A DNA stretch of 64,000 bases, from the NCBI GenBank assembly GCA_021648145.1, contig JAKITI010000007.1, positions 1,018 through 65,017 of the forward strand, read 5' to 3'. Shown one piece after another: positions 1-64,000 of the stretch. The stretch comes from Gammaproteobacteria bacterium. GTDB taxonomy: Bacteria > Pseudomonadota > Gammaproteobacteria > JAADGQ01. Positions within the stretch are counted from its first letter, which is position 1. The number at the start of each line of letters is the position of its first letter. Made by a program: the position numbers and the translations under genes. The notes beneath the pieces were generated by a model. The model worked only from the letters and a program-made list of their open reading frames with translations. It did not search any database and was not told the origin of the DNA.

Positions 1-624
1 ATTAGACTTTGTGATTACCCCTGAATTTTCACTAAAGTTAAAAAGGGTTTTGTCTTGTGATGTTGAGCCTGCTTGTTTGAAGGCTCGTGCGATACCGAAG
101 TCGAGCAGTTTGATTATGCCGTCGTGCGTGATAAAAATATTGCCAGGTTTTATGTCTGAGTGCACAATGTGTTGTTTATGTGCATAGGTTAGTCCTTCTC
201 CTATGCCATTAATAATGGAGAGTACCTTTTCTACAGGAAGTCCTTTAGGTGTGATGGTTTTGTTGAACTTTGCAAGAGATTGGCCTTCCAGATACTCCAT
301 AGTCATAAATACAGTGTCACCATCCCGATCAAAGTCGTAAACAGTTACAATGTTGGGGTGTGCTAGTTTTTGCGCTTTTTTGGACTCTCTTTGCAGTGAA
401 ATCAGAGCATCAGGATGTTGCTTGAAATTTTCCGTGAGCACTTTAATTGCAACATAAGGCTCTCTATCCTGTGCTTCTTCTTTACGTAAATCCCGTGCTT
501 TGTAAACAACACCCATGCCACCGCTGGCAATTGTTTGTTCTAGAACAAAGCGATTCTGAAGTGTTGTGCCTACTCCAATCTTTTTTTCCAAGTTTTTAGA
601 GTTTGGTGGCGAATTATGAATCAT
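1..624 (-). CDS. Ser/Thr protein kinase, N-terminal part (3' end cut by window start)
   Basis: Reverse-strand translation from the ATG at 622-624 gives MIHNSPPNS...GGMGVVYKA...VAIK...HSDIKPGNIF. These are the glycine loop, VAIK lysine and HxDxKPxN catalytic loop of Hanks-type kinases. Confidence 0.75.
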   Translation of the reverse strand, partial: MIHNSPPNSKNLEKKIGVGTTLQNRFVLEQTIASGGMGVVYKARDLRKEEAQDREPYVAIKVLTENFKQHPDALISLQRESKKAQKLAHPNIVTVYDFDRDGDTVFMTMEYLEGQSLAKFNKTITPKGLPVEKVLSIINGIGEGLTYAHKQHIVHSDIKPGNIFITHDGIIKLLDFGIARAFKQAGSTSQDKTLFNFSENSGVITKSN

Positions 625-625
625 A

Positions 626-1360
626 TTACTCTTGAATCTTTATGGTTATCGCTGTGATGTTATCCTTTGCTCCTCGCTTAAGCGCTAAATCAATAAGTGC
701 TTGAGCGGCATCTTCGCAATTTTTTTCAGTTAAAATTGCGTGGAATTCGCTGTTGCTAATATCCCTATAAAGCCCATCACTACACAATAAAATTGCATCT
801 CCGAGAGTAAGGTTGAATGTGATGGAGTCAAGCTTTAGTGGTGTTTCTGCACCAACGGCACGTGTAATTACATTTGTTACAGGGCTTTTTTCAGCATCTT
901 CACGGCGCAATATCCCTTGCTCAATTTGTTGCTCAACCAGGCTATGATCTTTGGTGAGCTGCTGAATCTCTCCATTTCGACATAAGTAAGCTCTGCTATC
1001 GCCCGCCCATAAGCAGCCAGCTTGCTTGCCATGAGCAAGCAGCGCAACAATAGTGCTGCCAATAACGTTGTCGTTGCCTTGTTTTGCTGACTCTTGAATG
1101 AGGTAACTATTGACTAGCTGAAGGCGGCTATCAGCGTGGTTCATGAACTCTTCCAGGCTGCTTGATTTGTTGAGTACGCCCATGTTTTTTACAATGGTGT
1201 AACTGGCAAAATCCCCTGCATTATGCCCACCCATTCCATCAGCGACCACCCAAATACCCATGTCAGGCCTGTTCAAACAGGCATCTTCATTAATTTTTCG
1301 AACATTGCCAATATGGGTCAGTGCGGCTGAAGACCAATGTAAAGTGGGTGAAGGATTCAT
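626..1360 (-). CDS. PP2C-family Ser/Thr protein phosphatase
   Basis: The ORF contains ADGMGGHNAGDFAS and the DGxxD metal-binding motifs of PPM/PP2C. The start is placed at an internal Met (MNPSPTLHW) to avoid overlapping apbE. The stop abuts the kinase start. Confidence 0.8.
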   Translation of the reverse strand: MNPSPTLHWSSAALTHIGNVRKINEDACLNRPDMGIWVVADGMGGHNAGDFASYTIVKNMGVLNKSSSLEEFMNHADSRLQLVNSYLIQESAKQGNDNVIGSTIVALLAHGKQAGCLWAGDSRAYLCRNGEIQQLTKDHSLVEQQIEQGILRREDAEKSPVTNVITRAVGAETPLKLDSITFNLTLGDAILLCSDGLYRDISNSEFHAILTEKNCEDAAQALIDLALKRGAKDNITAITIKIQE

Positions 1361-1376
1361 AATAAAGTGTCCTAGG

Positions 1377-2357
1377 TCAGTGTGAATTTTTCTGTAGCCC
1401 TTTCGAATAATACATGATTCCCGCCTTATCAATAATAATCGCTTCAACTTCAGGAGTTGATTCGATAAGTTTCATGCCTTTTATTTGTCCCAAAACAAAT
1501 ATGCTTGTCGATAGTGCGTCGGTCGTAGTGGTGTTTGTGCCGATAACTGTAACGCTACGGGTTGAGCGGATGGATTCTCCTGTCTTAGGGCTGATAATGT
1601 GATGGTAGCGGATACCGTCACTTTCAAAATATCGCTCATAATCTCCAGAAGTCGAAATTGCAGCATCTGTCATAGGCAGAGCTGCGACAAGCTCTTGTTT
1701 GTTGCGAGGGTCACGGATACCGACCATCCAGGGTCGCCCTCGCTTATCACCGAGTATACGGCTATCACCGCCAGCCGTGACTATAGCTGAAGTAATACCT
1801 CTATCTGATAGCAGTGTAATGGCACGATCCACAGCATAACCTTTGGCTATGCCGCCCAAATCAATTTGTACATATTTTTGGTTGAAGTAAATTGTTTTTT
1901 TTGCTGGGTCGATTTTAATGTGACGATAATTAATTGCAGGTAGTTTGTTAGATAGTCTGGATGGTTCAGGTTTAATTTTGTTGCGGTAGTCATATAAGTT
2001 ACCGACACTGGCAAATGTGATATCAAATGCACCTTGTGTACGTTCAGAGAACTGTAGCGAACGTTGTATAAGGTTCATCATTTCGTCGCTGATGACAACG
2101 GTTTGCCTGCCCGCCAGGTTGTTAATCTTTGACAGTTCACTATCAGGTTTATAAGGACTCATTAAGCGGTCGATGCGATGCATCTCATCAATCACCGCCT
2201 GAATAGCTTGGTGAGCTTGCTCTTTTTGGTCATGCCACAATTCTACTTGAACCACTGTGCCCATAATGGACTCTTCTCGGCTGAGCCACTCGGCACTTGT
2301 TAGCTGTGGCCATGCCAATATCAAAGTGAGAAAAATGAATTTTTGTCGTTTCAGCAT
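1377..2357 (-). CDS. apbE: FAD:protein FMN transferase (ApbE family lipoprotein)
   Basis: 326 aa with a signal peptide, MGTVVQVEL, and DLGGIAKGYAVD, typical of ApbE flavin transferases. Confidence 0.85.
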   Translation of the reverse strand: MLKRQKFIFLTLILAWPQLTSAEWLSREESIMGTVVQVELWHDQKEQAHQAIQAVIDEMHRIDRLMSPYKPDSELSKINNLAGRQTVVISDEMMNLIQRSLQFSERTQGAFDITFASVGNLYDYRNKIKPEPSRLSNKLPAINYRHIKIDPAKKTIYFNQKYVQIDLGGIAKGYAVDRAITLLSDRGITSAIVTAGGDSRILGDKRGRPWMVGIRDPRNKQELVAALPMTDAAISTSGDYERYFESDGIRYHHIISPKTGESIRSTRSVTVIGTNTTTTDALSTSIFVLGQIKGMKLIESTPEVEAIIIDKAGIMYYSKGLQKNSH

Positions 2358-2392
2358 ATTATTTCACTTGTAACCAAAAAGTCACAGGCTGA

Positions 2393-3034
<642 letters not shown>

Positions 3035-3486
3035 TTAGAGCAATAAAAATCTAATTGTACCTGAGCAGGGAAGTTCACGAAACGGGGTGGATGAAAACAA
3101 GACCTAAATCCTGGTTCCCACATAGAGATTTCGATATATTTAATTTAACAATACCAGTAAGAACAATAAAAACTCGAAACGGTTTGTCAGGTAAAGCCTG
3201 ATGAAGAAATATATGATAATCAGGTTAGATTAGGACGCTACACTGGCGTAGAAAATTTATTTTTTAATATTTTGTCAGTCAGACCGATAAAAAATCATCG
3301 GCTTCAGGTACTTTGTATAAAGTACTTCTGTATGATTGGAAGCTACGCTGATCAAAACTCCGTGAGATTACGTATAGCCATACAATAAGAAGGGAGGGTA
3401 GAATATAAGTCTAGCTGGCATCACTTTTGCACGTTTAACTTATGTTCTACTATTTATATAATTGTTATAAAATTTTTGGTACTCTA

Positions 3487-3726
3487 ATGACTTCTTCGAC
3501 GATAAGAAAAATACTGGATACACATGGCAGGCTCACTAAGCCTGCAGATGAATTGCAAGACCATAGTGATTTATATCATGCAGGTTTAACCTCATTAGCT
3601 ACGGTGAGTTTGATGTTAGCTATAGAAGAGGAGTTTGATATAGAATTTCCAGACTCAATGCTGGGTCGAAAAACCTTTGGTAGTATTGAAGCGATTGTTG
3701 ATGCTGTCGATGAACTACAGGAATAA
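3487..3726 (+). CDS. acyl/peptidyl carrier protein (phosphopantetheine-binding)
   Basis: About 80 aa with a DxxxLGLTSLAxV-like helix II (HAGLTSLATVSLMLAIEEEF) carrying the Ser for 4'-phosphopantetheine. The start is taken at internal ATG 3487 (MTSSTIRK). Confidence 0.7.
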   Translation: MTSSTIRKILDTHGRLTKPADELQDHSDLYHAGLTSLATVSLMLAIEEEFDIEFPDSMLGRKTFGSIEAIVDAVDELQE

Positions 3727-3832
3727 ATGCCCCTGCACCATTTGAAAGCACTTAGCGGATTTTTCAAACAAACCGCCTGATTTCGCTACTCTCCGAGGGT
3801 AGAAAATCTTTATAATTGTAAAGGGATAAAAA

Positions 3833-5020
3833 ATGTTCAATCATGAATCACTGAACTCTATGAAATTTAAGAAGTTAGTTTTAGAGGTTAAGCGAATTGG
3901 TAAAGATGTTATTGCGCCAAATGCTCATGATGTCGATGAAAAGGCTCGATTTCCTAAAGAAAGCTTTGATGCGCTGAAAGATTTAAGACTGCTGAGTGCT
4001 TATCTACCTGAAAGTATGGGTGGAATGGGGCTCGACATTGTACAAATTACTAAAATTTGTGAAGTATTGGGTCATTATTGTGGTTCGACCGCAATGATTT
4101 ACGCAATGCATAAAATCCAGGTCGCTTGTATTCTTCATAATTCGGGTGGGTCAGATTACTTCAAATCCTACTTAAAAAAATTATCAAGTGAACAAAGGCT
4201 TATTGCCTCAGCCACCACTGAAACAGGAGTGGGTGGGGATTTACGTTCGAGTATTTGTGCAGTTGAAAGCAGCGGGTCATCTTTCAAGTTAGTTAAAAAA
4301 GCCCCAGTAATATCGTACGGAATTGATGCCGATGACTTGATTATTACGGCACGTCGTAATCCTCAAGCGGCAAAAAGTGATCAAGTTCATGTTTTATTGA
4401 ATAAAGGGCAATATGAGCTGGAACAAATTTCAGGTTGGGATACTTTAGGGTTTCGTGGCACTTGCAGTTCTGGTTTTACTGTGACGGCAAAAGGTGAAAA
4501 TGAACAAATTTTACCGACCCCATTTGCGGATATTCTGAGCCAGACGATGCACCCTTTTGCACACATTACGTGGAGTGCATTATGGGTGGGAATTGCAGGC
4601 GATGCTGTTAATCTGGCACAGCAGTTTGTTAAACGTGAGGCTAAGCGAAATTTGGATATGCCACCTATATCAGCCATTCGACTGGGGGAGGTTGAGTGTG
4701 TATTGCAGACAATGCGAAATAATGTCGATGTGGCGGCAACTAACTACCTTAAAATGTTAAATGAGGGGGATGCCGAAGCCTTTACTAATTTTGGGTTTGG
4801 AATTCGTACAAATAATCTAAAAGTGGCGAGCTCTCAGTTAGTTGTTGATATTGTTGGCAAGGCTATGTTTATTTGCGGAATTTCAAGTTATCGCAATGAT
4901 TCAAAAACCAGTTTATGTCGTCAGTTGCGTGATGCTTATGGGGCTGCGCTGATGGTGAATAATGATCGTATTTTACTGCATAACTCGACGTTGCTTCTGA
5001 TGCATAAAGGAGATGAATAA
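3833..5020 (+). CDS. acyl-CoA dehydrogenase family protein (likely acts on an acyl/aminoacyl-S-carrier protein)
   Basis: 395 aa with an acyl-CoA dehydrogenase N-terminal/middle domain pattern (GGMGLDIVQITKICEVLGHYCGSTAMIYAMH...). It lies between the carrier protein gene and the synthetase-like ligase gene. Confidence 0.7.
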   Translation: MFNHESLNSMKFKKLVLEVKRIGKDVIAPNAHDVDEKARFPKESFDALKDLRLLSAYLPESMGGMGLDIVQITKICEVLGHYCGSTAMIYAMHKIQVACILHNSGGSDYFKSYLKKLSSEQRLIASATTETGVGGDLRSSICAVESSGSSFKLVKKAPVISYGIDADDLIITARRNPQAAKSDQVHVLLNKGQYELEQISGWDTLGFRGTCSSGFTVTAKGENEQILPTPFADILSQTMHPFAHITWSALWVGIAGDAVNLAQQFVKREAKRNLDMPPISAIRLGEVECVLQTMRNNVDVAATNYLKMLNEGDAEAFTNFGFGIRTNNLKVASSQLVVDIVGKAMFICGISSYRNDSKTSLCRQLRDAYGAALMVNNDRILLHNSTLLLMHKGDE

Positions 5021-5950
5021 GTGTGTTTGTCTCATGATTCTCTGGATGAAGCTTATAATTTTTATCGGCAACAATTATTAGAGGCTGGGTTATTACTTTC
5101 GTCGGGTGTGCCTGGTGTGTACGGCCTGAGTGGCGATTTTGAGGCTGTTGTTGAAGCTTTTGAAGGTTATGTTACCCGCATGGGTCACCATTTGGAGCCG
5201 GAGGTCGTACGCTTCCCTCCAATAATCAGTAGAAATACCTATCTATCTACTGATCATATTAAAACATTCCCTGACTTGATGGGGTCGGTTCACTCTTTCA
5301 AGGGAACCGAAAAGGATCATCTCAGGTTGGTACAAAAGCAGGAAGATGCAGAGAACTGGGCAGAAGAGTTAGACCCCACAGAGGTGATGATGGTGCCCGC
5401 TGCGTGTTACCCATTGTACCCAACCGCTGCAAATACTATATTGCCTGAAGAGGGTCGACTGGTTGACCTTAGAGCTTTTGTTTTTCGGCATGAGCCGTCA
5501 CCAGACCCTGCTCGTATGCAAATTTTTCGACAGAGAGAGTATGTTCGTCTTGGCACGCCTGAGCAGGCACATGCTCATCGGGATTATTGGTTGAAACGTG
5601 GAGAAGAGATGTTATGTGCACTCGGGTTGGATGTGAAGCCTGTTGTTGCAAATGACCCATTCTTTGGTCGAGGAGGACGAGTGATGGCTGCAACGCAAAA
5701 AGAGCAAGAGCTTAAGTATGAGCTTGTAGCGCCCATCGCATCGACAGAAAAATTAACCGCTATTGCATCCTGTAATTACCACCTTGATCATTTTGGTCAA
5801 GAGTTTAGTATTAAAACACCTGATGGAGCGTTTGCTCATACTGCATGTGTTGGCTTTGGCCTGGAGCGTATTACGCTTGCAATGTTCAAAAAACACGGTT
5901 TTGATGCTGAAAAATGGCCCCTTGAGGTTCGGGGGCTATTGGAAATGTAA
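5021..5950 (+). CDS. amino acid--[acyl-carrier-protein] ligase (truncated class II seryl-tRNA synthetase-like, no tRNA-binding domain)
   Basis: 309 aa. It has class II aaRS motif 2-like FRQREYVRLG and motif 3-like GFGLERITLAMF, the size of a bare SerRS catalytic core. A GTG start directly follows the ACAD stop. Its stop overlaps the next ATG (taATG). Confidence 0.7.
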   Translation: MCLSHDSLDEAYNFYRQQLLEAGLLLSSGVPGVYGLSGDFEAVVEAFEGYVTRMGHHLEPEVVRFPPIISRNTYLSTDHIKTFPDLMGSVHSFKGTEKDHLRLVQKQEDAENWAEELDPTEVMMVPAACYPLYPTAANTILPEEGRLVDLRAFVFRHEPSPDPARMQIFRQREYVRLGTPEQAHAHRDYWLKRGEEMLCALGLDVKPVVANDPFFGRGGRVMAATQKEQELKYELVAPIASTEKLTAIASCNYHLDHFGQEFSIKTPDGAFAHTACVGFGLERITLAMFKKHGFDAEKWPLEVRGLLEM

Positions 5951-6921
5951 TGCATCAGATAATTTCTCTAACCCCAGAAACTTACTGTCGTCATCGTATT
6001 CATGTTCAGGAAAGAGACTGGGCTGAAACCAACTGTTATGTTGATATCTGGATTGAATTATTGCATGCATTAGAATATGAACCGATTGCTGCGATGCCTT
6101 ATACCCTGGCGATTGATTTTGAAGGCGATCAATGGACTTTCTTTAAGTTTCCTTTGGCTGATTTATATGATCTCTATGGAATAGATGTTCAGGAGCTTGC
6201 GATCTGGCAGCCTCTGGTTCAACATATTGAACAACAAGTGGCTCTAGGAAAACCCGTATTGGTTGAGCTGGACTCTTATTATTTGCCCGATACAGCCGGA
6301 ACGGCTTATAAGATAGCGCATGTTAAATCGACAGTCGCCATTATTAAAATTGATGTGGAAAAACAACATATTGGTTATTTTCATGGCCAAGGATACTACT
6401 ATTTGTCGGGCGATGATTTTATTGATGTATTTCGCTTGCGTGGTGAGCAGGATCCCGCCGTGTTATCGCCTTACGTAGAAATTGCAAAGCAGCGGCGCGT
6501 CAATAAACTGGATGCTTCCCAGACGCTTGATGTTTCTCTGAAACTATTAAAAAAACAGTTAAGACTATTACCAGAGAGCAATCCTTTTTTTAGTTTCAAG
6601 AAAAGGTTTGAAGAAGATTTGAAATGGTTGATGCATGAAAATATTGATACATTCCATCAATATTCATTTACGACATTCAGGCAGTTTGGTGCTTGTTATG
6701 AATTAGCGGCTACTTATTTGGAGTGGCTATCCCAGCAAGGTGTCACTGGCTTGGTGGAGGCTAGGGAAAATATTAAGTCTATCTCTGAAACATCCAAGTT
6801 TTATCAATTTCAGTTGGCACGTGCAATGAGCCGTAAGAAACCGCTTAATCTTGCTCCAGTTGATGCGATGGCTGAACACTGGGACTTAGCAATGGATCAG
6901 CTAACCACTAAATTTTTATAG
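5950..6921 (+). CDS. hypothetical protein co-transcribed with the aa:CP ligase (possible acyl/aminoacyl transferase)
   Basis: 323-aa ORF whose ATG overlaps the ligase stop codon (translational coupling). No catalytic motif is recognised with confidence. Confidence 0.55.
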   Translation: MHQIISLTPETYCRHRIHVQERDWAETNCYVDIWIELLHALEYEPIAAMPYTLAIDFEGDQWTFFKFPLADLYDLYGIDVQELAIWQPLVQHIEQQVALGKPVLVELDSYYLPDTAGTAYKIAHVKSTVAIIKIDVEKQHIGYFHGQGYYYLSGDDFIDVFRLRGEQDPAVLSPYVEIAKQRRVNKLDASQTLDVSLKLLKKQLRLLPESNPFFSFKKRFEEDLKWLMHENIDTFHQYSFTTFRQFGACYELAATYLEWLSQQGVTGLVEARENIKSISETSKFYQFQLARAMSRKKPLNLAPVDAMAEHWDLAMDQLTTKFL

Positions 6922-6946
6922 GCTATGATGTAGAGAGTTAAATGGA

Positions 6947-9439
6947 ATGATTCAACTTGTCGATGACTGGTTTCTCACTCAATCTGAACCCGACATGTGT
7001 TTGGTACCTTCTGATCTAATAAACCAAAAACTCAATTGGCTGACGGCTTGTGTGCCTGGAACCGTTGCGCAGTCCTTGGCTGGAGCATGTCAATGGTCAC
7101 TTGATGATCGGGTTGATTTTGATGATTACGATTTTTGGTATAGGAAAAAATTTGATATAGCAGGTTTATCAGAACAGTTGCCTGTTTATTTAAACTTTTC
7201 TGGATTGGCAACGATTTGTGAAGTTTGGCTCAATGGGCAACGGATTTTAGAATCCAATAATATGTTTCTAAGTTATCAAGTTGATATTGCAAAATATATT
7301 CAGCCCAAGAACGAACTGTACATATGTTTTCGCTCATTAAATAAGGCTCTGTCTCAGCGCCGCCCTCGTCCGCGTTGGAAGACAAAGCTGGTCGAGCGGC
7401 AACAGTTGCGTTGGTTTCGTACCACTTTGCTTGGCAGAATTCCTGGTTGGACACCGCCAATTGCTCCTGTAGGGCCGTGGCAGACAATATCTTTAAGCGA
7501 ACACCTGGAGCCAATCAATATAGAGGTCACTCCATCAATTGAAGGGCGTGCGGGAGTTGTCAAATTCTCTTGTGATATTTATCATGACAGTGAAGGAAAA
7601 GTGGACGCTGTGCTCTCAGTCGGAGGTATTAATGTTCAGCTAACCATTGAGAAAAAAAGTGGTGGGAGTCGTCTATACGGAACACTTGAAATTGATGATG
7701 TTACGCTATGGTGGCCTCATACACATGGCAAACCTTCACTGTATCCGGCGCTACTGCGCATCAAAGTCGCAGAAAAAGAGAGATCACACGCACTCTCCTC
7801 TATCGGTTTTAAAGAGGTGCGCATTGATCGCTCCGAAAACGAGTTTTGTCTCACGGTAAACAATACAGACATCTTTTGCAGAGGGGCATGCTGGACTGTT
7901 AATGATATTATCTCCTTAACAGGTGATTTGGGCGCACTTGAGCATACGCTAACTCTAATGCGAGATGCAGGTGCAAACATGATTCGTGTGGGCGGTACGA
8001 TGGTTTATGAGCAAGATGCTTTTTATCAATTGTGTGACCGGCTCGGAATCATGGTTTGGCAGGATTTTATGTTTGCAAATATGGATTATCCTGTGGACGA
8101 CGACAACTTCAGGGAATCTATTCAAACTGAAGCGCATCAGCTTCTCGCACGTCTGCGTCAATATGTTTGCCTGGCAGTCTATTGTGGTAATAGTGAAATA
8201 GAGCAACAGGCCGCCATGCTGGGAATGCATTCTGACGCTTGGTCAAATGATTTCTTCTTGAAACAGTTGCCGGAACTTTGTAGTACACACCACCCTGGTA
8301 TTCCTTATGTTACTTCCACACCTTCAGGAGGGGCTTTGCCCTTTCATACTGACACAGGAGTGACTCACTATTATGGAGTAGGGGCATACCTGTGCTCAGT
8401 ATCTGAGGTGAGACAGCATAATGTAAAATTTACTTCGGAGTGTCTTGGATTTTCCAATATGCCTGTTGCCAAAACACGAAACTCAGTGTTGGCGGGGCAA
8501 ATTCCTGTGACCCATCATCCACGATGGAAGGAGAGGGTTCCCCGTGATTCAGGGACGGGATGGGATTTTGAAGATGTACGCGACCATTATTTGAAAGAGC
8601 TGTTTTCTGTTGATCCTGTGCAATTACGCAGTTTTGACAATGATAAGTACCTGGCATTGAGCGAAATAGTTTCTGGAGAAATGATGTCACAGGTGTTTGC
8701 CGAGTGGCGCAGTGATCATAGTGACTGCTCTGGAGGGTTGGTCTGGTTTCTAAAAGATCTTTTACCTGGTGCCGGATGGGGAATCATTGATAGCAATGGT
8801 TTACCTAAAGCTTGTTATTATTACTTGAAACGCTGCTGGCAGCCGATCTCTATATGTATGACCAATGAATCACTCAATGGCTTGCACCTGCATGTGATCA
8901 ATGACACGGCTCAAAATTTTACAGGTGAATTGGAGGTGACATTACTGAATGAGTCGAGTGTCACTATTGTTAATGTGAAGACGGAAGTGGTTGTAGATGC
9001 AAGATCAACGCGACTTATAGGGTTAGATCAGCTGCTTAATACATTTTACGATACAACATATTCTTATCATTTCGGTCCATCAAAACATAACGTTGTTTCA
9101 GTTCGCTTATCAAATAAAGAAGGGAGCGAACTGAATAGTGCATATTATTTTCCGAATGCAGAAGTTCCTCGTTTAGAGGAAAACTCTGGAATTATTGCTG
9201 AGTTGGTTGAGTCTGGTAAAGAGAGGTATCAGCTGAATTTGTCATGTGAAAAATTTCTTTATACGGTGAATGTTGATATACCCGGTTTTATTCCAGATGA
9301 TAACTATTTTCATTTGATGCCTGGCATTAAAAAGAGTGTCGAGGTCATTCGAGTGGGTGATGGTCAAAAACCTGCAAAAGGTTATGTGAGTGCTTTAAAC
9401 ATAAGTGAAGATGTTAGAGTTAAAGTTATTTTTCCCTGA
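6947..9439 (+). CDS. glycoside hydrolase family 2 protein (beta-mannosidase-like), cytoplasmic
   Basis: 830 aa. The GH2 sugar-binding region and TIM-barrel region (ANMIRVGGTMVYEQDAFYQLCDRLGIMVWQDFMFAN...YCGNSEIEQ with acid/base Glu) closely resemble beta-mannosidases. No signal peptide. Confidence 0.8.
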   Translation: MIQLVDDWFLTQSEPDMCLVPSDLINQKLNWLTACVPGTVAQSLAGACQWSLDDRVDFDDYDFWYRKKFDIAGLSEQLPVYLNFSGLATICEVWLNGQRILESNNMFLSYQVDIAKYIQPKNELYICFRSLNKALSQRRPRPRWKTKLVERQQLRWFRTTLLGRIPGWTPPIAPVGPWQTISLSEHLEPINIEVTPSIEGRAGVVKFSCDIYHDSEGKVDAVLSVGGINVQLTIEKKSGGSRLYGTLEIDDVTLWWPHTHGKPSLYPALLRIKVAEKERSHALSSIGFKEVRIDRSENEFCLTVNNTDIFCRGACWTVNDIISLTGDLGALEHTLTLMRDAGANMIRVGGTMVYEQDAFYQLCDRLGIMVWQDFMFANMDYPVDDDNFRESIQTEAHQLLARLRQYVCLAVYCGNSEIEQQAAMLGMHSDAWSNDFFLKQLPELCSTHHPGIPYVTSTPSGGALPFHTDTGVTHYYGVGAYLCSVSEVRQHNVKFTSECLGFSNMPVAKTRNSVLAGQIPVTHHPRWKERVPRDSGTGWDFEDVRDHYLKELFSVDPVQLRSFDNDKYLALSEIVSGEMMSQVFAEWRSDHSDCSGGLVWFLKDLLPGAGWGIIDSNGLPKACYYYLKRCWQPISICMTNESLNGLHLHVINDTAQNFTGELEVTLLNESSVTIVNVKTEVVVDARSTRLIGLDQLLNTFYDTTYSYHFGPSKHNVVSVRLSNKEGSELNSAYYFPNAEVPRLEENSGIIAELVESGKERYQLNLSCEKFLYTVNVDIPGFIPDDNYFHLMPGIKKSVEVIRVGDGQKPAKGYVSALNISEDVRVKVIFP

Positions 9440-9510
9440 TGTCGCCATAAATTGTAATTTAAATAGATAAATAAACAGTAAATAATGCAGGGAGAAAGCT
9501 TCAAAATATA

Positions 9511-11334
9511 ATGGTTGATTCTGATTTAGTCGTTCGTACGCCCTTTTATTTTGGCCCAGATGGCAAGAAATTGATTGGCTGGTTGCATACAAACGCCACA
9601 ACTGAAAATCTTGATACAGCAGTGGTTGTATGTCCCCCACTCGCTGTAGAGTATATGAGCACCTACCGCTCAATGCGTTATGTGGCTGATTATTTTGCGT
9701 TGGCGGGAATACCTGCAATACGGTTTGATTATCATGGTACGGGTGACTCATCTGGTTTTAATGATGAGGGTAATCGCCTTGATCATTGGCTTTGGAGTAT
9801 TGAGCAAGCAATGAGCGAGGTCAAAAAACTTTCAGGGTGCTCCAAGGTGGGTCTGTTTGGTTTGCGAATGGGTGCGACGCTCGCTTCATTGGTTTCAGCG
9901 AGAGTTGATGTTGATTTTTTAGTTCTATGGGCTGCTTTAGAGAGTGGTCGGAGATATATTCGTGAAATAAAAACAATTCAGATGACTGGAGTCAGTCAAA
10001 CTGGGGTCGCGCCCAGTTTTGTTGAAGCTGGAGGAATGGTTTATTGGCCTCAAACGGCTGATGCAATCAGTCAGATAGATTTAATAAAGATTACACCTAA
10101 GGCTTCTCGTGTATTGATTATTCCCCGGGATGACTTGCAAGTAAAGACCAAATTGAAAGATGGCTGGGTCGCTCAAGGGGTTAGTGTAGAGCAGTTTGAA
10201 TATTCGGGTTATTCCGAAATGTTGTTGTTGGCACTTAAATCGGTTGTGCCTCATGAGACTATTCATAAGGTGGTGAGCTGGGTCAGAGCGGGAATTGATT
10301 GTCCGAGTGCTACAGAGTGTGAAGCTGCAGATTTAGATGTTGCTACGAGCATATGGGTCAAGTCCATCTATGATAAAGAAAAGTATGGTCAAAATGAATC
10401 AAAAGTGAAAGAGTCATTTGTTCGATTTGGATCGGATAACAACAATTTTGCTATCTTGGTCGAACCGCCTGAAATAATTTCACCAGAACGTCCTATCATC
10501 ATTATTGCGAGCTCGGGTGCTACGCACCGAGTTGGTCCGAGCCGATTATATGTGTCTTTAGCCAGAAGTTTGGCCTCTGAAGGTTTTCGCTGTTTGAGAA
10601 TTGATATCCCTGGCTTGGGGGATAGTATTACTCATGACCACGAACAAGAAAATAGAGAGTACATTGATAAATCAAGTGATGTGATTCGTCAAGCTATGGA
10701 GTCATTCGGCTCTGCATACAAAAAAAACAGATACGTTGTGACAGGTTTGTGTTCAGGTGCTTATTTCTCTTTTCATGCGGCTCTGGATCTTAAGAATGTG
10801 GATATCGTAGAGAGTATTTTAATTAACCCTCTTACCTTTTACTGGTACGAAGGTATGGAGTTTGATAGTTCACCTGCAAAGAATTTTGGGCACTGGAATT
10901 GGTATATGAAGGCGTTGAAGGATCCCAGTAGCTGGTTAAGATTAATAAGAGGAGGGTCAGATTATTCTGAACTTTATGAAACGATAAAAAATCGAATAAA
11001 GATTATCATATCCGCAAAAATAAATTCAATAAAGAGTAGCAGAAGTGATAATGTCGCTGCTGAAGGTCATTCTAAAAATAATTTAAATATTGATTTAATG
11101 CAAATTGCTTCTCGCAACAGGCACTTATCATTTATTCTTGCAAGAAGCGATCCTGGGTATGATATTTTGATGACCAGCGCAGGAAAAACCGCGAAAAAAC
11201 TTATTAACGATGGCAAAATAGATATTCATTTCATTGAAGATGCGGATCATACGTTCTCAAAGTATCAACCCCGATGTGATGCGATTGATTGTATGGTTAA
11301 GCATATTATTTTTCGGTATGGAAAAGAGTTGTAA
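9511..11334 (+). CDS. tandem alpha/beta-hydrolase fold protein
   Basis: 607 aa with two alpha/beta hydrolase-like halves. The second carries a GxSxG-type elbow (GLCSGAY). The first has a degenerate elbow. Confidence 0.65.
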   Translation: MVDSDLVVRTPFYFGPDGKKLIGWLHTNATTENLDTAVVVCPPLAVEYMSTYRSMRYVADYFALAGIPAIRFDYHGTGDSSGFNDEGNRLDHWLWSIEQAMSEVKKLSGCSKVGLFGLRMGATLASLVSARVDVDFLVLWAALESGRRYIREIKTIQMTGVSQTGVAPSFVEAGGMVYWPQTADAISQIDLIKITPKASRVLIIPRDDLQVKTKLKDGWVAQGVSVEQFEYSGYSEMLLLALKSVVPHETIHKVVSWVRAGIDCPSATECEAADLDVATSIWVKSIYDKEKYGQNESKVKESFVRFGSDNNNFAILVEPPEIISPERPIIIIASSGATHRVGPSRLYVSLARSLASEGFRCLRIDIPGLGDSITHDHEQENREYIDKSSDVIRQAMESFGSAYKKNRYVVTGLCSGAYFSFHAALDLKNVDIVESILINPLTFYWYEGMEFDSSPAKNFGHWNWYMKALKDPSSWLRLIRGGSDYSELYETIKNRIKIIISAKINSIKSSRSDNVAAEGHSKNNLNIDLMQIASRNRHLSFILARSDPGYDILMTSAGKTAKKLINDGKIDIHFIEDADHTFSKYQPRCDAIDCMVKHIIFRYGKEL

Positions 11335-11349
11335 AGGAAGGAAGTTATT

Positions 11350-12117
11350 GTGTTCGATTCGATCAACAAAGAGCTGTATTCAAGCAGTGATGGAGTTCAC
11401 TCCTATATCAATACTACATTGCAGGCACCCGAGGTCAGCATCCTGGTAAAATATAAAGATGCCTATTACGGTAAAAAAATATTAGACATTGGTTGTGGTG
11501 CTGGCCGGACATCCCATTATTTCCGTAATTTTACTCATCAATATATTGGCGTGGACTACTCAAAGCCCATGGTTGATTTTTGTAAAAGCCAGTACCCTGA
11601 ACTGGCATTTGAGCATTGTGATGCAAGAGATTTAAGCCATTTTGATGATGGTGAATTTGATTTTGTCATGTTTTCATACAATGGGATAGATTATATTGGT
11701 CATGATGATCGCATGCAGGTTTTAGATGAAATACAGCGCGTTTTAAAAAATGGCGGGGTGTTTGTTTTTTCGGCACATAATAGAAAATATAACCACATTA
11801 TTCTAAAACCAAAGCTACAGTTGACACTTCACCCAGTTAGATTGCTTAAAAATGTAGTGAGTTATTATAAGCAAGAAAAAAATCATAAAGAGCTGATATC
11901 AAATGAGGTACACAATAAAAGCTTTTCGATTTTAAATGATAATGGAAATAATTTTGGCTTGCTAACCTATTATATTGACAGGTATAACCAAACTAAACAG
12001 CTAACAAAGAAGGGTTTCAAATTACTGGAAATGTTTCAGTTGAATGGCCAGGTTTTGTTGCCTGAGAAAGATGATTCTGACAGCGGTTGGATCTACTATG
12101 TATCCGAAAAAATATAG
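11350..12117 (+). CDS. class I SAM-dependent methyltransferase
   Basis: ILDIGCGAGRTSHY (motif I) and VFVFSAHN (post-I/II). GTG start. Confidence 0.75.
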   Translation: MFDSINKELYSSSDGVHSYINTTLQAPEVSILVKYKDAYYGKKILDIGCGAGRTSHYFRNFTHQYIGVDYSKPMVDFCKSQYPELAFEHCDARDLSHFDDGEFDFVMFSYNGIDYIGHDDRMQVLDEIQRVLKNGGVFVFSAHNRKYNHIILKPKLQLTLHPVRLLKNVVSYYKQEKNHKELISNEVHNKSFSILNDNGNNFGLLTYYIDRYNQTKQLTKKGFKLLEMFQLNGQVLLPEKDDSDSGWIYYVSEKI

Positions 12118-12157
12118 CAAGTCAGAATGTCCAAGTTACTACGTGCTCGCTCTTTAC

Positions 12158-13258
12158 TTATGCCTTATTGAAATAGTCATATAATTTATATAAATATTTT
12201 ACCCATTGGTTGCGTATAATTTGTACATTGACAATGTTGATACTGGAGCGGGTTAGTCGCTCTTTGTAGTGTGTGTTTTTTCCTTTGCCAGCTAACATAT
12301 CATAGCTGTTTATATCGCTAGCGCATGCGTGCTCTATTTCATAGCCAAAATGTATATAACCTAATGCAATTTTTTTATGAACACTTTCATCAAATCCTGC
12401 TTGAATATTATACTTTTGATTATTAACAAGATAGTTGTACTGGATCGAAACGGGATTGTTATCTATAGATAATATTGAGAAGCATAATGCATTTCGTTGA
12501 TCCATTAATTTCGCTAGAGTCGTATTGAAACGTAATCGTTTATCCCGAAAAACGGGGGATCCCCACCTTTTAGCGTGTAGGTGATTAAGTTGTTTGAATT
12601 GAGACTCAATATCATCGTTCTGTTTTGGATTGAAGTGGATCTCTCCCAGCTGATCAAGTATTTTTCGCCGATTAAATAAGCTAAGGCGTGTATTCTTCCC
12701 TAAATTTTTAATATAGTGGTCAAAGCTTCCGGTTGTTTCTATAAAAAAGCTTTTGAACTCCTCTGCTATGCGATAGTAGGAATTAGGAATGGGCTTCTCT
12801 TTTTTTAGCAGCTTGTATGTGTCTGAATCTTTTTTTAAGTCAACGAGTATGAGTTCATCCCATGTTGATAAGGTGTTTATATGTTTGTAGAAAGCGTTCA
12901 CAACTTCATTTGATAGTGATTTTTCTGCAATAAAATCAAGGAGCTCAGTTCGCATCGTCGCTTTACCATGCCAGCAGTTACCAATGAACTGCAGCCTATG
13001 AGTCACAATGATCTTTTTTGACTTAGCTTTTGATAGATATAAAGGTGCAAGACCAACCAGATTACCCTTGTCATCTACGGCGGCCAAAAGTTGTAACTGC
13101 ATCTGCTCAGGTTCGGCAAAGGTGTGCCACCATGTATGTTGCCACTCCCAACTCATAAATAGTGGATCTGAGTTTGATTTTTCTAATAGTAAATTCCAGG
13201 CGTGCCTGGAATCTCTAAACTGTTTTTCATTCCACGTCTGGATGTTGATTTGCTTCAT
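12158..13258 (-). CDS. GNAT/FemAB-fold acyltransferase (BioF2/CelD-like)
   Basis: 366 aa. The size and the WNxKQFRD...HxHAKRW region resemble the CelD/BcsL and FemAB-type acyl/aminoacyl transferase fold. Assignment is by overall resemblance only. Confidence 0.5.
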   Translation of the reverse strand: MKQINIQTWNEKQFRDSRHAWNLLLEKSNSDPLFMSWEWQHTWWHTFAEPEQMQLQLLAAVDDKGNLVGLAPLYLSKAKSKKIIVTHRLQFIGNCWHGKATMRTELLDFIAEKSLSNEVVNAFYKHINTLSTWDELILVDLKKDSDTYKLLKKEKPIPNSYYRIAEEFKSFFIETTGSFDHYIKNLGKNTRLSLFNRRKILDQLGEIHFNPKQNDDIESQFKQLNHLHAKRWGSPVFRDKRLRFNTTLAKLMDQRNALCFSILSIDNNPVSIQYNYLVNNQKYNIQAGFDESVHKKIALGYIHFGYEIEHACASDINSYDMLAGKGKNTHYKERLTRSSINIVNVQIIRNQWVKYLYKLYDYFNKA

Positions 13259-13432
13259 ATAAGGTAAAATATCTCAAGCCATTCGTATAAGTTGTGAGTC
13301 AGGTCATATTTCGTGACCGTTCTTTAGAGATTTTTAGTAAAGACAGGTAAATAGGGGGATAGGGGGATATCCATACCATACTTATAAAATTAATGTGCAT
13401 CCTTGCTATTCCGAATATTATAAATAGCCGAG

Positions 13433-14236
13433 CTATTTAATAAACCGATGAGGGTAGATAATTTTCATAATAAAAGCTGGAATCATTTTCTTGATTTTTT
13501 TACGTAGTTCATCTGGCATCAAATCGCCAAAACTATTTAGAAGACGCAGGTACTTTCCACGGTAGCCATTGGTTCTGAGCTTTCTGTCATACCCCAGATC
13601 ATTTTCACTTAATTCAAGTTGAAAGAATTGGCTGATTTTTCTGGCTGTTTCTTTTGAATTAAGAGCGTAATCTGAATAGTTCACAACAATATGTGGAATA
13701 TTGTATTGTTGCATTGCATGCTCTGCTGTTTTCATATGGTGCTCAATGCGCCTAAAAGAGGCTTGTTTATCATCGTTGTTCCATCTTAGGCGAAGAAAAC
13801 TTTGATGTATCTCTTTTGGGTCACGTTTTAGCAAAATAACCTTTGTGTTTGATTGCTTTAATAAAGGCCACCAATACCCAATTGTGTAACATAAACTCGG
13901 GTCTTTCCATAACCAGGGGGTATGTTCTTCAAACTGTGCAATCAGCTCTTTATGTGCTTTTGATGGTGTAAGGGAAAGTATTTTTTCTGTTTGTTGATCA
14001 GAAATAGCATCAAATAACCACGTATTTTCACATTCAAATCCAGCTGCTTTAAAAACCTCTGCGTTACATTTTTTTAAAGATTCAGCCTCCCAAAATCCAT
14101 ATGGATTATATTCATTGGCTTGCTGCAGTTGATTTTCTTCATTTTCAGTAACAAAGTAGCCACGATTTTTGAATATTGCAGCAGTCATGCTGGTTCCTGA
14201 GCGAGGTGAGCCAACAATGATGACATTTACACTCAT
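13433..14236 (-). CDS. sulfotransferase family protein
   Basis: IIVGSPRSGTSM (5'-PSB PAPS-binding loop) and LLKRDPKEIHQSF (3'-PB RDP motif). Confidence 0.7.
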   Translation of the reverse strand: MSVNVIIVGSPRSGTSMTAAIFKNRGYFVTENEENQLQQANEYNPYGFWEAESLKKCNAEVFKAAGFECENTWLFDAISDQQTEKILSLTPSKAHKELIAQFEEHTPWLWKDPSLCYTIGYWWPLLKQSNTKVILLKRDPKEIHQSFLRLRWNNDDKQASFRRIEHHMKTAEHAMQQYNIPHIVVNYSDYALNSKETARKISQFFQLELSENDLGYDRKLRTNGYRGKYLRLLNSFGDLMPDELRKKIKKMIPAFIMKIIYPHRFIK

Positions 14237-14254
14237 TTTTTAACGTCTCGTTCT

Positions 14255-15034
14255 CTATTCACTTATTTCAGGTTTTTTATACAGGTGGACAAAGCGATCT
14301 GTTCGTTTGATGACTTCTTTTTTCCAGATATCCAATTGATAGTTGTCATCAGGGTTTCTGAGCACATCCAATGCTTTTACAAACTTGAAACCAGCACTTT
14401 CAATATCTTTTTTCGCCCACTCTTCATCAATCCGGTGCAGTTTAGGGGCACTCTCTTTTCCTGTTCCAGGCTCTGCCGCATGGTCAATAATTAATAATTT
14501 TCCGCCTGGTTTTAGCGCGGTGATGACTTGCTCAAAAAACTCTTCTCTATTGGCAGTAATGATGGGGTCTTTTCGTGGAACATAGATGTCATGATAGCTT
14601 AGACCAATGAAAATAAGGTCTGTATTGCTCGGTAGTTTCATATCAGCAAATTCGCTATCGAGGCGGACAACATTTTTCAGTCGTTCATTTTTTAATCGTT
14701 TCTCGAGATCTTCTTTTGAGAAATTTAGAAATAGCGAGTTATTTTGTATAGTCACACGTCCATCATCACCCACAATGTAATTAAAGAGTTCTGAGTAGTA
14801 ACCACCGCCGCCAAGAAGATCAATAACAGTGTCTCCAGATTCAAGGCCAGAAAAGTTTAATACTTCGAGTGGTTTGCGTAATTTATCTTTTGAATGATCC
14901 TCTGTATATCGATCTGGCTGATGTATCGCTCTTTCATTAAGAGTCATGCTATCTAGATCTTTGGAACATCCAGCTACAAATACAACTACAGTAAGAAACA
15001 GGACTTTAATACGACCTAATATATTCATAATCAT
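14255..15034 (-). CDS. class I SAM-dependent methyltransferase, lipoprotein
   Basis: Lipobox LTVVVFVAGCSK and glycine-rich SAM motif VIDLLGGGGYYSELF. Confidence 0.65.
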   Translation of the reverse strand: MIMNILGRIKVLFLTVVVFVAGCSKDLDSMTLNERAIHQPDRYTEDHSKDKLRKPLEVLNFSGLESGDTVIDLLGGGGYYSELFNYIVGDDGRVTIQNNSLFLNFSKEDLEKRLKNERLKNVVRLDSEFADMKLPSNTDLIFIGLSYHDIYVPRKDPIITANREEFFEQVITALKPGGKLLIIDHAAEPGTGKESAPKLHRIDEEWAKKDIESAGFKFVKALDVLRNPDDNYQLDIWKKEVIKRTDRFVHLYKKPEISE

Positions 15035-15122
15035 TACCTTGTTTTATCTCTCAAAAATAAGTGGCTCAACTGATTTTTACAAGATTATACAGCACACTGT
15101 TAAGAATACAGTTTTTTTAATA

Positions 15123-16520
15123 TCAGATTTTTCCATCTTTGGCGGCTTTGAGTACGAGTGCATCAAATTTATCCGCTGCCATAAGGTTACGTTCTGCGAC
15201 AATAATGTTGACAGGTTTACCCGTTTTTTCAGACTCTTTAGCGACTTCAGCCGCAGCGGCATAACCGATATCTGTATTCAATAATGTTGCAAGGGCAACA
15301 CTGCTGTGCAGAAAAGCTTTACAGCGATCACGATCGACTTGTAAACCTTTTAGGTTTTTTTCAGTGGCGGCGTTAGTTGCATTGGTGAGCCACTCCATCA
15401 TATCGAATAGTGCTGAACCGAGGGCGGGCATCATCACGTTGAGTTCCAGTTGTCCTGCCTGAGTCATATAACTGATAGCCGAATCTTGCCCAAGAACCTG
15501 AAAGCAGACTTGATTGAGCATTTCAAACATCACAGGGTTCACTTTGCCCGGCATGATGCTGGAGCCTGGCTGTACGGCAGGCAGCATGATTTCACCCAGA
15601 CCTGTGCGTGGCCCTGAGGCGAGCAGACGCATGTCGTTAGAGATTCGTATTAACTCCAGAGAGACTTCACGAATGGTTGATGACAGGTGTTGTAGATCAT
15701 TCATAGACTGCATTTGTGCCGCCAGATCATCGGCTGGACGAATCGCCTCGAAGGTCAGCTGCGCCAGTGCTTTTGCGACATTTTTAATATAGCCCGGTGA
15801 GGTATTAAGCCCTGTGCCGGCAGCACTGCCTCCCAGTCCAACTTCACAAAGCGGATCACGGCAGCTTTCTAAACGTGCTGCACAGCGCTTTAAAGTCCAG
15901 GCGTAAGCACTGAATTCACGACCTAATGTTGTGGGTACGGCATCTTGCAAGTGGGTTCGGGCACTTTTAACTGTATCTTCTTCTTGTTTGCCAATGCGTG
16001 CATATTCTGTGGCCATATCTTCAATAGCAGCAATTAAACGGGGGAGTTTTTTAAGCGCTGTTAAACGAATGGCTGTGGGGATTGTATCGTTGGTGCTTTG
16101 CCCCATGTTGACATGGTCGTTGGGATTAATGGGGCTGTATTCACCTTTTTCCCCCCCCAGAGCGACACTGGCTAAATTGGCAATCACTTCATTGCTGTTC
16201 ATGTTATGGCTGGTGCCTGCACCAGCTTGAAAACGGTCGACTACAAATTGATCAATATAATGACCTTCAAGAATTTGATCGCAAGCGGCAATAATTGCTT
16301 TGGCTTGTTTGTCGTCAAGCCAGCCCCCTTGTTGGTTGGCCTCTGCCGCAGCACGTTTGATTTTTACGTGAGACTGTACGAAGTCTCGGTCAGGTGCTCG
16401 GCCACTGATCGGGAAGTTGGCGATGGCACGGGCGGTCTGAATGCCATACCAGGCATTCGCTGGAACTTGAAGTTCGCCTAAACTGTCTTTTTCAATACGG
16501 TAATCATCTGTTTGAGTCAT
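15123..16520 (-). CDS. aspA: aspartate ammonia-lyase
   Basis: 465 aa in the fumarase/aspartase family. The signature is GSSIMPGKVNPV (aspartase-type, V after NP). Confidence 0.85.
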   Translation of the reverse strand: MTQTDDYRIEKDSLGELQVPANAWYGIQTARAIANFPISGRAPDRDFVQSHVKIKRAAAEANQQGGWLDDKQAKAIIAACDQILEGHYIDQFVVDRFQAGAGTSHNMNSNEVIANLASVALGGEKGEYSPINPNDHVNMGQSTNDTIPTAIRLTALKKLPRLIAAIEDMATEYARIGKQEEDTVKSARTHLQDAVPTTLGREFSAYAWTLKRCAARLESCRDPLCEVGLGGSAAGTGLNTSPGYIKNVAKALAQLTFEAIRPADDLAAQMQSMNDLQHLSSTIREVSLELIRISNDMRLLASGPRTGLGEIMLPAVQPGSSIMPGKVNPVMFEMLNQVCFQVLGQDSAISYMTQAGQLELNVMMPALGSALFDMMEWLTNATNAATEKNLKGLQVDRDRCKAFLHSSVALATLLNTDIGYAAAAEVAKESEKTGKPVNIIVAERNLMAADKFDALVLKAAKDGKI

Positions 16521-17368
16521 TATTTGTGTTCTCCTGAAGAAATTTTAAGTAATACTTTGTCAAGTGCGCGTGAGGTCAACAGTCGCCGCAGTGCTGCAAA
16601 AAGGTAGGCTGGAAATGTGACGGGGTAGCGTAGTTTAGGTCGAGGACTTTCCAGTGCATGAATAAGCTTTTTGAGTACCGCATCGGGCGGCAGTGTAAAA
16701 GGCGCAACAGGGCCAGGATTTGTAAGGCGCTTTTCGATCGACTGGTAAATCGTGCGATGAACACTGTTTTCTGAGTCGATATTTTCCTTATACTTTTTGT
16801 AGCCATTGGCACGAAACTGGCTGGTAATAGGGCCTGGCTCAATCAGTGAGATTAAAATGTCGCTATTATTGATCTCTAAACGTAGTGTATCGACTAACCC
16901 TTCCAGTGCATATTTGCTGGCATTATAAGCGCCGCGATAGGAGAGTGCGACATAGCCCAGCAGTGAGCTGTTATAGATAATACGCCCATGCCCTTGTTGC
17001 CGCATGACTGGAATGATGCAGTTTGTCAGTTCCAGCGTTCCGAATAGATTGGTTTCAAACTGTGCACGTAATACGTCACGAGTTAAATCTTCCACGGCAC
17101 CCGGTTGACCATAAGCTGCATTATTAAAGAGTGCATACAAAGTGCCCCCTGTACGAGATAACAACTCATCAACTGCGCTATGAATGGAGTCACTTTGATC
17201 TAAATCCAATAGAAAGCTTTCAAGGCCTTGTGCTTGCAGTGAATCAACATCTTTTTGCTGACGTGCAGTCGCAAATACACGATAGCCTTTTTTGTGTAGT
17301 CCCAATGCACATGCTAAACCAATGCCGCTGGAACAGCCGGTGATTAATATTGTTTTTTTGTTTGTCAT
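16520..17368 (-). CDS. SDR family oxidoreductase
   Basis: TGCSSGIG Rossmann motif, NNAAYG and a YxxxK catalytic pair (YNASK). Confidence 0.8.
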   Translation of the reverse strand: MTNKKTILITGCSSGIGLACALGLHKKGYRVFATARQQKDVDSLQAQGLESFLLDLDQSDSIHSAVDELLSRTGGTLYALFNNAAYGQPGAVEDLTRDVLRAQFETNLFGTLELTNCIIPVMRQQGHGRIIYNSSLLGYVALSYRGAYNASKYALEGLVDTLRLEINNSDILISLIEPGPITSQFRANGYKKYKENIDSENSVHRTIYQSIEKRLTNPGPVAPFTLPPDAVLKKLIHALESPRPKLRYPVTFPAYLFAALRRLLTSRALDKVLLKISSGEHK

Positions 17369-17376
17369 GTGGAGAG

Positions 17377-17796
17377 CTAAGTTTCTCTTGTAAACGGATT
17401 TTTCAGAAGTATTCCAGAATAAAATTGACTGTTATTTAAATCTTCAGAGAGGATGATGTTGCATTTTGAATGTTCGGCCGCACTGATGATGCATGCATCC
17501 CAGAAATTGATCTGGTATGAAGTTTTGATCTCTACACTGCGTCTTATCAGAGCTGGGCTTTGTGGGATGATTTCCAGCCCTTCCAAGAGAAACAACTGCC
17601 TGAGAATGACATCTTGGCGTTGATGTAACTTATTTAGGGCTACATGAGCATACTCCTGTAATACCTGTGTAGAAATAACACCTGTTCCAAGCCGCATATG
17701 CTTTGCTACGATATTCAGAGCCTTTTTTTGCTTCTCCTCATCACGAGCATCGTTGGCATAAATTATGATGTTTGTGTCAATAAAAGTTTTGTTCAT
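17377..17796 (-). CDS. vapC: PIN-domain toxin (VapC-like)
   Basis: 139 aa. Reading FIDTNIIIYA (Asp at position 7-8) as the first acidic residue of a PIN domain. It is 1 nt downstream of a small antitoxin-like ORF. Confidence 0.7.
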   Translation of the reverse strand: MNKTFIDTNIIIYANDARDEEKQKKALNIVAKHMRLGTGVISTQVLQEYAHVALNKLHQRQDVILRQLFLLEGLEIIPQSPALIRRSVEIKTSYQINFWDACIISAAEHSKCNIILSEDLNNSQFYSGILLKNPFTRET

Positions 17797-18032
17797 CAGT
17801 CGTTATAACGATCATAAATTTCATCTCTGGAAAACTTGAATCCGCTAGCAGATTTCCCCGGCATATTACTCGCTATTCGTACAAACTCATCGGCTGATTT
17901 TTCTGCATTACATTCGCCTGTAAGTTTGAGCAAATAATCTCTAATCAACTGGTTTAGCGATGTATTGTGCGCGCTGGCATATTCACGCCCCTTTTTGATC
18001 AGTTCTGTATCTGCTGAAAGTGTAATGTTCAT
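17796..18032 (-). CDS. vapB: antitoxin (VapB-like)
   Basis: 78-aa ORF whose stop overlaps the vapC start. It has a DNA-binding-like N-terminus. Confidence 0.55.
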   Translation of the reverse strand: MNITLSADTELIKKGREYASAHNTSLNQLIRDYLLKLTGECNAEKSADEFVRIASNMPGKSASGFKFSRDEIYDRYND

Positions 18033-18150
18033 AGTTTTCTGCCCTCAAATAATTTTTATGTGCTGTAAGTGTGCAAGTGTAGCGCGGCATTTTATTTTGG
18101 TCAAACTTTAGTGCAGTCAGCGTAATGGCTTTACAGGTCGCATGTTGAAC

Positions 18151-18612
18151 TTAATGACATTGAGGGCAAACTCCTGACCACACTCGTGTACCCCATTCAA
18201 TAGACCACTCTTCTTTACATTTGGGGGTATGGTCATCAGCGCTTGTATCGACATCAAGTAACAATTTACATACTCGGCAGTAAATATGGTCATGTGTTTC
18301 TGTATTGCTATCATATATTGCCTGTCCATCCACATAAAAGCGCCGAAGCAATCCTGATGATTCTAGTTGTGACAACGTCAAATAGACTGTATTTGGCGAA
18401 ATAGTTGGAAAACGCTGGCATAACTCTTCATGCAATTCATTCGGTGTGCGGTGGCACTTCTCCAGCAGCAATTGCTTGCAAATAGCGATACGCTGCGGGG
18501 TTGCCCGCATCCCGTTATTATTTAATAACGTACTAATTTCAGTATCATTCCGTTTTCCATTCATATAATTAATCCTTTTTACTCTAAATTCGGGTCGATT
18601 ATCCCTTTTCAT
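18151..18612 (-). CDS. Fur family transcriptional regulator (PerR/Fur-like)
   Basis: MRATPQRIAICKQLL winged-helix region, HDH metal site and a C-terminal CxxC...CPQC pair. The true start may be an internal Met. Confidence 0.75.
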   Translation of the reverse strand: MKRDNRPEFRVKRINYMNGKRNDTEISTLLNNNGMRATPQRIAICKQLLLEKCHRTPNELHEELCQRFPTISPNTVYLTLSQLESSGLLRRFYVDGQAIYDSNTETHDHIYCRVCKLLLDVDTSADDHTPKCKEEWSIEWGTRVWSGVCPQCH

Positions 18613-18703
18613 TAATAAATTGACAAATAAACCAAACCTACTTTACTATTACTTAGGAGTTATTACTAATAAGTTTTAAATATTAAATTAAAAGAGGTAC
18701 TCA

Positions 18704-19723
18704 ATGAAAAATGTATTAAGCCGACGAATTTCCAGTGGTGTCACTATTGCAGCACTTGCTGTGTTTAGTGCCAGCAGTATGGCCATGTCATCCAAACCAG
18801 AAATACCCGCAGGTTTAGGGGCGTTGCCAACTGAAATTCCTGATAATCCTGCAAATCCACAAACAGCTGCTAAAATTGAGTTGGGTAAAAAACTTTATTT
18901 TGAACCCGCGCTTTCTGCCAGTGGGCAGTTTTCATGTAACTCTTGTCACAATTTGGCAACTTATGGCGTTGATAATCAAAAGTTTTCAGTCGGCCATAAA
19001 TGGCAACGTGGGGGTCGAAACTCACCCACTACATTCAATTCAGCTTTCTGGAGCAAGCAATTTTGGGATGGTCGCTCAGAAACGTTGGAAGAGCAGGCAA
19101 AAGGCCCACCATTGAACCCTGTAGAAATGGCCAGTATTGATGAAAAAGAGGTCGTCGAACGCTTGAAAGAAGCGGGCTATACCGCAGAATTTAAAGTGGC
19201 GTTTAATAATGATGCGAATGCACTTACATACGATAACATGGCAAATGCGATTGCTGTATTTGAGCGCACACTCAATACCCCTAATGCACCATTTGATCAA
19301 TATGTACGTGGTGAAGGTAAAATTTCTGAAGCGGCAAAACGTGGTATGAATACCTTGGTTGAAGCGGGTTGTACTGCTTGTCACAGTGGCCCATTGTTTA
19401 CAAATAATCAGTTCATGAAATTTTCATACGGTACGGATGCAGGTGTAAAAGAGGTGACAGGTAAAGATGCTGACGATAAACTTTTTCGCGTTCAGTCTTT
19501 ACGTAATATAGCCATGACTGCACCCTATTTTCACGACGGTTCAGCGGCAACATTGCATGATGCGGTGCGTACTATGGCGAAAGTACAGCTTGCAAAAGAG
19601 CTTTCTGATAATGAAGTGAATGATGTTGTTGCTTTTCTGGAAACTTTGACAGGTGAAACACCTCAGGTGACTTACCCTGTCCTACCACGTCCAAATGGTA
19701 AAACATTGACCTGGCGCGATTAA
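18704..19723 (+). CDS. di-heme cytochrome c peroxidase
   Basis: A signal peptide and two CxxCH heme motifs (CNSCHN, CTACHS), a bacterial CCP pattern. Confidence 0.85.
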   Translation: MKNVLSRRISSGVTIAALAVFSASSMAMSSKPEIPAGLGALPTEIPDNPANPQTAAKIELGKKLYFEPALSASGQFSCNSCHNLATYGVDNQKFSVGHKWQRGGRNSPTTFNSAFWSKQFWDGRSETLEEQAKGPPLNPVEMASIDEKEVVERLKEAGYTAEFKVAFNNDANALTYDNMANAIAVFERTLNTPNAPFDQYVRGEGKISEAAKRGMNTLVEAGCTACHSGPLFTNNQFMKFSYGTDAGVKEVTGKDADDKLFRVQSLRNIAMTAPYFHDGSAATLHDAVRTMAKVQLAKELSDNEVNDVVAFLETLTGETPQVTYPVLPRPNGKTLTWRD

Positions 19724-19750
19724 ACCAATCACAGTTTTTTTCTTGGGCTC

Positions 19751-19797
19751 ACATAGACCTCTTTTTAGTTGGTTTATGTGGGCTTTTTTGTGCTCGA
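19751..19797 (+). terminator. putative intrinsic terminator after the cytochrome c peroxidase gene
   Basis: GGGCTCACATAGACC...GGTTTATGTGGGC forms a stem with G-U pairs and is followed by TTTTTT. Confidence 0.45.
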
Positions 19798-19856
19798 AAA
19801 TAACACCATGATAGGTATATACTGGAGTTCTCTTAGGCTTTTTGAGGGTTGATACC

Positions 19857-20300
19857 ATGTCTGCTTATCGTCATATTTTGCTTGCAATTGATTTTACTCC
19901 TGCTGCATACCAAGTTGTTCAGCGGGTTAGGATTTTACTTGGAGAAGAGACAAAATTAACTGTGTTAAATGTTGTGGAGTATGCTTTACCGCTCGGTTTT
20001 GGGGATGATTTTACTCCAATGCCGAATTTATTGATCGAAGAGAGTATGCTTTTAGAAAAAGCAAAAGAGTCTCTATCACGCTTTGTTGATAAAGCTGGGT
20101 TGGCTTATGCAGAACAAATGATCAAAGTGGGTGGAACACAGAATGAAATTATTCAGGTTGCTGAACAAAAAAATGTTGACTTGATTATTTTGGGTTCTCA
20201 CGGTCGTCATGGCATCAGTTTGTTGTTAGGTTCGACTGCAAATGGTGTATTGCACCATGCATCTTGTGATGTTTTGGCGGTACGCATTAAAGAAAAATAG
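19857..20300 (+). CDS. universal stress protein
   Basis: UspA fold: HILLAIDF...DLIILGSHGRHG...GSTANGVLHHASCDVLAV. Confidence 0.8.
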   Translation: MSAYRHILLAIDFTPAAYQVVQRVRILLGEETKLTVLNVVEYALPLGFGDDFTPMPNLLIEESMLLEKAKESLSRFVDKAGLAYAEQMIKVGGTQNEIIQVAEQKNVDLIILGSHGRHGISLLLGSTANGVLHHASCDVLAVRIKEK

Positions 20301-20311
20301 TTTGTATTCTA

Positions 20312-22156
20312 TTACAACTCGCTGAGTGCATGCCAAAGTGCATCTTCCAGCCCTGATGTTCGCTCTGTTGTGCGTTTAATTGCTATTTTTAATAAGTTTT
20401 CTGAGCTATATAGCGTTGCTATTTTTTTAGCGCGTGTAATGGCAGTGTAGATTAATTCTCGTGTTAATAGTGGTGTGTCCACTTCAGGGAGCACAATAGA
20501 TACTTTATTAAACTCTGAACCTTGGCTTTTATGGATAGTCATGGCATAAACAGTTTCATGAGGAGGTAAGCGTGAGGGGAGAATTTTGCGTATGGTGCCG
20601 TCTGGCTGAGAAAAAAATACTTTTAATTGATGATCAGAATATGAGTCAATTTGTGTGATGCCTATATCACCATTATAAAGTTTCAGGTTGTAGTCATTAC
20701 GCGTGATCATCACGGGTCGGCCTGCGTATGAAGGTGTATTAGCTGCTGGGATTAGTCCGGCTTTTTTTAATGCCACTTCCACTTGTGTATTCATTGCTTT
20801 GGTGCCGGATGATCCTTCACGTTGTGCACATAAAATACGAAACCGATTAAACTGTTTCAAGGCTTCTGAAGCAGTTTCTGCTTGAATGTAAACTGAATAA
20901 GCTTCTGCGGCTGACTTTGCAAGGGCAGAAAGCTGGCTCACTGAGCTTTCATGAAGGTGAATATCATTATACTTTTCTAAATTAAGAATCTTGAGTGCCG
21001 TCTCTGTATGGCCTTGGTTGATTGCTTGAGCCAACTGGCCAATTCCACTCGTATCGTTAAATCTGTAGCTTTTTCGCAGGAGTGCAATATGGTCACCAAA
21101 ACTGGATTCTGGATGAGTACTGGGTATTTTATGCGCAGTCAATTGAGATAGAGTGTGGCAAAGCGATTCAGAATAACCTTTGTGCGGTTCACTACCGCAG
21201 ATATCACCCAAAACACTGCCGGCTTCTACTGAAGAGAGTTGATCTTTATCACCTAATAAAATAAGGCGGGCATCAACGGGCAGTGCCGCGACTAATCGAG
21301 CCATGAGCGGCAGGTCAATCATTGAGGCTTCATCGACAACCAGCACATCCAAGTGTAATTGGTTATTTTTATGATAACGAAATTCCGTTTGATTCGGAAT
21401 AACACCTAATAAACGATGAATTGTGGATGCTTCTTCTGGAATGATTTTTTTGATGGAATCACAATATTTAATATTTTCTTTGGCTTGCTTTATTGATTCA
21501 TTTAAACGTGCAGCGGCTTTTCCTGTGGGAGCAGCAAGTGCAATACGACAGGCGGGTTGTTGTTGTGCTAATAGCAGCAGTATTTTTGTGATGGTTGTTG
21601 TTTTTCCAGTCCCTGGTCCACCTGATATGACTGTAAAGCGTTTCAATACGGCAGTGGCCGCTGCTATTTTTTGCCAATCAGGCTTGTTATTTGACGTGAC
21701 AGGAAAAAGTTGTTCCAGGTTCTTTTTCAGTTGATCAATATTGAGATCGGAGACAGGTTTGTGAGTACGGTTTAGCAGGTTTTCAGCCAGTGATGATTGA
21801 AAAAAGTAATAACGACTGAGGTAGAGCCGGTTGTTGTGATCAAGTATAAGAGGGGAGTGCTCTCTAGGGGAGCCTGTAACACCGCTGGCATTTAAAGTGG
21901 ATATTAAGGTATCAATATCAGGTGCTTTTATTGTTTTAATATCATCATGTTTTTGTGTGTTAAATAATACCTGATCGGCGATATTATTGAGTTCAATGCA
22001 TATATGGCCTTCCCCAGATTTTTGACTGAGTAAGCTGGTTAGGAGCGCCAGAGTGTTTGATGGGTTTGTTGCTTGTTCATTAATAAAGTGAGCAAAATGC
22101 AAATCAAGCTGACGAATTAAACCGAGTCGAGCTAACTGCCTGAGCTGTTTTAGCAT
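20312..22156 (-). CDS. recD: exodeoxyribonuclease V alpha subunit
   Basis: 614 aa with Walker A GGPGTGKTTT and the SF1 helicase motifs. It sits immediately downstream of recB. Confidence 0.85.
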   Translation of the reverse strand: MLKQLRQLARLGLIRQLDLHFAHFINEQATNPSNTLALLTSLLSQKSGEGHICIELNNIADQVLFNTQKHDDIKTIKAPDIDTLISTLNASGVTGSPREHSPLILDHNNRLYLSRYYFFQSSLAENLLNRTHKPVSDLNIDQLKKNLEQLFPVTSNNKPDWQKIAAATAVLKRFTVISGGPGTGKTTTITKILLLLAQQQPACRIALAAPTGKAAARLNESIKQAKENIKYCDSIKKIIPEEASTIHRLLGVIPNQTEFRYHKNNQLHLDVLVVDEASMIDLPLMARLVAALPVDARLILLGDKDQLSSVEAGSVLGDICGSEPHKGYSESLCHTLSQLTAHKIPSTHPESSFGDHIALLRKSYRFNDTSGIGQLAQAINQGHTETALKILNLEKYNDIHLHESSVSQLSALAKSAAEAYSVYIQAETASEALKQFNRFRILCAQREGSSGTKAMNTQVEVALKKAGLIPAANTPSYAGRPVMITRNDYNLKLYNGDIGITQIDSYSDHQLKVFFSQPDGTIRKILPSRLPPHETVYAMTIHKSQGSEFNKVSIVLPEVDTPLLTRELIYTAITRAKKIATLYSSENLLKIAIKRTTERTSGLEDALWHALSEL

Positions 22157-22160
22157 GAAA

Positions 22161-25100
22161 TCAGAGTTCCTGGTTTTTATTTTCTGTAAATAGTTGATCT
22201 AATGACTGAATCAGACTCAAGGGTGGTTTGTCATGAAAAATGCCCGTTACGTTACCGTTTTCTGGTGACATTCCTCTTAAAAATAGATAATAAACACCGC
22301 CGATATGCTGTTTGTAACAATAATCAGGAAGGCGTTGTTGCAAGTAGCGATGCAAAGCAACGGTATAAATCAGGTATTGCAGGTTGTAGTGATGCTCTTC
22401 AATGGCTGAGTTGAGTTGAGTTGAGGCATAATCCTCTAACTGATTCCCTAGGTGGTTTGATTTATAATCAACAATATAATATCTGTTATTGTGCTCAAAA
22501 ATCAGGTCAATAAACCCTTTTAGCACGCCTTGCATGGCCGGGAAGTTCAAAGTTGTTCTTATGTTTGTGTGGCGCATCAAAAGCTTATTTAATTGATTCG
22601 CATTAAACTGTGCCAAAGGAAAATAAAACTCCATTTCAACTATTTTTTTTCTATTCGCAATATTTTTTAATTTGATTGCATTAAGTGAATCGTTTGTAGC
22701 ATTGAGTGGTGTATTTAATATATCCGAGACCCAGCTTTCAATAACAGGTGTCCATGAAAGATCGAAACCATACTGGGTTAACTGACGAATGACACTCTGA
22801 TTTAGTGACGACTCTGTTATATTTGTAAAGTCGAGTCGTTCCAGCAAACTATGCAGAAATATTCCAGTATGGGCTCCTTTGGGAAACTGAAATCTGGAAA
22901 AGGGGTCAGCCTCCTTAGATTCTTGATAAATTAGCGTACTCTCTGGTGACATTTGAATCAAAGGGGACTGACCTCTTTTCTCGGTGAGCGCTGAATAACT
23001 GGTAATACGCCACTGTCTGTTTATTGTGCTATTAAATAGTCTGGCTTTATTGTTTTTTTCTATGGGTTCAATAGAATGATAGAGTTTTTCTTCTGGCTCA
23101 GGCAGTCGATTGACCTGAATCGCATCGGGTGCTATTTTTGCTAATGCTAATAATTGGCTCTTGATATCTGCATCAGTCAGTTCGTTAAAGTTTTTGAGCT
23201 CGCCATGCAATAAATAACCAAGTGCAGAGTTTTCTGCGCCCTTGATTTTCCCCCACGCGATATAACATAAATATTTTGCACGAGTGAGTGCAACGTAGAG
23301 TAAGCGAACCTGCTCTGCAAGCTCTTCTTGTCTGGTCATTTCACGGTGCTTCTCTTTGTCTTTAGAGTTAATGTCGACACAGAGTTGATTGTTGATTGGT
23401 TCATGGAAAATAACAGACTGGTTTTTATTCTGAGCTCGTGCGCTCCAGATAAAAGGTAGAAATACGACTGGGTATTCAAGGCCTTTACTTTTATGAATGG
23501 TGATGATTTTAATGAGTGATTCATCACTTTCCAGCCGCAATTGCTGCTCTTCATTTTCATCGAAATGAGTACGATTAAGGTCTAACCAACGCAGCAAATT
23601 TTCCATACCTGGCTGTGCTATGGCAGCATTTTGTAACAGCTCAGCAAGATGCAGAAGATTGGTGAGTGAACGCTCACCATCACTCTTTTTTAATAGTCTG
23701 TCGGGAATACCATACTCCTGTAATAGTTGCTGAAACATGACGATAAATCCATGTTCTAGCCAGCTTTGGTGGTATTTTTGTATTTGCAATAAAATCCTTT
23801 CCCATGCATGGTCACTATGGTTCATTGCTTCAAGCTGGTGAGCACTCCAGCCCAGCAGTGGCGTGCAAAGTGCGGCACGAAGCAAGCGCTCGTTACTGGG
23901 TTCAATAATTGCAAAGAGTACTCGATAGAGTGCGTTGCACTCGGGTGTGTTGAATACATTTTCTCTGCTGAGGCAAACGCTGGCGACTCGATATTGTCGC
24001 AAGGCATTTTGCATGACCTGTGCTTCAGTATGGCTGCGTACAAGAATGGCAATGTCTTGTGCTTGAAGAGGTTGTTTACCAATGACGGCTATACTCTGGT
24101 CACCTTGTGTCAATAGTTTGGTTATCTCTGATGCACAGCTTAATGCAATCTCTTTTTTTGCAATATTGGCTGGAACAGCTTTACTATTATCACTTTCTAC
24201 TTGCCAAAATTGTACTGGCACGGGAGGAAATTTGTCGATAATAAGTGGCTCTTTATCGCTTTCCCCCGCCGCTTCGACAGCAATAAACGGGATATCTTCA
24301 CTATATATAAAGGGTGAACCGGATTGCTCAAACAGAGTATTTGTGGCGTGAACCATTTTTTGAGTTGAGCGCCAATTAGTGCCTAGTGTGTGGCAGTTAT
24401 TGGGGTTGTTAATAAACTTTTTGGCCTGGATGTAGGTGAAAATATCGGCTCCACGAAAGCTGTAAATGGCTTGCTTGGGGTCGCCAATCATTAACAAAGT
24501 GCTGTTTGGCTGTCTGTTTTCGGGCGAATTTGAGTAGAGAGTTTTGAATATTTCGTACTGCAGTGGGTCGGTATCCTGAAATTCATCAATCATGGCTGCG
24601 GGGTATTGGGCTCTTATTTTTTTAATAAGTGTTGCCCCAGCATCCGTACTTTTAATCGCATTGTTGAGTTGTAAGAGCAAGTCATCAAAAGTCAGTTGAG
24701 ATTTTTCCTGTTTACGTATAGTCCACTCGCTTTTAAAATATGTAATAGCTTTTTGTAAGAGTATTAGGTGAATTTCTGTGCGTATTGACTCAATCAACGC
24801 TATAAATTCAGCGCAGTGCTTGAAAAAAATATGCTCAGGAAGCTCAGCTCCTTTTTTGAGTGAATGCTCAATTTTAGTGATAGAAAAAAGTTCGAATTTT
24901 TCGGGTGGATTTAACAGGGTTGTGCGATTTGAAAAATATTTTGTGGTATTGGAAATGTATGTGGGTAAACTCTTATTATAAATATTACGCTTTAAGTTTG
25001 TTGAGTTTAGCAGGTAGTCGCAAATGACCTCTTGCTCAGTATGCCAGATATTTTTGAGTGGCTCGAAAAGTGAAGTGGCTTTTTTGAGGCAGTCAGTTAA

Positions 25101-25736
25101 GCCAGATAATGACGTTGTGGGTAAGAATTTTATGTTTGTATGTTTGACGTATGGAGATATTTTTTCCCATAATCCAGCCGGTGTTTTCCAGGTTGATTGG
25201 GCAAATGCAATCAATTCGGCAGGTGCATCATAAAAGGTGATACGCCAGAAATCTTCAATGATTTGTCGAGTCAGAGTGCTTTCGTTGGTGAGCAGTTCAG
25301 TATCAAATAGTGTGCCGCTTTCAAAGGCATTTTCCTGAAGCATGCGCTGACAAAAGCTGTGTATGGTGAATATTGCGGACTCATCCATGCGCTTGAGTGC
25401 ATCGTTTAACTGGACGAGTGCTTGTTGTTTGTTGTGGCAACTCTGTAGGAGTTTAGTCAGTGCAATATCAGTGCTGTGACCTTGGAGCAACAGTTCGCGA
25501 GCATCTTTAATGCGACGACGAATACGATCTCGCAACTCTTCTGTTGCAGCTTGAGTGAAAGTGACCACAAGGATTTCATCGACTTGCAATGGCTGGTTTT
25601 TCTCTTTATCGAGTAAATTGCCCAGTAAAAATCGCAAGTAGAGTGTGCTGATTGTGTAGGTTTTTCCGGTACCAGCAGAGGCTTCAATCAGGTGAAGACC
25701 ATTTAATGGAAGTGTTAATGGGTTGAGTGTTTGCAT
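22161..25736 (-). CDS. recB: exodeoxyribonuclease V beta subunit
   Basis: About 1190 aa from Met MQTLNPL. It has UvrD-like helicase motifs (EASAGTGKTYT) and a C-terminal PD-(D/E)xK nuclease region (GFIDLIF...VDYK). Confidence 0.85.
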   Translation of the reverse strand: MQTLNPLTLPLNGLHLIEASAGTGKTYTISTLYLRFLLGNLLDKEKNQPLQVDEILVVTFTQAATEELRDRIRRRIKDARELLLQGHSTDIALTKLLQSCHNKQQALVQLNDALKRMDESAIFTIHSFCQRMLQENAFESGTLFDTELLTNESTLTRQIIEDFWRITFYDAPAELIAFAQSTWKTPAGLWEKISPYVKHTNIKFLPTTSLSGLTDCLKKATSLFEPLKNIWHTEQEVICDYLLNSTNLKRNIYNKSLPTYISNTTKYFSNRTTLLNPPEKFELFSITKIEHSLKKGAELPEHIFFKHCAEFIALIESIRTEIHLILLQKAITYFKSEWTIRKQEKSQLTFDDLLLQLNNAIKSTDAGATLIKKIRAQYPAAMIDEFQDTDPLQYEIFKTLYSNSPENRQPNSTLLMIGDPKQAIYSFRGADIFTYIQAKKFINNPNNCHTLGTNWRSTQKMVHATNTLFEQSGSPFIYSEDIPFIAVEAAGESDKEPLIIDKFPPVPVQFWQVESDNSKAVPANIAKKEIALSCASEITKLLTQGDQSIAVIGKQPLQAQDIAILVRSHTEAQVMQNALRQYRVASVCLSRENVFNTPECNALYRVLFAIIEPSNERLLRAALCTPLLGWSAHQLEAMNHSDHAWERILLQIQKYHQSWLEHGFIVMFQQLLQEYGIPDRLLKKSDGERSLTNLLHLAELLQNAAIAQPGMENLLRWLDLNRTHFDENEEQQLRLESDESLIKIITIHKSKGLEYPVVFLPFIWSARAQNKNQSVIFHEPINNQLCVDINSKDKEKHREMTRQEELAEQVRLLYVALTRAKYLCYIAWGKIKGAENSALGYLLHGELKNFNELTDADIKSQLLALAKIAPDAIQVNRLPEPEEKLYHSIEPIEKNNKARLFNSTINRQWRITSYSALTEKRGQSPLIQMSPESTLIYQESKEADPFSRFQFPKGAHTGIFLHSLLERLDFTNITESSLNQSVIRQLTQYGFDLSWTPVIESWVSDILNTPLNATNDSLNAIKLKNIANRKKIVEMEFYFPLAQFNANQLNKLLMRHTNIRTTLNFPAMQGVLKGFIDLIFEHNNRYYIVDYKSNHLGNQLEDYASTQLNSAIEEHHYNLQYLIYTVALHRYLQQRLPDYCYKQHIGGVYYLFLRGMSPENGNVTGIFHDKPPLSLIQSLDQLFTENKNQEL

Positions 25737-26216
25737 GATGCAAACGTGACAGGAAAGGTAAAATGAGTCAAGAAAAAAGGTTTGGCAAAGTAAAGCCACT
25801 CGATAACCCAGCTGTGGGAGGGTGAATTACCGGATGAACTTTTTTTCCAAACCTTTATATAAGCTCCGCTTCAGTATCAATACCATCATCTACCTAACGG
25901 TATGTTCCTTCTCCATGACTTTTTATTATTTTTCCATTTAATTGGGCTAATTAGAGCATGGTTTTGGAATGGTGGGAATAAGGGTTAATACTTAATTTTA
26001 AGATGATAGTTAACTTTCAGTTATACATAAGTGTAAATTTATCACTTAAAATTTTAAAGGAAATGTACTATTATGCTCACTATAAAGGCATGTTATCTAT
26101 TTTTTAAGATAAACGAATAAATTTAAAATCCTCCTAAATATACATATTTTACGAGTAAAAACAATAGTATAGGCCATTCATATGGAGTTGTAGGAATAAC
26201 TTAGTACAGGTACTTA

Positions 26217-27389
26217 ATGTTTGAATCCAAGCCACTGCTATGCGCCTCCAAAAAAAATGTTCATCAGTCTGAAGAACTTGAAACAACTGACCTGAATGAT
26301 AAACTTATTCTTAAAAATATTCTCTATTCTGCTGACTCTGCAATTATTGCGACAGATCTAAACTATCGAATTATTTATTCTAATCCTGCGACTGAAAAAA
26401 TATTGGATTACCGTTTTGATGCTTCCAGTAAAAGTTTAATTACAGATGTTTGTTCCAGACTTGCTTTAGAGCCGGAATATCTAGAGAAAATTACAGATGA
26501 AATTCACACTGAAGGGTCGTTTCAATTTTCCATCAAACTTGATAAGGGAGATGCCCTTAAATGTATTGAGTGTAAATTTTCTGGGATATGGAATGAACAT
26601 AGAGTATTAATTGGTTTTTTGTTGATGGCGCAGGATGTAAGTGAGCGTGAGAAAGGTTTTTCTGTGATCAGAGCTCACCGTGCGGAGTTGGCTCAAGTTG
26701 CGCGCTTGAATGTAATGGCTGAAATGGCTTCCAGTCTGGCGCATGAACTGAATCAACCGCTGACTGTTATTTCCAGTTATTGTGATGCGGCACTGAATTT
26801 GATTGATAATGATAATGTGCCTTGTTCTGACCGTGTAATAAACGCACTAAGGCAAAGTCGCTCTCAGGCATTGCGAGCGGGTGAAATTATTAGAAGTATC
26901 CGTCAATTGGTACGTAAAGAAGAGGGTGAACGTCGATCGGTTAATATTAACAATTTGCTCGGTAATGTTATTGAATTAGTCGAGACTGATATTCATGATC
27001 AAAAAATAGTTTTACGGTGCTATATGGATTCTGAATTGCCTTGGGTTTCTGTCGATGGAATTCAGGTTGAACAGGTTATTTTAAACTTATTGCGTAATGC
27101 AGTGGAATCAATGGAAGCGTATGGTGAGTTGATTATTTCTACGGCGCTACATGAGGATGGAGAAAAAATTATTATTTCAATTCTAGATGATGGTGCTGGT
27201 TTTTCTGAGGAAATAAGTGACCGGCTATTTGATCCATTTTTTACAACTAAGGCGAATGGCCTGGGAATGGGATTATCGATCAGTAAAAATATTGTAGAGG
27301 CGCATGGTGGAAGTTTATGTGCTGAAAACATTCGGCCTCATGGTGCTCTTTTTTGTTTGACGTTACCGGTCGCTGTTAATGGAAAATAA
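26217..27389 (+). CDS. PAS-domain sensor histidine kinase
   Basis: PAS-like N-terminus, HisKA H-box LAHELNQPL and HATPase_c motifs (LLRNAVES, DDGAGF, GLGMGL). Confidence 0.8.
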   Translation: MFESKPLLCASKKNVHQSEELETTDLNDKLILKNILYSADSAIIATDLNYRIIYSNPATEKILDYRFDASSKSLITDVCSRLALEPEYLEKITDEIHTEGSFQFSIKLDKGDALKCIECKFSGIWNEHRVLIGFLLMAQDVSEREKGFSVIRAHRAELAQVARLNVMAEMASSLAHELNQPLTVISSYCDAALNLIDNDNVPCSDRVINALRQSRSQALRAGEIIRSIRQLVRKEEGERRSVNINNLLGNVIELVETDIHDQKIVLRCYMDSELPWVSVDGIQVEQVILNLLRNAVESMEAYGELIISTALHEDGEKIIISILDDGAGFSEEISDRLFDPFFTTKANGLGMGLSISKNIVEAHGGSLCAENIRPHGALFCLTLPVAVNGK

Positions 27390-28005
27390 TCAGTCAACTG
27401 TTTTTCTGGTCGATGACGATCATGCTGTGCGCGGGGCGATTGAGCTGTTTCTTCATACAAAATACATTGCAGTAGAAACATTCTCTTCCGCACATGATTT
27501 TTTGGAGCGCTATGATAGCAATCAGGCTGGCTGTCTTGTTCTGGATGTTCGTATGGCTGGAATGAGCGGTTTGGAGTTACAAGATCTGCTTGTTGAAAAA
27601 GGAGTTAAAATTCCTATAATATTTATGAGTGGTCATGGGGATATCTCAATGGCAATGCGTGCATTTAAGGCTGGAGCTGTAGATTTTTTAGAGAAGCCAT
27701 TTGACAATGACAGGCTGTTTGGCTGTGTTAACGATGCATTTCAGCGTGACATAGAGTTTCGTGAAGAGGATTGTTTGAAGAGAGGGGTTATGTCGCGTTA
27801 TGAGCAGTTAACTCCGCGTGAGCGCGAAGTGATGGCGTTGGTGGTTAATGGTCTTAGTAATAAAGAGGCTGCACGAGTATTAGATATAAGTCATCGTACT
27901 GTTGAGATACACCGCCGTCGAGTGATGCGTAAAATGGACGCAGGATCAGTATCTGATCTTATGGGGAGTGCTATGGTGGGTGGGGTGTATAAACAGATAT
28001 CATAA
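27379..28005 (+). CDS. response regulator, FixJ/LuxR family
   Basis: Receiver domain (VFLVDDD...LVLDVRMAG) and a LuxR HTH (LTPREREVMALVVNGLSNKEAARVLDISHRTVEIHR). It overlaps the kinase stop. Confidence 0.85.
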   Translation: MENNQSTVFLVDDDHAVRGAIELFLHTKYIAVETFSSAHDFLERYDSNQAGCLVLDVRMAGMSGLELQDLLVEKGVKIPIIFMSGHGDISMAMRAFKAGAVDFLEKPFDNDRLFGCVNDAFQRDIEFREEDCLKRGVMSRYEQLTPREREVMALVVNGLSNKEAARVLDISHRTVEIHRRRVMRKMDAGSVSDLMGSAMVGGVYKQIS

Positions 28006-28025
28006 TCTGTTTCTTGGGCAGTTTC

Positions 28026-28625
28026 CTAGCCAACAATATCCAGCGTTCGCTGACGAAAACCAACCCCAAGCTGTTTAGCAAGATTTTCGCAAGCATCAAT
28101 ATCTAAACCTTCAAGTCCATGAATGGCGGTGACAGTCACTTCGGGTACGTATTTGGGGGCTAGTCGTAAAAAATCGAGCACGGCATTGAATGACCCTTTG
28201 AGTGCCGGTTTGCAATGTTGATTGTAAACCGTTTCATTTTGACCGTTGAGTGAAACAGATAGCGCGTCAACTAATCCTTTAAATTCAGGTAATACATTAC
28301 GTTTATGAAATAGGTTGGCGAGTCCGTCAGTATTGATACGTACTTTTCCTCCCTCTTTTTTGATGTGTTCGGCGACAGTGAGTAGTTCTTTTAATCTGAG
28401 AGTGGGTTCGCCAAAACCGCAAAATACAATAGAATCATAGTTTTTTGGATTGCCAATACTCTCTATGATTGATTCAATTTCGGGGCGTTGTTCCAGTGTC
28501 AGATCAAAATCATGAACCTTTTTGATGCCTTGTGTTTTAGGGCAAAATTTGCACTCCAGCGTACAGCGATCAGTGATGTTTAGGTAAAGGTTGTTGTTTA
28601 TGCGATAGGCTATGGTTTGGTTCAT
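28026..28625 (-). CDS. small radical SAM protein
   Basis: 199 aa with an N-terminal Cx3Cx2C cluster (CTLECKFC). Confidence 0.65.
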   Translation of the reverse strand: MNQTIAYRINNNLYLNITDRCTLECKFCPKTQGIKKVHDFDLTLEQRPEIESIIESIGNPKNYDSIVFCGFGEPTLRLKELLTVAEHIKKEGGKVRINTDGLANLFHKRNVLPEFKGLVDALSVSLNGQNETVYNQHCKPALKGSFNAVLDFLRLAPKYVPEVTVTAIHGLEGLDIDACENLAKQLGVGFRQRTLDIVG

Positions 28626-28661
28626 AATATTATTTGAATATCAGTACGATTAAAAAACCCG

Positions 28662-28692
28662 CTACAAACAAGCGGGTTTTTTAGAATAAAAC
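28662..28692 (-). terminator. intrinsic terminator downstream of rpmB-rpmG
   Basis: Perfect hairpin AAAAACCCGCT-ACAAACA-AGCGGGTTTTTT with U-tracts on both strands. Confidence 0.7.
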
Positions 28693-28736
28693 TTTAAGGA
28701 GCCTCTGGTCGACTCAATCAGAGGTTCCTTCAGCAA

Positions 28737-28892
28737 TCATTTGATTTTTGCTTCTTTGTACATCACATGCTTACGAACAACGGGATCGAACTTTTTAATT
28801 TCGAACTTGCCAGGCATGTTACGTTTATTTTTTGTTGTCGTATAAAAGTGACCTGTTCCAGCTGAAGAAACCAGTTTGATTTTCTCACGCAT
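28737..28892 (-). CDS. rpmG: 50S ribosomal protein L33
   Basis: Reverse-strand translation [24 protein letters not shown]...[18 protein letters not shown]. It is not in the ORF table because it is under 60 aa. Confidence 0.75.
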
Positions 28893-28901
28893 AATATTCT
28901 C

Positions 28902-29138
28902 CTAGACTTTTTCACCACGGCTGCGGATTTCAGACAGTACGGTGTCGATTCCTTTTTTATCAATAATACGCAAACCTTTAGGGGTGATGCGCAAACGAAT
29001 CCAGCGATTTTCGCTCTCAACCCAAAAACGGTGAGAGTGTAAATTGGGCAGGAACCGACGACGAGATTTGTTGTTGGCATGGGATACATTGTTCCCAGTC
29101 ATCGGGCGCTTGCCGGTGACCTGACATACTTTGGACAT
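28902..29138 (-). CDS. rpmB: 50S ribosomal protein L28
   Basis: [33 protein letters not shown] is the L28 signature. Confidence 0.85.
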
Positions 29139-29276
29139 TTATACGGTCTCCAAAACAGACTTAAAAAATATGTAACTATTCAGATTACAATCTGAATAGT
29201 TACAACAATAAAATATAATATTAGTTACAGTTTAGATTTTTAGAGCAAAACGAAGCTTTATATCAAATATCTGTGC

Positions 29277-29954
29277 TTAAATCAAACCACGTTCAACAAA
29301 TGATACCGCTTTGTTGTCACCGATGACAAGATGGTCTAGTAATCGAACATCAATGAGTGCCAGCGCCTCTTTAAGGCGTTGGGTGATCACTTTGTCGGCA
29401 TGGCTTGGTTCGGCAACACCCGACGGGTGATTGTGCGCGATAATCACAGCGGCTGCATTATGTGTTAATACACGTTTGACGACTTCACGAGGGTGAACAC
29501 TGGCGCTATTAATTGTGCCTTGAAATAACTCTTCAAAACAGATCACACGATGACGGTTGTCTAGAAACAGACAACCAAATACTTCATAGCTGTAGTCTCT
29601 GAGTCGTGCAATCAGGTAGTTATGAGTATCTTTTGGGTTACTTAATGTGTCGCCTCGCTGCATCGACTCTTTTAAATAGCGGCGACCCATTTCCAGTACG
29701 GCCTGCAATTGTGTGTATTTAGTGGGGCCAAGTCCAGGTGCCTGGCAAAATCGTGTGATGTCTGCATTAAACAAAGCGCGTAATGAGCCAAATTCATTGA
29801 GCAGGTCGCGAGATAAATCGACGGCTGTTTTTCCACGGATTCCTGTGCGGAGAAAAATGGCAAGAAGTTCTGCATCTGAAAGTGCATTGGAGCCACGTTT
29901 TAAAAGTTTTTCACGCGGTCGCTCTTCAATGGGCCAATCTGTAATGGGTGGCAT
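29277..29954 (-). CDS. radC: RadC-family JAMM protein
   Basis: HhH N-terminus ([14 protein letters not shown]) and the JAMM motif HNHPSG. Confidence 0.85.
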
Positions 29955-29966
29955 ATGACCTCCTTG

Positions 29967-30350
29967 TCATGATGCTTTCATTGCTGTTTTTAGGTAACGT
30001 TGAAGTGCGAAAGAAAACAGCTTGTTATCCTGAGGGTGTGTTGAGTCAAACTCAATTCCCAAGCGGTATTGGTTTTTTTGACCATCAACAGGAGTGCACC
30101 AACGAGCCGCTCCATGAACGCTTAAGTGAAGTTCAAAAGCTTTAAGCTCAATGGTGACAGGAGTTTCTATTGTGATGGGTTGATTGCATTGTGTGCCTAG
30201 CCCATAGCATTGTACACCTAACCCATAGTTAGATAGATCAAATGCCCCACTGATTGATTGGCTCGTATGTTTGAATTTTAGGTAAATAACATTGCTCGTT
30301 TTTTTTATTTGAAAATTACTCCGGTAATAATTCCGTTTTTCCTTGGACAT
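29967..30350 (-). CDS. PilZ domain protein
   Basis: RxxxR (RNYYRSNF) and DxSxxG (DLSNYGLGV) c-di-GMP binding motifs. Confidence 0.65.
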   Translation of the reverse strand: MSKEKRNYYRSNFQIKKTSNVIYLKFKHTSQSISGAFDLSNYGLGVQCYGLGTQCNQPITIETPVTIELKAFELHLSVHGAARWCTPVDGQKNQYRLGIEFDSTHPQDNKLFSFALQRYLKTAMKAS

Positions 30351-30384
30351 AATGCCTGATCTCTCCTTGAAATCATGGGGCTGT

Positions 30385-50835: not shown

Positions 50836-51681
50836 TTAAAAATCTGAAATTTTACGGATAAACTTAACAATCAACCAAAAGAACAACAATGGAAAAGCGA
50901 TTGTCTGCAGGATAAATACAACAATCAGATTTAATGTATTTTCACTGACATGAGTGGCGGCCGCTTTGTACTTTTCAATACGAGCATCAATATTGATTTG
51001 GTAACTTGCCGATTCATATAGGCGCTTGACATTGTCAAGCAGGGAATTAGGGCCTTGAGGCATTACTTCTGGCTGGGCTTCACGATTTATATTGGCAATT
51101 GCTTCAGAGGTTTTTTCAAGTTCTTGTCTGGATGATTCATATTGAGGTGCTAGAAAAAACTGGTATATTCCTTCATTAGCAATGGCCACTGTCGGTACGG
51201 CAAATCGTATAATAATAAGTACAGCCGCAGCTTTATAAACTCTATATCGCCATTTTTCACCAAGCACATCAGGTCGCCAAAGCAACCACAAGGCTATTAA
51301 GCAGGCAAAAGCGATTAATAATGTAAATCCAGGCCAGACCGTGATATCCAGTAATATTTGTTGAATGCCAAGTGAAACACCACAACTCAGCATCACCCAG
51401 GAAAAACGTTCAATAAGGTCATTAATGGGATCAAGTATTTGGCCTGGAGTAAAATTAACTCCAATACCTGCGGGTTGAATGGCAATTTCTGTTCCTTGTG
51501 CAACGGAAATGACACCATTCAATCCCCGAGCCACACCGAACGTCATGAGCGCACGCTTTGTTCCTGACTCAGTGTAGTTTTTACCGATACTATCGAGTGA
51601 ACCCAAAAAGGCGATTGCAACCAGCGCCACTAAGAGAGCACTAATAAAGATTTTTAGAGTGACTGAACGTGGAGAATACAT
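50836..51681 (-). CDS. polytopic inner-membrane protein of unknown function, translationally coupled to the upstream EndoU-like gene
   Basis: About 281 aa from MYSPRSVTLKIF, with several hydrophobic helices. The ATG lies 1 nt after the TAA of the upstream gene. Confidence 0.55.
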   Translation of the reverse strand: MYSPRSVTLKIFISALLVALVAIAFLGSLDSIGKNYTESGTKRALMTFGVARGLNGVISVAQGTEIAIQPAGIGVNFTPGQILDPINDLIERFSWVMLSCGVSLGIQQILLDITVWPGFTLLIAFACLIALWLLWRPDVLGEKWRYRVYKAAAVLIIIRFAVPTVAIANEGIYQFFLAPQYESSRQELEKTSEAIANINREAQPEVMPQGPNSLLDNVKRLYESASYQINIDARIEKYKAAATHVSENTLNLIVVFILQTIAFPLLFFWLIVKFIRKISDF

Positions 51682-51682
51682 A

Positions 51683-52504
51683 TTAGTCACACTGCTGAGT
51701 TCGCCCAGGCGTCGCATCTGGATAAAAAGTAACAATGCTACTATTTTGTACGACTAATAGCGCCTGAAATTTTGGGGTGTTCTCTTCGGATGGTACGGTA
51801 TATAAGCAGGTCTGCTTGCTTTTGGAGCGTCTAGGGTTTAGCTGCGCGTAGGCTCTTGTGGTATGAACCAATAAATCAGCGGCATTAAATGAATAAGCGT
51901 AGCCTTTTATTTTGGTTTCTACGGTTCTCCCTTTCCACTGGTGCTGCACGCCTAGTGAATAAATTGTATTGGGAATAATTTCTTCAATTCCCTTTTTGAC
52001 GGATAAAGGCCCACCCCATGCTTTTTGCTGCATTTCCAGATAACGTCCAACGTAGTGCAATCCCCCCATTTTATCTGCTTTAGGATCACCACAAAAAATA
52101 TGAGCAAATCCTCGGCGTTTAAACCAGATTGCAGTCAGGGTCTCAATAATACTTTTTTTGTTACAAGCACCGAATGATTCACAACCGACCTCCTGGCGGA
52201 TGCGTTTAATAATAGGAGCCGATGATCTTTTATATAACAACGCTTTAAAATCTGAAGCTTTTACTTTTGCTCCAAAATCACCGCAAAGCTCAAGAATGCT
52301 TTTGTCAAAAGTATTCAGTTTTGGTGGAGGGGGCGTGATATCTCGTTTTTGATATTTAGGAAAATCGACTTTAACCGGATTATGTTTATCGTCAAAAAAA
52401 GGGCTGAATTGGCTGGGGGCTGTTGATGGTTCAGGGATGGCGGACATTGCATATAAAGGGCTGAATATTGCAACAGATAAGAAAAATATGACTGTTTTTT
52501 TCAT
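51683..52504 (-). CDS. secreted EndoU/XendoU-family endoribonuclease homolog
   Basis: Signal peptide MKKTVIFFLSVAIFSPLYA. The region IWFKRRGFAHIFCGDPKADKMGGLHYVGRYLEMQ matches the XendoU catalytic core GFEHVFVGE-x7-SGFHNWIxFYLEE (two catalytic His). The start is taken at internal Met 52504. Confidence 0.6.
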   Translation of the reverse strand: MKKTVIFFLSVAIFSPLYAMSAIPEPSTAPSQFSPFFDDKHNPVKVDFPKYQKRDITPPPPKLNTFDKSILELCGDFGAKVKASDFKALLYKRSSAPIIKRIRQEVGCESFGACNKKSIIETLTAIWFKRRGFAHIFCGDPKADKMGGLHYVGRYLEMQQKAWGGPLSVKKGIEEIIPNTIYSLGVQHQWKGRTVETKIKGYAYSFNAADLLVHTTRAYAQLNPRRSKSKQTCLYTVPSEENTPKFQALLVVQNSSIVTFYPDATPGRTQQCD

Positions 52505-52567
52505 TTTAGGTTTTACCACTCTTGAATGACTTGAGTTATTTATAAAATAGATGATAATGCAAAACCT

Positions 52568-53248
52568 ATGAAAATACTCGCAATTGATACAGCTTCTGAT
52601 GCCTGTTCTGCCGCACTCTGGCTGGATGGGGATATTTTTGAGCGCTATGAGCTGGCTCCTCGCCAGCATACCTCTCTGATTTTGCCCATGGTTGAGTCAC
52701 TGATGGCGGATGCCGGACTCTCTTTAACTCAACTGGATGCCGTTGCTTTTGGCCGTGGCCCTGGCGCTTTTACTGGAGTTCGAATTGCAACTGGTGTGAT
52801 TCAAGGGTTGGCTCTGGGGGCTGATTTACCTGTTGTTCCTGTCTCTTCTTTGGCTGCATTAGCACAAGGAGCATCCCGAATTCATCGGCAAAAAAATATT
52901 CTGGCTGCCTTTGATGCGCGGATGGGTGAGGTGTATTGGGGACAATACTGTTTGGCTGATAACGGTTTAGTCGAATTGCTGGGCAATGAGCTTGTTTGTG
53001 CACCACAAGTTGTGCCTAAACCCAGTCAGAGTCTTGAGTGGTTGGCTGTAGGTAATGGCTGGAGGGCTTATGAGGATGAATTAAATAGTGTTTGTCAGGT
53101 GGTTAATATTTCAGCGCAGGATGTCGATTATTTGCCACATGCACAAGATGTTGCACAGCTTGCGGTGAATGACTTTAAAAAAGGTTTGGCGGTATCAGCT
53201 GAGCAAGCGTTGCCAGTCTATTTACGTGATAATGTCGTTAGAACATGA
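52568..53248 (+). CDS. tsaB: tRNA threonylcarbamoyladenosine biosynthesis protein TsaB
   Basis: MKILAIDTASDACSAALW...GPGAFTGVRIATGVIQGLA is the YeaZ/TsaB signature. Confidence 0.85.
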   Translation: MKILAIDTASDACSAALWLDGDIFERYELAPRQHTSLILPMVESLMADAGLSLTQLDAVAFGRGPGAFTGVRIATGVIQGLALGADLPVVPVSSLAALAQGASRIHRQKNILAAFDARMGEVYWGQYCLADNGLVELLGNELVCAPQVVPKPSQSLEWLAVGNGWRAYEDELNSVCQVVNISAQDVDYLPHAQDVAQLAVNDFKKGLAVSAEQALPVYLRDNVVRT

Positions 53249-53333
53249 TTTGCCTTCATAGGCTCAGCCAGTAAATTAGTTGTAATTTACCTAAGGATTA
53301 TGTGTATATAAAAGGAGTATTTCCATAATGAAA

Positions 53334-53760
53334 GCTAGGTCAACGCCGCCACCATGGTTACAGACAAAACGCCTGCGTTTACGGGAGTAAGTCGAATCAA
53401 CGTTGGTTATGGTACGGCGTTGATCACGCAACCAATACGATACTGGCCTATGTATTTGGTTGACGTAAAGATGTTGTTTTTAAAGAGCTGAAAGCTTTGT
53501 TGGAACCCTTTGAAATCAGCCATTACTACACCGATGACTGGGGCGCTTATGAGCGTTACCTAAAATCGGACAATCATGAAGTCGGTAAACGTAACACCCA
53601 AAAAATTGAACGTAAAAATCTAAACCTTCGAACCTGGATTAAATGACTGACTCGCAGAACAATCTGCTTTTAAAAAACAGACGAAATGCATGATATCGTC
53701 ATTGGATTGATAATCAATAAAGTGGAATTTAACATAGATATTCATGCCGACATTCAGATT
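53334..53760 (+). pseudogene. IS1-family transposase (insB-like) remnant with in-frame stops
   Basis: The translation gives QRWLWYGVDHATNTILAYVFG*RKDVVFKELKALLEPFEISHYYTDDWGAYERYLKSDNHEVGKRNTQKIERKNLNLRTWIK*LTRRTICF*K. It is collinear with IS1 InsB (QRWLFYAYD...DGWPLYE...[30 protein letters not shown]). It has three stop codons, lacks the 5' portion, and has no intact terminal inverted repeats. Confidence 0.6.
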
Positions 53761-53781
53761 TAACCCCACCACCCTTTATAT

Positions 53782-54090
53782 TTACGGTCGAGGTATTTGA
53801 CGGCAGGGCGTGCTGAATGAGCATTGCCAAGAATTCAGGACATGCGGTTCAATACATGTTGTGCAAACAAGGCACTCTTCACCAAAGCTGGGTGACTTTG
53901 AACGCTGTACCAGATTAATTCGATCCGCACAGGAGAGCAGCATCAACCTCTTAAACAGGCTTTGCCAGTCATGTTTTTGAGGCGAATTATCACCTCGCCA
54001 GTGAAGGCGTTCTTTGCCCGTGACTGCATCAATTAATGTAATTGATGGTGCTCCCTGCTCCAGTCGAGCGTCGATCATATAAGTCATCAA
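53782..54090 (-). CDS. hypothetical small protein
   Basis: 102-aa ORF with a Cys-rich C-terminus and no recognised motif. It may be a relic associated with the IS remnant. Confidence 0.3.
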   Translation of the reverse strand: MMTYMIDARLEQGAPSITLIDAVTGKERLHWRGDNSPQKHDWQSLFKRLMLLSCADRINLVQRSKSPSFGEECLVCTTCIEPHVLNSWQCSFSTPCRQIPRP

Positions 54091-54123
54091 TAGCTCTCCT
54101 CTTGTTGTGCATTTTTGTTATTA

Positions 54124-54142
54124 ATGTGCGAATGATAATGAG
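54124..54142. promoter_or_regulatory. candidate Fur box upstream of the TonB-dependent receptor
   Basis: GATAATGAGATTGATTCTT has about 14 of 19 matches to the Fur consensus GATAATGATAATCATTATC. It lies in the divergent promoter region roughly 260 bp upstream of the receptor start. Confidence 0.35.
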
Positions 54143-54399
54143 ATTGATTCTTATTTGCAATAATTAATTTTCCCTGTCTGTTTTTTATGCTTCTGTTTCC
54201 TGGATTACAAATGATTGTGATTCGCATTTACTTTTTGTGTTTATCCGTTCATAATTTGATTCAGCCAGCCAATCGACCTGTATGGAGTCGCTGAGTAGCC
54301 AGCCAAACTATCAACCTGTCATTGCTTTAGTTCTTAATACCAGAGCTACGGCCATGGTGGTTTTATCGAAAATAAAAAATAGATTGGAGAAGTTGAAAA

Positions 54400-56688
54400 G
54401 TGAAAAGACAAAATCGTTTATTGCGTGATGCTATCGCGCTCGCTGCACTTGGCTTGGCATTGCCTGTGGGCGCAGCAGATGAGCATTCTGGTGAGGCTGA
54501 AAAAAAGGAGACCGTACTTGATAAAATAATGGTGATCGGTAATCCGGCTAATATTGAGAAAATGCCGGGTTCTGCGCAGGTGGTGACTAAAGAAGAGATT
54601 CGTCAGCAAAACTATGATGATATAAACCGTACGCTGCGTAAAGTGCCAGGTGTTTATGTGCGGGAAGAAGATGGTTTTGGCCTCTTCCCGAGCATCAGTA
54701 TCCGTGGTGTGGATACCACCCGTAACTCTAAAATCACAGTGATGGAAGATGGGGTGATGATGTCACCTGCGCCTTACACCGCACCCGCCGCTTACTATTC
54801 ACCGACAACAGGGCGCATGAGTGGTCTGGAGGTATTGAAAGGTTCCAGTCAGATTAAATACGGCCCGCACACCACCGGCGGTGTCATTAACTATCTTTCA
54901 ACGCCCATTCCAACCAAAGAAAAAGCGTATCTGAAGTCAACCTTTGGCAGCTTTAATGAACTGCGTACCCATGCTTATGCTGGTAATACATTTAATGCAG
55001 GCACTGCCGGGCAGTTCGGGGTATTGGTGGAGGGTTATCAACGAAAAAATGACGGTTTCAAACAGATTGACAAGACGGATGATTCTCGCAACAGTGATAA
55101 TACAGGTTTCAATAAAGAAGATGTGATGCTTAAATTATCATGGGAGCCGAGTACAAAAATATATCAACGGCTTGAGTTTAAATACGGCACCAGTGACCTG
55201 GATGCCAATGAAACCTATCTTGGCTTGAGTCAAGCCGATTTTGATGCTGATCCAACCCGTCGTTATGCTGCGTCACGTTTTGACAACATGAATTATGAGC
55301 AGGATCAGACCTATTTACGTTGGAACATCAGCCCCAATGATGACGTTGATGTGATTACGACGCTTTATCAGACTGGCTTCAAACGTAACTGGTACAAACT
55401 CAACAGAATCAATGGCGACAAGATTGCTGGGGTCATAGAAACTCCAGGCATGTCTCAGGAGTGCATGAAGGGCAAGGCGGTATGTGATTTAATAATCAAA
55501 GCCAATAATCGCAAATACAAGGCGCAAGGTATTGAGTCTACTGGCTATTTTAGATTCGGCTCAGACAATATTCAACACGAAGTGATGGCGGGTCTTCGTC
55601 TGCATCAGGATTCAATCACACGTTTTCAGTGGGAAGACACGTATGCTCAGGCGGCCAATGGCACCATCAGTGGTATCACTCCAGGCGTAAAAGGTGAGGC
55701 GGGCAATCGTTTTCAGGAAACAAAAGCGTTGGCCTTGTTTGTCCAGGATACTATTGAAATCGGTGCTTTGACGGTCGTCCCTGGTGTTCGTTATGAGCAA
55801 CTGGGTCAAATCTCTAAAGATTCCAAGACGGCTGCACCCGTCGAATTACAAGGTGTTGGTGGCACACAAAATCGCGATGGTGAAAACAGCTTTAATGTTA
55901 GCGCCTACGGTGTTGGTGCAGCCTATGAGTTTAATGATCAGTGGACAGGTTTTAGTGGCCTGCATACGGGTTATTCCACGCCTAGCCCACGCGGCACACG
56001 TGGCGGGCTTGATCCGGAAACCAGTACTGCTTTTGAAATGGGTGCACGTTACACTAATGCACCACAGGCATTCGCGGCTGAAAGTACTTTTTTCTACACT
56101 GCCTTTAAAGACTTGATCGTGACCGATAATGTGGGCGGTACCGGCACCGGTAATGATGAAAACTTTGGTGAGGTGGATACCTTTGGTATTGAACTTGCTA
56201 TTCAATATGACGCAGGACTCGCCAACCACTGGGGCTTTAGTAACCCATCGTTCCTGAGCGTGACCTACACCAATGCCGAGCAAAAAAATGACTCGGTGTC
56301 TACAGATGGAGAGTCGATTTTTAGCTACGGCAGAGCGGGTAATGCAGTCCCCTATATTCCAGAGCTGACATTGAGTGTGGGTACGGGTATCGAAACAAAA
56401 AAATGGGGTGCGTCTATCTCGGGTAACTATGTGAGCGAGACGTTTACGAGTGCTAATAATGTAGACGATCAAGTCAATGGTGACGGCGATACCGATGCAC
56501 GGTATGGCAAAACAGACAGCTATTTTATTGCTGATGTTTCTGCTTTTTATCGCATAAATGATGAGGTGAAGCTCTTTGCTGGTGTGCAAAACGTGATGGA
56601 TAATGAGTACGTTGTATCACGCCAGCCTTATGGCGCACGCGGAGGCCTGCCACAGTTTGTTTATGCCGGTATTGAAATGGATATGTAA
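54400..56688 (+). CDS. TonB-dependent outer-membrane receptor
   Basis: GTG start preceded by GGAGA. It has a signal peptide, a TonB-box-like ETVLDKIMVIG, a plug domain and a long beta-barrel (762 aa). Confidence 0.85.
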   Translation: MKRQNRLLRDAIALAALGLALPVGAADEHSGEAEKKETVLDKIMVIGNPANIEKMPGSAQVVTKEEIRQQNYDDINRTLRKVPGVYVREEDGFGLFPSISIRGVDTTRNSKITVMEDGVMMSPAPYTAPAAYYSPTTGRMSGLEVLKGSSQIKYGPHTTGGVINYLSTPIPTKEKAYLKSTFGSFNELRTHAYAGNTFNAGTAGQFGVLVEGYQRKNDGFKQIDKTDDSRNSDNTGFNKEDVMLKLSWEPSTKIYQRLEFKYGTSDLDANETYLGLSQADFDADPTRRYAASRFDNMNYEQDQTYLRWNISPNDDVDVITTLYQTGFKRNWYKLNRINGDKIAGVIETPGMSQECMKGKAVCDLIIKANNRKYKAQGIESTGYFRFGSDNIQHEVMAGLRLHQDSITRFQWEDTYAQAANGTISGITPGVKGEAGNRFQETKALALFVQDTIEIGALTVVPGVRYEQLGQISKDSKTAAPVELQGVGGTQNRDGENSFNVSAYGVGAAYEFNDQWTGFSGLHTGYSTPSPRGTRGGLDPETSTAFEMGARYTNAPQAFAAESTFFYTAFKDLIVTDNVGGTGTGNDENFGEVDTFGIELAIQYDAGLANHWGFSNPSFLSVTYTNAEQKNDSVSTDGESIFSYGRAGNAVPYIPELTLSVGTGIETKKWGASISGNYVSETFTSANNVDDQVNGDGDTDARYGKTDSYFIADVSAFYRINDEVKLFAGVQNVMDNEYVVSRQPYGARGGLPQFVYAGIEMDM

Positions 56689-56774
56689 GTTTTTATTGTT
56701 TGTCACGGGTGGCAAGTTTCATGATTTGCCACCCTGTTTTGTTTTGAAAACAGAAAAATGGTGATTAAGAATTT

Positions 56775-57452
56775 ATGAATATAGTCGAGTTATTCCAGCA
56801 AGGCGGGCCAGTGATGATCGTGCTGTTGGCGATGTCCGTATTGGCGCTGGCCATTATCTTGCTTAAGTTGTTTCAGTTTGCCCGTAGCGGTTTGCGTCGT
56901 TTGAATTTTGTGGATTCCACTTTAGTGGCGTTACAACAAGGTGATTACAATAAGGCGCTGGATGAATTAAAGCAGCAGCGTAGTCCTGTGGCTCATGTGA
57001 TGGCGTGTGCCATACGCTGTGGTGCTGATCCGGCCATGTCGAGCAAAGATGTGGAGGCTGAAGTCAGCCGTGTCGGTTCGGCGCAAATTCGCAATCTTGA
57101 GTCGTGGCTGCGAGGGCTTTCATCCATTGCGCACTTGAGTCCGTTACTGGGACTGTTAGGGACGGTGACTGGCATGATTGTCGCTTTCATGAGCCTTGAA
57201 GCGGCGGGCAGCCGTGTTGATCCATCAATTCTTTCCGGTGGTATCTGGGAAGCGTTACTGACCACAGCGTTTGGTCTTACAGTGGCGATTCCAGCGATGG
57301 CCGCCTTTTATTATCTGGAAGGCGAAGTGGATCAGGTGCGTGCTTCGATGAAAGATGTCAGCATTCGGGTGCTGCGTCATTTTGGTAAAACACCTTCCAG
57401 TATCTCAAACCGTGATGACGATAAAATCGAGGATGAAACCCATGGAATTTGA
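56775..57452 (+). CDS. exbB: MotA/TolQ/ExbB proton-channel protein
   Basis: Three TM segments and the conserved LGLLGTVTGMIVAF region. Confidence 0.85.
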   Translation: MNIVELFQQGGPVMIVLLAMSVLALAIILLKLFQFARSGLRRLNFVDSTLVALQQGDYNKALDELKQQRSPVAHVMACAIRCGADPAMSSKDVEAEVSRVGSAQIRNLESWLRGLSSIAHLSPLLGLLGTVTGMIVAFMSLEAAGSRVDPSILSGGIWEALLTTAFGLTVAIPAMAAFYYLEGEVDQVRASMKDVSIRVLRHFGKTPSSISNRDDDKIEDETHGI

Positions 57453-57840
57453 AGGTCGTGCCCGTATCCACTCTCATCTTGATATTGCACCGCTGATTGA
57501 TATTGTTTTCCTATTGCTGGTCTTTTTTATGTTGACGAGCACCTTTTTGGTGCCGGAAGCTATAGAGTTGGAGCTGCCTGAATCGAGCAGCTCGAATGTG
57601 AGTGAAATAACACCCATTACAGTCGCGTTGAATCAAACCGGTGAATTAACACTTAATGGAGAAAAAATTGCATTGGATCAGTTGAAAACAGCGATTGAAC
57701 CCTTGCTAAAACAAGGTAGTGATGCGCCTATCACTCTGAAAAGTGATGCTCATAGCGAAGTGCAGCAATTACTCAGTGTCATGGATGAAATTCGCGCTGC
57801 AGGCGGTAGCAATATCGCGCTGGCTACAACGCAGAAATAG
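57442..57840 (+). CDS. exbD: biopolymer transport protein ExbD/TolR
   Basis: MEFEGRARIHSHLDIAPLIDIVFLLLVFFM. The start overlaps the exbB stop. Confidence 0.8.
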   Translation: MEFEGRARIHSHLDIAPLIDIVFLLLVFFMLTSTFLVPEAIELELPESSSSNVSEITPITVALNQTGELTLNGEKIALDQLKTAIEPLLKQGSDAPITLKSDAHSEVQQLLSVMDEIRAAGGSNIALATTQK

Positions 57841-57844
57841 TTTT

Positions 57845-58540
57845 TTGATCATTACACGTTTACACATTGTTATTGCGCTGTTGATAACACTGGCATTACA
57901 CGGCGGTTTGGCTATATGGCTGGTGTTGCCCAAGAAAGATCCACTTCCTGAGCCACTTAAACAAATCGTACGTATTAATTTGCAGGCTGCTGTCGCAGAA
58001 ACCACTGTGACTACACCTGCACCGATTGTTGAGCCACCTCCAGAAGAGTTGACTCATGAACCAAAAATAGAGCCTAAGCCAATCCCTGCACCGCCCAAGC
58101 CAAAACCTGTTCCCAAACCAGTGATTCAAAAACCTCCGACAAAGCCTCAACCTATTGTCGAGCCCACACCCAAGCTGGAGCCGCCACCTGAAGTTGCTCA
58201 AGAAGTCACCCCACCTGTGGAAACCTTGGTCGTACCTCCGCTGGATGCCGTTGCGACTGCGAAGTATGAACAATTGCTCACGGCATGGCTGGATAAACAT
58301 AAAAAATACCCCAAAAGAGCCAAGCGTATGCGTATTGAAGGAGAGGGTGTATTGCGTATTTTGATCGACCGTTCGGGGCAGTTACAGCAAGTGACACTGG
58401 GTCAGTCAACGGGTAATCGGCTGCTCGATAAAGCTGCACTTGAGATGGCTAGAAAAGCTAATCCATTTCCCGCCATGCCTGAAAATGACCCTCGCCAATC
58501 ACTGGAATTTGTTGTGCCTGTGGAGTTTGTGCTGCATTAA
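57845..58540 (+). CDS. tonB: energy transducer TonB
   Basis: N-terminal TM anchor, a Pro/Lys-rich spacer (PKPIPAPPKPKPVPKPV...) and a C-terminal TonB domain. The start is probably the TTG at 57845, just after the exbD stop. The ORF-table start upstream would overlap exbD. Confidence 0.7.
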   Translation: MIITRLHIVIALLITLALHGGLAIWLVLPKKDPLPEPLKQIVRINLQAAVAETTVTTPAPIVEPPPEELTHEPKIEPKPIPAPPKPKPVPKPVIQKPPTKPQPIVEPTPKLEPPPEVAQEVTPPVETLVVPPLDAVATAKYEQLLTAWLDKHKKYPKRAKRMRIEGEGVLRILIDRSGQLQQVTLGQSTGNRLLDKAALEMARKANPFPAMPENDPRQSLEFVVPVEFVLH

Positions 58541-58836
58541 TTTTTCGGGTGATGTTTGTCATGTTTGTTATCGGTCTTATAGTGATTTATGAATGGCTAT
58601 GGCTAATGAATCAGTTAGAAGGTTTTGAATTCTAAAGTGTTTTGTGAGTGATCTGAAGAGTTGAATCTTTGTGGCTTTATTCCTTGTTGTCTGCGGAGGA
58701 ATACTTTAAGAGTTTGTTAAGTTTGGGGGACTAAAATGTAATCACTAAAAATTAAATTATAGCAATTTTGGTGGCAGTTATGTACCTGACTAAAATAAAA
58801 AGAATAAGGATATACAACAAACGTTCATCTCTCTTC

Positions 58837-61272
58837 ATGTTACCCATGCTACGAAGACCGGTGATTGCATTGCTGGCCGGAGCAGTGCTGTATTCGGATA
58901 TTTCAACGGTGACTGCTGCTCCGATAGTAAACCCAAAAGTTGTACACCACTCAGCGGTAGAACAGGCACGCCAAGGCCAGCATGGAGCGGCACTGAAACA
59001 ACTCAACTCACTCGTTCAGGCTTACCCTGACAATCTGTTATTTCGTTACGACTATATTAATACGCTTGCTTGGGCCGAGCGTGATGAAGAGGTACTGGCA
59101 CAATTACCTCATATTGATTTTGAGCAGGCGCCTACCTACGTTCTCAGAGCCATTGGTAAATCTGCACGCAACCGGCAACACCCCAATGTGGCCATCCAGG
59201 CTTATCGTGCAGCACTGAAACAGACCCCTAATGAGCGGCAAACTCAACTAGGTCTTGCCATGAGTCTGGCTGAAGCCAAACAGCCTGTTAAAGCTAAAAA
59301 ACAAATCCAGTCTTTGCTTAAAACTGATCCCGGATCTATCGAGTTATTAAAAACACTGGCCTATATAAAAGAGGTTGATCATGATTACGCAGGTGCTTTT
59401 GATATTTATGATCGACTGTTAGTCATTGAACCTAACAATAAAAGTATTCGATATGCTCGGGTTATGAGCTTACTCCAACTGGGTGTTCCTCATGAAGCAC
59501 TGCAGTTTGCCCGTCGCGATACCAGTTTATTCACTCCCGAAGAGTGGAATCGAATGCTTGGCGATCAGGCGGCAATAGAAATACGTTGGGGACAACAGCG
59601 TGTAGTGGAGCCATCCCAACGTTATTTCAATACCGATAAAGCAATTGAGCTGCTAAAAAATCAACTCAATAATATAACGAATAAAACATCTCCAGCGTAT
59701 CTGCGTAATCGCTTTGATCTTATTGCAGCGTATCGTAATCGACGTTATATGCGTGAAGCCACTAGGCTGTATGAACAGTTACGTAAAGAGGGTGTAAAGC
59801 ATTTTCCTCCTTATGTGCAAGCACTTGTTGGTGATGCTTATTTATCACAGCGTCAACCCGAGCAAGCCATTACCTTGCTGGAAAAATCCATCAATAAAGA
59901 TCCTCACAATCTGGATGCACAATATTCACTGTATTACGCTTACCTTGAGGCAGGTCGTTATGAGCAATCACTGACTCATATTGATGCCCTTGATAATTCA
60001 TTGCCGCAATGGATATGGCCACCAGGCAGCAAGGAAAAGCAGCTCAATTTTGATAAATTATATGCTAGTACTGTTTCTTCCATGGCTCGTGCCTATACTG
60101 GAAAACTGGGTCAGGCTGAAAATAGGCTTAATGCCCTGTTAGCTCAGGATCCCGATAATACTGGTGCGCAAACCAGTCTTGCTCACGTTTTTTTATGGCG
60201 AGGCTGGCCACGTCTGGCCTTGGAAAAGTACCAGAGCGTGCTGGCTCAAGATTCAGATAATACGGAAGCTAAAACAGGCATTGTCAGTGCGCTGTCTGCT
60301 CGTGGTAATTTCGCAGAATCAGAGGCAGTGTTGAAGCCACTTCAATACCAATATAGCGATTACCTGCAAGTAAAAAACCTGACTCGGGAAGTCAATATTC
60401 GTAAAATGCGAGAGGTATGGCTCGAAGTGAATGGTGGCTCCAGTAGCGATACTACACTCTATCAGGGCAGCAGTGATCTGGGGTTTACAGCCTACTACTA
60501 TGATCGACCCTGGCGTTTGGGGCTTCGCTCCTTTGCTTATCTATCACACCTTCAGGGTAATTTTTCTGGGGAAACAGCAACCCGTAACCGAGGGGGCATC
60601 GGGTTTCATTATCAACAACAAGATGTTGTGCTCAGAGGTAATGTCAGTGGTGGTGATGGGTCTGCGGGGCTCTCTCTGCAGGGGAGCTGGAATCCAACCG
60701 ATCATTGGCAGGGAAGCCTTGCTATAGAAACATTCAGCGATGAAACACCATTAAGAGCTGATCTGGCAGGTGTTAAAGCACGGTCTCTGAATGTCGGTAC
60801 AAAGTATCGTTTTCACGAAAGCCGCAGCTTGGGAGCTTCTATTCAATATATGGATTTCGATGATGGCAATCAACGAAATACGCTTTCTGTGTTTGGCCAG
60901 CAACGTCTTTTCACGGGCTTGCGTTACAAGTTAGCGAGTGAGTTGTATCTCTACCATCAAACGAATTCAGTAGATAATGCGGCCTATTTTAATCCTTCAA
61001 AACAAAGCTCTGTTGAACTGAGCTTTAATAATGAGTGGCTGACCTTTATGCATTATGAAAAATCAATGCGCCAACGCTTCAAGATCGGAATTGGCTCAAG
61101 CAGCCAACAAAACTTTGATACAAAACCAACCTGGATGGTGAGCTATGAACATTACTGGAGCTTTAGTCAGCAGTTGAGCTTGGCTTACGGTATGAGTCGC
61201 TCCAAACCTGTTTACGATGGTGTGAAAGAGTCTTTTATCCGTGGGTTTATGAACTTATATATAAGGTTTTGA
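58837..61272 (+). CDS. pgaA: poly-beta-1,6-N-acetyl-D-glucosamine export porin PgaA
   Basis: Signal peptide, N-terminal TPR repeats and a C-terminal beta-barrel. It lies upstream of pgaBCD. The ORF could start further upstream (GTG 58768). Confidence 0.8.
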   Translation: MLPMLRRPVIALLAGAVLYSDISTVTAAPIVNPKVVHHSAVEQARQGQHGAALKQLNSLVQAYPDNLLFRYDYINTLAWAERDEEVLAQLPHIDFEQAPTYVLRAIGKSARNRQHPNVAIQAYRAALKQTPNERQTQLGLAMSLAEAKQPVKAKKQIQSLLKTDPGSIELLKTLAYIKEVDHDYAGAFDIYDRLLVIEPNNKSIRYARVMSLLQLGVPHEALQFARRDTSLFTPEEWNRMLGDQAAIEIRWGQQRVVEPSQRYFNTDKAIELLKNQLNNITNKTSPAYLRNRFDLIAAYRNRRYMREATRLYEQLRKEGVKHFPPYVQALVGDAYLSQRQPEQAITLLEKSINKDPHNLDAQYSLYYAYLEAGRYEQSLTHIDALDNSLPQWIWPPGSKEKQLNFDKLYASTVSSMARAYTGKLGQAENRLNALLAQDPDNTGAQTSLAHVFLWRGWPRLALEKYQSVLAQDSDNTEAKTGIVSALSARGNFAESEAVLKPLQYQYSDYLQVKNLTREVNIRKMREVWLEVNGGSSSDTTLYQGSSDLGFTAYYYDRPWRLGLRSFAYLSHLQGNFSGETATRNRGGIGFHYQQQDVVLRGNVSGGDGSAGLSLQGSWNPTDHWQGSLAIETFSDETPLRADLAGVKARSLNVGTKYRFHESRSLGASIQYMDFDDGNQRNTLSVFGQQRLFTGLRYKLASELYLYHQTNSVDNAAYFNPSKQSSVELSFNNEWLTFMHYEKSMRQRFKIGIGSSSQQNFDTKPTWMVSYEHYWSFSQQLSLAYGMSRSKPVYDGVKESFIRGFMNLYIRF

Positions 61273-62669
61273 TGATGAATTTTCCAAAAAAAATAAAAAA
61301 ATATTTTTTCTGTCAGAGGCTGCATTATTTTTGGGTTACTCTGCTATTTTTGGCAATAATCACCCCCGTGCATGCGGAGCTTATTGTGCTCTCCTATCAT
61401 GAAGCCAATCATAAGCTTGATCAAGATGCAGATTTTGATGCCATGACGCTTAAGACCTCTGAGCTGGCAGCACAATTTTCCTGGCTCAAAGAGCACGACT
61501 ATGTCGTGATCGGTATTGATGATTTATTGGCCGCTCAAAAAGGGGTGCGTGCTTTACCTGATAAAGCCGTGCTGCTCAGCTTTGATGATGGCTATCTGGG
61601 AATGTATACACAAGTTTATCCACTGCTGCGTGCTTTTGACTATCAGGCCGTGATTGCATTAGTTGGACGCTGGATGGAGACACCTGGCGGAAAAACTGTG
61701 ATGTATGGCTCCAAGCCCGTAGCTCGTGAAAAATTTTTAAGCTGGGCTCAAATTCGGGAGATGGTGAAATCTGGATATGTAGAAGTCGCTTCTCATAGCT
61801 ATGATCTTCATCATGGCATCATAGCCAACCCACAAGGCAACACACAGCCTGCTGCTATCAGTCAGCACTATAGTACTGATATCGGCGAATACGAAAGTGA
61901 TAAACAGTATCGTCAACGTATTTATAATGATCTGAAACGTAACTCAGACCTTATTGTCCGAAAAACAGGTCAAAAACCACGAGTGCTTGTGTGGCCTTAC
62001 GGTGCTTATAATCGCATCACCACCGACATTGCTCAAAAACTTGATATGCCTATTACGATGAGCCTTGAAGAGGAAAAAGTAGATATCAAGAGTTCTGATA
62101 GCATAAACCGACTACTGATTGGCCACGGAATTACGCTAGCTGACTTTATCTGGCAAATCACCAATCATTACAAACCTAAAAAAGAGCTTGTACGTGCAGT
62201 CAATCTCAATCTTGATGATATCTATGATCCAGACCCCAAACAACAAGAAAAAAATCTGGGAAAATTTCTTGAACGGGTCAAAAAACACCACATAAACAGA
62301 GTCTACTTACAGGCATTCTCTGATCCGGATGGTGATGGTGGTGTAGATACAGTGTATTTTCCTAACCGCCATTTTCCGGTACGTGCTGATCTGTTTAATC
62401 GAGTGGCTTGGCAGCTACGGACACGTACTGGATCTAAAGTCTACGCCTGGATTCCCCCTGAAGCCTTTGATCCAAAAACTACCTACTTATCTGGTGATCT
62501 CTACGAAGATTTGGCCAAGTACGCGTCTATAGATGGCCTGATTTTTTATCATGGTGAGTTAAGTGATTATGAACATGAGCTGGCTGAACGTGCTCGCCTC
62601 TATCGTCCTCAGCTCAAAATTGCACATCAACAAGCGGGTTTATCTCCCATGATTTTGGAGAAAAACTGA
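61272..62669 (+). CDS. pgaB: poly-beta-1,6-N-acetyl-D-glucosamine N-deacetylase PgaB
   Basis: Polysaccharide deacetylase domain (LSFDDGY, H-x-H metal site) plus a C-terminal GH-like domain. The start overlaps the pgaA stop. Confidence 0.85.
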   Translation: MMNFPKKIKKYFFCQRLHYFWVTLLFLAIITPVHAELIVLSYHEANHKLDQDADFDAMTLKTSELAAQFSWLKEHDYVVIGIDDLLAAQKGVRALPDKAVLLSFDDGYLGMYTQVYPLLRAFDYQAVIALVGRWMETPGGKTVMYGSKPVAREKFLSWAQIREMVKSGYVEVASHSYDLHHGIIANPQGNTQPAAISQHYSTDIGEYESDKQYRQRIYNDLKRNSDLIVRKTGQKPRVLVWPYGAYNRITTDIAQKLDMPITMSLEEEKVDIKSSDSINRLLIGHGITLADFIWQITNHYKPKKELVRAVNLNLDDIYDPDPKQQEKNLGKFLERVKKHHINRVYLQAFSDPDGDGGVDTVYFPNRHFPVRADLFNRVAWQLRTRTGSKVYAWIPPEAFDPKTTYLSGDLYEDLAKYASIDGLIFYHGELSDYEHELAERARLYRPQLKIAHQQAGLSPMILEKN

Positions 62670-62671
62670 TC

Positions 62672-63934
62672 ATGGAATATTGGCTTTCAATCTATCTGAA
62701 TCTGGCACTTAACCTGGCTTACTACTACCCTTTAGTCATGGCTTATGTCTGGATGGTGGGCGGAGTGTACTATTATAATAAATGGGAGCGTGGGCAGCCA
62801 GTTGGTGGAGATGCGATTGCATTGCCATATTATCCTCCCGTTAGTATTTTGATACCTTGTCATAATGAAGGCGCAAACCTGCGTGAGACCATCTCGGTAC
62901 TGCTTAACCAGAATTATCCTGATTTTGATATTATTGCGATCAATGACGGAAGCAGTGACAACACAGGAGAGCTGCTGGATGAGTTGTGCCAGAAATCCCC
63001 TCGTTTACACGTTGTACATCTGAATGAAAACCAGGGAAAAGCCATGGCTCTGAATGTCGGAGCCATGATGTCTTCCAGCGAGTTTCTGATCTGTATTGAT
63101 GGCGATGCATTACTGGGCACTAATGCAACGAATAGGATGATGCAGCACTTTATTCGTGGTTCTAATGTAGGTGCTGTGACCGGAAACCCACGGGTACGCA
63201 CCCGCTCTACACTAATCGGGAAAATACAGGTCGGTGAATTTTCATCAATTGTTGGCTTAATCAAACGCGCACAGCGTATTTATGGTCGAATATTCAGCAT
63301 ATCAGGTGTTGTTTCCGGGTTCCGAAAATCAGCCTTGCAAGATGCTGGATATTGGAGTGTGGATGCGATCACTGAGGATATTGATATCAGCTGGAAGCTA
63401 CAGTTAAAAGGCTGGGATATCCGTTTTGAACCCAATGCCTTGTGCTGGATCTTAATGCCGGAAACATTTAAAGGTCTGTGGCAGCAACGTCTTCGCTGGG
63501 CTCAGGGAGGGGTCGAAGTCTTTACCCGTTATTTTTTACAAATTATACGCCTGCGCCATCGGCGCTTATGGTTGTTAATGGCTGAATATTTTATCAGCAT
63601 ACTGTGGACTTATGCCGTTGTCTCTCTGCTTGTGCTATGGCCTCTGATGCAATTTATTCCTAACATGGAAGAGACTAAAACGTTTTCCCTTCTGCCCAGT
63701 TCGGCAGGCTTATTACTGGCAATGACTTGTCTGATTCAGTTTGCTGTGAGCTTTTATATTGATGCTCGTTATGAAAGAGGCTTAGGGAAAATTTATTACT
63801 GGATAGTTTGGTATCCCTTGATTTATTGGCTAATTAACCTGATCACACTTGCTGTAGCTATACCTTTAACACTACTGAGAACCCGTAAAAAACGTGCTAT
63901 ATGGACGAGCCCTGACAGAGGAGTACGACCATGA
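62672..63934 (+). CDS. pgaC: poly-beta-1,6-N-acetyl-D-glucosamine synthase PgaC (GT2)
   Basis: GT2 motifs DGSSDNT, DGD and QQRLRWAQG (QxxRW), plus TM helices. Confidence 0.9.
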   Translation: MEYWLSIYLNLALNLAYYYPLVMAYVWMVGGVYYYNKWERGQPVGGDAIALPYYPPVSILIPCHNEGANLRETISVLLNQNYPDFDIIAINDGSSDNTGELLDELCQKSPRLHVVHLNENQGKAMALNVGAMMSSSEFLICIDGDALLGTNATNRMMQHFIRGSNVGAVTGNPRVRTRSTLIGKIQVGEFSSIVGLIKRAQRIYGRIFSISGVVSGFRKSALQDAGYWSVDAITEDIDISWKLQLKGWDIRFEPNALCWILMPETFKGLWQQRLRWAQGGVEVFTRYFLQIIRLRHRRLWLLMAEYFISILWTYAVVSLLVLWPLMQFIPNMEETKTFSLLPSSAGLLLAMTCLIQFAVSFYIDARYERGLGKIYYWIVWYPLIYWLINLITLAVAIPLTLLRTRKKRAIWTSPDRGVRP

Positions 63935-64000
63935 ATACATTAATAATTCAAAGCCCCCACAACCAAGGCATACTACGCAAATATACACAGAGCTCGATGA
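63931..64000 (+). CDS. pgaD: PgaD, N-terminal fragment (cut by window end)
   Basis: The ATG overlaps the pgaC stop (ATGA). MNTLIIQSP resembles the PgaD N-terminus. Confidence 0.5.
   Translation, partial: MNTLIIQSPHNQGILRKYTQSSM

Follow-up and report, generated by a model that had tools for sequence, protein, structure and literature searches.

Gene content and organization of the locus

The window, the whole stretch of 64,000 nucleotides that was analysed, comes from a gammaproteobacterial MAG. Four closely packed genes at positions 3487–6921 encode a carrier protein, a protein with an acyl-CoA dehydrogenase (ACAD) fold, a class II synthetase core and a DUF1839 protein (Table 1). [quoted passage not shown] All were confirmed at these positions. 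The ACAD-fold gene ends with TAA (5018–5020) and is followed without spacer by the GTG of the ligase gene at 5021, and the stop codon of the latter shares one base with the start of the DUF1839 gene (TAATG, 5948–5952).

Table 1. Features of the locus, in window coordinates.
Feature	Position	Strand	Remarks
Upstream intergenic region	3011–3486	+	Putative operon promoter
Free-standing carrier protein, 79 aa	3487–3726	+	PF00550, NF005480
ACAD-fold protein, probably flavin-binding, 395 aa	3833–5020	+	PF02771 (E 2.5e-16); without canonical catalytic glutamate
Amino acid--[carrier protein] ligase, 309 aa	5021–5950	+	Methanogen-type SerRS catalytic core, NF005479
DUF1839, papain-like two-part protein, 323 aa	5950–6921	+	PF08893 (E 9e-117); candidate nucleophile C29
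GH2 beta-mannosidase-like protein, 830 aa	6947–9439	+	GH2 and mannosidase Ig domains (Pfam)
Fusion of two alpha/beta-hydrolase domains, 607 aa	9511–11334	+	TIGR03101-like and TIGR03100-like
Lineage-specific accessory genes	11350–15034	mixed	Pfam matches
Methyltransferase	11350–12117	+	Accessory gene
FemAB-like GNAT	12158–13258	-	Accessory gene
Sulfotransferase	13433–14236	-	Accessory gene
Methyltransferase-like	14255–15034	-	Accessory gene

Upstream, 476 bp separate the carrier protein gene from the divergent gmk gene (2393–3010, minus strand). The best sigma-70-like match in this gap is at 3435–3462, promoter-like sites being no commoner there than in shuffled sequence, and no Rfam family matched positions 3011–3486 at E<=1. 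An ATG at 3442 opens a longer reading frame around the carrier protein gene. We prefer 3487 as the start: homologues have 79 residues, and NF005480 aligns with residues 4–79.

A genome-neighbourhood comparison revealed the same order and strand in most of the assessable loci of other genomes, with the carrier protein gene so placed in 69 of 71, the ACAD-fold gene in 71 of 72 and the DUF1839 gene in 71 of 74. The arrangement therefore recurs far beyond chance. A GH2-like gene was found in 60 of 65 loci, and the double alpha/beta-hydrolase gene occupied its canonical place in 33 of 58 and lay elsewhere in the locus in nine more. The conserved unit is thus larger than the cassette first described, and consists of five to six genes: the four cassette genes, the GH2-like gene and, often, the double hydrolase gene. 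A variant in Thiomonas, which adjoins four GT4 genes, comprises the carrier protein, ligase and hydrolase only, without DUF1839.

Relatives of the system are present in at least 584 species genomes from about ten phyla, among them Kangiellaceae and other Gammaproteobacteria, and the gammaproteobacterial copies already carry the NCBI label 'amino acid--[acyl-carrier-protein] ligase'. The initial impression that such a cassette is unusual in a gammaproteobacterial context has to be abandoned. The locus, whose gene order is found again across about ten phyla, is an authentic but unremarkable example of the known aa:CP ligase family.

The ligase and its carrier protein

By its sequence, the 309-aa protein belongs to the aa:CP ligase family. 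It scored 435.4 bits (cut-off 357) against the equivalog model NF005479, over residues 6–308 of 309, and matched the solved Bll0957 (PDB 3mey/4h2w) with an E-value of 5e-69 over residues 24–307. Class II active-site residues are present: C129, E158, C276, R156 and R283 are identical to the aligned residues of Bll0957 and conserved at >=95% in 42 homologues. The Cys/Glu/Cys set (C129, E158, C276) we take, from published structures, to be the putative zinc ligands. Of the two motifs pointed out at first, motif 3 was correctly placed (GFGLER, 278–283), whereas in motif 2 FRQREYV (169–175) makes up the second strand and the arginine is R156, in FRHE (155–158).

Bll0957 and Bll6282 of Bradyrhizobium and Atu2573 of Agrobacterium are of the same family. 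Ligases of the Bll0957 type share with the present one a length of about 310 aa, the putative zinc-site residues, the motif 2 and 3 arginines, the lack of a tRNA-binding domain and a dedicated carrier protein encoded beside them. Apart from its host, a gammaproteobacterial MAG, the present ligase has nothing distinctive. Its characterised relatives reportedly use glycine or alanine, in work attributed to Mocibob and dated 2010.

The carrier protein matched PF00550 (E 8.6e-10) and NF005480 (108.5 bits, cut-off 72), and S36, in GLTSL (codon 3592–3594), is its predicted phosphopantetheine attachment serine. None of the three counter-indications named in the first-pass annotation was found: active-site residues and the carrier serine are in place, and the ligase has no tRNA-binding domain. 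The best match outside its own family was DltC, at 36 bits far under the cut-off of 68. The Dlt system (DltA/DltC/DltB/DltD), responsible for teichoic acid D-alanylation, follows the same logic, a small amino acid passing from a stand-alone ligase via a carrier of about 80 aa to a glycopolymer. It differs in that DltA belongs to the ANL superfamily, unlike the class II core here, and that Dlt transfer is extracellular, by the membrane proteins DltB and DltD, whereas no N-terminal hydrophobic, signal-like stretch was seen in the GH2-like or other module proteins when their sequences were read by eye.

The DUF1839 protein resembles carrier-dependent transferases

The 323-aa protein, initially listed as unknown, matches DUF1839, and likeness of fold makes a role for it predictable. 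In the Pfam scan PF08893 alone matched, BtrH_N (PF14399) being absent, and a profile search of the PDB gave nothing below E 0.6 and no sequence-level link to CcbD or CtaG. The structural model predicts an N-terminal papain-like and a C-terminal helical domain, and places the invariant C29 at the N-terminus of a helix (29–40). H124, T128 and H145 are likewise invariant, T128 and H145 being candidate partners of C29 in a triad. Close structural relatives of the model were limited to three matches, which included two carrier-dependent transferases and AziU3, the latter to our knowledge not a transacylase. The same architecture, papain-like followed by helical, is described for CtaG (PMC12865890), and an independent classification places DUF1839 among papain-like proteins and gives its triad as C-(T/S)-H, with His third (PMC10318531). 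This differs from the Cys-His-Glu triad by which CcbD transfers carrier-bound proline to an amino sugar (PMC12945683).

Identity of DUF1839 with CcbD/LmbD (lincosamides), CtaG (closthioamide), BtrH (butirosin) and AsbE is 10–15%. DUF1839 has its invariant cysteine close to the N-terminus, at a helix start (C29, versus C19 in CcbD and C11 in CtaG). As in the CcbD/CtaG/BtrH class, the DUF1839 gene lies beside genes for a stand-alone carrier protein and for the enzyme that loads it, which is a class II aaRS core here and an ANL adenylation domain in that class. The gene overlaps the ligase gene and shares an operon with the carrier protein, a context consistent with a carrier thioester as donor. 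From the model, DUF1839 is predicted to be a carrier-protein-dependent cysteine transacylase, and its likeness to enzymes that pass carrier-bound amino acids to amino sugars or amines suggests what the system may do.

The ACAD-fold protein lacks the canonical catalytic base

The ACAD fold is present in the 395-aa protein, which has two conserved segments (SATTE-G-GGD and WDTLGFRGT) that were likened by eye to ACAD flavin-contact regions. The canonical base positions are those of the MCAD type (YEGT loop) and of the LCAD/IVD type (helix G). Throughout the family no catalytic Glu or Asp stands at either of them: the RDA+7 position is V375 (LMVNNDRI, versus IY[E/T]GTNQI) and the helix-G site is occupied by Q263, in relatives by R. 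Because the catalytic glutamate is absent, the protein is not a canonical alpha,beta-dehydrogenase, and the analogy with the oxidation of prolyl-S-PCP that had been proposed for it is weak. Amino-group oxidation or a non-redox reaction is more likely. Aminomalonyl-ACP formation by ZmaG/ZmaI offers a comparison for the oxidation of a carrier-bound amino acid.

The GH2-like protein, the double hydrolase and neighbouring genes

The GH2-like protein has the five-domain GH2 architecture (PDB 5n6u, E 1.5e-67), and both catalytic glutamates are kept. CGNSE417 corresponds to WCGNNE and FTSE498C to FMSEYG of solved beta-mannosidases; E417 (acid/base, NE motif) and E498 (nucleophile, SE motif) are conserved at >=95% in 53 homologues. 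That a biosynthetic pathway should include a cytoplasmic glycoside hydrolase is odd, and speaks against the pathway proposed below.

In the 607-aa protein, residues 12–156 are TIGR03101-like (77.6 bits, cut-off 202.75) and residues 329–596 TIGR03100-like (115.3 bits, cut-off 168.45), both scores being below cut-off. Its N-terminal half resembles hydr2 and its C-terminal half hydr1 of the exosortase-A-associated hydrolases, families that likewise occur together with an adenylating enzyme and a carrier protein. Here the two domains are fused in one chain, and Arg119 takes the place of the nucleophile in the N-terminal half (GLRMG, versus GLSMG of solved esterases). The C-terminal half has Cys414 in GLCSG. 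Both residues are conserved at >=95% in 32 homologues.

The genes at 11350–15034, seen at first as part of a tailoring-enzyme island, are indeed there. All four have relatives beside the core in its closest relative, in a different order, and not in other loci, and the island ends at an ordinary aspartate ammonia-lyase gene. No glycosyltransferase or export gene was found within the 64-kb window, which speaks against a glycan role. Flanks of relatives repeatedly carry genes for GT2/GT4 glycosyltransferases, Acyl_transf_3, GDSL and Bac_transf; this glycan-related setting and the conserved GH2 glutamates speak for such a role.

A proposed aminoacyl-transfer pathway and its alternatives

We consider it somewhat probable that the locus encodes a cytoplasmic, stand-alone thiotemplated aminoacyl-transfer module, which acts on a sugar or glycan intermediate to give an aminoacyl-decorated glycoconjugate. 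In a first, well supported step, the ligase would activate a small amino acid as the adenylate, and the amino acid would then be joined as a thioester to the carrier protein's phosphopantetheine arm at S36. The carrier-bound group might then, perhaps, be the target of the ACAD-fold protein. Fold and conservation suggest as a third step that the acyl group would pass to Cys29 of DUF1839 and from there to an amine or hydroxyl acceptor. [quoted passage not shown] Genomic context points to a sugar or glycan intermediate as the acceptor, which the catalytically intact GH2-like protein would bind, trim or transglycosylate, and the Cys-type hydrolase domain may provide a second acyl-transfer or release step. 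The end product would likely be an aminoacyl-decorated sugar, exopolysaccharide or other glycoconjugate.

It is unlikely that no sugar acceptor is involved and that the module yields a small metabolite, soluble or lipid-linked, such as a modified amino acid, a dipeptide, an aminolipid or a signal. In that case DUF1839 or the Cys-hydrolase would couple the amino acid on the carrier to an amine, another amino acid or a lipid, and the GH2-like protein would serve as a scaffold or for another purpose. Such a product would agree with the lack of glycan-assembly genes in the window, with an NRPS-like A-PCP gene that lies divergently adjacent in one relative, and with the hydrolase Cys nucleophile in GxCxG, reminiscent of thioester-using polymerases and transferases. 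CtaG and AsbE, of the same structural class as DUF1839, also use non-sugar acceptors (PMC12865890). However, conservation of the GH2-like gene almost equals that of the core, its product retains both catalytic glutamates, and glycan-related genes recur in the flanks.

Could DUF1839 serve in editing or release, as a thioesterase, with the acyl transfer proper left to the Cys-type alpha/beta-hydrolase? Papain-like enzymes are mostly hydrolases, the Thiomonas variant dispenses with DUF1839 and keeps the hydrolase, and exosortase-A systems pair related hydrolases, here weak matches, with an adenylating enzyme and a carrier protein. We find this improbable, given the stricter synteny of DUF1839 than of the hydrolase (71/74 versus 33/58 loci) and the two carrier-dependent transferases among its only close structural relatives. 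The thioester of CtaG, moreover, is described as shielded from water (PMC12865890).

There is little likelihood that the aminoacyl-S-carrier undergoes dehydrogenation of the alpha,beta or ring type by the ACAD-like enzyme, as with PigA, RedW and ColB1, and that the pathway exists to produce the oxidised acyl group. The segments read by eye as flavin-region motifs are conserved, and the PigA and RedW NCBIfam models gave weak matches to the N-terminal part, but the canonical glutamate is missing family-wide at both known positions. Profile alignments to solved ACADs stop at R366-D367-A368, just ahead of the catalytic segment, and fold matches to ACAD-fold monooxygenases, an N-oxygenase and a desulfinase were equally strong. 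Glycine, reportedly a preferred substrate of the characterised ligases, has no beta-carbon.

Finally, it is extremely improbable that the 309-aa protein charges tRNA as a paralogue of seryl-tRNA synthetase. Some sources do name homologues 'seryl-tRNA synthetase' and SerRS models match weakly, but PRK00960 aligned only residues 104–304, to the catalytic core at model positions 293–502 of 518 (80 bits, cut-off 611), and type-2 SerRS (PDB 3w3s) aligned residues 115–302 to 305–504. The protein lacks an N-terminal tRNA-binding domain, scores above the cut-off of the aa:CP ligase model and has a dedicated carrier protein encoded beside it.

A possible link to Burkholderia Bep

For transfer to a glycan, the reading we prefer, Burkholderia cenocepacia provides a possible setting. 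Its core is flanked by Crp/Fnr-type and sigma-54/VpsR-type regulators and adjoins ManC and a beta-helix gene. By synteny only, this order fits Bcam1349 (BerA) to Bcam1339 in the Bep exopolysaccharide region (PMC3584217 Table 2; PMC5552954). At variance with this assignment, GAFTGA lies at residues 228–233 of the longest reading frame, versus 208–213 reported for BerB. Tentatively, the six-gene module could supply the downstream half that the aa:CP ligase system has so far lacked. It would then be an NRPS-independent machine of wide distribution, with DUF1839 condensing a glycine/alanine-type, possibly oxidised, acyl group onto amino-sugar or glycan acceptors and so decorating exopolysaccharides, for example Bep. 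If so, it would answer a question open since 2010, the purpose of the aminoacyl-carrier proteins that aa:CP ligases make. The first-pass annotation had regarded the downstream chemistry as open, and a 2022 review agrees (PMC9437257). The published Bep repeat unit contains no amino acid (PMC7084887) and in this respect speaks against a glycan product; its structure was determined in NaOD, in which esters would be lost.

Organization of the operon

Six tightly packed genes on the plus strand fill positions 3487–11334 of the window (Table). The first-pass annotation had described the first four as a cassette of a carrier protein, an acyl-CoA dehydrogenase (ACAD)-fold enzyme, a class II synthetase core and a coupled protein. 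This description was correct for the four genes, but the conserved unit is larger, since it adds a beta-mannosidase-like protein (GH2) and often a double hydrolase. The ligase GTG codon directly abuts the ACAD stop codon, and the ligase stop overlaps the ATG of the DUF1839 gene by one base. A carrier-protein ORF starting at 3442 is probably too long, because homologous carrier proteins have 79 aa and the family model spans residues 4–79 of the shorter form. S36, in GLTSL, is the serine for phosphopantetheine attachment.

Genes of the operon and their conservation in relatives. The last column gives loci with the same order and strand over loci on contigs long enough to include the expected position (tblastn of the window proteins against 80 loci).
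Gene product	Position	Strand	Length (aa)	Matches	Same order and strand
Carrier protein	3487-3726	+	79	PF00550, E 8.6e-10; NF005480, 108.5 bits (cut-off 72)	69/71
ACAD-fold protein	3833-5020	+	395	PF02771, E 2.5e-16	71/72
Class II synthetase core (ligase)	5021-5950	+	309	NF005479, 435.4 bits (cut-off 357)	
DUF1839 protein	5950-6921	+	323	PF08893, E 9.4e-117	71/74
GH2 beta-mannosidase-like protein	6947-9439	+	830	PDB 5n6u, E 1.5e-67	60/65
Double alpha/beta-hydrolase	9511-11334	+	607	TIGR03101 and TIGR03100, weak	33/58; elsewhere in the locus in 9 more

Upstream of the operon, no riboswitch or leader RNA was matched in Rfam at E≤1. Promoter and terminator scans returned no more sites than shuffled sequence, so the ends of the operon cannot be placed by such scans. 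A role in anti-phage defence was discarded, the PADLOC match being to a generic GH2 domain only.

The ligase belongs to a known and widespread family

[quoted passage not shown] Its score is above the equivalog cut-off of NCBIfam, and its residues 24–307 match crystallised Bll0957 (E 5e-69). The match to seryl-tRNA synthetase is confined to the catalytic core (model positions 293–502 of 518) and is far under the cut-off. Residues C129, E158, C276, R156 (motif 2) and R283 (motif 3) are kept in 42 homologues from other genomes; the Cys/Glu/Cys set aligned to the first three we take to be the zinc ligands. Three objections considered in advance, namely missing active-site residues, a full-length synthetase that charges tRNA and a carrier without serine, failed to overturn this identification, given the equivalog score, the Bll0957 match, the core-only match and the conserved residues. 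The founding aa:CP ligase study, by Mocibob in 2010, reportedly found Gly/Ala specificity. Structures of the family are already solved and automatic annotation can recognize a routine member such as this one, so that the ligase alone adds nothing new.

The cassette had also been regarded as unusual in a gammaproteobacterial context. It is neither rare nor misplaced there: several homologues, from Pleionea, Aliikangiella and gammaproteobacterial MAGs, bear the NCBI name “amino acid--[acyl-carrier-protein] ligase”, and a relative is encoded in at least 584 species genomes (584 of 600 pattern matches, one genome per species). A word-indexed search found at least 7576 homologues at E≤1e-10 among 8000 candidates; among representatives of 50%-identity clusters, searched exhaustively, 221 clusters matched at E≤1e-30. 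The closest 80 among the matches listed come from Gammaproteobacteria, Betaproteobacteria (Burkholderia included), Alphaproteobacteria, Planctomycetota, Gemmatimonadota, Acidobacteriota, Chloroflexota, Verrucomicrobiota, Actinomycetota and Myxococcota. The window comes from a gammaproteobacterial MAG, and its DUF1839 protein is 100% identical to an NCBI entry labelled as such. The finding is real and the core correctly identified, but the module belongs to a family that is known, has wide distribution and carries annotation already, and its occurrence is not unusual.

Conserved partners of the ligase

Synteny was counted by tblastn because greedy ORF calling gave spurious antisense ORFs in GC-rich loci. 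The carrier protein, the ACAD-fold protein, DUF1839 and GH2 form a fixed set of partners, and the Cys-type hydrolase is often present. A minimal version is found in a Thiomonas MAG (L053, 9634–17365), where a carrier protein, a ligase and a 657-aa double-hydrolase-like protein occur without ACAD, DUF1839 and GH2.

In the ACAD-fold protein, V375 stands where MCAD-type enzymes have their catalytic glutamate (ungapped register, counted from the conserved R366-D367-A368), and at the helix-G position, which LCAD and IVD use, it has Q263, replaced by R in relatives. Profile alignments to solved ACADs end at RDA. On this evidence the protein is not a canonical alpha,beta-dehydrogenase, and the analogy with prolyl-to-pyrrolyl conversion proposed in the first-pass annotation is unsupported at the residue level.

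For DUF1839, neither single-sequence nor profile searches found relatives in the PDB. In an AlphaFold2 model (34 homologues, pLDDT 84.9) an alpha/beta domain at the N-terminus is followed by a helical domain at the C-terminus, and Foldseek matched the model to three proteins only at E≤1e-4 (two carrier-dependent transferases and AziU3), unrelated papain-like proteases coming next at E≥0.1. In CcbD, proline moves from a carrier protein to the catalytic cysteine and from there to an amino sugar, at its amino group (PMC12945683). CtaG, a papain-like ligase with the two-part architecture of the DUF1839 model, uses a Cys11-His128-Asp144 triad and a ping-pong mechanism; its relatives BtrH and AsbE work with donors bound to a carrier and with free acceptors (PMC12865890). 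DUF1839 had earlier been assigned to the papain-like superfamily, with a C-(T/S)-H triad, in a survey that guessed from genomic context at glycan processing (PMC10318531). In DUF1839, C29 is invariant and lies at the start of helix 29–40; H124, T128 and H145 are also invariant. We predict DUF1839 to be a transferase with Cys29 as the candidate nucleophile, in a putative triad with H145 and T128.

In GH2, CGNSE417 aligns with the acid/base motif and FTSE498C with the nucleophile motif of solved beta-mannosidases, and both E417 and E498 are kept in 53 homologues. No hydrophobic signal-like stretch was seen by eye at its N-terminus. In the N-terminal half of the double hydrolase, an invariant Arg119 occupies the position of the nucleophilic serine (GLRMG versus esterase GLSMG), so that this domain is probably not a hydrolase. 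In the C-terminal half the nucleophile is an invariant cysteine, Cys414, in GLCSG. A hydrolase pair of exosortase-A polysaccharide systems resembles both halves, under the cut-off.

Glycan genes in other genomes

The context in other genomes points to glycans. A polyprenyl-phosphate sugar transferase lies within 10 kb in eleven loci. Four convergent GT4 glycosyltransferase genes directly follow the minimal set of the Thiomonas MAG, and an Aliikangiella locus has one additional GT2 and three GT4 genes. In Pleionea litopenaei (L083, 16249–20930) the six-gene core is followed by genes for a formyltransferase-like protein, a second double alpha/beta-hydrolase, two Acyl_transf_3 membrane acyltransferases and a GDSL esterase. 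Another locus, L086, has an extra Acyl_transf_3 gene and a divergent NRPS-like gene. The latter (4638–8141) encodes 1167 aa with AMP-binding and PP-binding domains and adjoins the carrier-protein gene.

In Burkholderia cenocepacia NCTC13227 (L065, 7399–20897) a five-gene core without the double hydrolase is found. The order is a Crp/Fnr-type regulator, then carrier protein, ACAD, ligase, DUF1839 and GH2, then a sigma-54 activator with a VpsR domain, a small GNAT, ManC and a beta-helix protein. By synteny only, these flanks match Bcam1349 (BerA), Bcam1342 (BerB), Bcam1341, Bcam1340 and Bcam1339 of the Bep biofilm polysaccharide region (PMC3584217; PMC5552954), and gene order places the core in the stretch Bcam1343–1348 between berB and berA, adjoining the Bep cluster. 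Relative to the position reported in BerB, the GAFTGA motif of the sigma-54 activator is shifted by 20 residues towards the C-terminus in the longest ORF. The cassette is not part of the published cluster Bcam1330–1341: it is absent from the table in PMC3584217 and by synteny lies just beyond. No mention of Bcam1343–1348 or I35_5194–5199 was found in the literature searched. For Bep, the structure of the repeat unit was determined in NaOD (PMC7084887). We infer that ester-linked substituents would be lost under such conditions. The Burkholderia AFC-BC11 lipopeptide cluster was ruled out as a related system, since its adenylation enzyme is of the ANL type and its transferase is KAS III-like.

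Proposed scheme

As late as 2022, the biological role of aa:CP ligases was given as unknown (PMC9437257). The value of the present module is its genomic context, as the partners conserved with the ligase and the resemblance of the DUF1839 fold to CcbD and CtaG lead to a concrete, testable scheme. Loading of a small amino acid onto the carrier protein by the ligase, which is well supported, would be followed by some modification of the carrier-bound group by the ACAD-fold protein. From its fold, conservation and operon position, DUF1839 would then move the group via Cys29 to an acceptor amine or hydroxyl. Genomic context suggests a sugar or glycan as the probable acceptor, with the GH2-like protein handling it, and that the Cys-hydrolase may provide an additional transfer or release step. 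The main rival is that the product is a sugar-free small molecule. If the scheme is correct, a function would be assigned to a Pfam domain of unknown function, and the module would represent a common route for amino acid addition to bacterial surface glycans. B. cenocepacia, where by synteny the module lies beside the c-di-GMP-regulated Bep genes, is a tractable model organism.

Other genes of the window

The cassette had been thought to be embedded in a tailoring-enzyme island. The genes at 11350–15034 (a methyltransferase, a FemAB-like GNAT, a sulfotransferase and a second methyltransferase-like gene) recur beside the core only in the closest relative (L002/L085), and the next ones, at 15123–17368, were rejected as tailoring genes: one encodes an aspartate ammonia-lyase of the ordinary kind, the other a generic oxidoreductase of the SDR family, which only barely reaches its NCBIfam equivalog cut-off. 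The FemAB/CelD-like GNAT (PF13480, 12158–13258) adjoins the module in the window and in L085. This domain family includes enzymes that act on activated amino acids, so the GNAT could represent an additional transferase peculiar to this lineage.

No glycan-assembly genes occur elsewhere in the window, which otherwise holds housekeeping genes and genes for large proteins that are rich in repeats and probably located at the surface. At 36686–50222, three very large proteins with probable surface exposure are encoded: the first (1350 aa) has FG-GAP repeats and an OmpA domain, the second (999 aa) cohesin, CHB_HEX_C and laminin-G-like domains, and the third (1980 aa) 24 FG-GAP repeats and thrombospondin type 3 repeats. 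Adjacent RecD-like and RecB-like genes lie on the minus strand at 20312–25799, with no RecC-like gene upstream; a PAS histidine kinase and a LuxR-type response regulator occupy that place (26217–28005).

Follow-up and report, generated by a model that had tools for sequence, protein, structure and literature searches.

A carrier-protein gene cassette conserved across about ten phyla and its clade-specific tailoring genes: a candidate pathway for acyl transfer to a sugar

The block of genes between gmk and aspA in the window (the whole 64,000-nucleotide stretch of DNA that was analysed) is made of two layers, a core (3442-11334, + strand) and an add-on segment (11350-15034). The six core genes form an ancient unit shared by many phyla, while the remaining four are clade-specific tailoring genes. 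We propose, with a probability of roughly 0.5, that the carrier-protein pathway assembles a small acyl group of aminoacyl origin and passes it to a sugar acceptor, and that the clade adds tailoring enzymes. The transferred group is probably oxidised, a polysaccharide precursor or an exopolysaccharide (EPS) amino sugar is the most likely acceptor, and methylation and sulfation are best read as lineage-specific additions. The initial annotation had read the region as a locus that makes or modifies a glycoconjugate or small molecule carrying aminoacyl, methyl and possibly sulfate groups. That description is supported by the resemblance of DUF1839 to CcbD/CtaG, by that of the GNAT protein to FemX and by the position of the block inside polysaccharide loci in relatives. 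Membership of a known polysaccharide pathway, which would have spoken against it, was not found: no such pathway accounts for the cassette.

An ORF check and a domain search confirmed ten non-housekeeping ORFs with their domains, as expected from the roughly 11.6 kb of such genes annotated between gmk and aspA. The core genes encode, in order, an acyl carrier protein (ACP), an ACAD-like flavoprotein, an aaRS-like ligase, DUF1839, GH2 and a tandem alpha/beta-hydrolase, and the add-on genes encode the methyltransferase MT1, GNAT, a sulfotransferase and the methyltransferase-fold lipoprotein MT2. The boundaries are housekeeping genes outside the system, namely gmk on the left (2393..3010, - strand; TIGR03263 guanylate kinase, 235 bits, cut-off 160) and aspartate ammonia-lyase on the right (15123..16520, - strand; NF008909, 592 bits, cut-off 510). 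The change of strand at 12.1 kb was confirmed, which supports the earlier division into two sub-operons. The best sigma-70-like promoter candidate upstream of the ACP gene is a weak one (3435..3462, + strand; TTAACT-16-TATAAT, 10/12 matches), and such sites were no more numerous in the region than in shuffled controls. The term island was justified in part: the flanks vary and the add-on segment is low in GC (0.368 versus 0.422), which agrees with it, but no mobility genes support it. No tRNA gene was present in the window, no boundary repeats occurred within 2300-16600, and no transposase or integrase genes were noticed among the annotated ORFs of the window.

The core order recurred in 80 genomes spread over about ten phyla, a linkage far above what chance would give. 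Counted over assessable loci, the ACP was present in 71/72, ACAD in 71/72, DUF1839 in 73/74, GH2 in 60/65 and the hydrolase in 41/56, and the collinear arrangement ACP-ACAD-ligase-DUF1839-GH2 was found in 60-73 of 65-74 such loci, again across about ten phyla. The core was also found on conjugative plasmids according to PGAP annotation; the ligase is 46-52% identical to plasmid-borne homologues in Burkholderia, Azospirillum, Rhizobium and Cupriavidus, and the Rhizobium plasmid copy of the cassette stands alone. A parallel module, in which a class I adenylating enzyme and an ACAD accompany the Arg/Cys hydrolase pair seen here, occurs in two loci, L005 and L089; in L089 the cassette is present without the aaRS-like ligase. 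These observations point to a modular logic of the pathway.

The loading step is deduced from homology to enzymes with established biochemistry and structure, whose substrates are glycine or alanine. The amino acid:[carrier protein] ligase (5021-5950, + strand; NF005479, 435 bits, cut-off 357) consists of a truncated SerRS-like catalytic core of class II and lacks a tRNA-binding domain. It matches the Bll0957 structures 3mey and 4h2w at 5e-69, and its invariant residues C129, E158 and C276 each align with an identical residue in Bll0957. The dedicated acyl/aminoacyl carrier protein (3442-3726, + strand; NF005480, 107.7 bits, cut-off 72; PF00550) lies upstream of the ligase in 71/72 loci and carries the phosphopantetheine-bearing serine at Ser51 of the ORF, in GLTSL; both proteins exceed the NCBIfam equivalog cut-offs. 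Its true start is most likely M16 (3487) rather than 3442, because alignment to the family model begins at residue 19 and the relatives are 79-87 aa long. The ligase is predicted to activate a small amino acid with ATP and to attach it as a thioester to the phosphopantetheine arm of the adjacent ACP. Bll0957, Bll6282 and Atu2573 (PDB 3mey, 4h2s-4h2y) share the ~310 aa truncated SerRS-like class II core and an adjacent dedicated carrier protein, whereas the window has four extra clade-specific tailoring genes. For these enzymes and their carrier proteins, the account of Mocibob et al. 2010 (PMID 20663952) given in PMC6789786 describes the loading step alone as characterised and leaves the pathway open.

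The ACAD-like flavoprotein (3833-5020, + strand; Acyl-CoA_dh_N, PF02771 at 2.5e-16; nearest PDB entry 7p98 at 4e-20) would oxidise or otherwise modify the tethered group. Its FAD motifs are kept, but the canonical catalytic Glu of 'YEG' is replaced by a conserved M..NDRI motif (67 orthologues), so its chemistry may differ from simple alpha,beta-dehydrogenation.

DUF1839 (5950-6921, + strand; PF08893, 390 bits), a papain-like Cys enzyme, is predicted to be a carrier-protein-dependent transacylase or amide synthase. Its invariant residues are C29 (in ETNCY), H124, H145 and H236. Foldseek searches with its AF2 model (pLDDT 87.7) returned AziU3/U2 (4e-7), CtaG (2e-6) and CcbD (5e-5) at TM of about 0.6, and the matches to CtaG, AziU3 and CcbD, including the complex of CcbD with a carrier-protein domain, ranged in E from 4e-7 to 3e-4. 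DUF1839 had no BtrH_N family match by sequence (Pfam). The AHBA side-chain module of butirosin (BtrI/J/K/O/H/G) combines an ACP, an ATP-dependent loading enzyme, a flavoenzyme and a papain-like transferase to an amino-sugar amine. The logic is that of the cassette, with loading on the ACP, action of a flavoenzyme on the tethered group and papain-like transfer, but the butirosin module uses an ATP-grasp loader and a two-component monooxygenase flavoenzyme and has neither GH2 nor the hydrolase pair. The model of DUF1839 shares with CcbD/LmbD and CtaG (PDB 7yn2, 9dkr, 9qv*) the overall fold (probability 1.00) and a catalytic Cys at a helix start, but identity is 11-14% and the context of DUF1839 is not an antibiotic cluster. 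The substrates of those enzymes are acyl- or aminoacyl-S-carrier proteins, and CcbD joins a prolyl-S-carrier protein to its acceptor, an amino sugar, via a Cys-His-Glu triad (PMC12945683). An independent classification places DUF1839 among the papain-like enzymes and reports a C-(T/S)-H triad with a displaced His (PMC10318531). This differing triad geometry and the lack of a BtrH_N match count against the sugar-transfer reading. From the fold and the invariant residues, Cys29 may accept the acyl group and hand it to an acceptor amine in a ping-pong reaction like that of CcbD/CtaG.

GH2 (6947-9439, + strand) has the domain set of beta-mannosidases and is cytoplasmic, with no signal peptide. The catalytic pair Glu417 (CGNSE) and Glu498 (TSEC) is conserved in 50 orthologues, and the sugar-binding WDW motif is PGW in all cassette orthologues. 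In alignments, the nearest PDB entry was 5n6u (1.5e-67), and BtMan2A matched at 3e-44. The protein shares five domains with the beta-mannosidases DtMan (5n6u) and BtMan2A (2je8), and its acid/base and nucleophile align with E462 and E555 of BtMan2A; it differs from both in the PGW motif, in its cytoplasmic location and in being always tied to the carrier-protein cassette. It is predicted to be a retaining beta-glycosidase whose catalytic residues are intact and whose -1 site is remodelled, and it would release the sugar acceptor or trim the product.

The last core gene encodes a fused double alpha/beta hydrolase (9511-11334, + strand). Its N-terminal, hydr2_PEP-like half has Arg119 at the nucleophile elbow (GLRMG), aligned with the nucleophile Ser of solved hydrolases, and its C-terminal, hydr1_PEP-like half has Cys414 (GLCSG) and His581; the Arg/Cys pattern is repeated in the unfused hydrolase pair of L005. 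With an Arg pseudo-site and a Cys site, the pair may handle the thioester in a second off-loading or editing step. The best matches of the two halves, TIGR03101 (hydr2_PEP; 77.6 bits, cut-off 202.75) and TIGR03100 (hydr1_PEP; 115.3 bits, cut-off 168.45), both lie below the cut-offs of these exosortase families, which counts against the sugar-transfer reading. XrtA/PEP-CTERM EPS loci (NCBIfam TIGR03098-03101) likewise contain an adenylating enzyme (ligase_PEP_1), an ACP, an alpha/beta-hydrolase pair and a Fem-like GNAT of the FemAB-related family TIGR03019. The ligase class is another one here, the NCBIfam definition lists neither DUF1839 nor GH2, and the window showed no exosortase gene.

The add-on segment begins with MT1 (11350-12117, + strand), a cytoplasmic class I SAM methyltransferase (Methyltransf_25/11 at 1e-21) and the last gene of the + operon; homologues adjoin the cassette in L004, L008, L009, L074/75 and L083-86. 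GNAT (12158-13258, - strand; Acetyltransf_6, PF13480 at 5e-14) has a tandem-GNAT, Fem-type fold, and its AF2 model (pLDDT 93.4) matched FemX (3e-12) and also Sba18/Sbb17, FemA and MprF. FemX/FemA, Sba18/Sbb17 and MprF/aaPGS share this fold (Foldseek E 3e-12 to 1e-8, TM 0.5-0.7), but identity is 8-12% and Pfam assigns Acetyltransf_6 (CelD/BcsL type) rather than FemAB. Its donor may be an aminoacyl-tRNA, an aminoacyl-ACP or an acyl-CoA. Homologues of GNAT lie near the cassette in L004, L011, L012, L028, L048, L083-86 and L089. The PAPS-type sulfotransferase (13433-14236, - strand; Sulfotransfer_3 at 1e-13) has the 5'-phosphosulfate loop PRSGTS and the motif RDPxExxxS; it follows MT2 in L004 and L083, and in L085 it begins right after MT2 at the contig end. 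MT2 (14255-15034, - strand) is a lipoprotein with a SAM-methyltransferase fold and weak Methyltransf_31 and PCMT matches. Its lipobox (VAGC) is conserved in L004 and L085, the GGGGYY motif is conserved, and homologues 61-76% identical adjoin the cassette in relatives. In the clade, MT1 would methylate, GNAT acylate or aminoacylate and the sulfotransferase sulfate the product, with MT2 acting outside the cytoplasm; SAM is not expected there, and the export of MT2 therefore counts against sugar transfer.

The neighbours of the core in relatives were enriched in glycosyltransferases and sugar-nucleotide enzymes. Within 6 kb, the commonest families were GT4 (19 loci) and polyprenyl-phosphate sugar transferases (12 loci), and nucleotide-sugar enzymes recurred in smaller lineage groups. 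In the closest relatives, the block lies beside XrtA-type EpsB_2 glycosyltransferase, WecB/WecC, AsnB-like, GT2 and GT4 genes, and in the closest one, L003, a TIGR03013 XrtA-system glycosyltransferase adjoins the cassette. In Burkholderia cenocepacia, the core occupies the space between berB and berA and adjoins the bep exopolysaccharide genes (PMC5552954, PMC9684580, PMC3584217). The Bep polysaccharide was described as all alpha-linked and without substituents after extraction in 0.3 M NaOH (PMC7084887), a treatment that we would expect to strip base-labile esters, and a transposon screen for Bep-dependent wrinkling found only Bcam1330-1341 (PMC3584217). Both observations count against the sugar-transfer reading.

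The product of the cassette could instead be a small molecule that diffuses, for example an N-acylated amino sugar or an aminoglycoside-like metabolite or signal, with the polysaccharide neighbours reflecting shared sugar-nucleotide supply or shared regulation. The parallel to the butirosin module (ACP, ligase, flavoenzyme, BtrH) favours this, as do the cytoplasmic location of all core proteins and the solitary position of the cassette on the Rhizobium plasmid and in the window, where no glycosyltransferase, priming transferase or exporter adjoins the block. Every structural analogue of DUF1839 (CcbD, CtaG, AziU3) also comes from a small-molecule antibiotic pathway (PMC12945683), which counts against the polysaccharide reading. 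The sugar-transfer reading is likewise weakened by the cytoplasmic location of the core proteins, by the lack of a transporter conserved with them and by the solitary copies in the window and on the Rhizobium plasmid. We nevertheless consider a diffusible product rather unlikely, as exporter, regulator and scaffold-building genes are not conserved with the cassette, its neighbourhood repeatedly contains GT4, priming transferases and EPS regulators, and homologues of GNAT, the methyltransferase and the sulfotransferase occur in an EPS locus. A catabolic or salvage role, in which GH2 and the hydrolases degrade an imported aminoacylated or acylated beta-glycoside and ACAD oxidises the freed acyl group, would fit the intact glycosidase, the two hydrolase domains, the ACAD and a conserved core without a glycosyltransferase. 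It appears very improbable, since the pairing of an ATP-consuming ligase with its own carrier protein marks a biosynthetic pathway, DUF1839 is transacylase-like rather than hydrolase-like, the ACAD lacks the standard catalytic Glu, and no transporter, sugar transporters included, or catabolic regulator is conserved alongside the core.

Both layers belong to the pathway in the sugar-transfer reading, but the core might be the sole functional unit, with the four add-on genes an unrelated polysaccharide-tailoring fragment that is adjacent through shared ancestry. Most phyla lack these genes beside the core, their GC is below that of the core (0.417), MT2 is exported, and the sulfotransferase-rich EPS locus with the GNAT, methyltransferase and sulfotransferase homologues has no core within 10 kb. 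We regard this separation as improbable, since MT1 starts 15 bp behind the hydrolase gene on the same strand and the four genes adjoin the core in four relatives. Conservation in relatives had been proposed as a check on the initial annotation, and the genes are indeed linked as a block in gammaproteobacterial relatives; as one unit of ten genes the block stood only there, the core being multi-phylum and the other four genes clade-specific. The add-on genes accompany the core as a full set only in these close relatives, in three arrangements and four flanking contexts, and the ten genes were found together, despite rearrangement, in four other contigs (L004, L083 and L085 among them), with the shorter contigs L084 and L086 ending before the last one or two add-on genes. 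Homologues of MT1 and GNAT adjoin the core also in Planctomycetota, Acidimicrobiia, Longimicrobiales and other lineages, which, like the persistence of the full set through changing arrangements and flanks, speaks against an unrelated fragment.

The block at 3442-15034, flanked by guanylate kinase (gmk) and aspartate ammonia-lyase (aspA), contains the ten ORFs, with their domain content, that had been recognised in the initial annotation. On the forward strand are located a carrier protein (ACP, 3442-3726; NF005480, 107.7 bits, cut-off 72), an ACAD-family protein (3833-5020), an amino acid:[acyl-carrier-protein] ligase (5021-5950; NF005479, 435.4 bits, cut-off 357), a DUF1839 protein (5950-6921; PF08893), a GH2 protein (6947-9439; Glyco_hydro_2_N2, Glyco_hydro_2, Mannosidase_ig and Ig_mannosidase), a protein with two alpha/beta-hydrolase domains (9511-11334) and a SAM methyltransferase (MT1, 11350-12117). 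The spacing between these genes runs only from a 1-bp overlap up to 106 bp and is therefore compatible with one operon. The reverse strand carries, in this order, a methyltransferase-like protein with the lipobox VAGC (MT2, 14255-15034), a sulfotransferase with PAPS-binding loops (13433-14236) and, after a 174-bp gap, an Acetyltransf_6 GNAT protein (12158-13258; PF13480). The true start of the ACP is probably 3487, since the NF005480 alignment begins at residue 19 and the relatives are 79-87 aa long. Scanning 1-20000 with Rfam at E <= 1 revealed no riboswitch or leader 5' of the ACP, only a spurious lncRNA match, and promoter and terminator scans gave no more sites than shuffled controls.

The core of this block is an ancient, fixed cassette of five to six genes, and the ligase is one part of it. 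A cassette scan with one genome per species gave no fewer than 592 loci, of which we analysed the best 80, with presence counted only in loci on contigs long enough to judge. These 80 loci showed the collinear order ACP, ACAD, ligase, DUF1839 and GH2, and the ACP was present upstream of the ligase in 71 of 72 assessable loci, the ACAD in 71/72, DUF1839 in 73/74 and GH2 in 60/65. The tandem hydrolase was located directly 3' of GH2 in 31 of 56 assessable loci and elsewhere in the locus in 10 of the 56. Cassette loci were observed in Gamma-, Beta- and Alphaproteobacteria, Planctomycetota, Acidobacteriota, Gemmatimonadota, Chloroflexota, Verrucomicrobiota, Acidimicrobiia and others, and the same five genes, annotated by PGAP, are carried on conjugative plasmids of Rhizobium leguminosarum and Burkholderia gladioli. 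With either the ligase or DUF1839 as query, at least 7,000 protein clusters at 90% identity were obtained, more than that number being counted in both cases. A protein 100% identical to DUF1839 of the window is recorded from a gammaproteobacterial MAG, where its contig measures 146 kb. Among the matches listed, the closest named relatives of the ligase were from Pleionea, Aliikangiella and Kangiellaceae.

The ligase is a class II SerRS-like catalytic core that lacks any tRNA-binding domain; the NF005479 model spans residues 6-308 of 309, and Bll0957 structures match residues 24-307 at 5e-69. It shares with the Bll0957-type ligases both the full-length SerRS-like core and a dedicated carrier protein nearby. 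Residues C129 (AACYP), E158 (RHEPS) and C276 (TACVGFG) are invariant in 20 ligase homologues and are aligned to identical residues of Bll0957, and this Cys/Glu/Cys site presumably serves zinc-dependent amino-acid recognition. Homology shows the two proteins to be a predicted loading pair, in which a small amino acid would be attached to the dedicated carrier protein. Such aaRS-like amino acid:[carrier protein] ligases have reportedly been characterised by biochemistry and structures since 2010, with their pathway left open, and a literature search for Bll0957, Atu2573 and Bll6282 found no relevant paper.

We propose that DUF1839, with its predicted CcbD/CtaG-like fold, is the condensing enzyme of the cassette. 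The top 14 PDB matches of its AlphaFold model (pLDDT 87.7) in Foldseek were AziU3/U2 (E 4e-7), CtaG (E 2e-6) and CcbD (E 5e-5), with E values from 4e-7 to 3e-4 and TM scores of 0.51-0.62, and these proteins were the only significant PDB neighbours. The CtaG structures include C11A, H128A and D144N variants, and those of CcbD include the amino-sugar substrate and the carrier-protein domain. In CcbD/LmbD, a carrier-protein-tethered prolyl group moves to a catalytic Cys and from there to an amino-sugar amine (PMC12945683). Like the CcbD/LmbD, CtaG and BtrH transacylases, DUF1839 has a papain-like two-lobed fold and an invariant Cys and His: Cys29, in the motif ETNCY at the N-terminus of helix 29-40, is invariant, and across 38-46 homologues so are H124, H145 and H236. 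DUF1839 was independently classed as papain-like with a C-(T/S)-H triad, and its genomic context was taken to suggest acyl-CoA-dependent glycan processing (PMC10318531). Since a Pfam search at E <= 0.01 matched PF08893 only, and not BtrH_N, DUF1839 would be an analogue or distant relative of the carrier-protein-dependent Cys transacylases and not a family member. Aziridine formation via sulfate elimination, which the AziU3 match and the sulfotransferase might together bring to mind, is not favoured, because the Cys of DUF1839 is invariant, as in the transacylases, and because the sulfotransferase is missing from most cassettes.

In the ACAD-like protein the FAD-binding motifs are conserved. 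Where the C-terminal 'YEG' motif would supply the canonical catalytic Glu, a conserved M..NDRI motif is found instead, and the protein may therefore be a dehydrogenase with a different base, an oxidase or an oxygenase. The best match of GH2 is the Dictyoglomus beta-mannosidase DtMan (5n6u, 1.5e-67), and its E417 and E498, aligned to the acid/base E462 and the nucleophile E555 of BtMan2A, are conserved in 50 orthologues. GH2 thus has the multi-domain architecture and the catalytic Glu pair in common with GH2 beta-mannosidases, whereas the WDW motif of the -1 mannose-binding subsite is theirs alone: FGWDWGP of DtMan is aligned to RIPGWTP, of which PGW is conserved in orthologues. A plain beta-mannosidase assignment was rejected because of this loss, and beta-mannosidase specificity is not to be assumed. 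No signal peptide was found in GH2.

The N-terminal half of the tandem hydrolase is hydr2_PEP-like, with Arg119 at the nucleophile Ser position of solved relatives, and the C-terminal half is hydr1_PEP-like, with GLCSG (Cys414) and a conserved DxxH; an unfused pair in the homologous locus L005 has the same Arg/Cys pattern. The halves resemble both XrtA/PEP-CTERM hydrolase families 1 and 2, but the scores fall below the NCBIfam cut-offs (TIGR03100, 115.3 bits against 168.45; TIGR03101, 77.6 bits against 202.75), which rules out membership of the exosortase-A (XrtA/PEP-CTERM) families. No exosortase was noticed among the annotated ORFs of the window.

MT1, GNAT, the sulfotransferase and MT2 form an add-on that is clade-specific but linked. 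These genes are missing from most of the best 80 of at least 592 loci, and all four adjoin the core in L004, L083 and L085, three loci with ligases 75-82% identical to that of the window. Conservation of the block in relatives, one of the checks proposed in the initial annotation, was therefore borne out for all ten genes, and the block is also found on L084 and L086, two shorter contigs that stop short of its last one or two genes. The order in L083 and L085 is core, MT1 (+), GNAT (-), then MT2 and the sulfotransferase (+). Relative to this order the MT2-sulfotransferase pair is inverted in the window, and L004 has that pair upstream of the ACP together with an inverted GNAT/MT1 pair. In each of the four contexts the block has different flanks: gmk and aspA in the window, amtB and miaB in L004, WecB, WecC, GT4s, an AsnB-like amidotransferase and a GT2 in L083, and GT4s, an Acyl_transf_3 protein and CapA- and CapK-like proteins in L085. 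Homologues of MT1 also adjoin the ACP in Planctomycetota and Acidimicrobiia, and Planctomycetia, Longimicrobiales and other lineages have GNAT homologues close to the cassette.

A sequence search of GNAT against the PDB gave no match, and its fold was therefore modelled (pLDDT 93.4). The best structural match in Foldseek was FemX (1xe4; E 2.7e-12, TM 0.58/0.63), followed by the aminoacyl-tRNA-dependent Sba18/Sbb17, FemA and MprF/aaPGS. By sequence, GNAT belongs to Acetyltransf_6, named CelD/BcsL type by one source, and PF13480 was its only match, with neither Pfam FemAB nor any NCBIfam family found. The earlier 'FemAB-like' label thus holds for the modelled tandem-GNAT Fem fold, which is like that of FemABX, but not for the sequence family. 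In MT2, homologues keep the lipobox as VAGC, LVGC or ITGC, and the SAM-methyltransferase motif is DLLGGGGYY. MT2 would accordingly be named an exported lipoprotein with a putative SAM-methyltransferase fold, whose place in the proposed pathway is unexplained. The conserved lipoprotein signal and the methyltransferase motif are combined in one protein, and the cytoplasmic sulfotransferase always follows it.

The initial annotation had regarded the block as an accessory island and had raised flanking tRNA or IS sequences outside the window as a further check. No tRNA gene is present in the window, no integrase or IS gene was seen in its annotated ORFs, and the flanking repeats within 2300-16600 are short chance matches only. 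The whole ten-gene island has a GC content of 0.401, compared with 0.423 on average for the window; that of the core is 0.417, and that of the add-on, 0.368, is the lowest of any 3.7-kb stretch in the window (mean 0.422, sd 0.022). A mobile genomic island was therefore rejected, as none of these signatures was seen in the window, its annotated ORFs or 2300-16600, respectively, and the GC content deviates only in the 3.7-kb add-on.

To describe the surroundings of the cassette, we clustered neighbouring ORFs with a GC3 filter against antisense artefacts in high-GC loci. GT4 glycosyltransferases were the top neighbour family within 6 kb of the cassette (19 loci), polyprenyl-phosphate sugar phosphotransferases were found within the same distance at 12 loci, and nucleotide-sugar enzymes, such as ManC, UDP-sugar dehydrogenases and epimerases, formed smaller, lineage-restricted groups. 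In L003, which is among the closest genome-collection loci (ligase 75% identical), a TIGR03013 XrtA/PEP-CTERM-system glycosyltransferase (591 bits) and a NodU-like carbamoyltransferase are located directly upstream. In another locus, L090, a GNAT homologue (52% identical) lies beside a priming transferase, a carbamoyltransferase, glycosyltransferases and an ABC exporter, together with two sulfotransferases and an MT1-like methyltransferase, and no core is found within 10 kb of this homologue. Given this setting, the add-on gene families belong to polysaccharide tailoring. In L083 (5927-8244), WecB (UDP-GlcNAc 2-epimerase, 502 bits) and WecC (UDP-ManNAc dehydrogenase, 552 bits) are encoded divergently to the ACP gene. 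Because both are present, the neighbouring polysaccharide would contain a manno-configured aminouronic acid, and this sugar may be related to the mannosidase-like GH2, which we note as a lead only.

The cassette is also modular. In L005 (1425-6367) and L089 (1-6643), a parallel, paralogous module adjoins it, containing a class I amino-acid adenylating enzyme (DltA/NRPS-like; in L089 joined to a carrier domain), an ACAD and two hydrolases, one hydr2-like and of the Arg type, with the Arg in the nucleophile elbow, and one hydr1-like and of the Cys type. The L089 cassette itself (14094-20980) has ACP, ACAD, DUF1839, GH2 and tandem hydrolase without the aaRS-like ligase between ACAD and DUF1839, which suggests that the loading enzyme is exchangeable.

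A locus tied to a known polysaccharide was found in Burkholderia, where berA (Bcam1349) and berB (Bcam1342) are c-di-GMP-responsive regulators of the exopolysaccharide Bep. Six Burkholderia loci each contain a single copy of the RpoN site published for berA, TGGCACGTAAATCGCT (PMC5552954), which precedes a 260-aa Crp/Fnr gene on the minus strand by 177-192 bp. Just past GH2 in the Burkholderia loci is a sigma-54 activator with a GAFTGA motif, and in the annotated B. gladioli copy the activator is followed by genes for, among others, ManC and a beta-helix protein, which match Bcam1340 and Bcam1339 (PMC3584217). With berB being BCAM1342 (I35_5193) and berA BCAM1349 (I35_5200) (PMC9684580), these three landmarks identify the six genes between berB and berA as GH2, DUF1839, ligase, ACAD, ACP and a Crp/Fnr paralogue. 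In the Burkholderia cepacia complex, at L070 (5840-15911) as well as L062, L063, L068, L073, L079 and L088, the cassette and a second Crp/Fnr paralogue fill the berA-berB interval. A literature search for Bcam1343-1348 (I35_5194-5199) found no paper mentioning these genes. The Bep structure, solved by NMR in NaOD on material extracted with 0.3 M NaOH, is an unsubstituted all-alpha tetrasaccharide (PMC7084887), and a wrinkly-colony transposon screen gave Bcam1330-1341 only (PMC3584217). Since the screen matches only these genes, the cassette is not required for making the Bep polymer. Alkaline extraction and NMR are expected to strip base-labile esters.

On the basis of folds, invariant residues and gene context, the tethered amino-acid group would be oxidised, and DUF1839 would form a Cys-acyl intermediate and transfer the group to the amine of a sugar acceptor. 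The beta-glycosidase and the Cys-hydrolase pair would process substrate or product, which in the clade of the window may be methylated, further acylated and sulfated. We give this overall carrier-protein mechanism a probability of roughly 0.5. A polysaccharide-related acceptor is favoured; sulfated polysaccharides are expected in marine bacteria, and the sulfotransferase, methyltransferase, Fem-like transferase and MT2 of the window fit with them. The main rival, a small-molecule product, draws on the solved DUF1839 analogues, all from antibiotic pathways, and on the window copy of the cassette, which has no glycosyltransferases alongside; we consider it unlikely.

Returning to the polysaccharide-related acceptor, a wider form of that proposal, which we consider about as unlikely as this rival, is that ACP-ACAD-ligase-DUF1839-GH2 is a general system for N- or O-aminoacylating exopolysaccharide sugars with a small oxidised amino-acid unit, with DUF1839 condensing, and that Bep carries such a base-labile decoration in B. 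cenocepacia. If true, the orphan aaRS-like carrier-protein ligases would gain a biological role, and Bep, a c-di-GMP-controlled matrix polysaccharide, would carry a group lost in the alkaline extraction used for structure determination. If a matrix polysaccharide is the acceptor, the polymer would be decorated in a new way, of relevance to biofilms, and the berB-berA site in B. cenocepacia offers a genetically tractable cassette locus tied to a polysaccharide. The ligase-ACP pair was already known, and the cassette is annotated piecemeal in RefSeq. What is new is that the cassette is defined as a fixed unit, that folds are assigned to DUF1839 and GNAT, and that an Arg/Cys hydrolase pair, a context of polysaccharide genes and berA-berB, and a ten-gene marine variant are described.

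Elsewhere in the window, a PNAG-type exopolysaccharide locus is located at 58768-63934, 44 kb from the island, with an 834-aa protein carrying a PgaA beta-barrel and TPR repeats and with ORFs 61269-62669 and 62672-63934 in the pgaB and pgaC positions; PNAG itself carries amines of de-N-acetylated GlcN. A row of three very large proteins of surface type occupies 36686-50222: one of 1350 aa with FG-GAP, OmpA barrel and OmpA C-terminal domains, one of 999 aa with cohesin, CHB_HEX_C and LamG domains, and one of 1980 aa with 24 FG-GAP repeats and TSP3 repeats. At 18151-19723, the genes for a Fur-family (PerR/Irr-like) regulator and a MauG/MbnH-family di-heme enzyme are divergently oriented. At 626-2357, a PP2C phosphatase ORF (626-1447, TTG start) overlaps an ApbE-like ORF (1377-2357) by 71 bp, so the upstream start codon is probably mis-called.

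Follow-up and report, generated by a model that had tools for sequence, protein, structure and literature searches.

A predicted Sec-exported EndoU-family endoribonuclease and its unrelated membrane-protein neighbour in a gammaproteobacterial contig

The stretch of DNA analysed here (the window, 64,000 nucleotides) carries on its minus strand a gene, hereafter gene A (positions 51683-52504), that can be named with confidence, from its sequence, as encoding a Sec-exported endoribonuclease of the EndoU family. The product is a 273-aa precursor with a predicted EndoU fold, and by sequence it is a further member of a small, mostly cyanobacterial EndoU family already recognised by the databases. 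The explanation favoured as a whole, with a probability of roughly 0.7, is that protein A is a Sec-exported, disulfide-stabilised EndoU ribonuclease that acts in the periplasm or outside the cell in the breakdown of RNA, and that the membrane-protein gene directly downstream, gene B (50836-51681, minus strand), is unrelated to it and was placed there by genome rearrangement.

The initial annotation gave gene A its coordinates, frame, length of 273 aa and Sec-type leader, and all of these hold, the leader being judged by eye and by hydropathy. The protein begins with MKKTVIFFLSVAIFSPLYA followed by MSA, which reads as a signal peptide of residues 1-19 (52448-52504, minus strand) with two Lys, a core of about 12 hydrophobic residues, Leu at -3 and Ala at -1, and with cleavage predicted after Ala19. 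The leader is the sole hydrophobic segment of the protein, is disordered in the structure model and contains no lipobox Cys. The start at 52504 is backed by the N-termini of the relatives P0001-P0003. A short Pro-rich linker separates the leader from a conserved two-part domain, which consists of an N-terminal lobe (residues 35-129; 52118-52402, minus strand) and the predicted EndoU catalytic core (residues 130-264; 51713-52117, minus strand) with His135, His150, Lys200, Thr259 and Tyr261. The lobe lies outside the Pfam model, follows the pattern PFFD...ITPPPP...LxxCG...IWF with F36, F37, D38, D55, P58, P61, L71, C74, G75, L123 and W127 invariant, and is modelled confidently as helices. Gene A is under purifying selection, with a dN/dS of 0.09 against an ortholog of 82% identity.

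The assignment to EndoU is supported by profiles and by predicted structure. Protein A matches Pfam PF14436 (EndoU_bacteria, 'Bacterial EndoU nuclease') with an E value of 3.6e-21, well beyond what chance would give, and 76.3 bits (gathering cutoff 25.3) over profile positions 2-129 of 129, and the same model matches all 38 of the 38 aligned relatives; the NCBI label of the relatives is 'EndoU domain-containing protein'. The structure model (pLDDT 85.8) adopts the EndoU three-dimensional fold, and its top Foldseek matches are human EndoU and then Nsp15. An HMM match and a structural match to EndoU, whose absence the initial annotation had named as refuting, were both found. The catalytic-core motif reads W127-F-K-R-R-G-F-A-H135-I-F-C-G-D140, six residues, and G-G-L-H150-Y-V-G-R-Y-L-E; the residues are exactly those first described, but the spacer had been counted as seven. 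Likewise, the alignment proposed with GFEHVFVGE...GxHNW is one that HMMER itself draws between the A-family profile and human EndoU/XendoU. This profile reached human EndoU (E 1e-4) and XendoU (E 0.0065) among PDB sequences, with the alignment running across the His motif, whereas a single-sequence phmmer search with protein A gave no match among them. Membership of the eukaryote-type XendoU family (PF09412; gathering threshold 32.3 bits), as originally proposed, was not borne out, protein A having no match to this model at E<=10; 31 of the 38 relatives gave weaker matches to it, the best at E 2.2e-5. In predicted structure, the A subfamily is the bacterial group closest to eukaryotic EndoU/XendoU, and the alignment to human EndoU/XendoU outside the 135-residue core presumably draws on the N-terminal lobe. 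A sub-profile of the lobe (A3) returned chance-level matches to PDB sequences, so that homology of the lobe to the eukaryotic extension is unsupported by sequence.

Both catalytic histidines recognised at the outset, His135 and His150, are invariant in 121 of 121 family sequences, as are Y202, Thr259, Tyr261 and D263. The two histidines are 15 residues apart and align with the motifs that hold the catalytic His in human EndoU, XendoU and Nsp15, while the ...IVTFYPD tail of protein A aligns with ...VATFYPQ of HCoV-229E Nsp15 and contains the T-x-Y pair (Thr259, Tyr261). The absence of the second His or of the catalytic Lys had been named as grounds for doubt; His150 is kept, and Lys200 (K-G-Y, 50 residues past His150) stands at the expected place. 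From its spacing and local pattern we infer that Lys200 is equivalent to K343, to XendoU K224 and to Nsp15 K290, an equivalence that the sub-profile of the C-terminal half (A4), with chance-level matches to PDB sequences, leaves unsupported by sequence similarity. Two positions could suggest that the fold is catalytically dead or repurposed, for example as an RNA- or ligand-binding periplasmic protein. Human EndoU has the acidic Ca2+/Mn2+ ligands E284, E217, D179 and D315 and the bridging residue E290 (PMC11961692), the last of which corresponds to Asp140 here. The position of E284, before the first catalytic His, is Glu in most cyanobacterial relatives and Ala134 in protein A (GFAHIF against GFEHIF/GFEHVF), and position 206, commonly Ser/Thr in the family, is Phe. 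A dead enzyme is nevertheless very hard to reconcile with the retention of both His, Lys200, Thr259, Tyr261 and Asp263, with the strong purifying selection on the gene, and with the activity of bacterial EndoU toxins without metal cofactors (PMC11961692).

The A family is small, with 218 clusters at 50% identity and 121 homologs counted here, and Nostocales predominate in it. Of the best 80 genome loci, 2 belong to the small gammaproteobacterial branch in which gene A lies. The cyanobacterial relatives share 37-46% identity with it at 85-97% coverage. In Nostocales the synteny is stable over many genomes, with ilvC and an aldo-keto-reductase-like ORF (the latter judged by eye) beside the family gene; ilvC lies immediately upstream in 32 cyanobacterial loci. 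All2314 of Anabaena sp. PCC 7120, an 'endoU-like nuclease' with a SignalP SP probability of 0.87, has been detected in the exoproteome (PMC10957091). Its gene adjoins all2315, which is ilvC, and on the evidence of annotation and this synteny All2314 is a probable ortholog of protein A.

By sequence, the family divides cleanly into leader-bearing Lys200 forms and leaderless Thr/Asn200 forms. A leader is present in 50 of the 121 sequences, A included; Lys occurs at position 200 in 54 sequences, among them every leader-bearing member (counted there as 51), and the Thr/Asn200 forms (n=67) are a separate, leaderless subgroup. One member (L090) has a stop codon directly upstream of its start, and is hence truly leaderless. 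The existence of 67 truly leaderless members would agree with an intracellular protein A, its hydrophobic N-terminus uncleaved, acting with tsaB on tRNA or other RNA. The divergent tsaB reported next door is indeed present 63 nt upstream of gene A (52568-53248, plus strand; TIGR03725, 210 bits with the cutoff at 69), and the arrangement is common to four loci (the window, L003, L010 and L004). However, this adjacency is confined to close relatives (64-82% identity) and is absent in L009, L007 and all cyanobacterial loci, and the tRNA-modification context read into it finds no support. The leaderless forms, moreover, are a distinct subgroup with Thr/Asn at 200, while the leader of protein A is of the canonical n-h-c build and the protein contains six cysteines, and the Anabaena member has been detected outside the cell. 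Taken together, these points make an intracellular role highly improbable.

Among the six cysteines of protein A, Cys74 and Cys138 are invariant in the family, Cys233 and Cys272 co-vary perfectly (both in 108 sequences, neither in 13, never single), and Cys108 and Cys114 occur jointly in 9 of 10 cases. Leaderless relatives retain Cys74, Cys138, Cys233 and Cys272, which weakens any argument that cysteines imply export. Purely from co-variation, up to three disulfides (Cys74-Cys138, Cys108-Cys114 and Cys233-Cys272) may be proposed to stabilise the protein. In the favoured reading of an exported ribonuclease, the precursor would pass unfolded through the inner membrane and then lose its leader of 19 residues, and the mature protein of ~254 aa would fold outside the cytoplasm; the active RNase would thus never be present in the cytoplasm of its producer, and no immunity protein would be needed. 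By analogy with the family, His135 and His150 would serve as general acid/base, Lys200 would stabilise the transition state, and Thr259 and Tyr261 would line the nucleotide pocket. Single-stranded RNA would be cut by 2'-O-transesterification, probably beside pyrimidines or uridines, to give 2',3'-cyclic phosphate and 5'-OH ends. The role is the least certain step; likened to that of other exported bacterial RNases, it may be to degrade RNA in the periplasm or outside the cell, for nucleotide/phosphate salvage or for the turnover of matrix RNA.

Genes A and B meet in the sequence ...TGT GAC TAA t ATG TAT..., in which TAA-t-ATG (51681-51685, minus strand) comprises the A stop, 1 nt and the B start, as the initial annotation had stated for this 281-aa neighbour. 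No Shine-Dalgarno-like sequence precedes the B start at the junction. Such a junction implies co-transcription and possible translational coupling; B is probably co-transcribed with A and is perhaps translated by re-initiation. The product of B is predicted to be an all-helical membrane protein (model pLDDT 76.7, all helices) with ~4 hydrophobic, transmembrane-like helices, and it belongs to a large, unnamed, conserved gammaproteobacterial family with a mean column identity of 57% and a near-invariant motif at residues 35-95. It had been described as being without recognisable domains, and this stands: Pfam and NCBIfam gave sub-threshold noise only (Wzz, Wzy_C, Heimdall-CTERM), no precomputed Pfam match occurs among 120 listed members of the more than 3,124 homologs, and a Foldseek comparison of the model with the PDB returned generic long-helix proteins only, at E>0.01. 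B converges on a rubrerythrin gene (50226-50804, plus strand; NF045767, 294 bits), and the order B-rubrerythrin-large repeat protein is common to the window, L005 and L009. The flanks of gene A differ among close strains. Over the whole window, neither the Rfam scan nor the tRNA scan gave a match, and a promoter/terminator scan of 50200-53400 did no better than on shuffled sequence.

The proposal that A and B form a dedicated module, with B anchoring, exporting or neutralising the nuclease, draws on the 1-nt stop-start junction without a Shine-Dalgarno sequence and on the repetition of the A-B arrangement on a separate contig, L009. This contig, however, is 99% identical to the window and so represents the same lineage, and in a tblastn survey of 85 A-family loci it is the only one with the pair; none of the other 84 has a B homolog within 5 kb of the A-family gene. 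In the orthologs of A with 82% and 64% identity, the next gene downstream is a DUF1820 gene instead of B. Conversely, B homologs occur without A in L001, L002 and L005: in L005 an 80%-identical homolog starts (GTG) 1 nt after the rmuC stop, with the same spacing as in A-B, and the more distant homologs of L001 and L002 lie beside unrelated genes. The B family, living without A, outnumbers the A family more than 25-fold (>3,124 against 121 homologs), and an exported enzyme requires no cytoplasmic or membrane immunity factor. With the adjacency found in one lineage only, a dedicated module has very little to commend it. Rather, as far as sequence can tell, B is an unrelated, widely conserved inner-membrane protein, most likely placed behind A by a recent lineage-specific genome rearrangement and without a part in exporting or anchoring A or in immunity to it. 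Given the co-transcription, a newly gained functional link between the two is just conceivable. In annotation, the gene downstream of A should not be labelled a partner or immunity factor. DUF1820 was also considered as an immunity candidate for the relatives of A, and it was set aside because the gene is missing from the window while A stays under purifying selection.

The statement that bacterial members of the family are uncommon and uncharacterised is right for the full-length stand-alone subfamily, which is small and biochemically unstudied, but not for bacterial EndoU domains overall, which include polymorphic toxins and CdiA-CT STECO31 (PMC3113570, PMC3482391, PMC9086364). Protein A might accordingly be imagined as an antibacterial or anti-host toxin, of the polymorphic or secreted type, that is released and cuts RNA once within a competitor or host cell. 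Bacterial EndoU domains have mostly been read as toxins, with Sec-secreted stand-alone versions in symbionts and pathogens (PMC3113570, PMC3482391), and the characterised CdiA-CT STECO31 is an EndoU tRNase (PMC9086364); some relatives of A have the EndoU module fused to a TIR or metallo-beta-lactamase domain, and variable flanks between close strains would also suit a toxin. Yet the 273 residues of protein A hold only the leader, the short Pro-rich linker and the two-part domain, with no delivery or translocation domain and nothing of a CdiA, Rhs, LXG or MafB-type delivery protein. A cognate immunity gene co-varying with A was not found downstream, where the gene is not conserved (B here, itself widespread independently; DUF1820 in gammaproteobacterial relatives; and most commonly a putative acetyltransferase, in cyanobacteria, 34 of 85 loci). 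PADLOC matched neither A nor B. The stable Nostocales synteny and the dN/dS of 0.09 resemble those of a conserved chromosomal gene, not of a polymorphic cassette, and a toxin is therefore unlikely.

A wider evolutionary reading may be offered tentatively. The N-terminal extension called 'eukaryote-specific' makes human EndoU Ca2+-switchable (PMC11961692). It is imaginable, if doubtful, that the A family corresponds in bacteria to the enlarged eukaryotic EndoU/XendoU domain of about 270 aa and perhaps even gave rise to it, that the N-terminal lobe of the family is this extension, that the secreted members are switched on outside the cell, and that the leaderless Thr/Asn200 forms are an intracellular, attenuated or repurposed offshoot. 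If true, the secreted members would be extracellular RNases activated by the binding of metal, by disulfide formation or by the two together, and with activation only outside the cell no immunity gene would be needed. Sec-secreted stand-alone bacterial EndoU proteins, and versions close to the eukaryotic ones, were already described in 2011 (PMC3113570), and given this description the questions raised by the A subfamily are useful but incremental.

Among known systems, eukaryotic EndoU/XendoU (PF09412; PDB 9FTW, 2C1W) differ from protein A in several respects: A does not reach the PF09412 model, its N-terminal lobe does not resemble the eukaryotic extension in sequence, the Ca2+-ligand Glu (human E284) is replaced by Ala, and somatomedin-B or other eukaryotic accessory domains are lacking. 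The nidoviral NendoU (coronavirus Nsp15) is viral, hexameric and intracellular, and has other N-terminal domains. In E. coli, the periplasmic RNase I (RNase T2 family) is a Sec-exported, disulfide-containing, cyclising endoribonuclease without an immunity protein; it is a functional analogue of A only, as its fold and catalytic family are unrelated. CdiA-CT STECO31 (PDB 5HKQ) and the other polymorphic EndoU toxins are ~140-aa domains at the C-terminus of large delivery proteins; each of them has its cognate immunity gene, and they act on tRNA in the target cytoplasm, whereas A is a complete, small, predicted-exported protein with a conserved N-terminal lobe and with neither delivery domain nor immunity gene; 5HKQ was not detected by the A-family profile among PDB sequences. 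The closest likeness is with the stand-alone EndoU proteins of Nostocales and other cyanobacteria (PF14436), which share with A the leader, the PFFD...ITPPPP...CG lobe, the GF(E/A)HIFCG...GLHYxGRY and KGY motifs and the TFYPDATP...C tail, and from which A differs in its extra Cys108/Cys114 pair and in having Ala rather than Glu before the first catalytic His.

Gene A (52504 to 51683, minus strand) encodes a 273-aa protein that is a member of PF14436 (EndoU_bacteria) and of the EndoU superfamily. The PF14436 profile, named "Bacterial EndoU nuclease," is covered in full by residues 130-264 (E 3.6e-21; 76.3 bits, threshold 25.3). PF09412 (XendoU) does not match the gene A protein itself; it is weakly matched by 31/38 aligned relatives (best E 2.2e-5), and PF19215, the coronavirus Nsp15 C-terminal domain, is matched by 10/38. 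As a single sequence A has no match among PDB sequences, and the 38-member family profile retrieves human EndoU 9FTW (E 1e-4) and XendoU 2C1W (E 0.0065), with an alignment running through EFxxxLxxIWF...GFEHxFxGE...G(L/F)H. This is the same alignment to XendoU that the initial annotation had proposed, and the motif quoted there is present in A as W127-F-K-R-R-G-F-A-H135-I-F-C-G-D and G-G-L-H150-Y-V-G-R-Y-L-E, although the spacer between the two parts is of six residues and not seven. The same profile search paired the C-terminal ...VTFYPD of the family with ...ATFYPQ of HCoV-229E Nsp15.

The AlphaFold2 model of A, built with the 38-member alignment as input, has a pLDDT of 85.8 and a pTM of 0.82, and its disorder is limited to the leader and linker (residues 1-28). 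A Foldseek search of the PDB returned only EndoU-family entries at E < 0.05, human EndoU first and then many Nsp15 structures. In structure comparison the model gave values of 14.1 and 195 with human EndoU 9FTW, 13.3 and 183 with XendoU 2C1W, 10.7 and 152 with MERS Nsp15 5YVD, 6.0 and 121 with the CDI toxin CdiA-CT STECO31 5HKQ, and 5.6 and 106 with Arterivirus Nsp11 5HBZ. As profile and structural matches were both found, the EndoU assignment of A stands.

The conserved His/His/(Lys)/Thr/Tyr set of the family was counted in 121 sequences, namely the gene A protein and 120 homologs. His135, His150, Tyr202, Thr259, Tyr261, Asp263, Cys74, and Cys138 are invariant (121/121), Cys138 lying three residues beyond the catalytic His135. 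Position 200 is Lys in 54/121 and Thr or Asn in 67/121. In A, Lys200 (window 51905-51907) stands within K-G-Y, 50 residues past the second His and 59 ahead of Thr259, a spacing comparable to that of K224 in XendoU, K290 in Nsp15, and K343 in human EndoU, to which it is probably equivalent as judged from sequence; the C-terminal sub-profile of the family found nothing among PDB sequences. The split at position 200 tracks the N-terminus exactly: Lys200 is present in 51/51 leader-bearing members, A among them, and the leader is absent from 67/67 members with Thr or Asn, all but one of which have Arg199. In the one leaderless gene checked (locus L090), a stop codon lies directly 5' of the start. 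Hence the family may comprise a secreted active form with leader and Lys200 and an intracellular altered form with neither.

The cysteines co-vary as well. Cys233 and Cys272 (window 51806-51808 and 51689-51691) occur both in 108/121 sequences, neither in 13/121, and never singly, and Cys108 and Cys114, a pair confined to the gammaproteobacterial clade, occur together in 9/10 cases. Together with the invariance of Cys74 and Cys138, this is the pattern expected of disulfide partners, and disulfides are likely. The dN/dS of A against an 82%-identical ortholog is 0.09, which places the gene under purifying selection.

The family is small and largely cyanobacterial. A word-indexed protein search gave 121 homologs, mostly from Nostoc, Chamaesiphon, and other cyanobacteria, many of which carry the NCBI name "EndoU domain-containing protein"; all but a few close relatives stand alone and are 240-290 aa long. 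When 1.84 billion cluster representatives were searched exhaustively with a profile, only 218 relatives came out at E<=1e-3, and 326 loci with a relative were found among 185,579 species genomes. The best 80 of these 326 loci are cyanobacterial except two, a vent-type Gammaproteobacteria MAG (82% identity) and a Competibacteraceae MAG (47%). Conservation across the whole family starts at residue 35 (PFFD...) and is thus wider than the Pfam core. Among distant members, EndoU is joined to an N-terminal metallo-beta-lactamase-fold domain (P0286, P0304, P0318, P0331, P0276), to a He_PIG (Ig-like) domain (P0259), or to TIR (P0364). Proteins P0004-P0009, P0039, and P0044 (e.g., L007 6001-7215) have an extra conserved domain of ~100 aa between leader and EndoU module, with the consensus ...GYLEAKExCxAxxxxRxxNPGNxxLxxGQxYxxLxxNKxxGxYLRIxVPGAxPxxRWVxxxCG; no Pfam match was found in it in P0005, the one member scanned.

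The N-terminus of A reads MKKTVIFFLSVAIFSPLYA followed by MSAIPEPSTAP, with two Lys, a hydrophobic core of ~12 residues, Ala at -1, and Leu at -3. The leader has no lipobox Cys, and hydropathy of the whole protein shows no second hydrophobic segment. A 328-aa version starting at 52669 is not supported, as MK(K/R/N) at the corresponding position is where the closest relatives begin. The All2314 protein of Anabaena sp. PCC 7120 has been described as a "putative endoU-like nuclease" with a SignalP signal-peptide probability of 0.87 and is found in the exoproteome (PMC10957091). Its neighbor All2315 is IlvC, and in 32 cyanobacterial loci, Anabaena and Trichormus genomes among them, the A-family gene is immediately preceded by ilvC on its own strand. 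Hence All2314 is very probably the PCC 7120 member of the family, as concluded from annotation and synteny and not from its sequence.

Genes A and B (51681 to 50836, minus strand, 281 aa) lie head to tail on one strand, and the sequence at their junction, TGT GAC TAA t ATG, bears out the single nucleotide between stop and start that had been reported. Divergent from A, 63 nt upstream, is tsaB (52568-53248, plus strand; TIGR03725, 210 bits), and a rubrerythrin gene (50226-50804, plus strand) converges on B. The initial annotation had suggested that A and B may form a nuclease and partner module, with tsaB giving a tRNA-modification context; its exported EndoU homolog holds, and the module and the context do not. 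In orthologs of A at 82% (L003, L010) and 64% identity (L004), the gene order is pgpA-tsaB / A-DUF1820. A relative at 53% (L007) lacks both tsaB and B in its vicinity, and tblastn of B against 89 loci placed it beside A in L009 only. L009, a contig of 4.2 kb, shares 99.07% identity with window 48641-52517, and where the window has tsaB it carries an unrelated divergent lipoprotein gene. Of the 37 differences between the two, 29 fall in the 5' UTR of A or in its opening ~85 nt, which encode leader and linker (window 52420-52517; L009 1-460). This clustering, together with the changed upstream gene, indicates a recombination breakpoint within the leader-coding part of A. A young rearrangement, specific to this lineage, united [tsaB-A] with [B-rubrerythrin-repeat protein] and so created the A-B junction. 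With so small a gap, the two genes are likely to be co-transcribed and re-initiation is plausible; the gap does not speak for a functional partnership.

B belongs to a sizeable, uncharacterized membrane-protein family in its own right, with > 3,124 homologs at E<=1e-3; the named matches are gammaproteobacterial, e.g., Thiohalobacter, and none of the 120 listed homologs has a Pfam domain on record. Conservation is strong, at 57% mean column identity; residues 35-95, which are nearly invariant, read YTExGxKRALxTFGxARGLNGVISVAQGTExAxQPAGIGxxFxPGQILDPxNDLxERFS. For B, prediction gives an all-helical protein that has about four membrane segments; in the AlphaFold model the motif center (residues 65-77) has a pLDDT < 50, and the fold gave no informative match in the PDB. 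The Thiohalobacter homolog sits between an ABC transporter and greB, and that of L002 stands alone. In L005 an 80%-identical homolog is preceded by rmuC, the gap again being one base (L005 1608-1614; window 51681-51685), and the start codon is GTG against ATG in the window. The downstream genes of L005 are also those of the window, namely rubrerythrin and the gene of a large protein that shares 76% identity with the 1,980-aa FG-GAP repeat protein, except that L005 has an extra 93-aa ORF between B and rubrerythrin. The one-nucleotide gap between B and its upstream gene predates the arrival of A.

Three giant surface-type protein genes are consecutive in window 36686-50222. The first product (1,350 aa) has FG-GAP, OmpA beta-barrel, TSP3, and OmpA C-terminal domains, the second (999 aa) cohesin, CHB_HEX_C, and laminin-G domains, and the third (1,980 aa) 26 FG-GAP repeats and TSP3. 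The C-terminus of the third, GGGAVSILFIFILLIAGRVRFNNKLMR, looks like a C-terminal sorting signal and matches no NCBIfam CTERM model; the rubrerythrin gene starts 4 nt past its stop. Envelope and biofilm genes dominate 54400-63934, with a TonB-dependent receptor, ExbB, ExbD, and TonB (54400-58540) and pgaA, pgaB, and pgaC for poly-N-acetylglucosamine (58768-63934). The 1.15 kb from tsaB to the receptor gene (53249-54399) holds only a doubtful 102-aa minus-strand ORF with no Pfam match, and no Rfam family at gathering thresholds.

A would be exported by Sec, lose its leader after Ala19, and fold oxidatively outside the cytoplasm. Like other EndoU enzymes, it would cut single-stranded RNA through transesterification and leave 2',3'-cyclic phosphate ends, the producer being protected by compartmentation and not by an inhibitor. 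The favored role, and the least certain step, would be to break down RNA in the periplasm or outside the cell, serving salvage or matrix turnover. The richness of the window in envelope and surface functions (the FG-GAP/TSP3 proteins, the TonB system, pgaABC) fits this role only circumstantially. A role of A as a diffusible toxin is less probable; no conserved partner or immunity gene accompanies it.

Unlike polymorphic and CDI toxins, A has neither a delivery domain nor an immunity gene, and its assignment to either class was rejected on this account. Bacterial EndoU toxins need no cofactor, and eukaryotic EndoU is Ca2+-activated via Glu284 and other ligands (PMC11961692); the equivalent residue is Ala134 in A and Glu in most cyanobacterial members. 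That the enlarged, switchable EndoU domain of eukaryotes has a bacterial precedent in this family seems unlikely. The subfamily of A lacks biochemical characterization. Although A is formally outside PF09412, XendoU and human EndoU resemble its model more than any bacterial PDB structure does. Earlier papers noted that certain bacterial EndoU proteins stand nearer to their eukaryotic and viral counterparts, and that there are stand-alone forms secreted through Sec (PMC3113570; PMC3482391).
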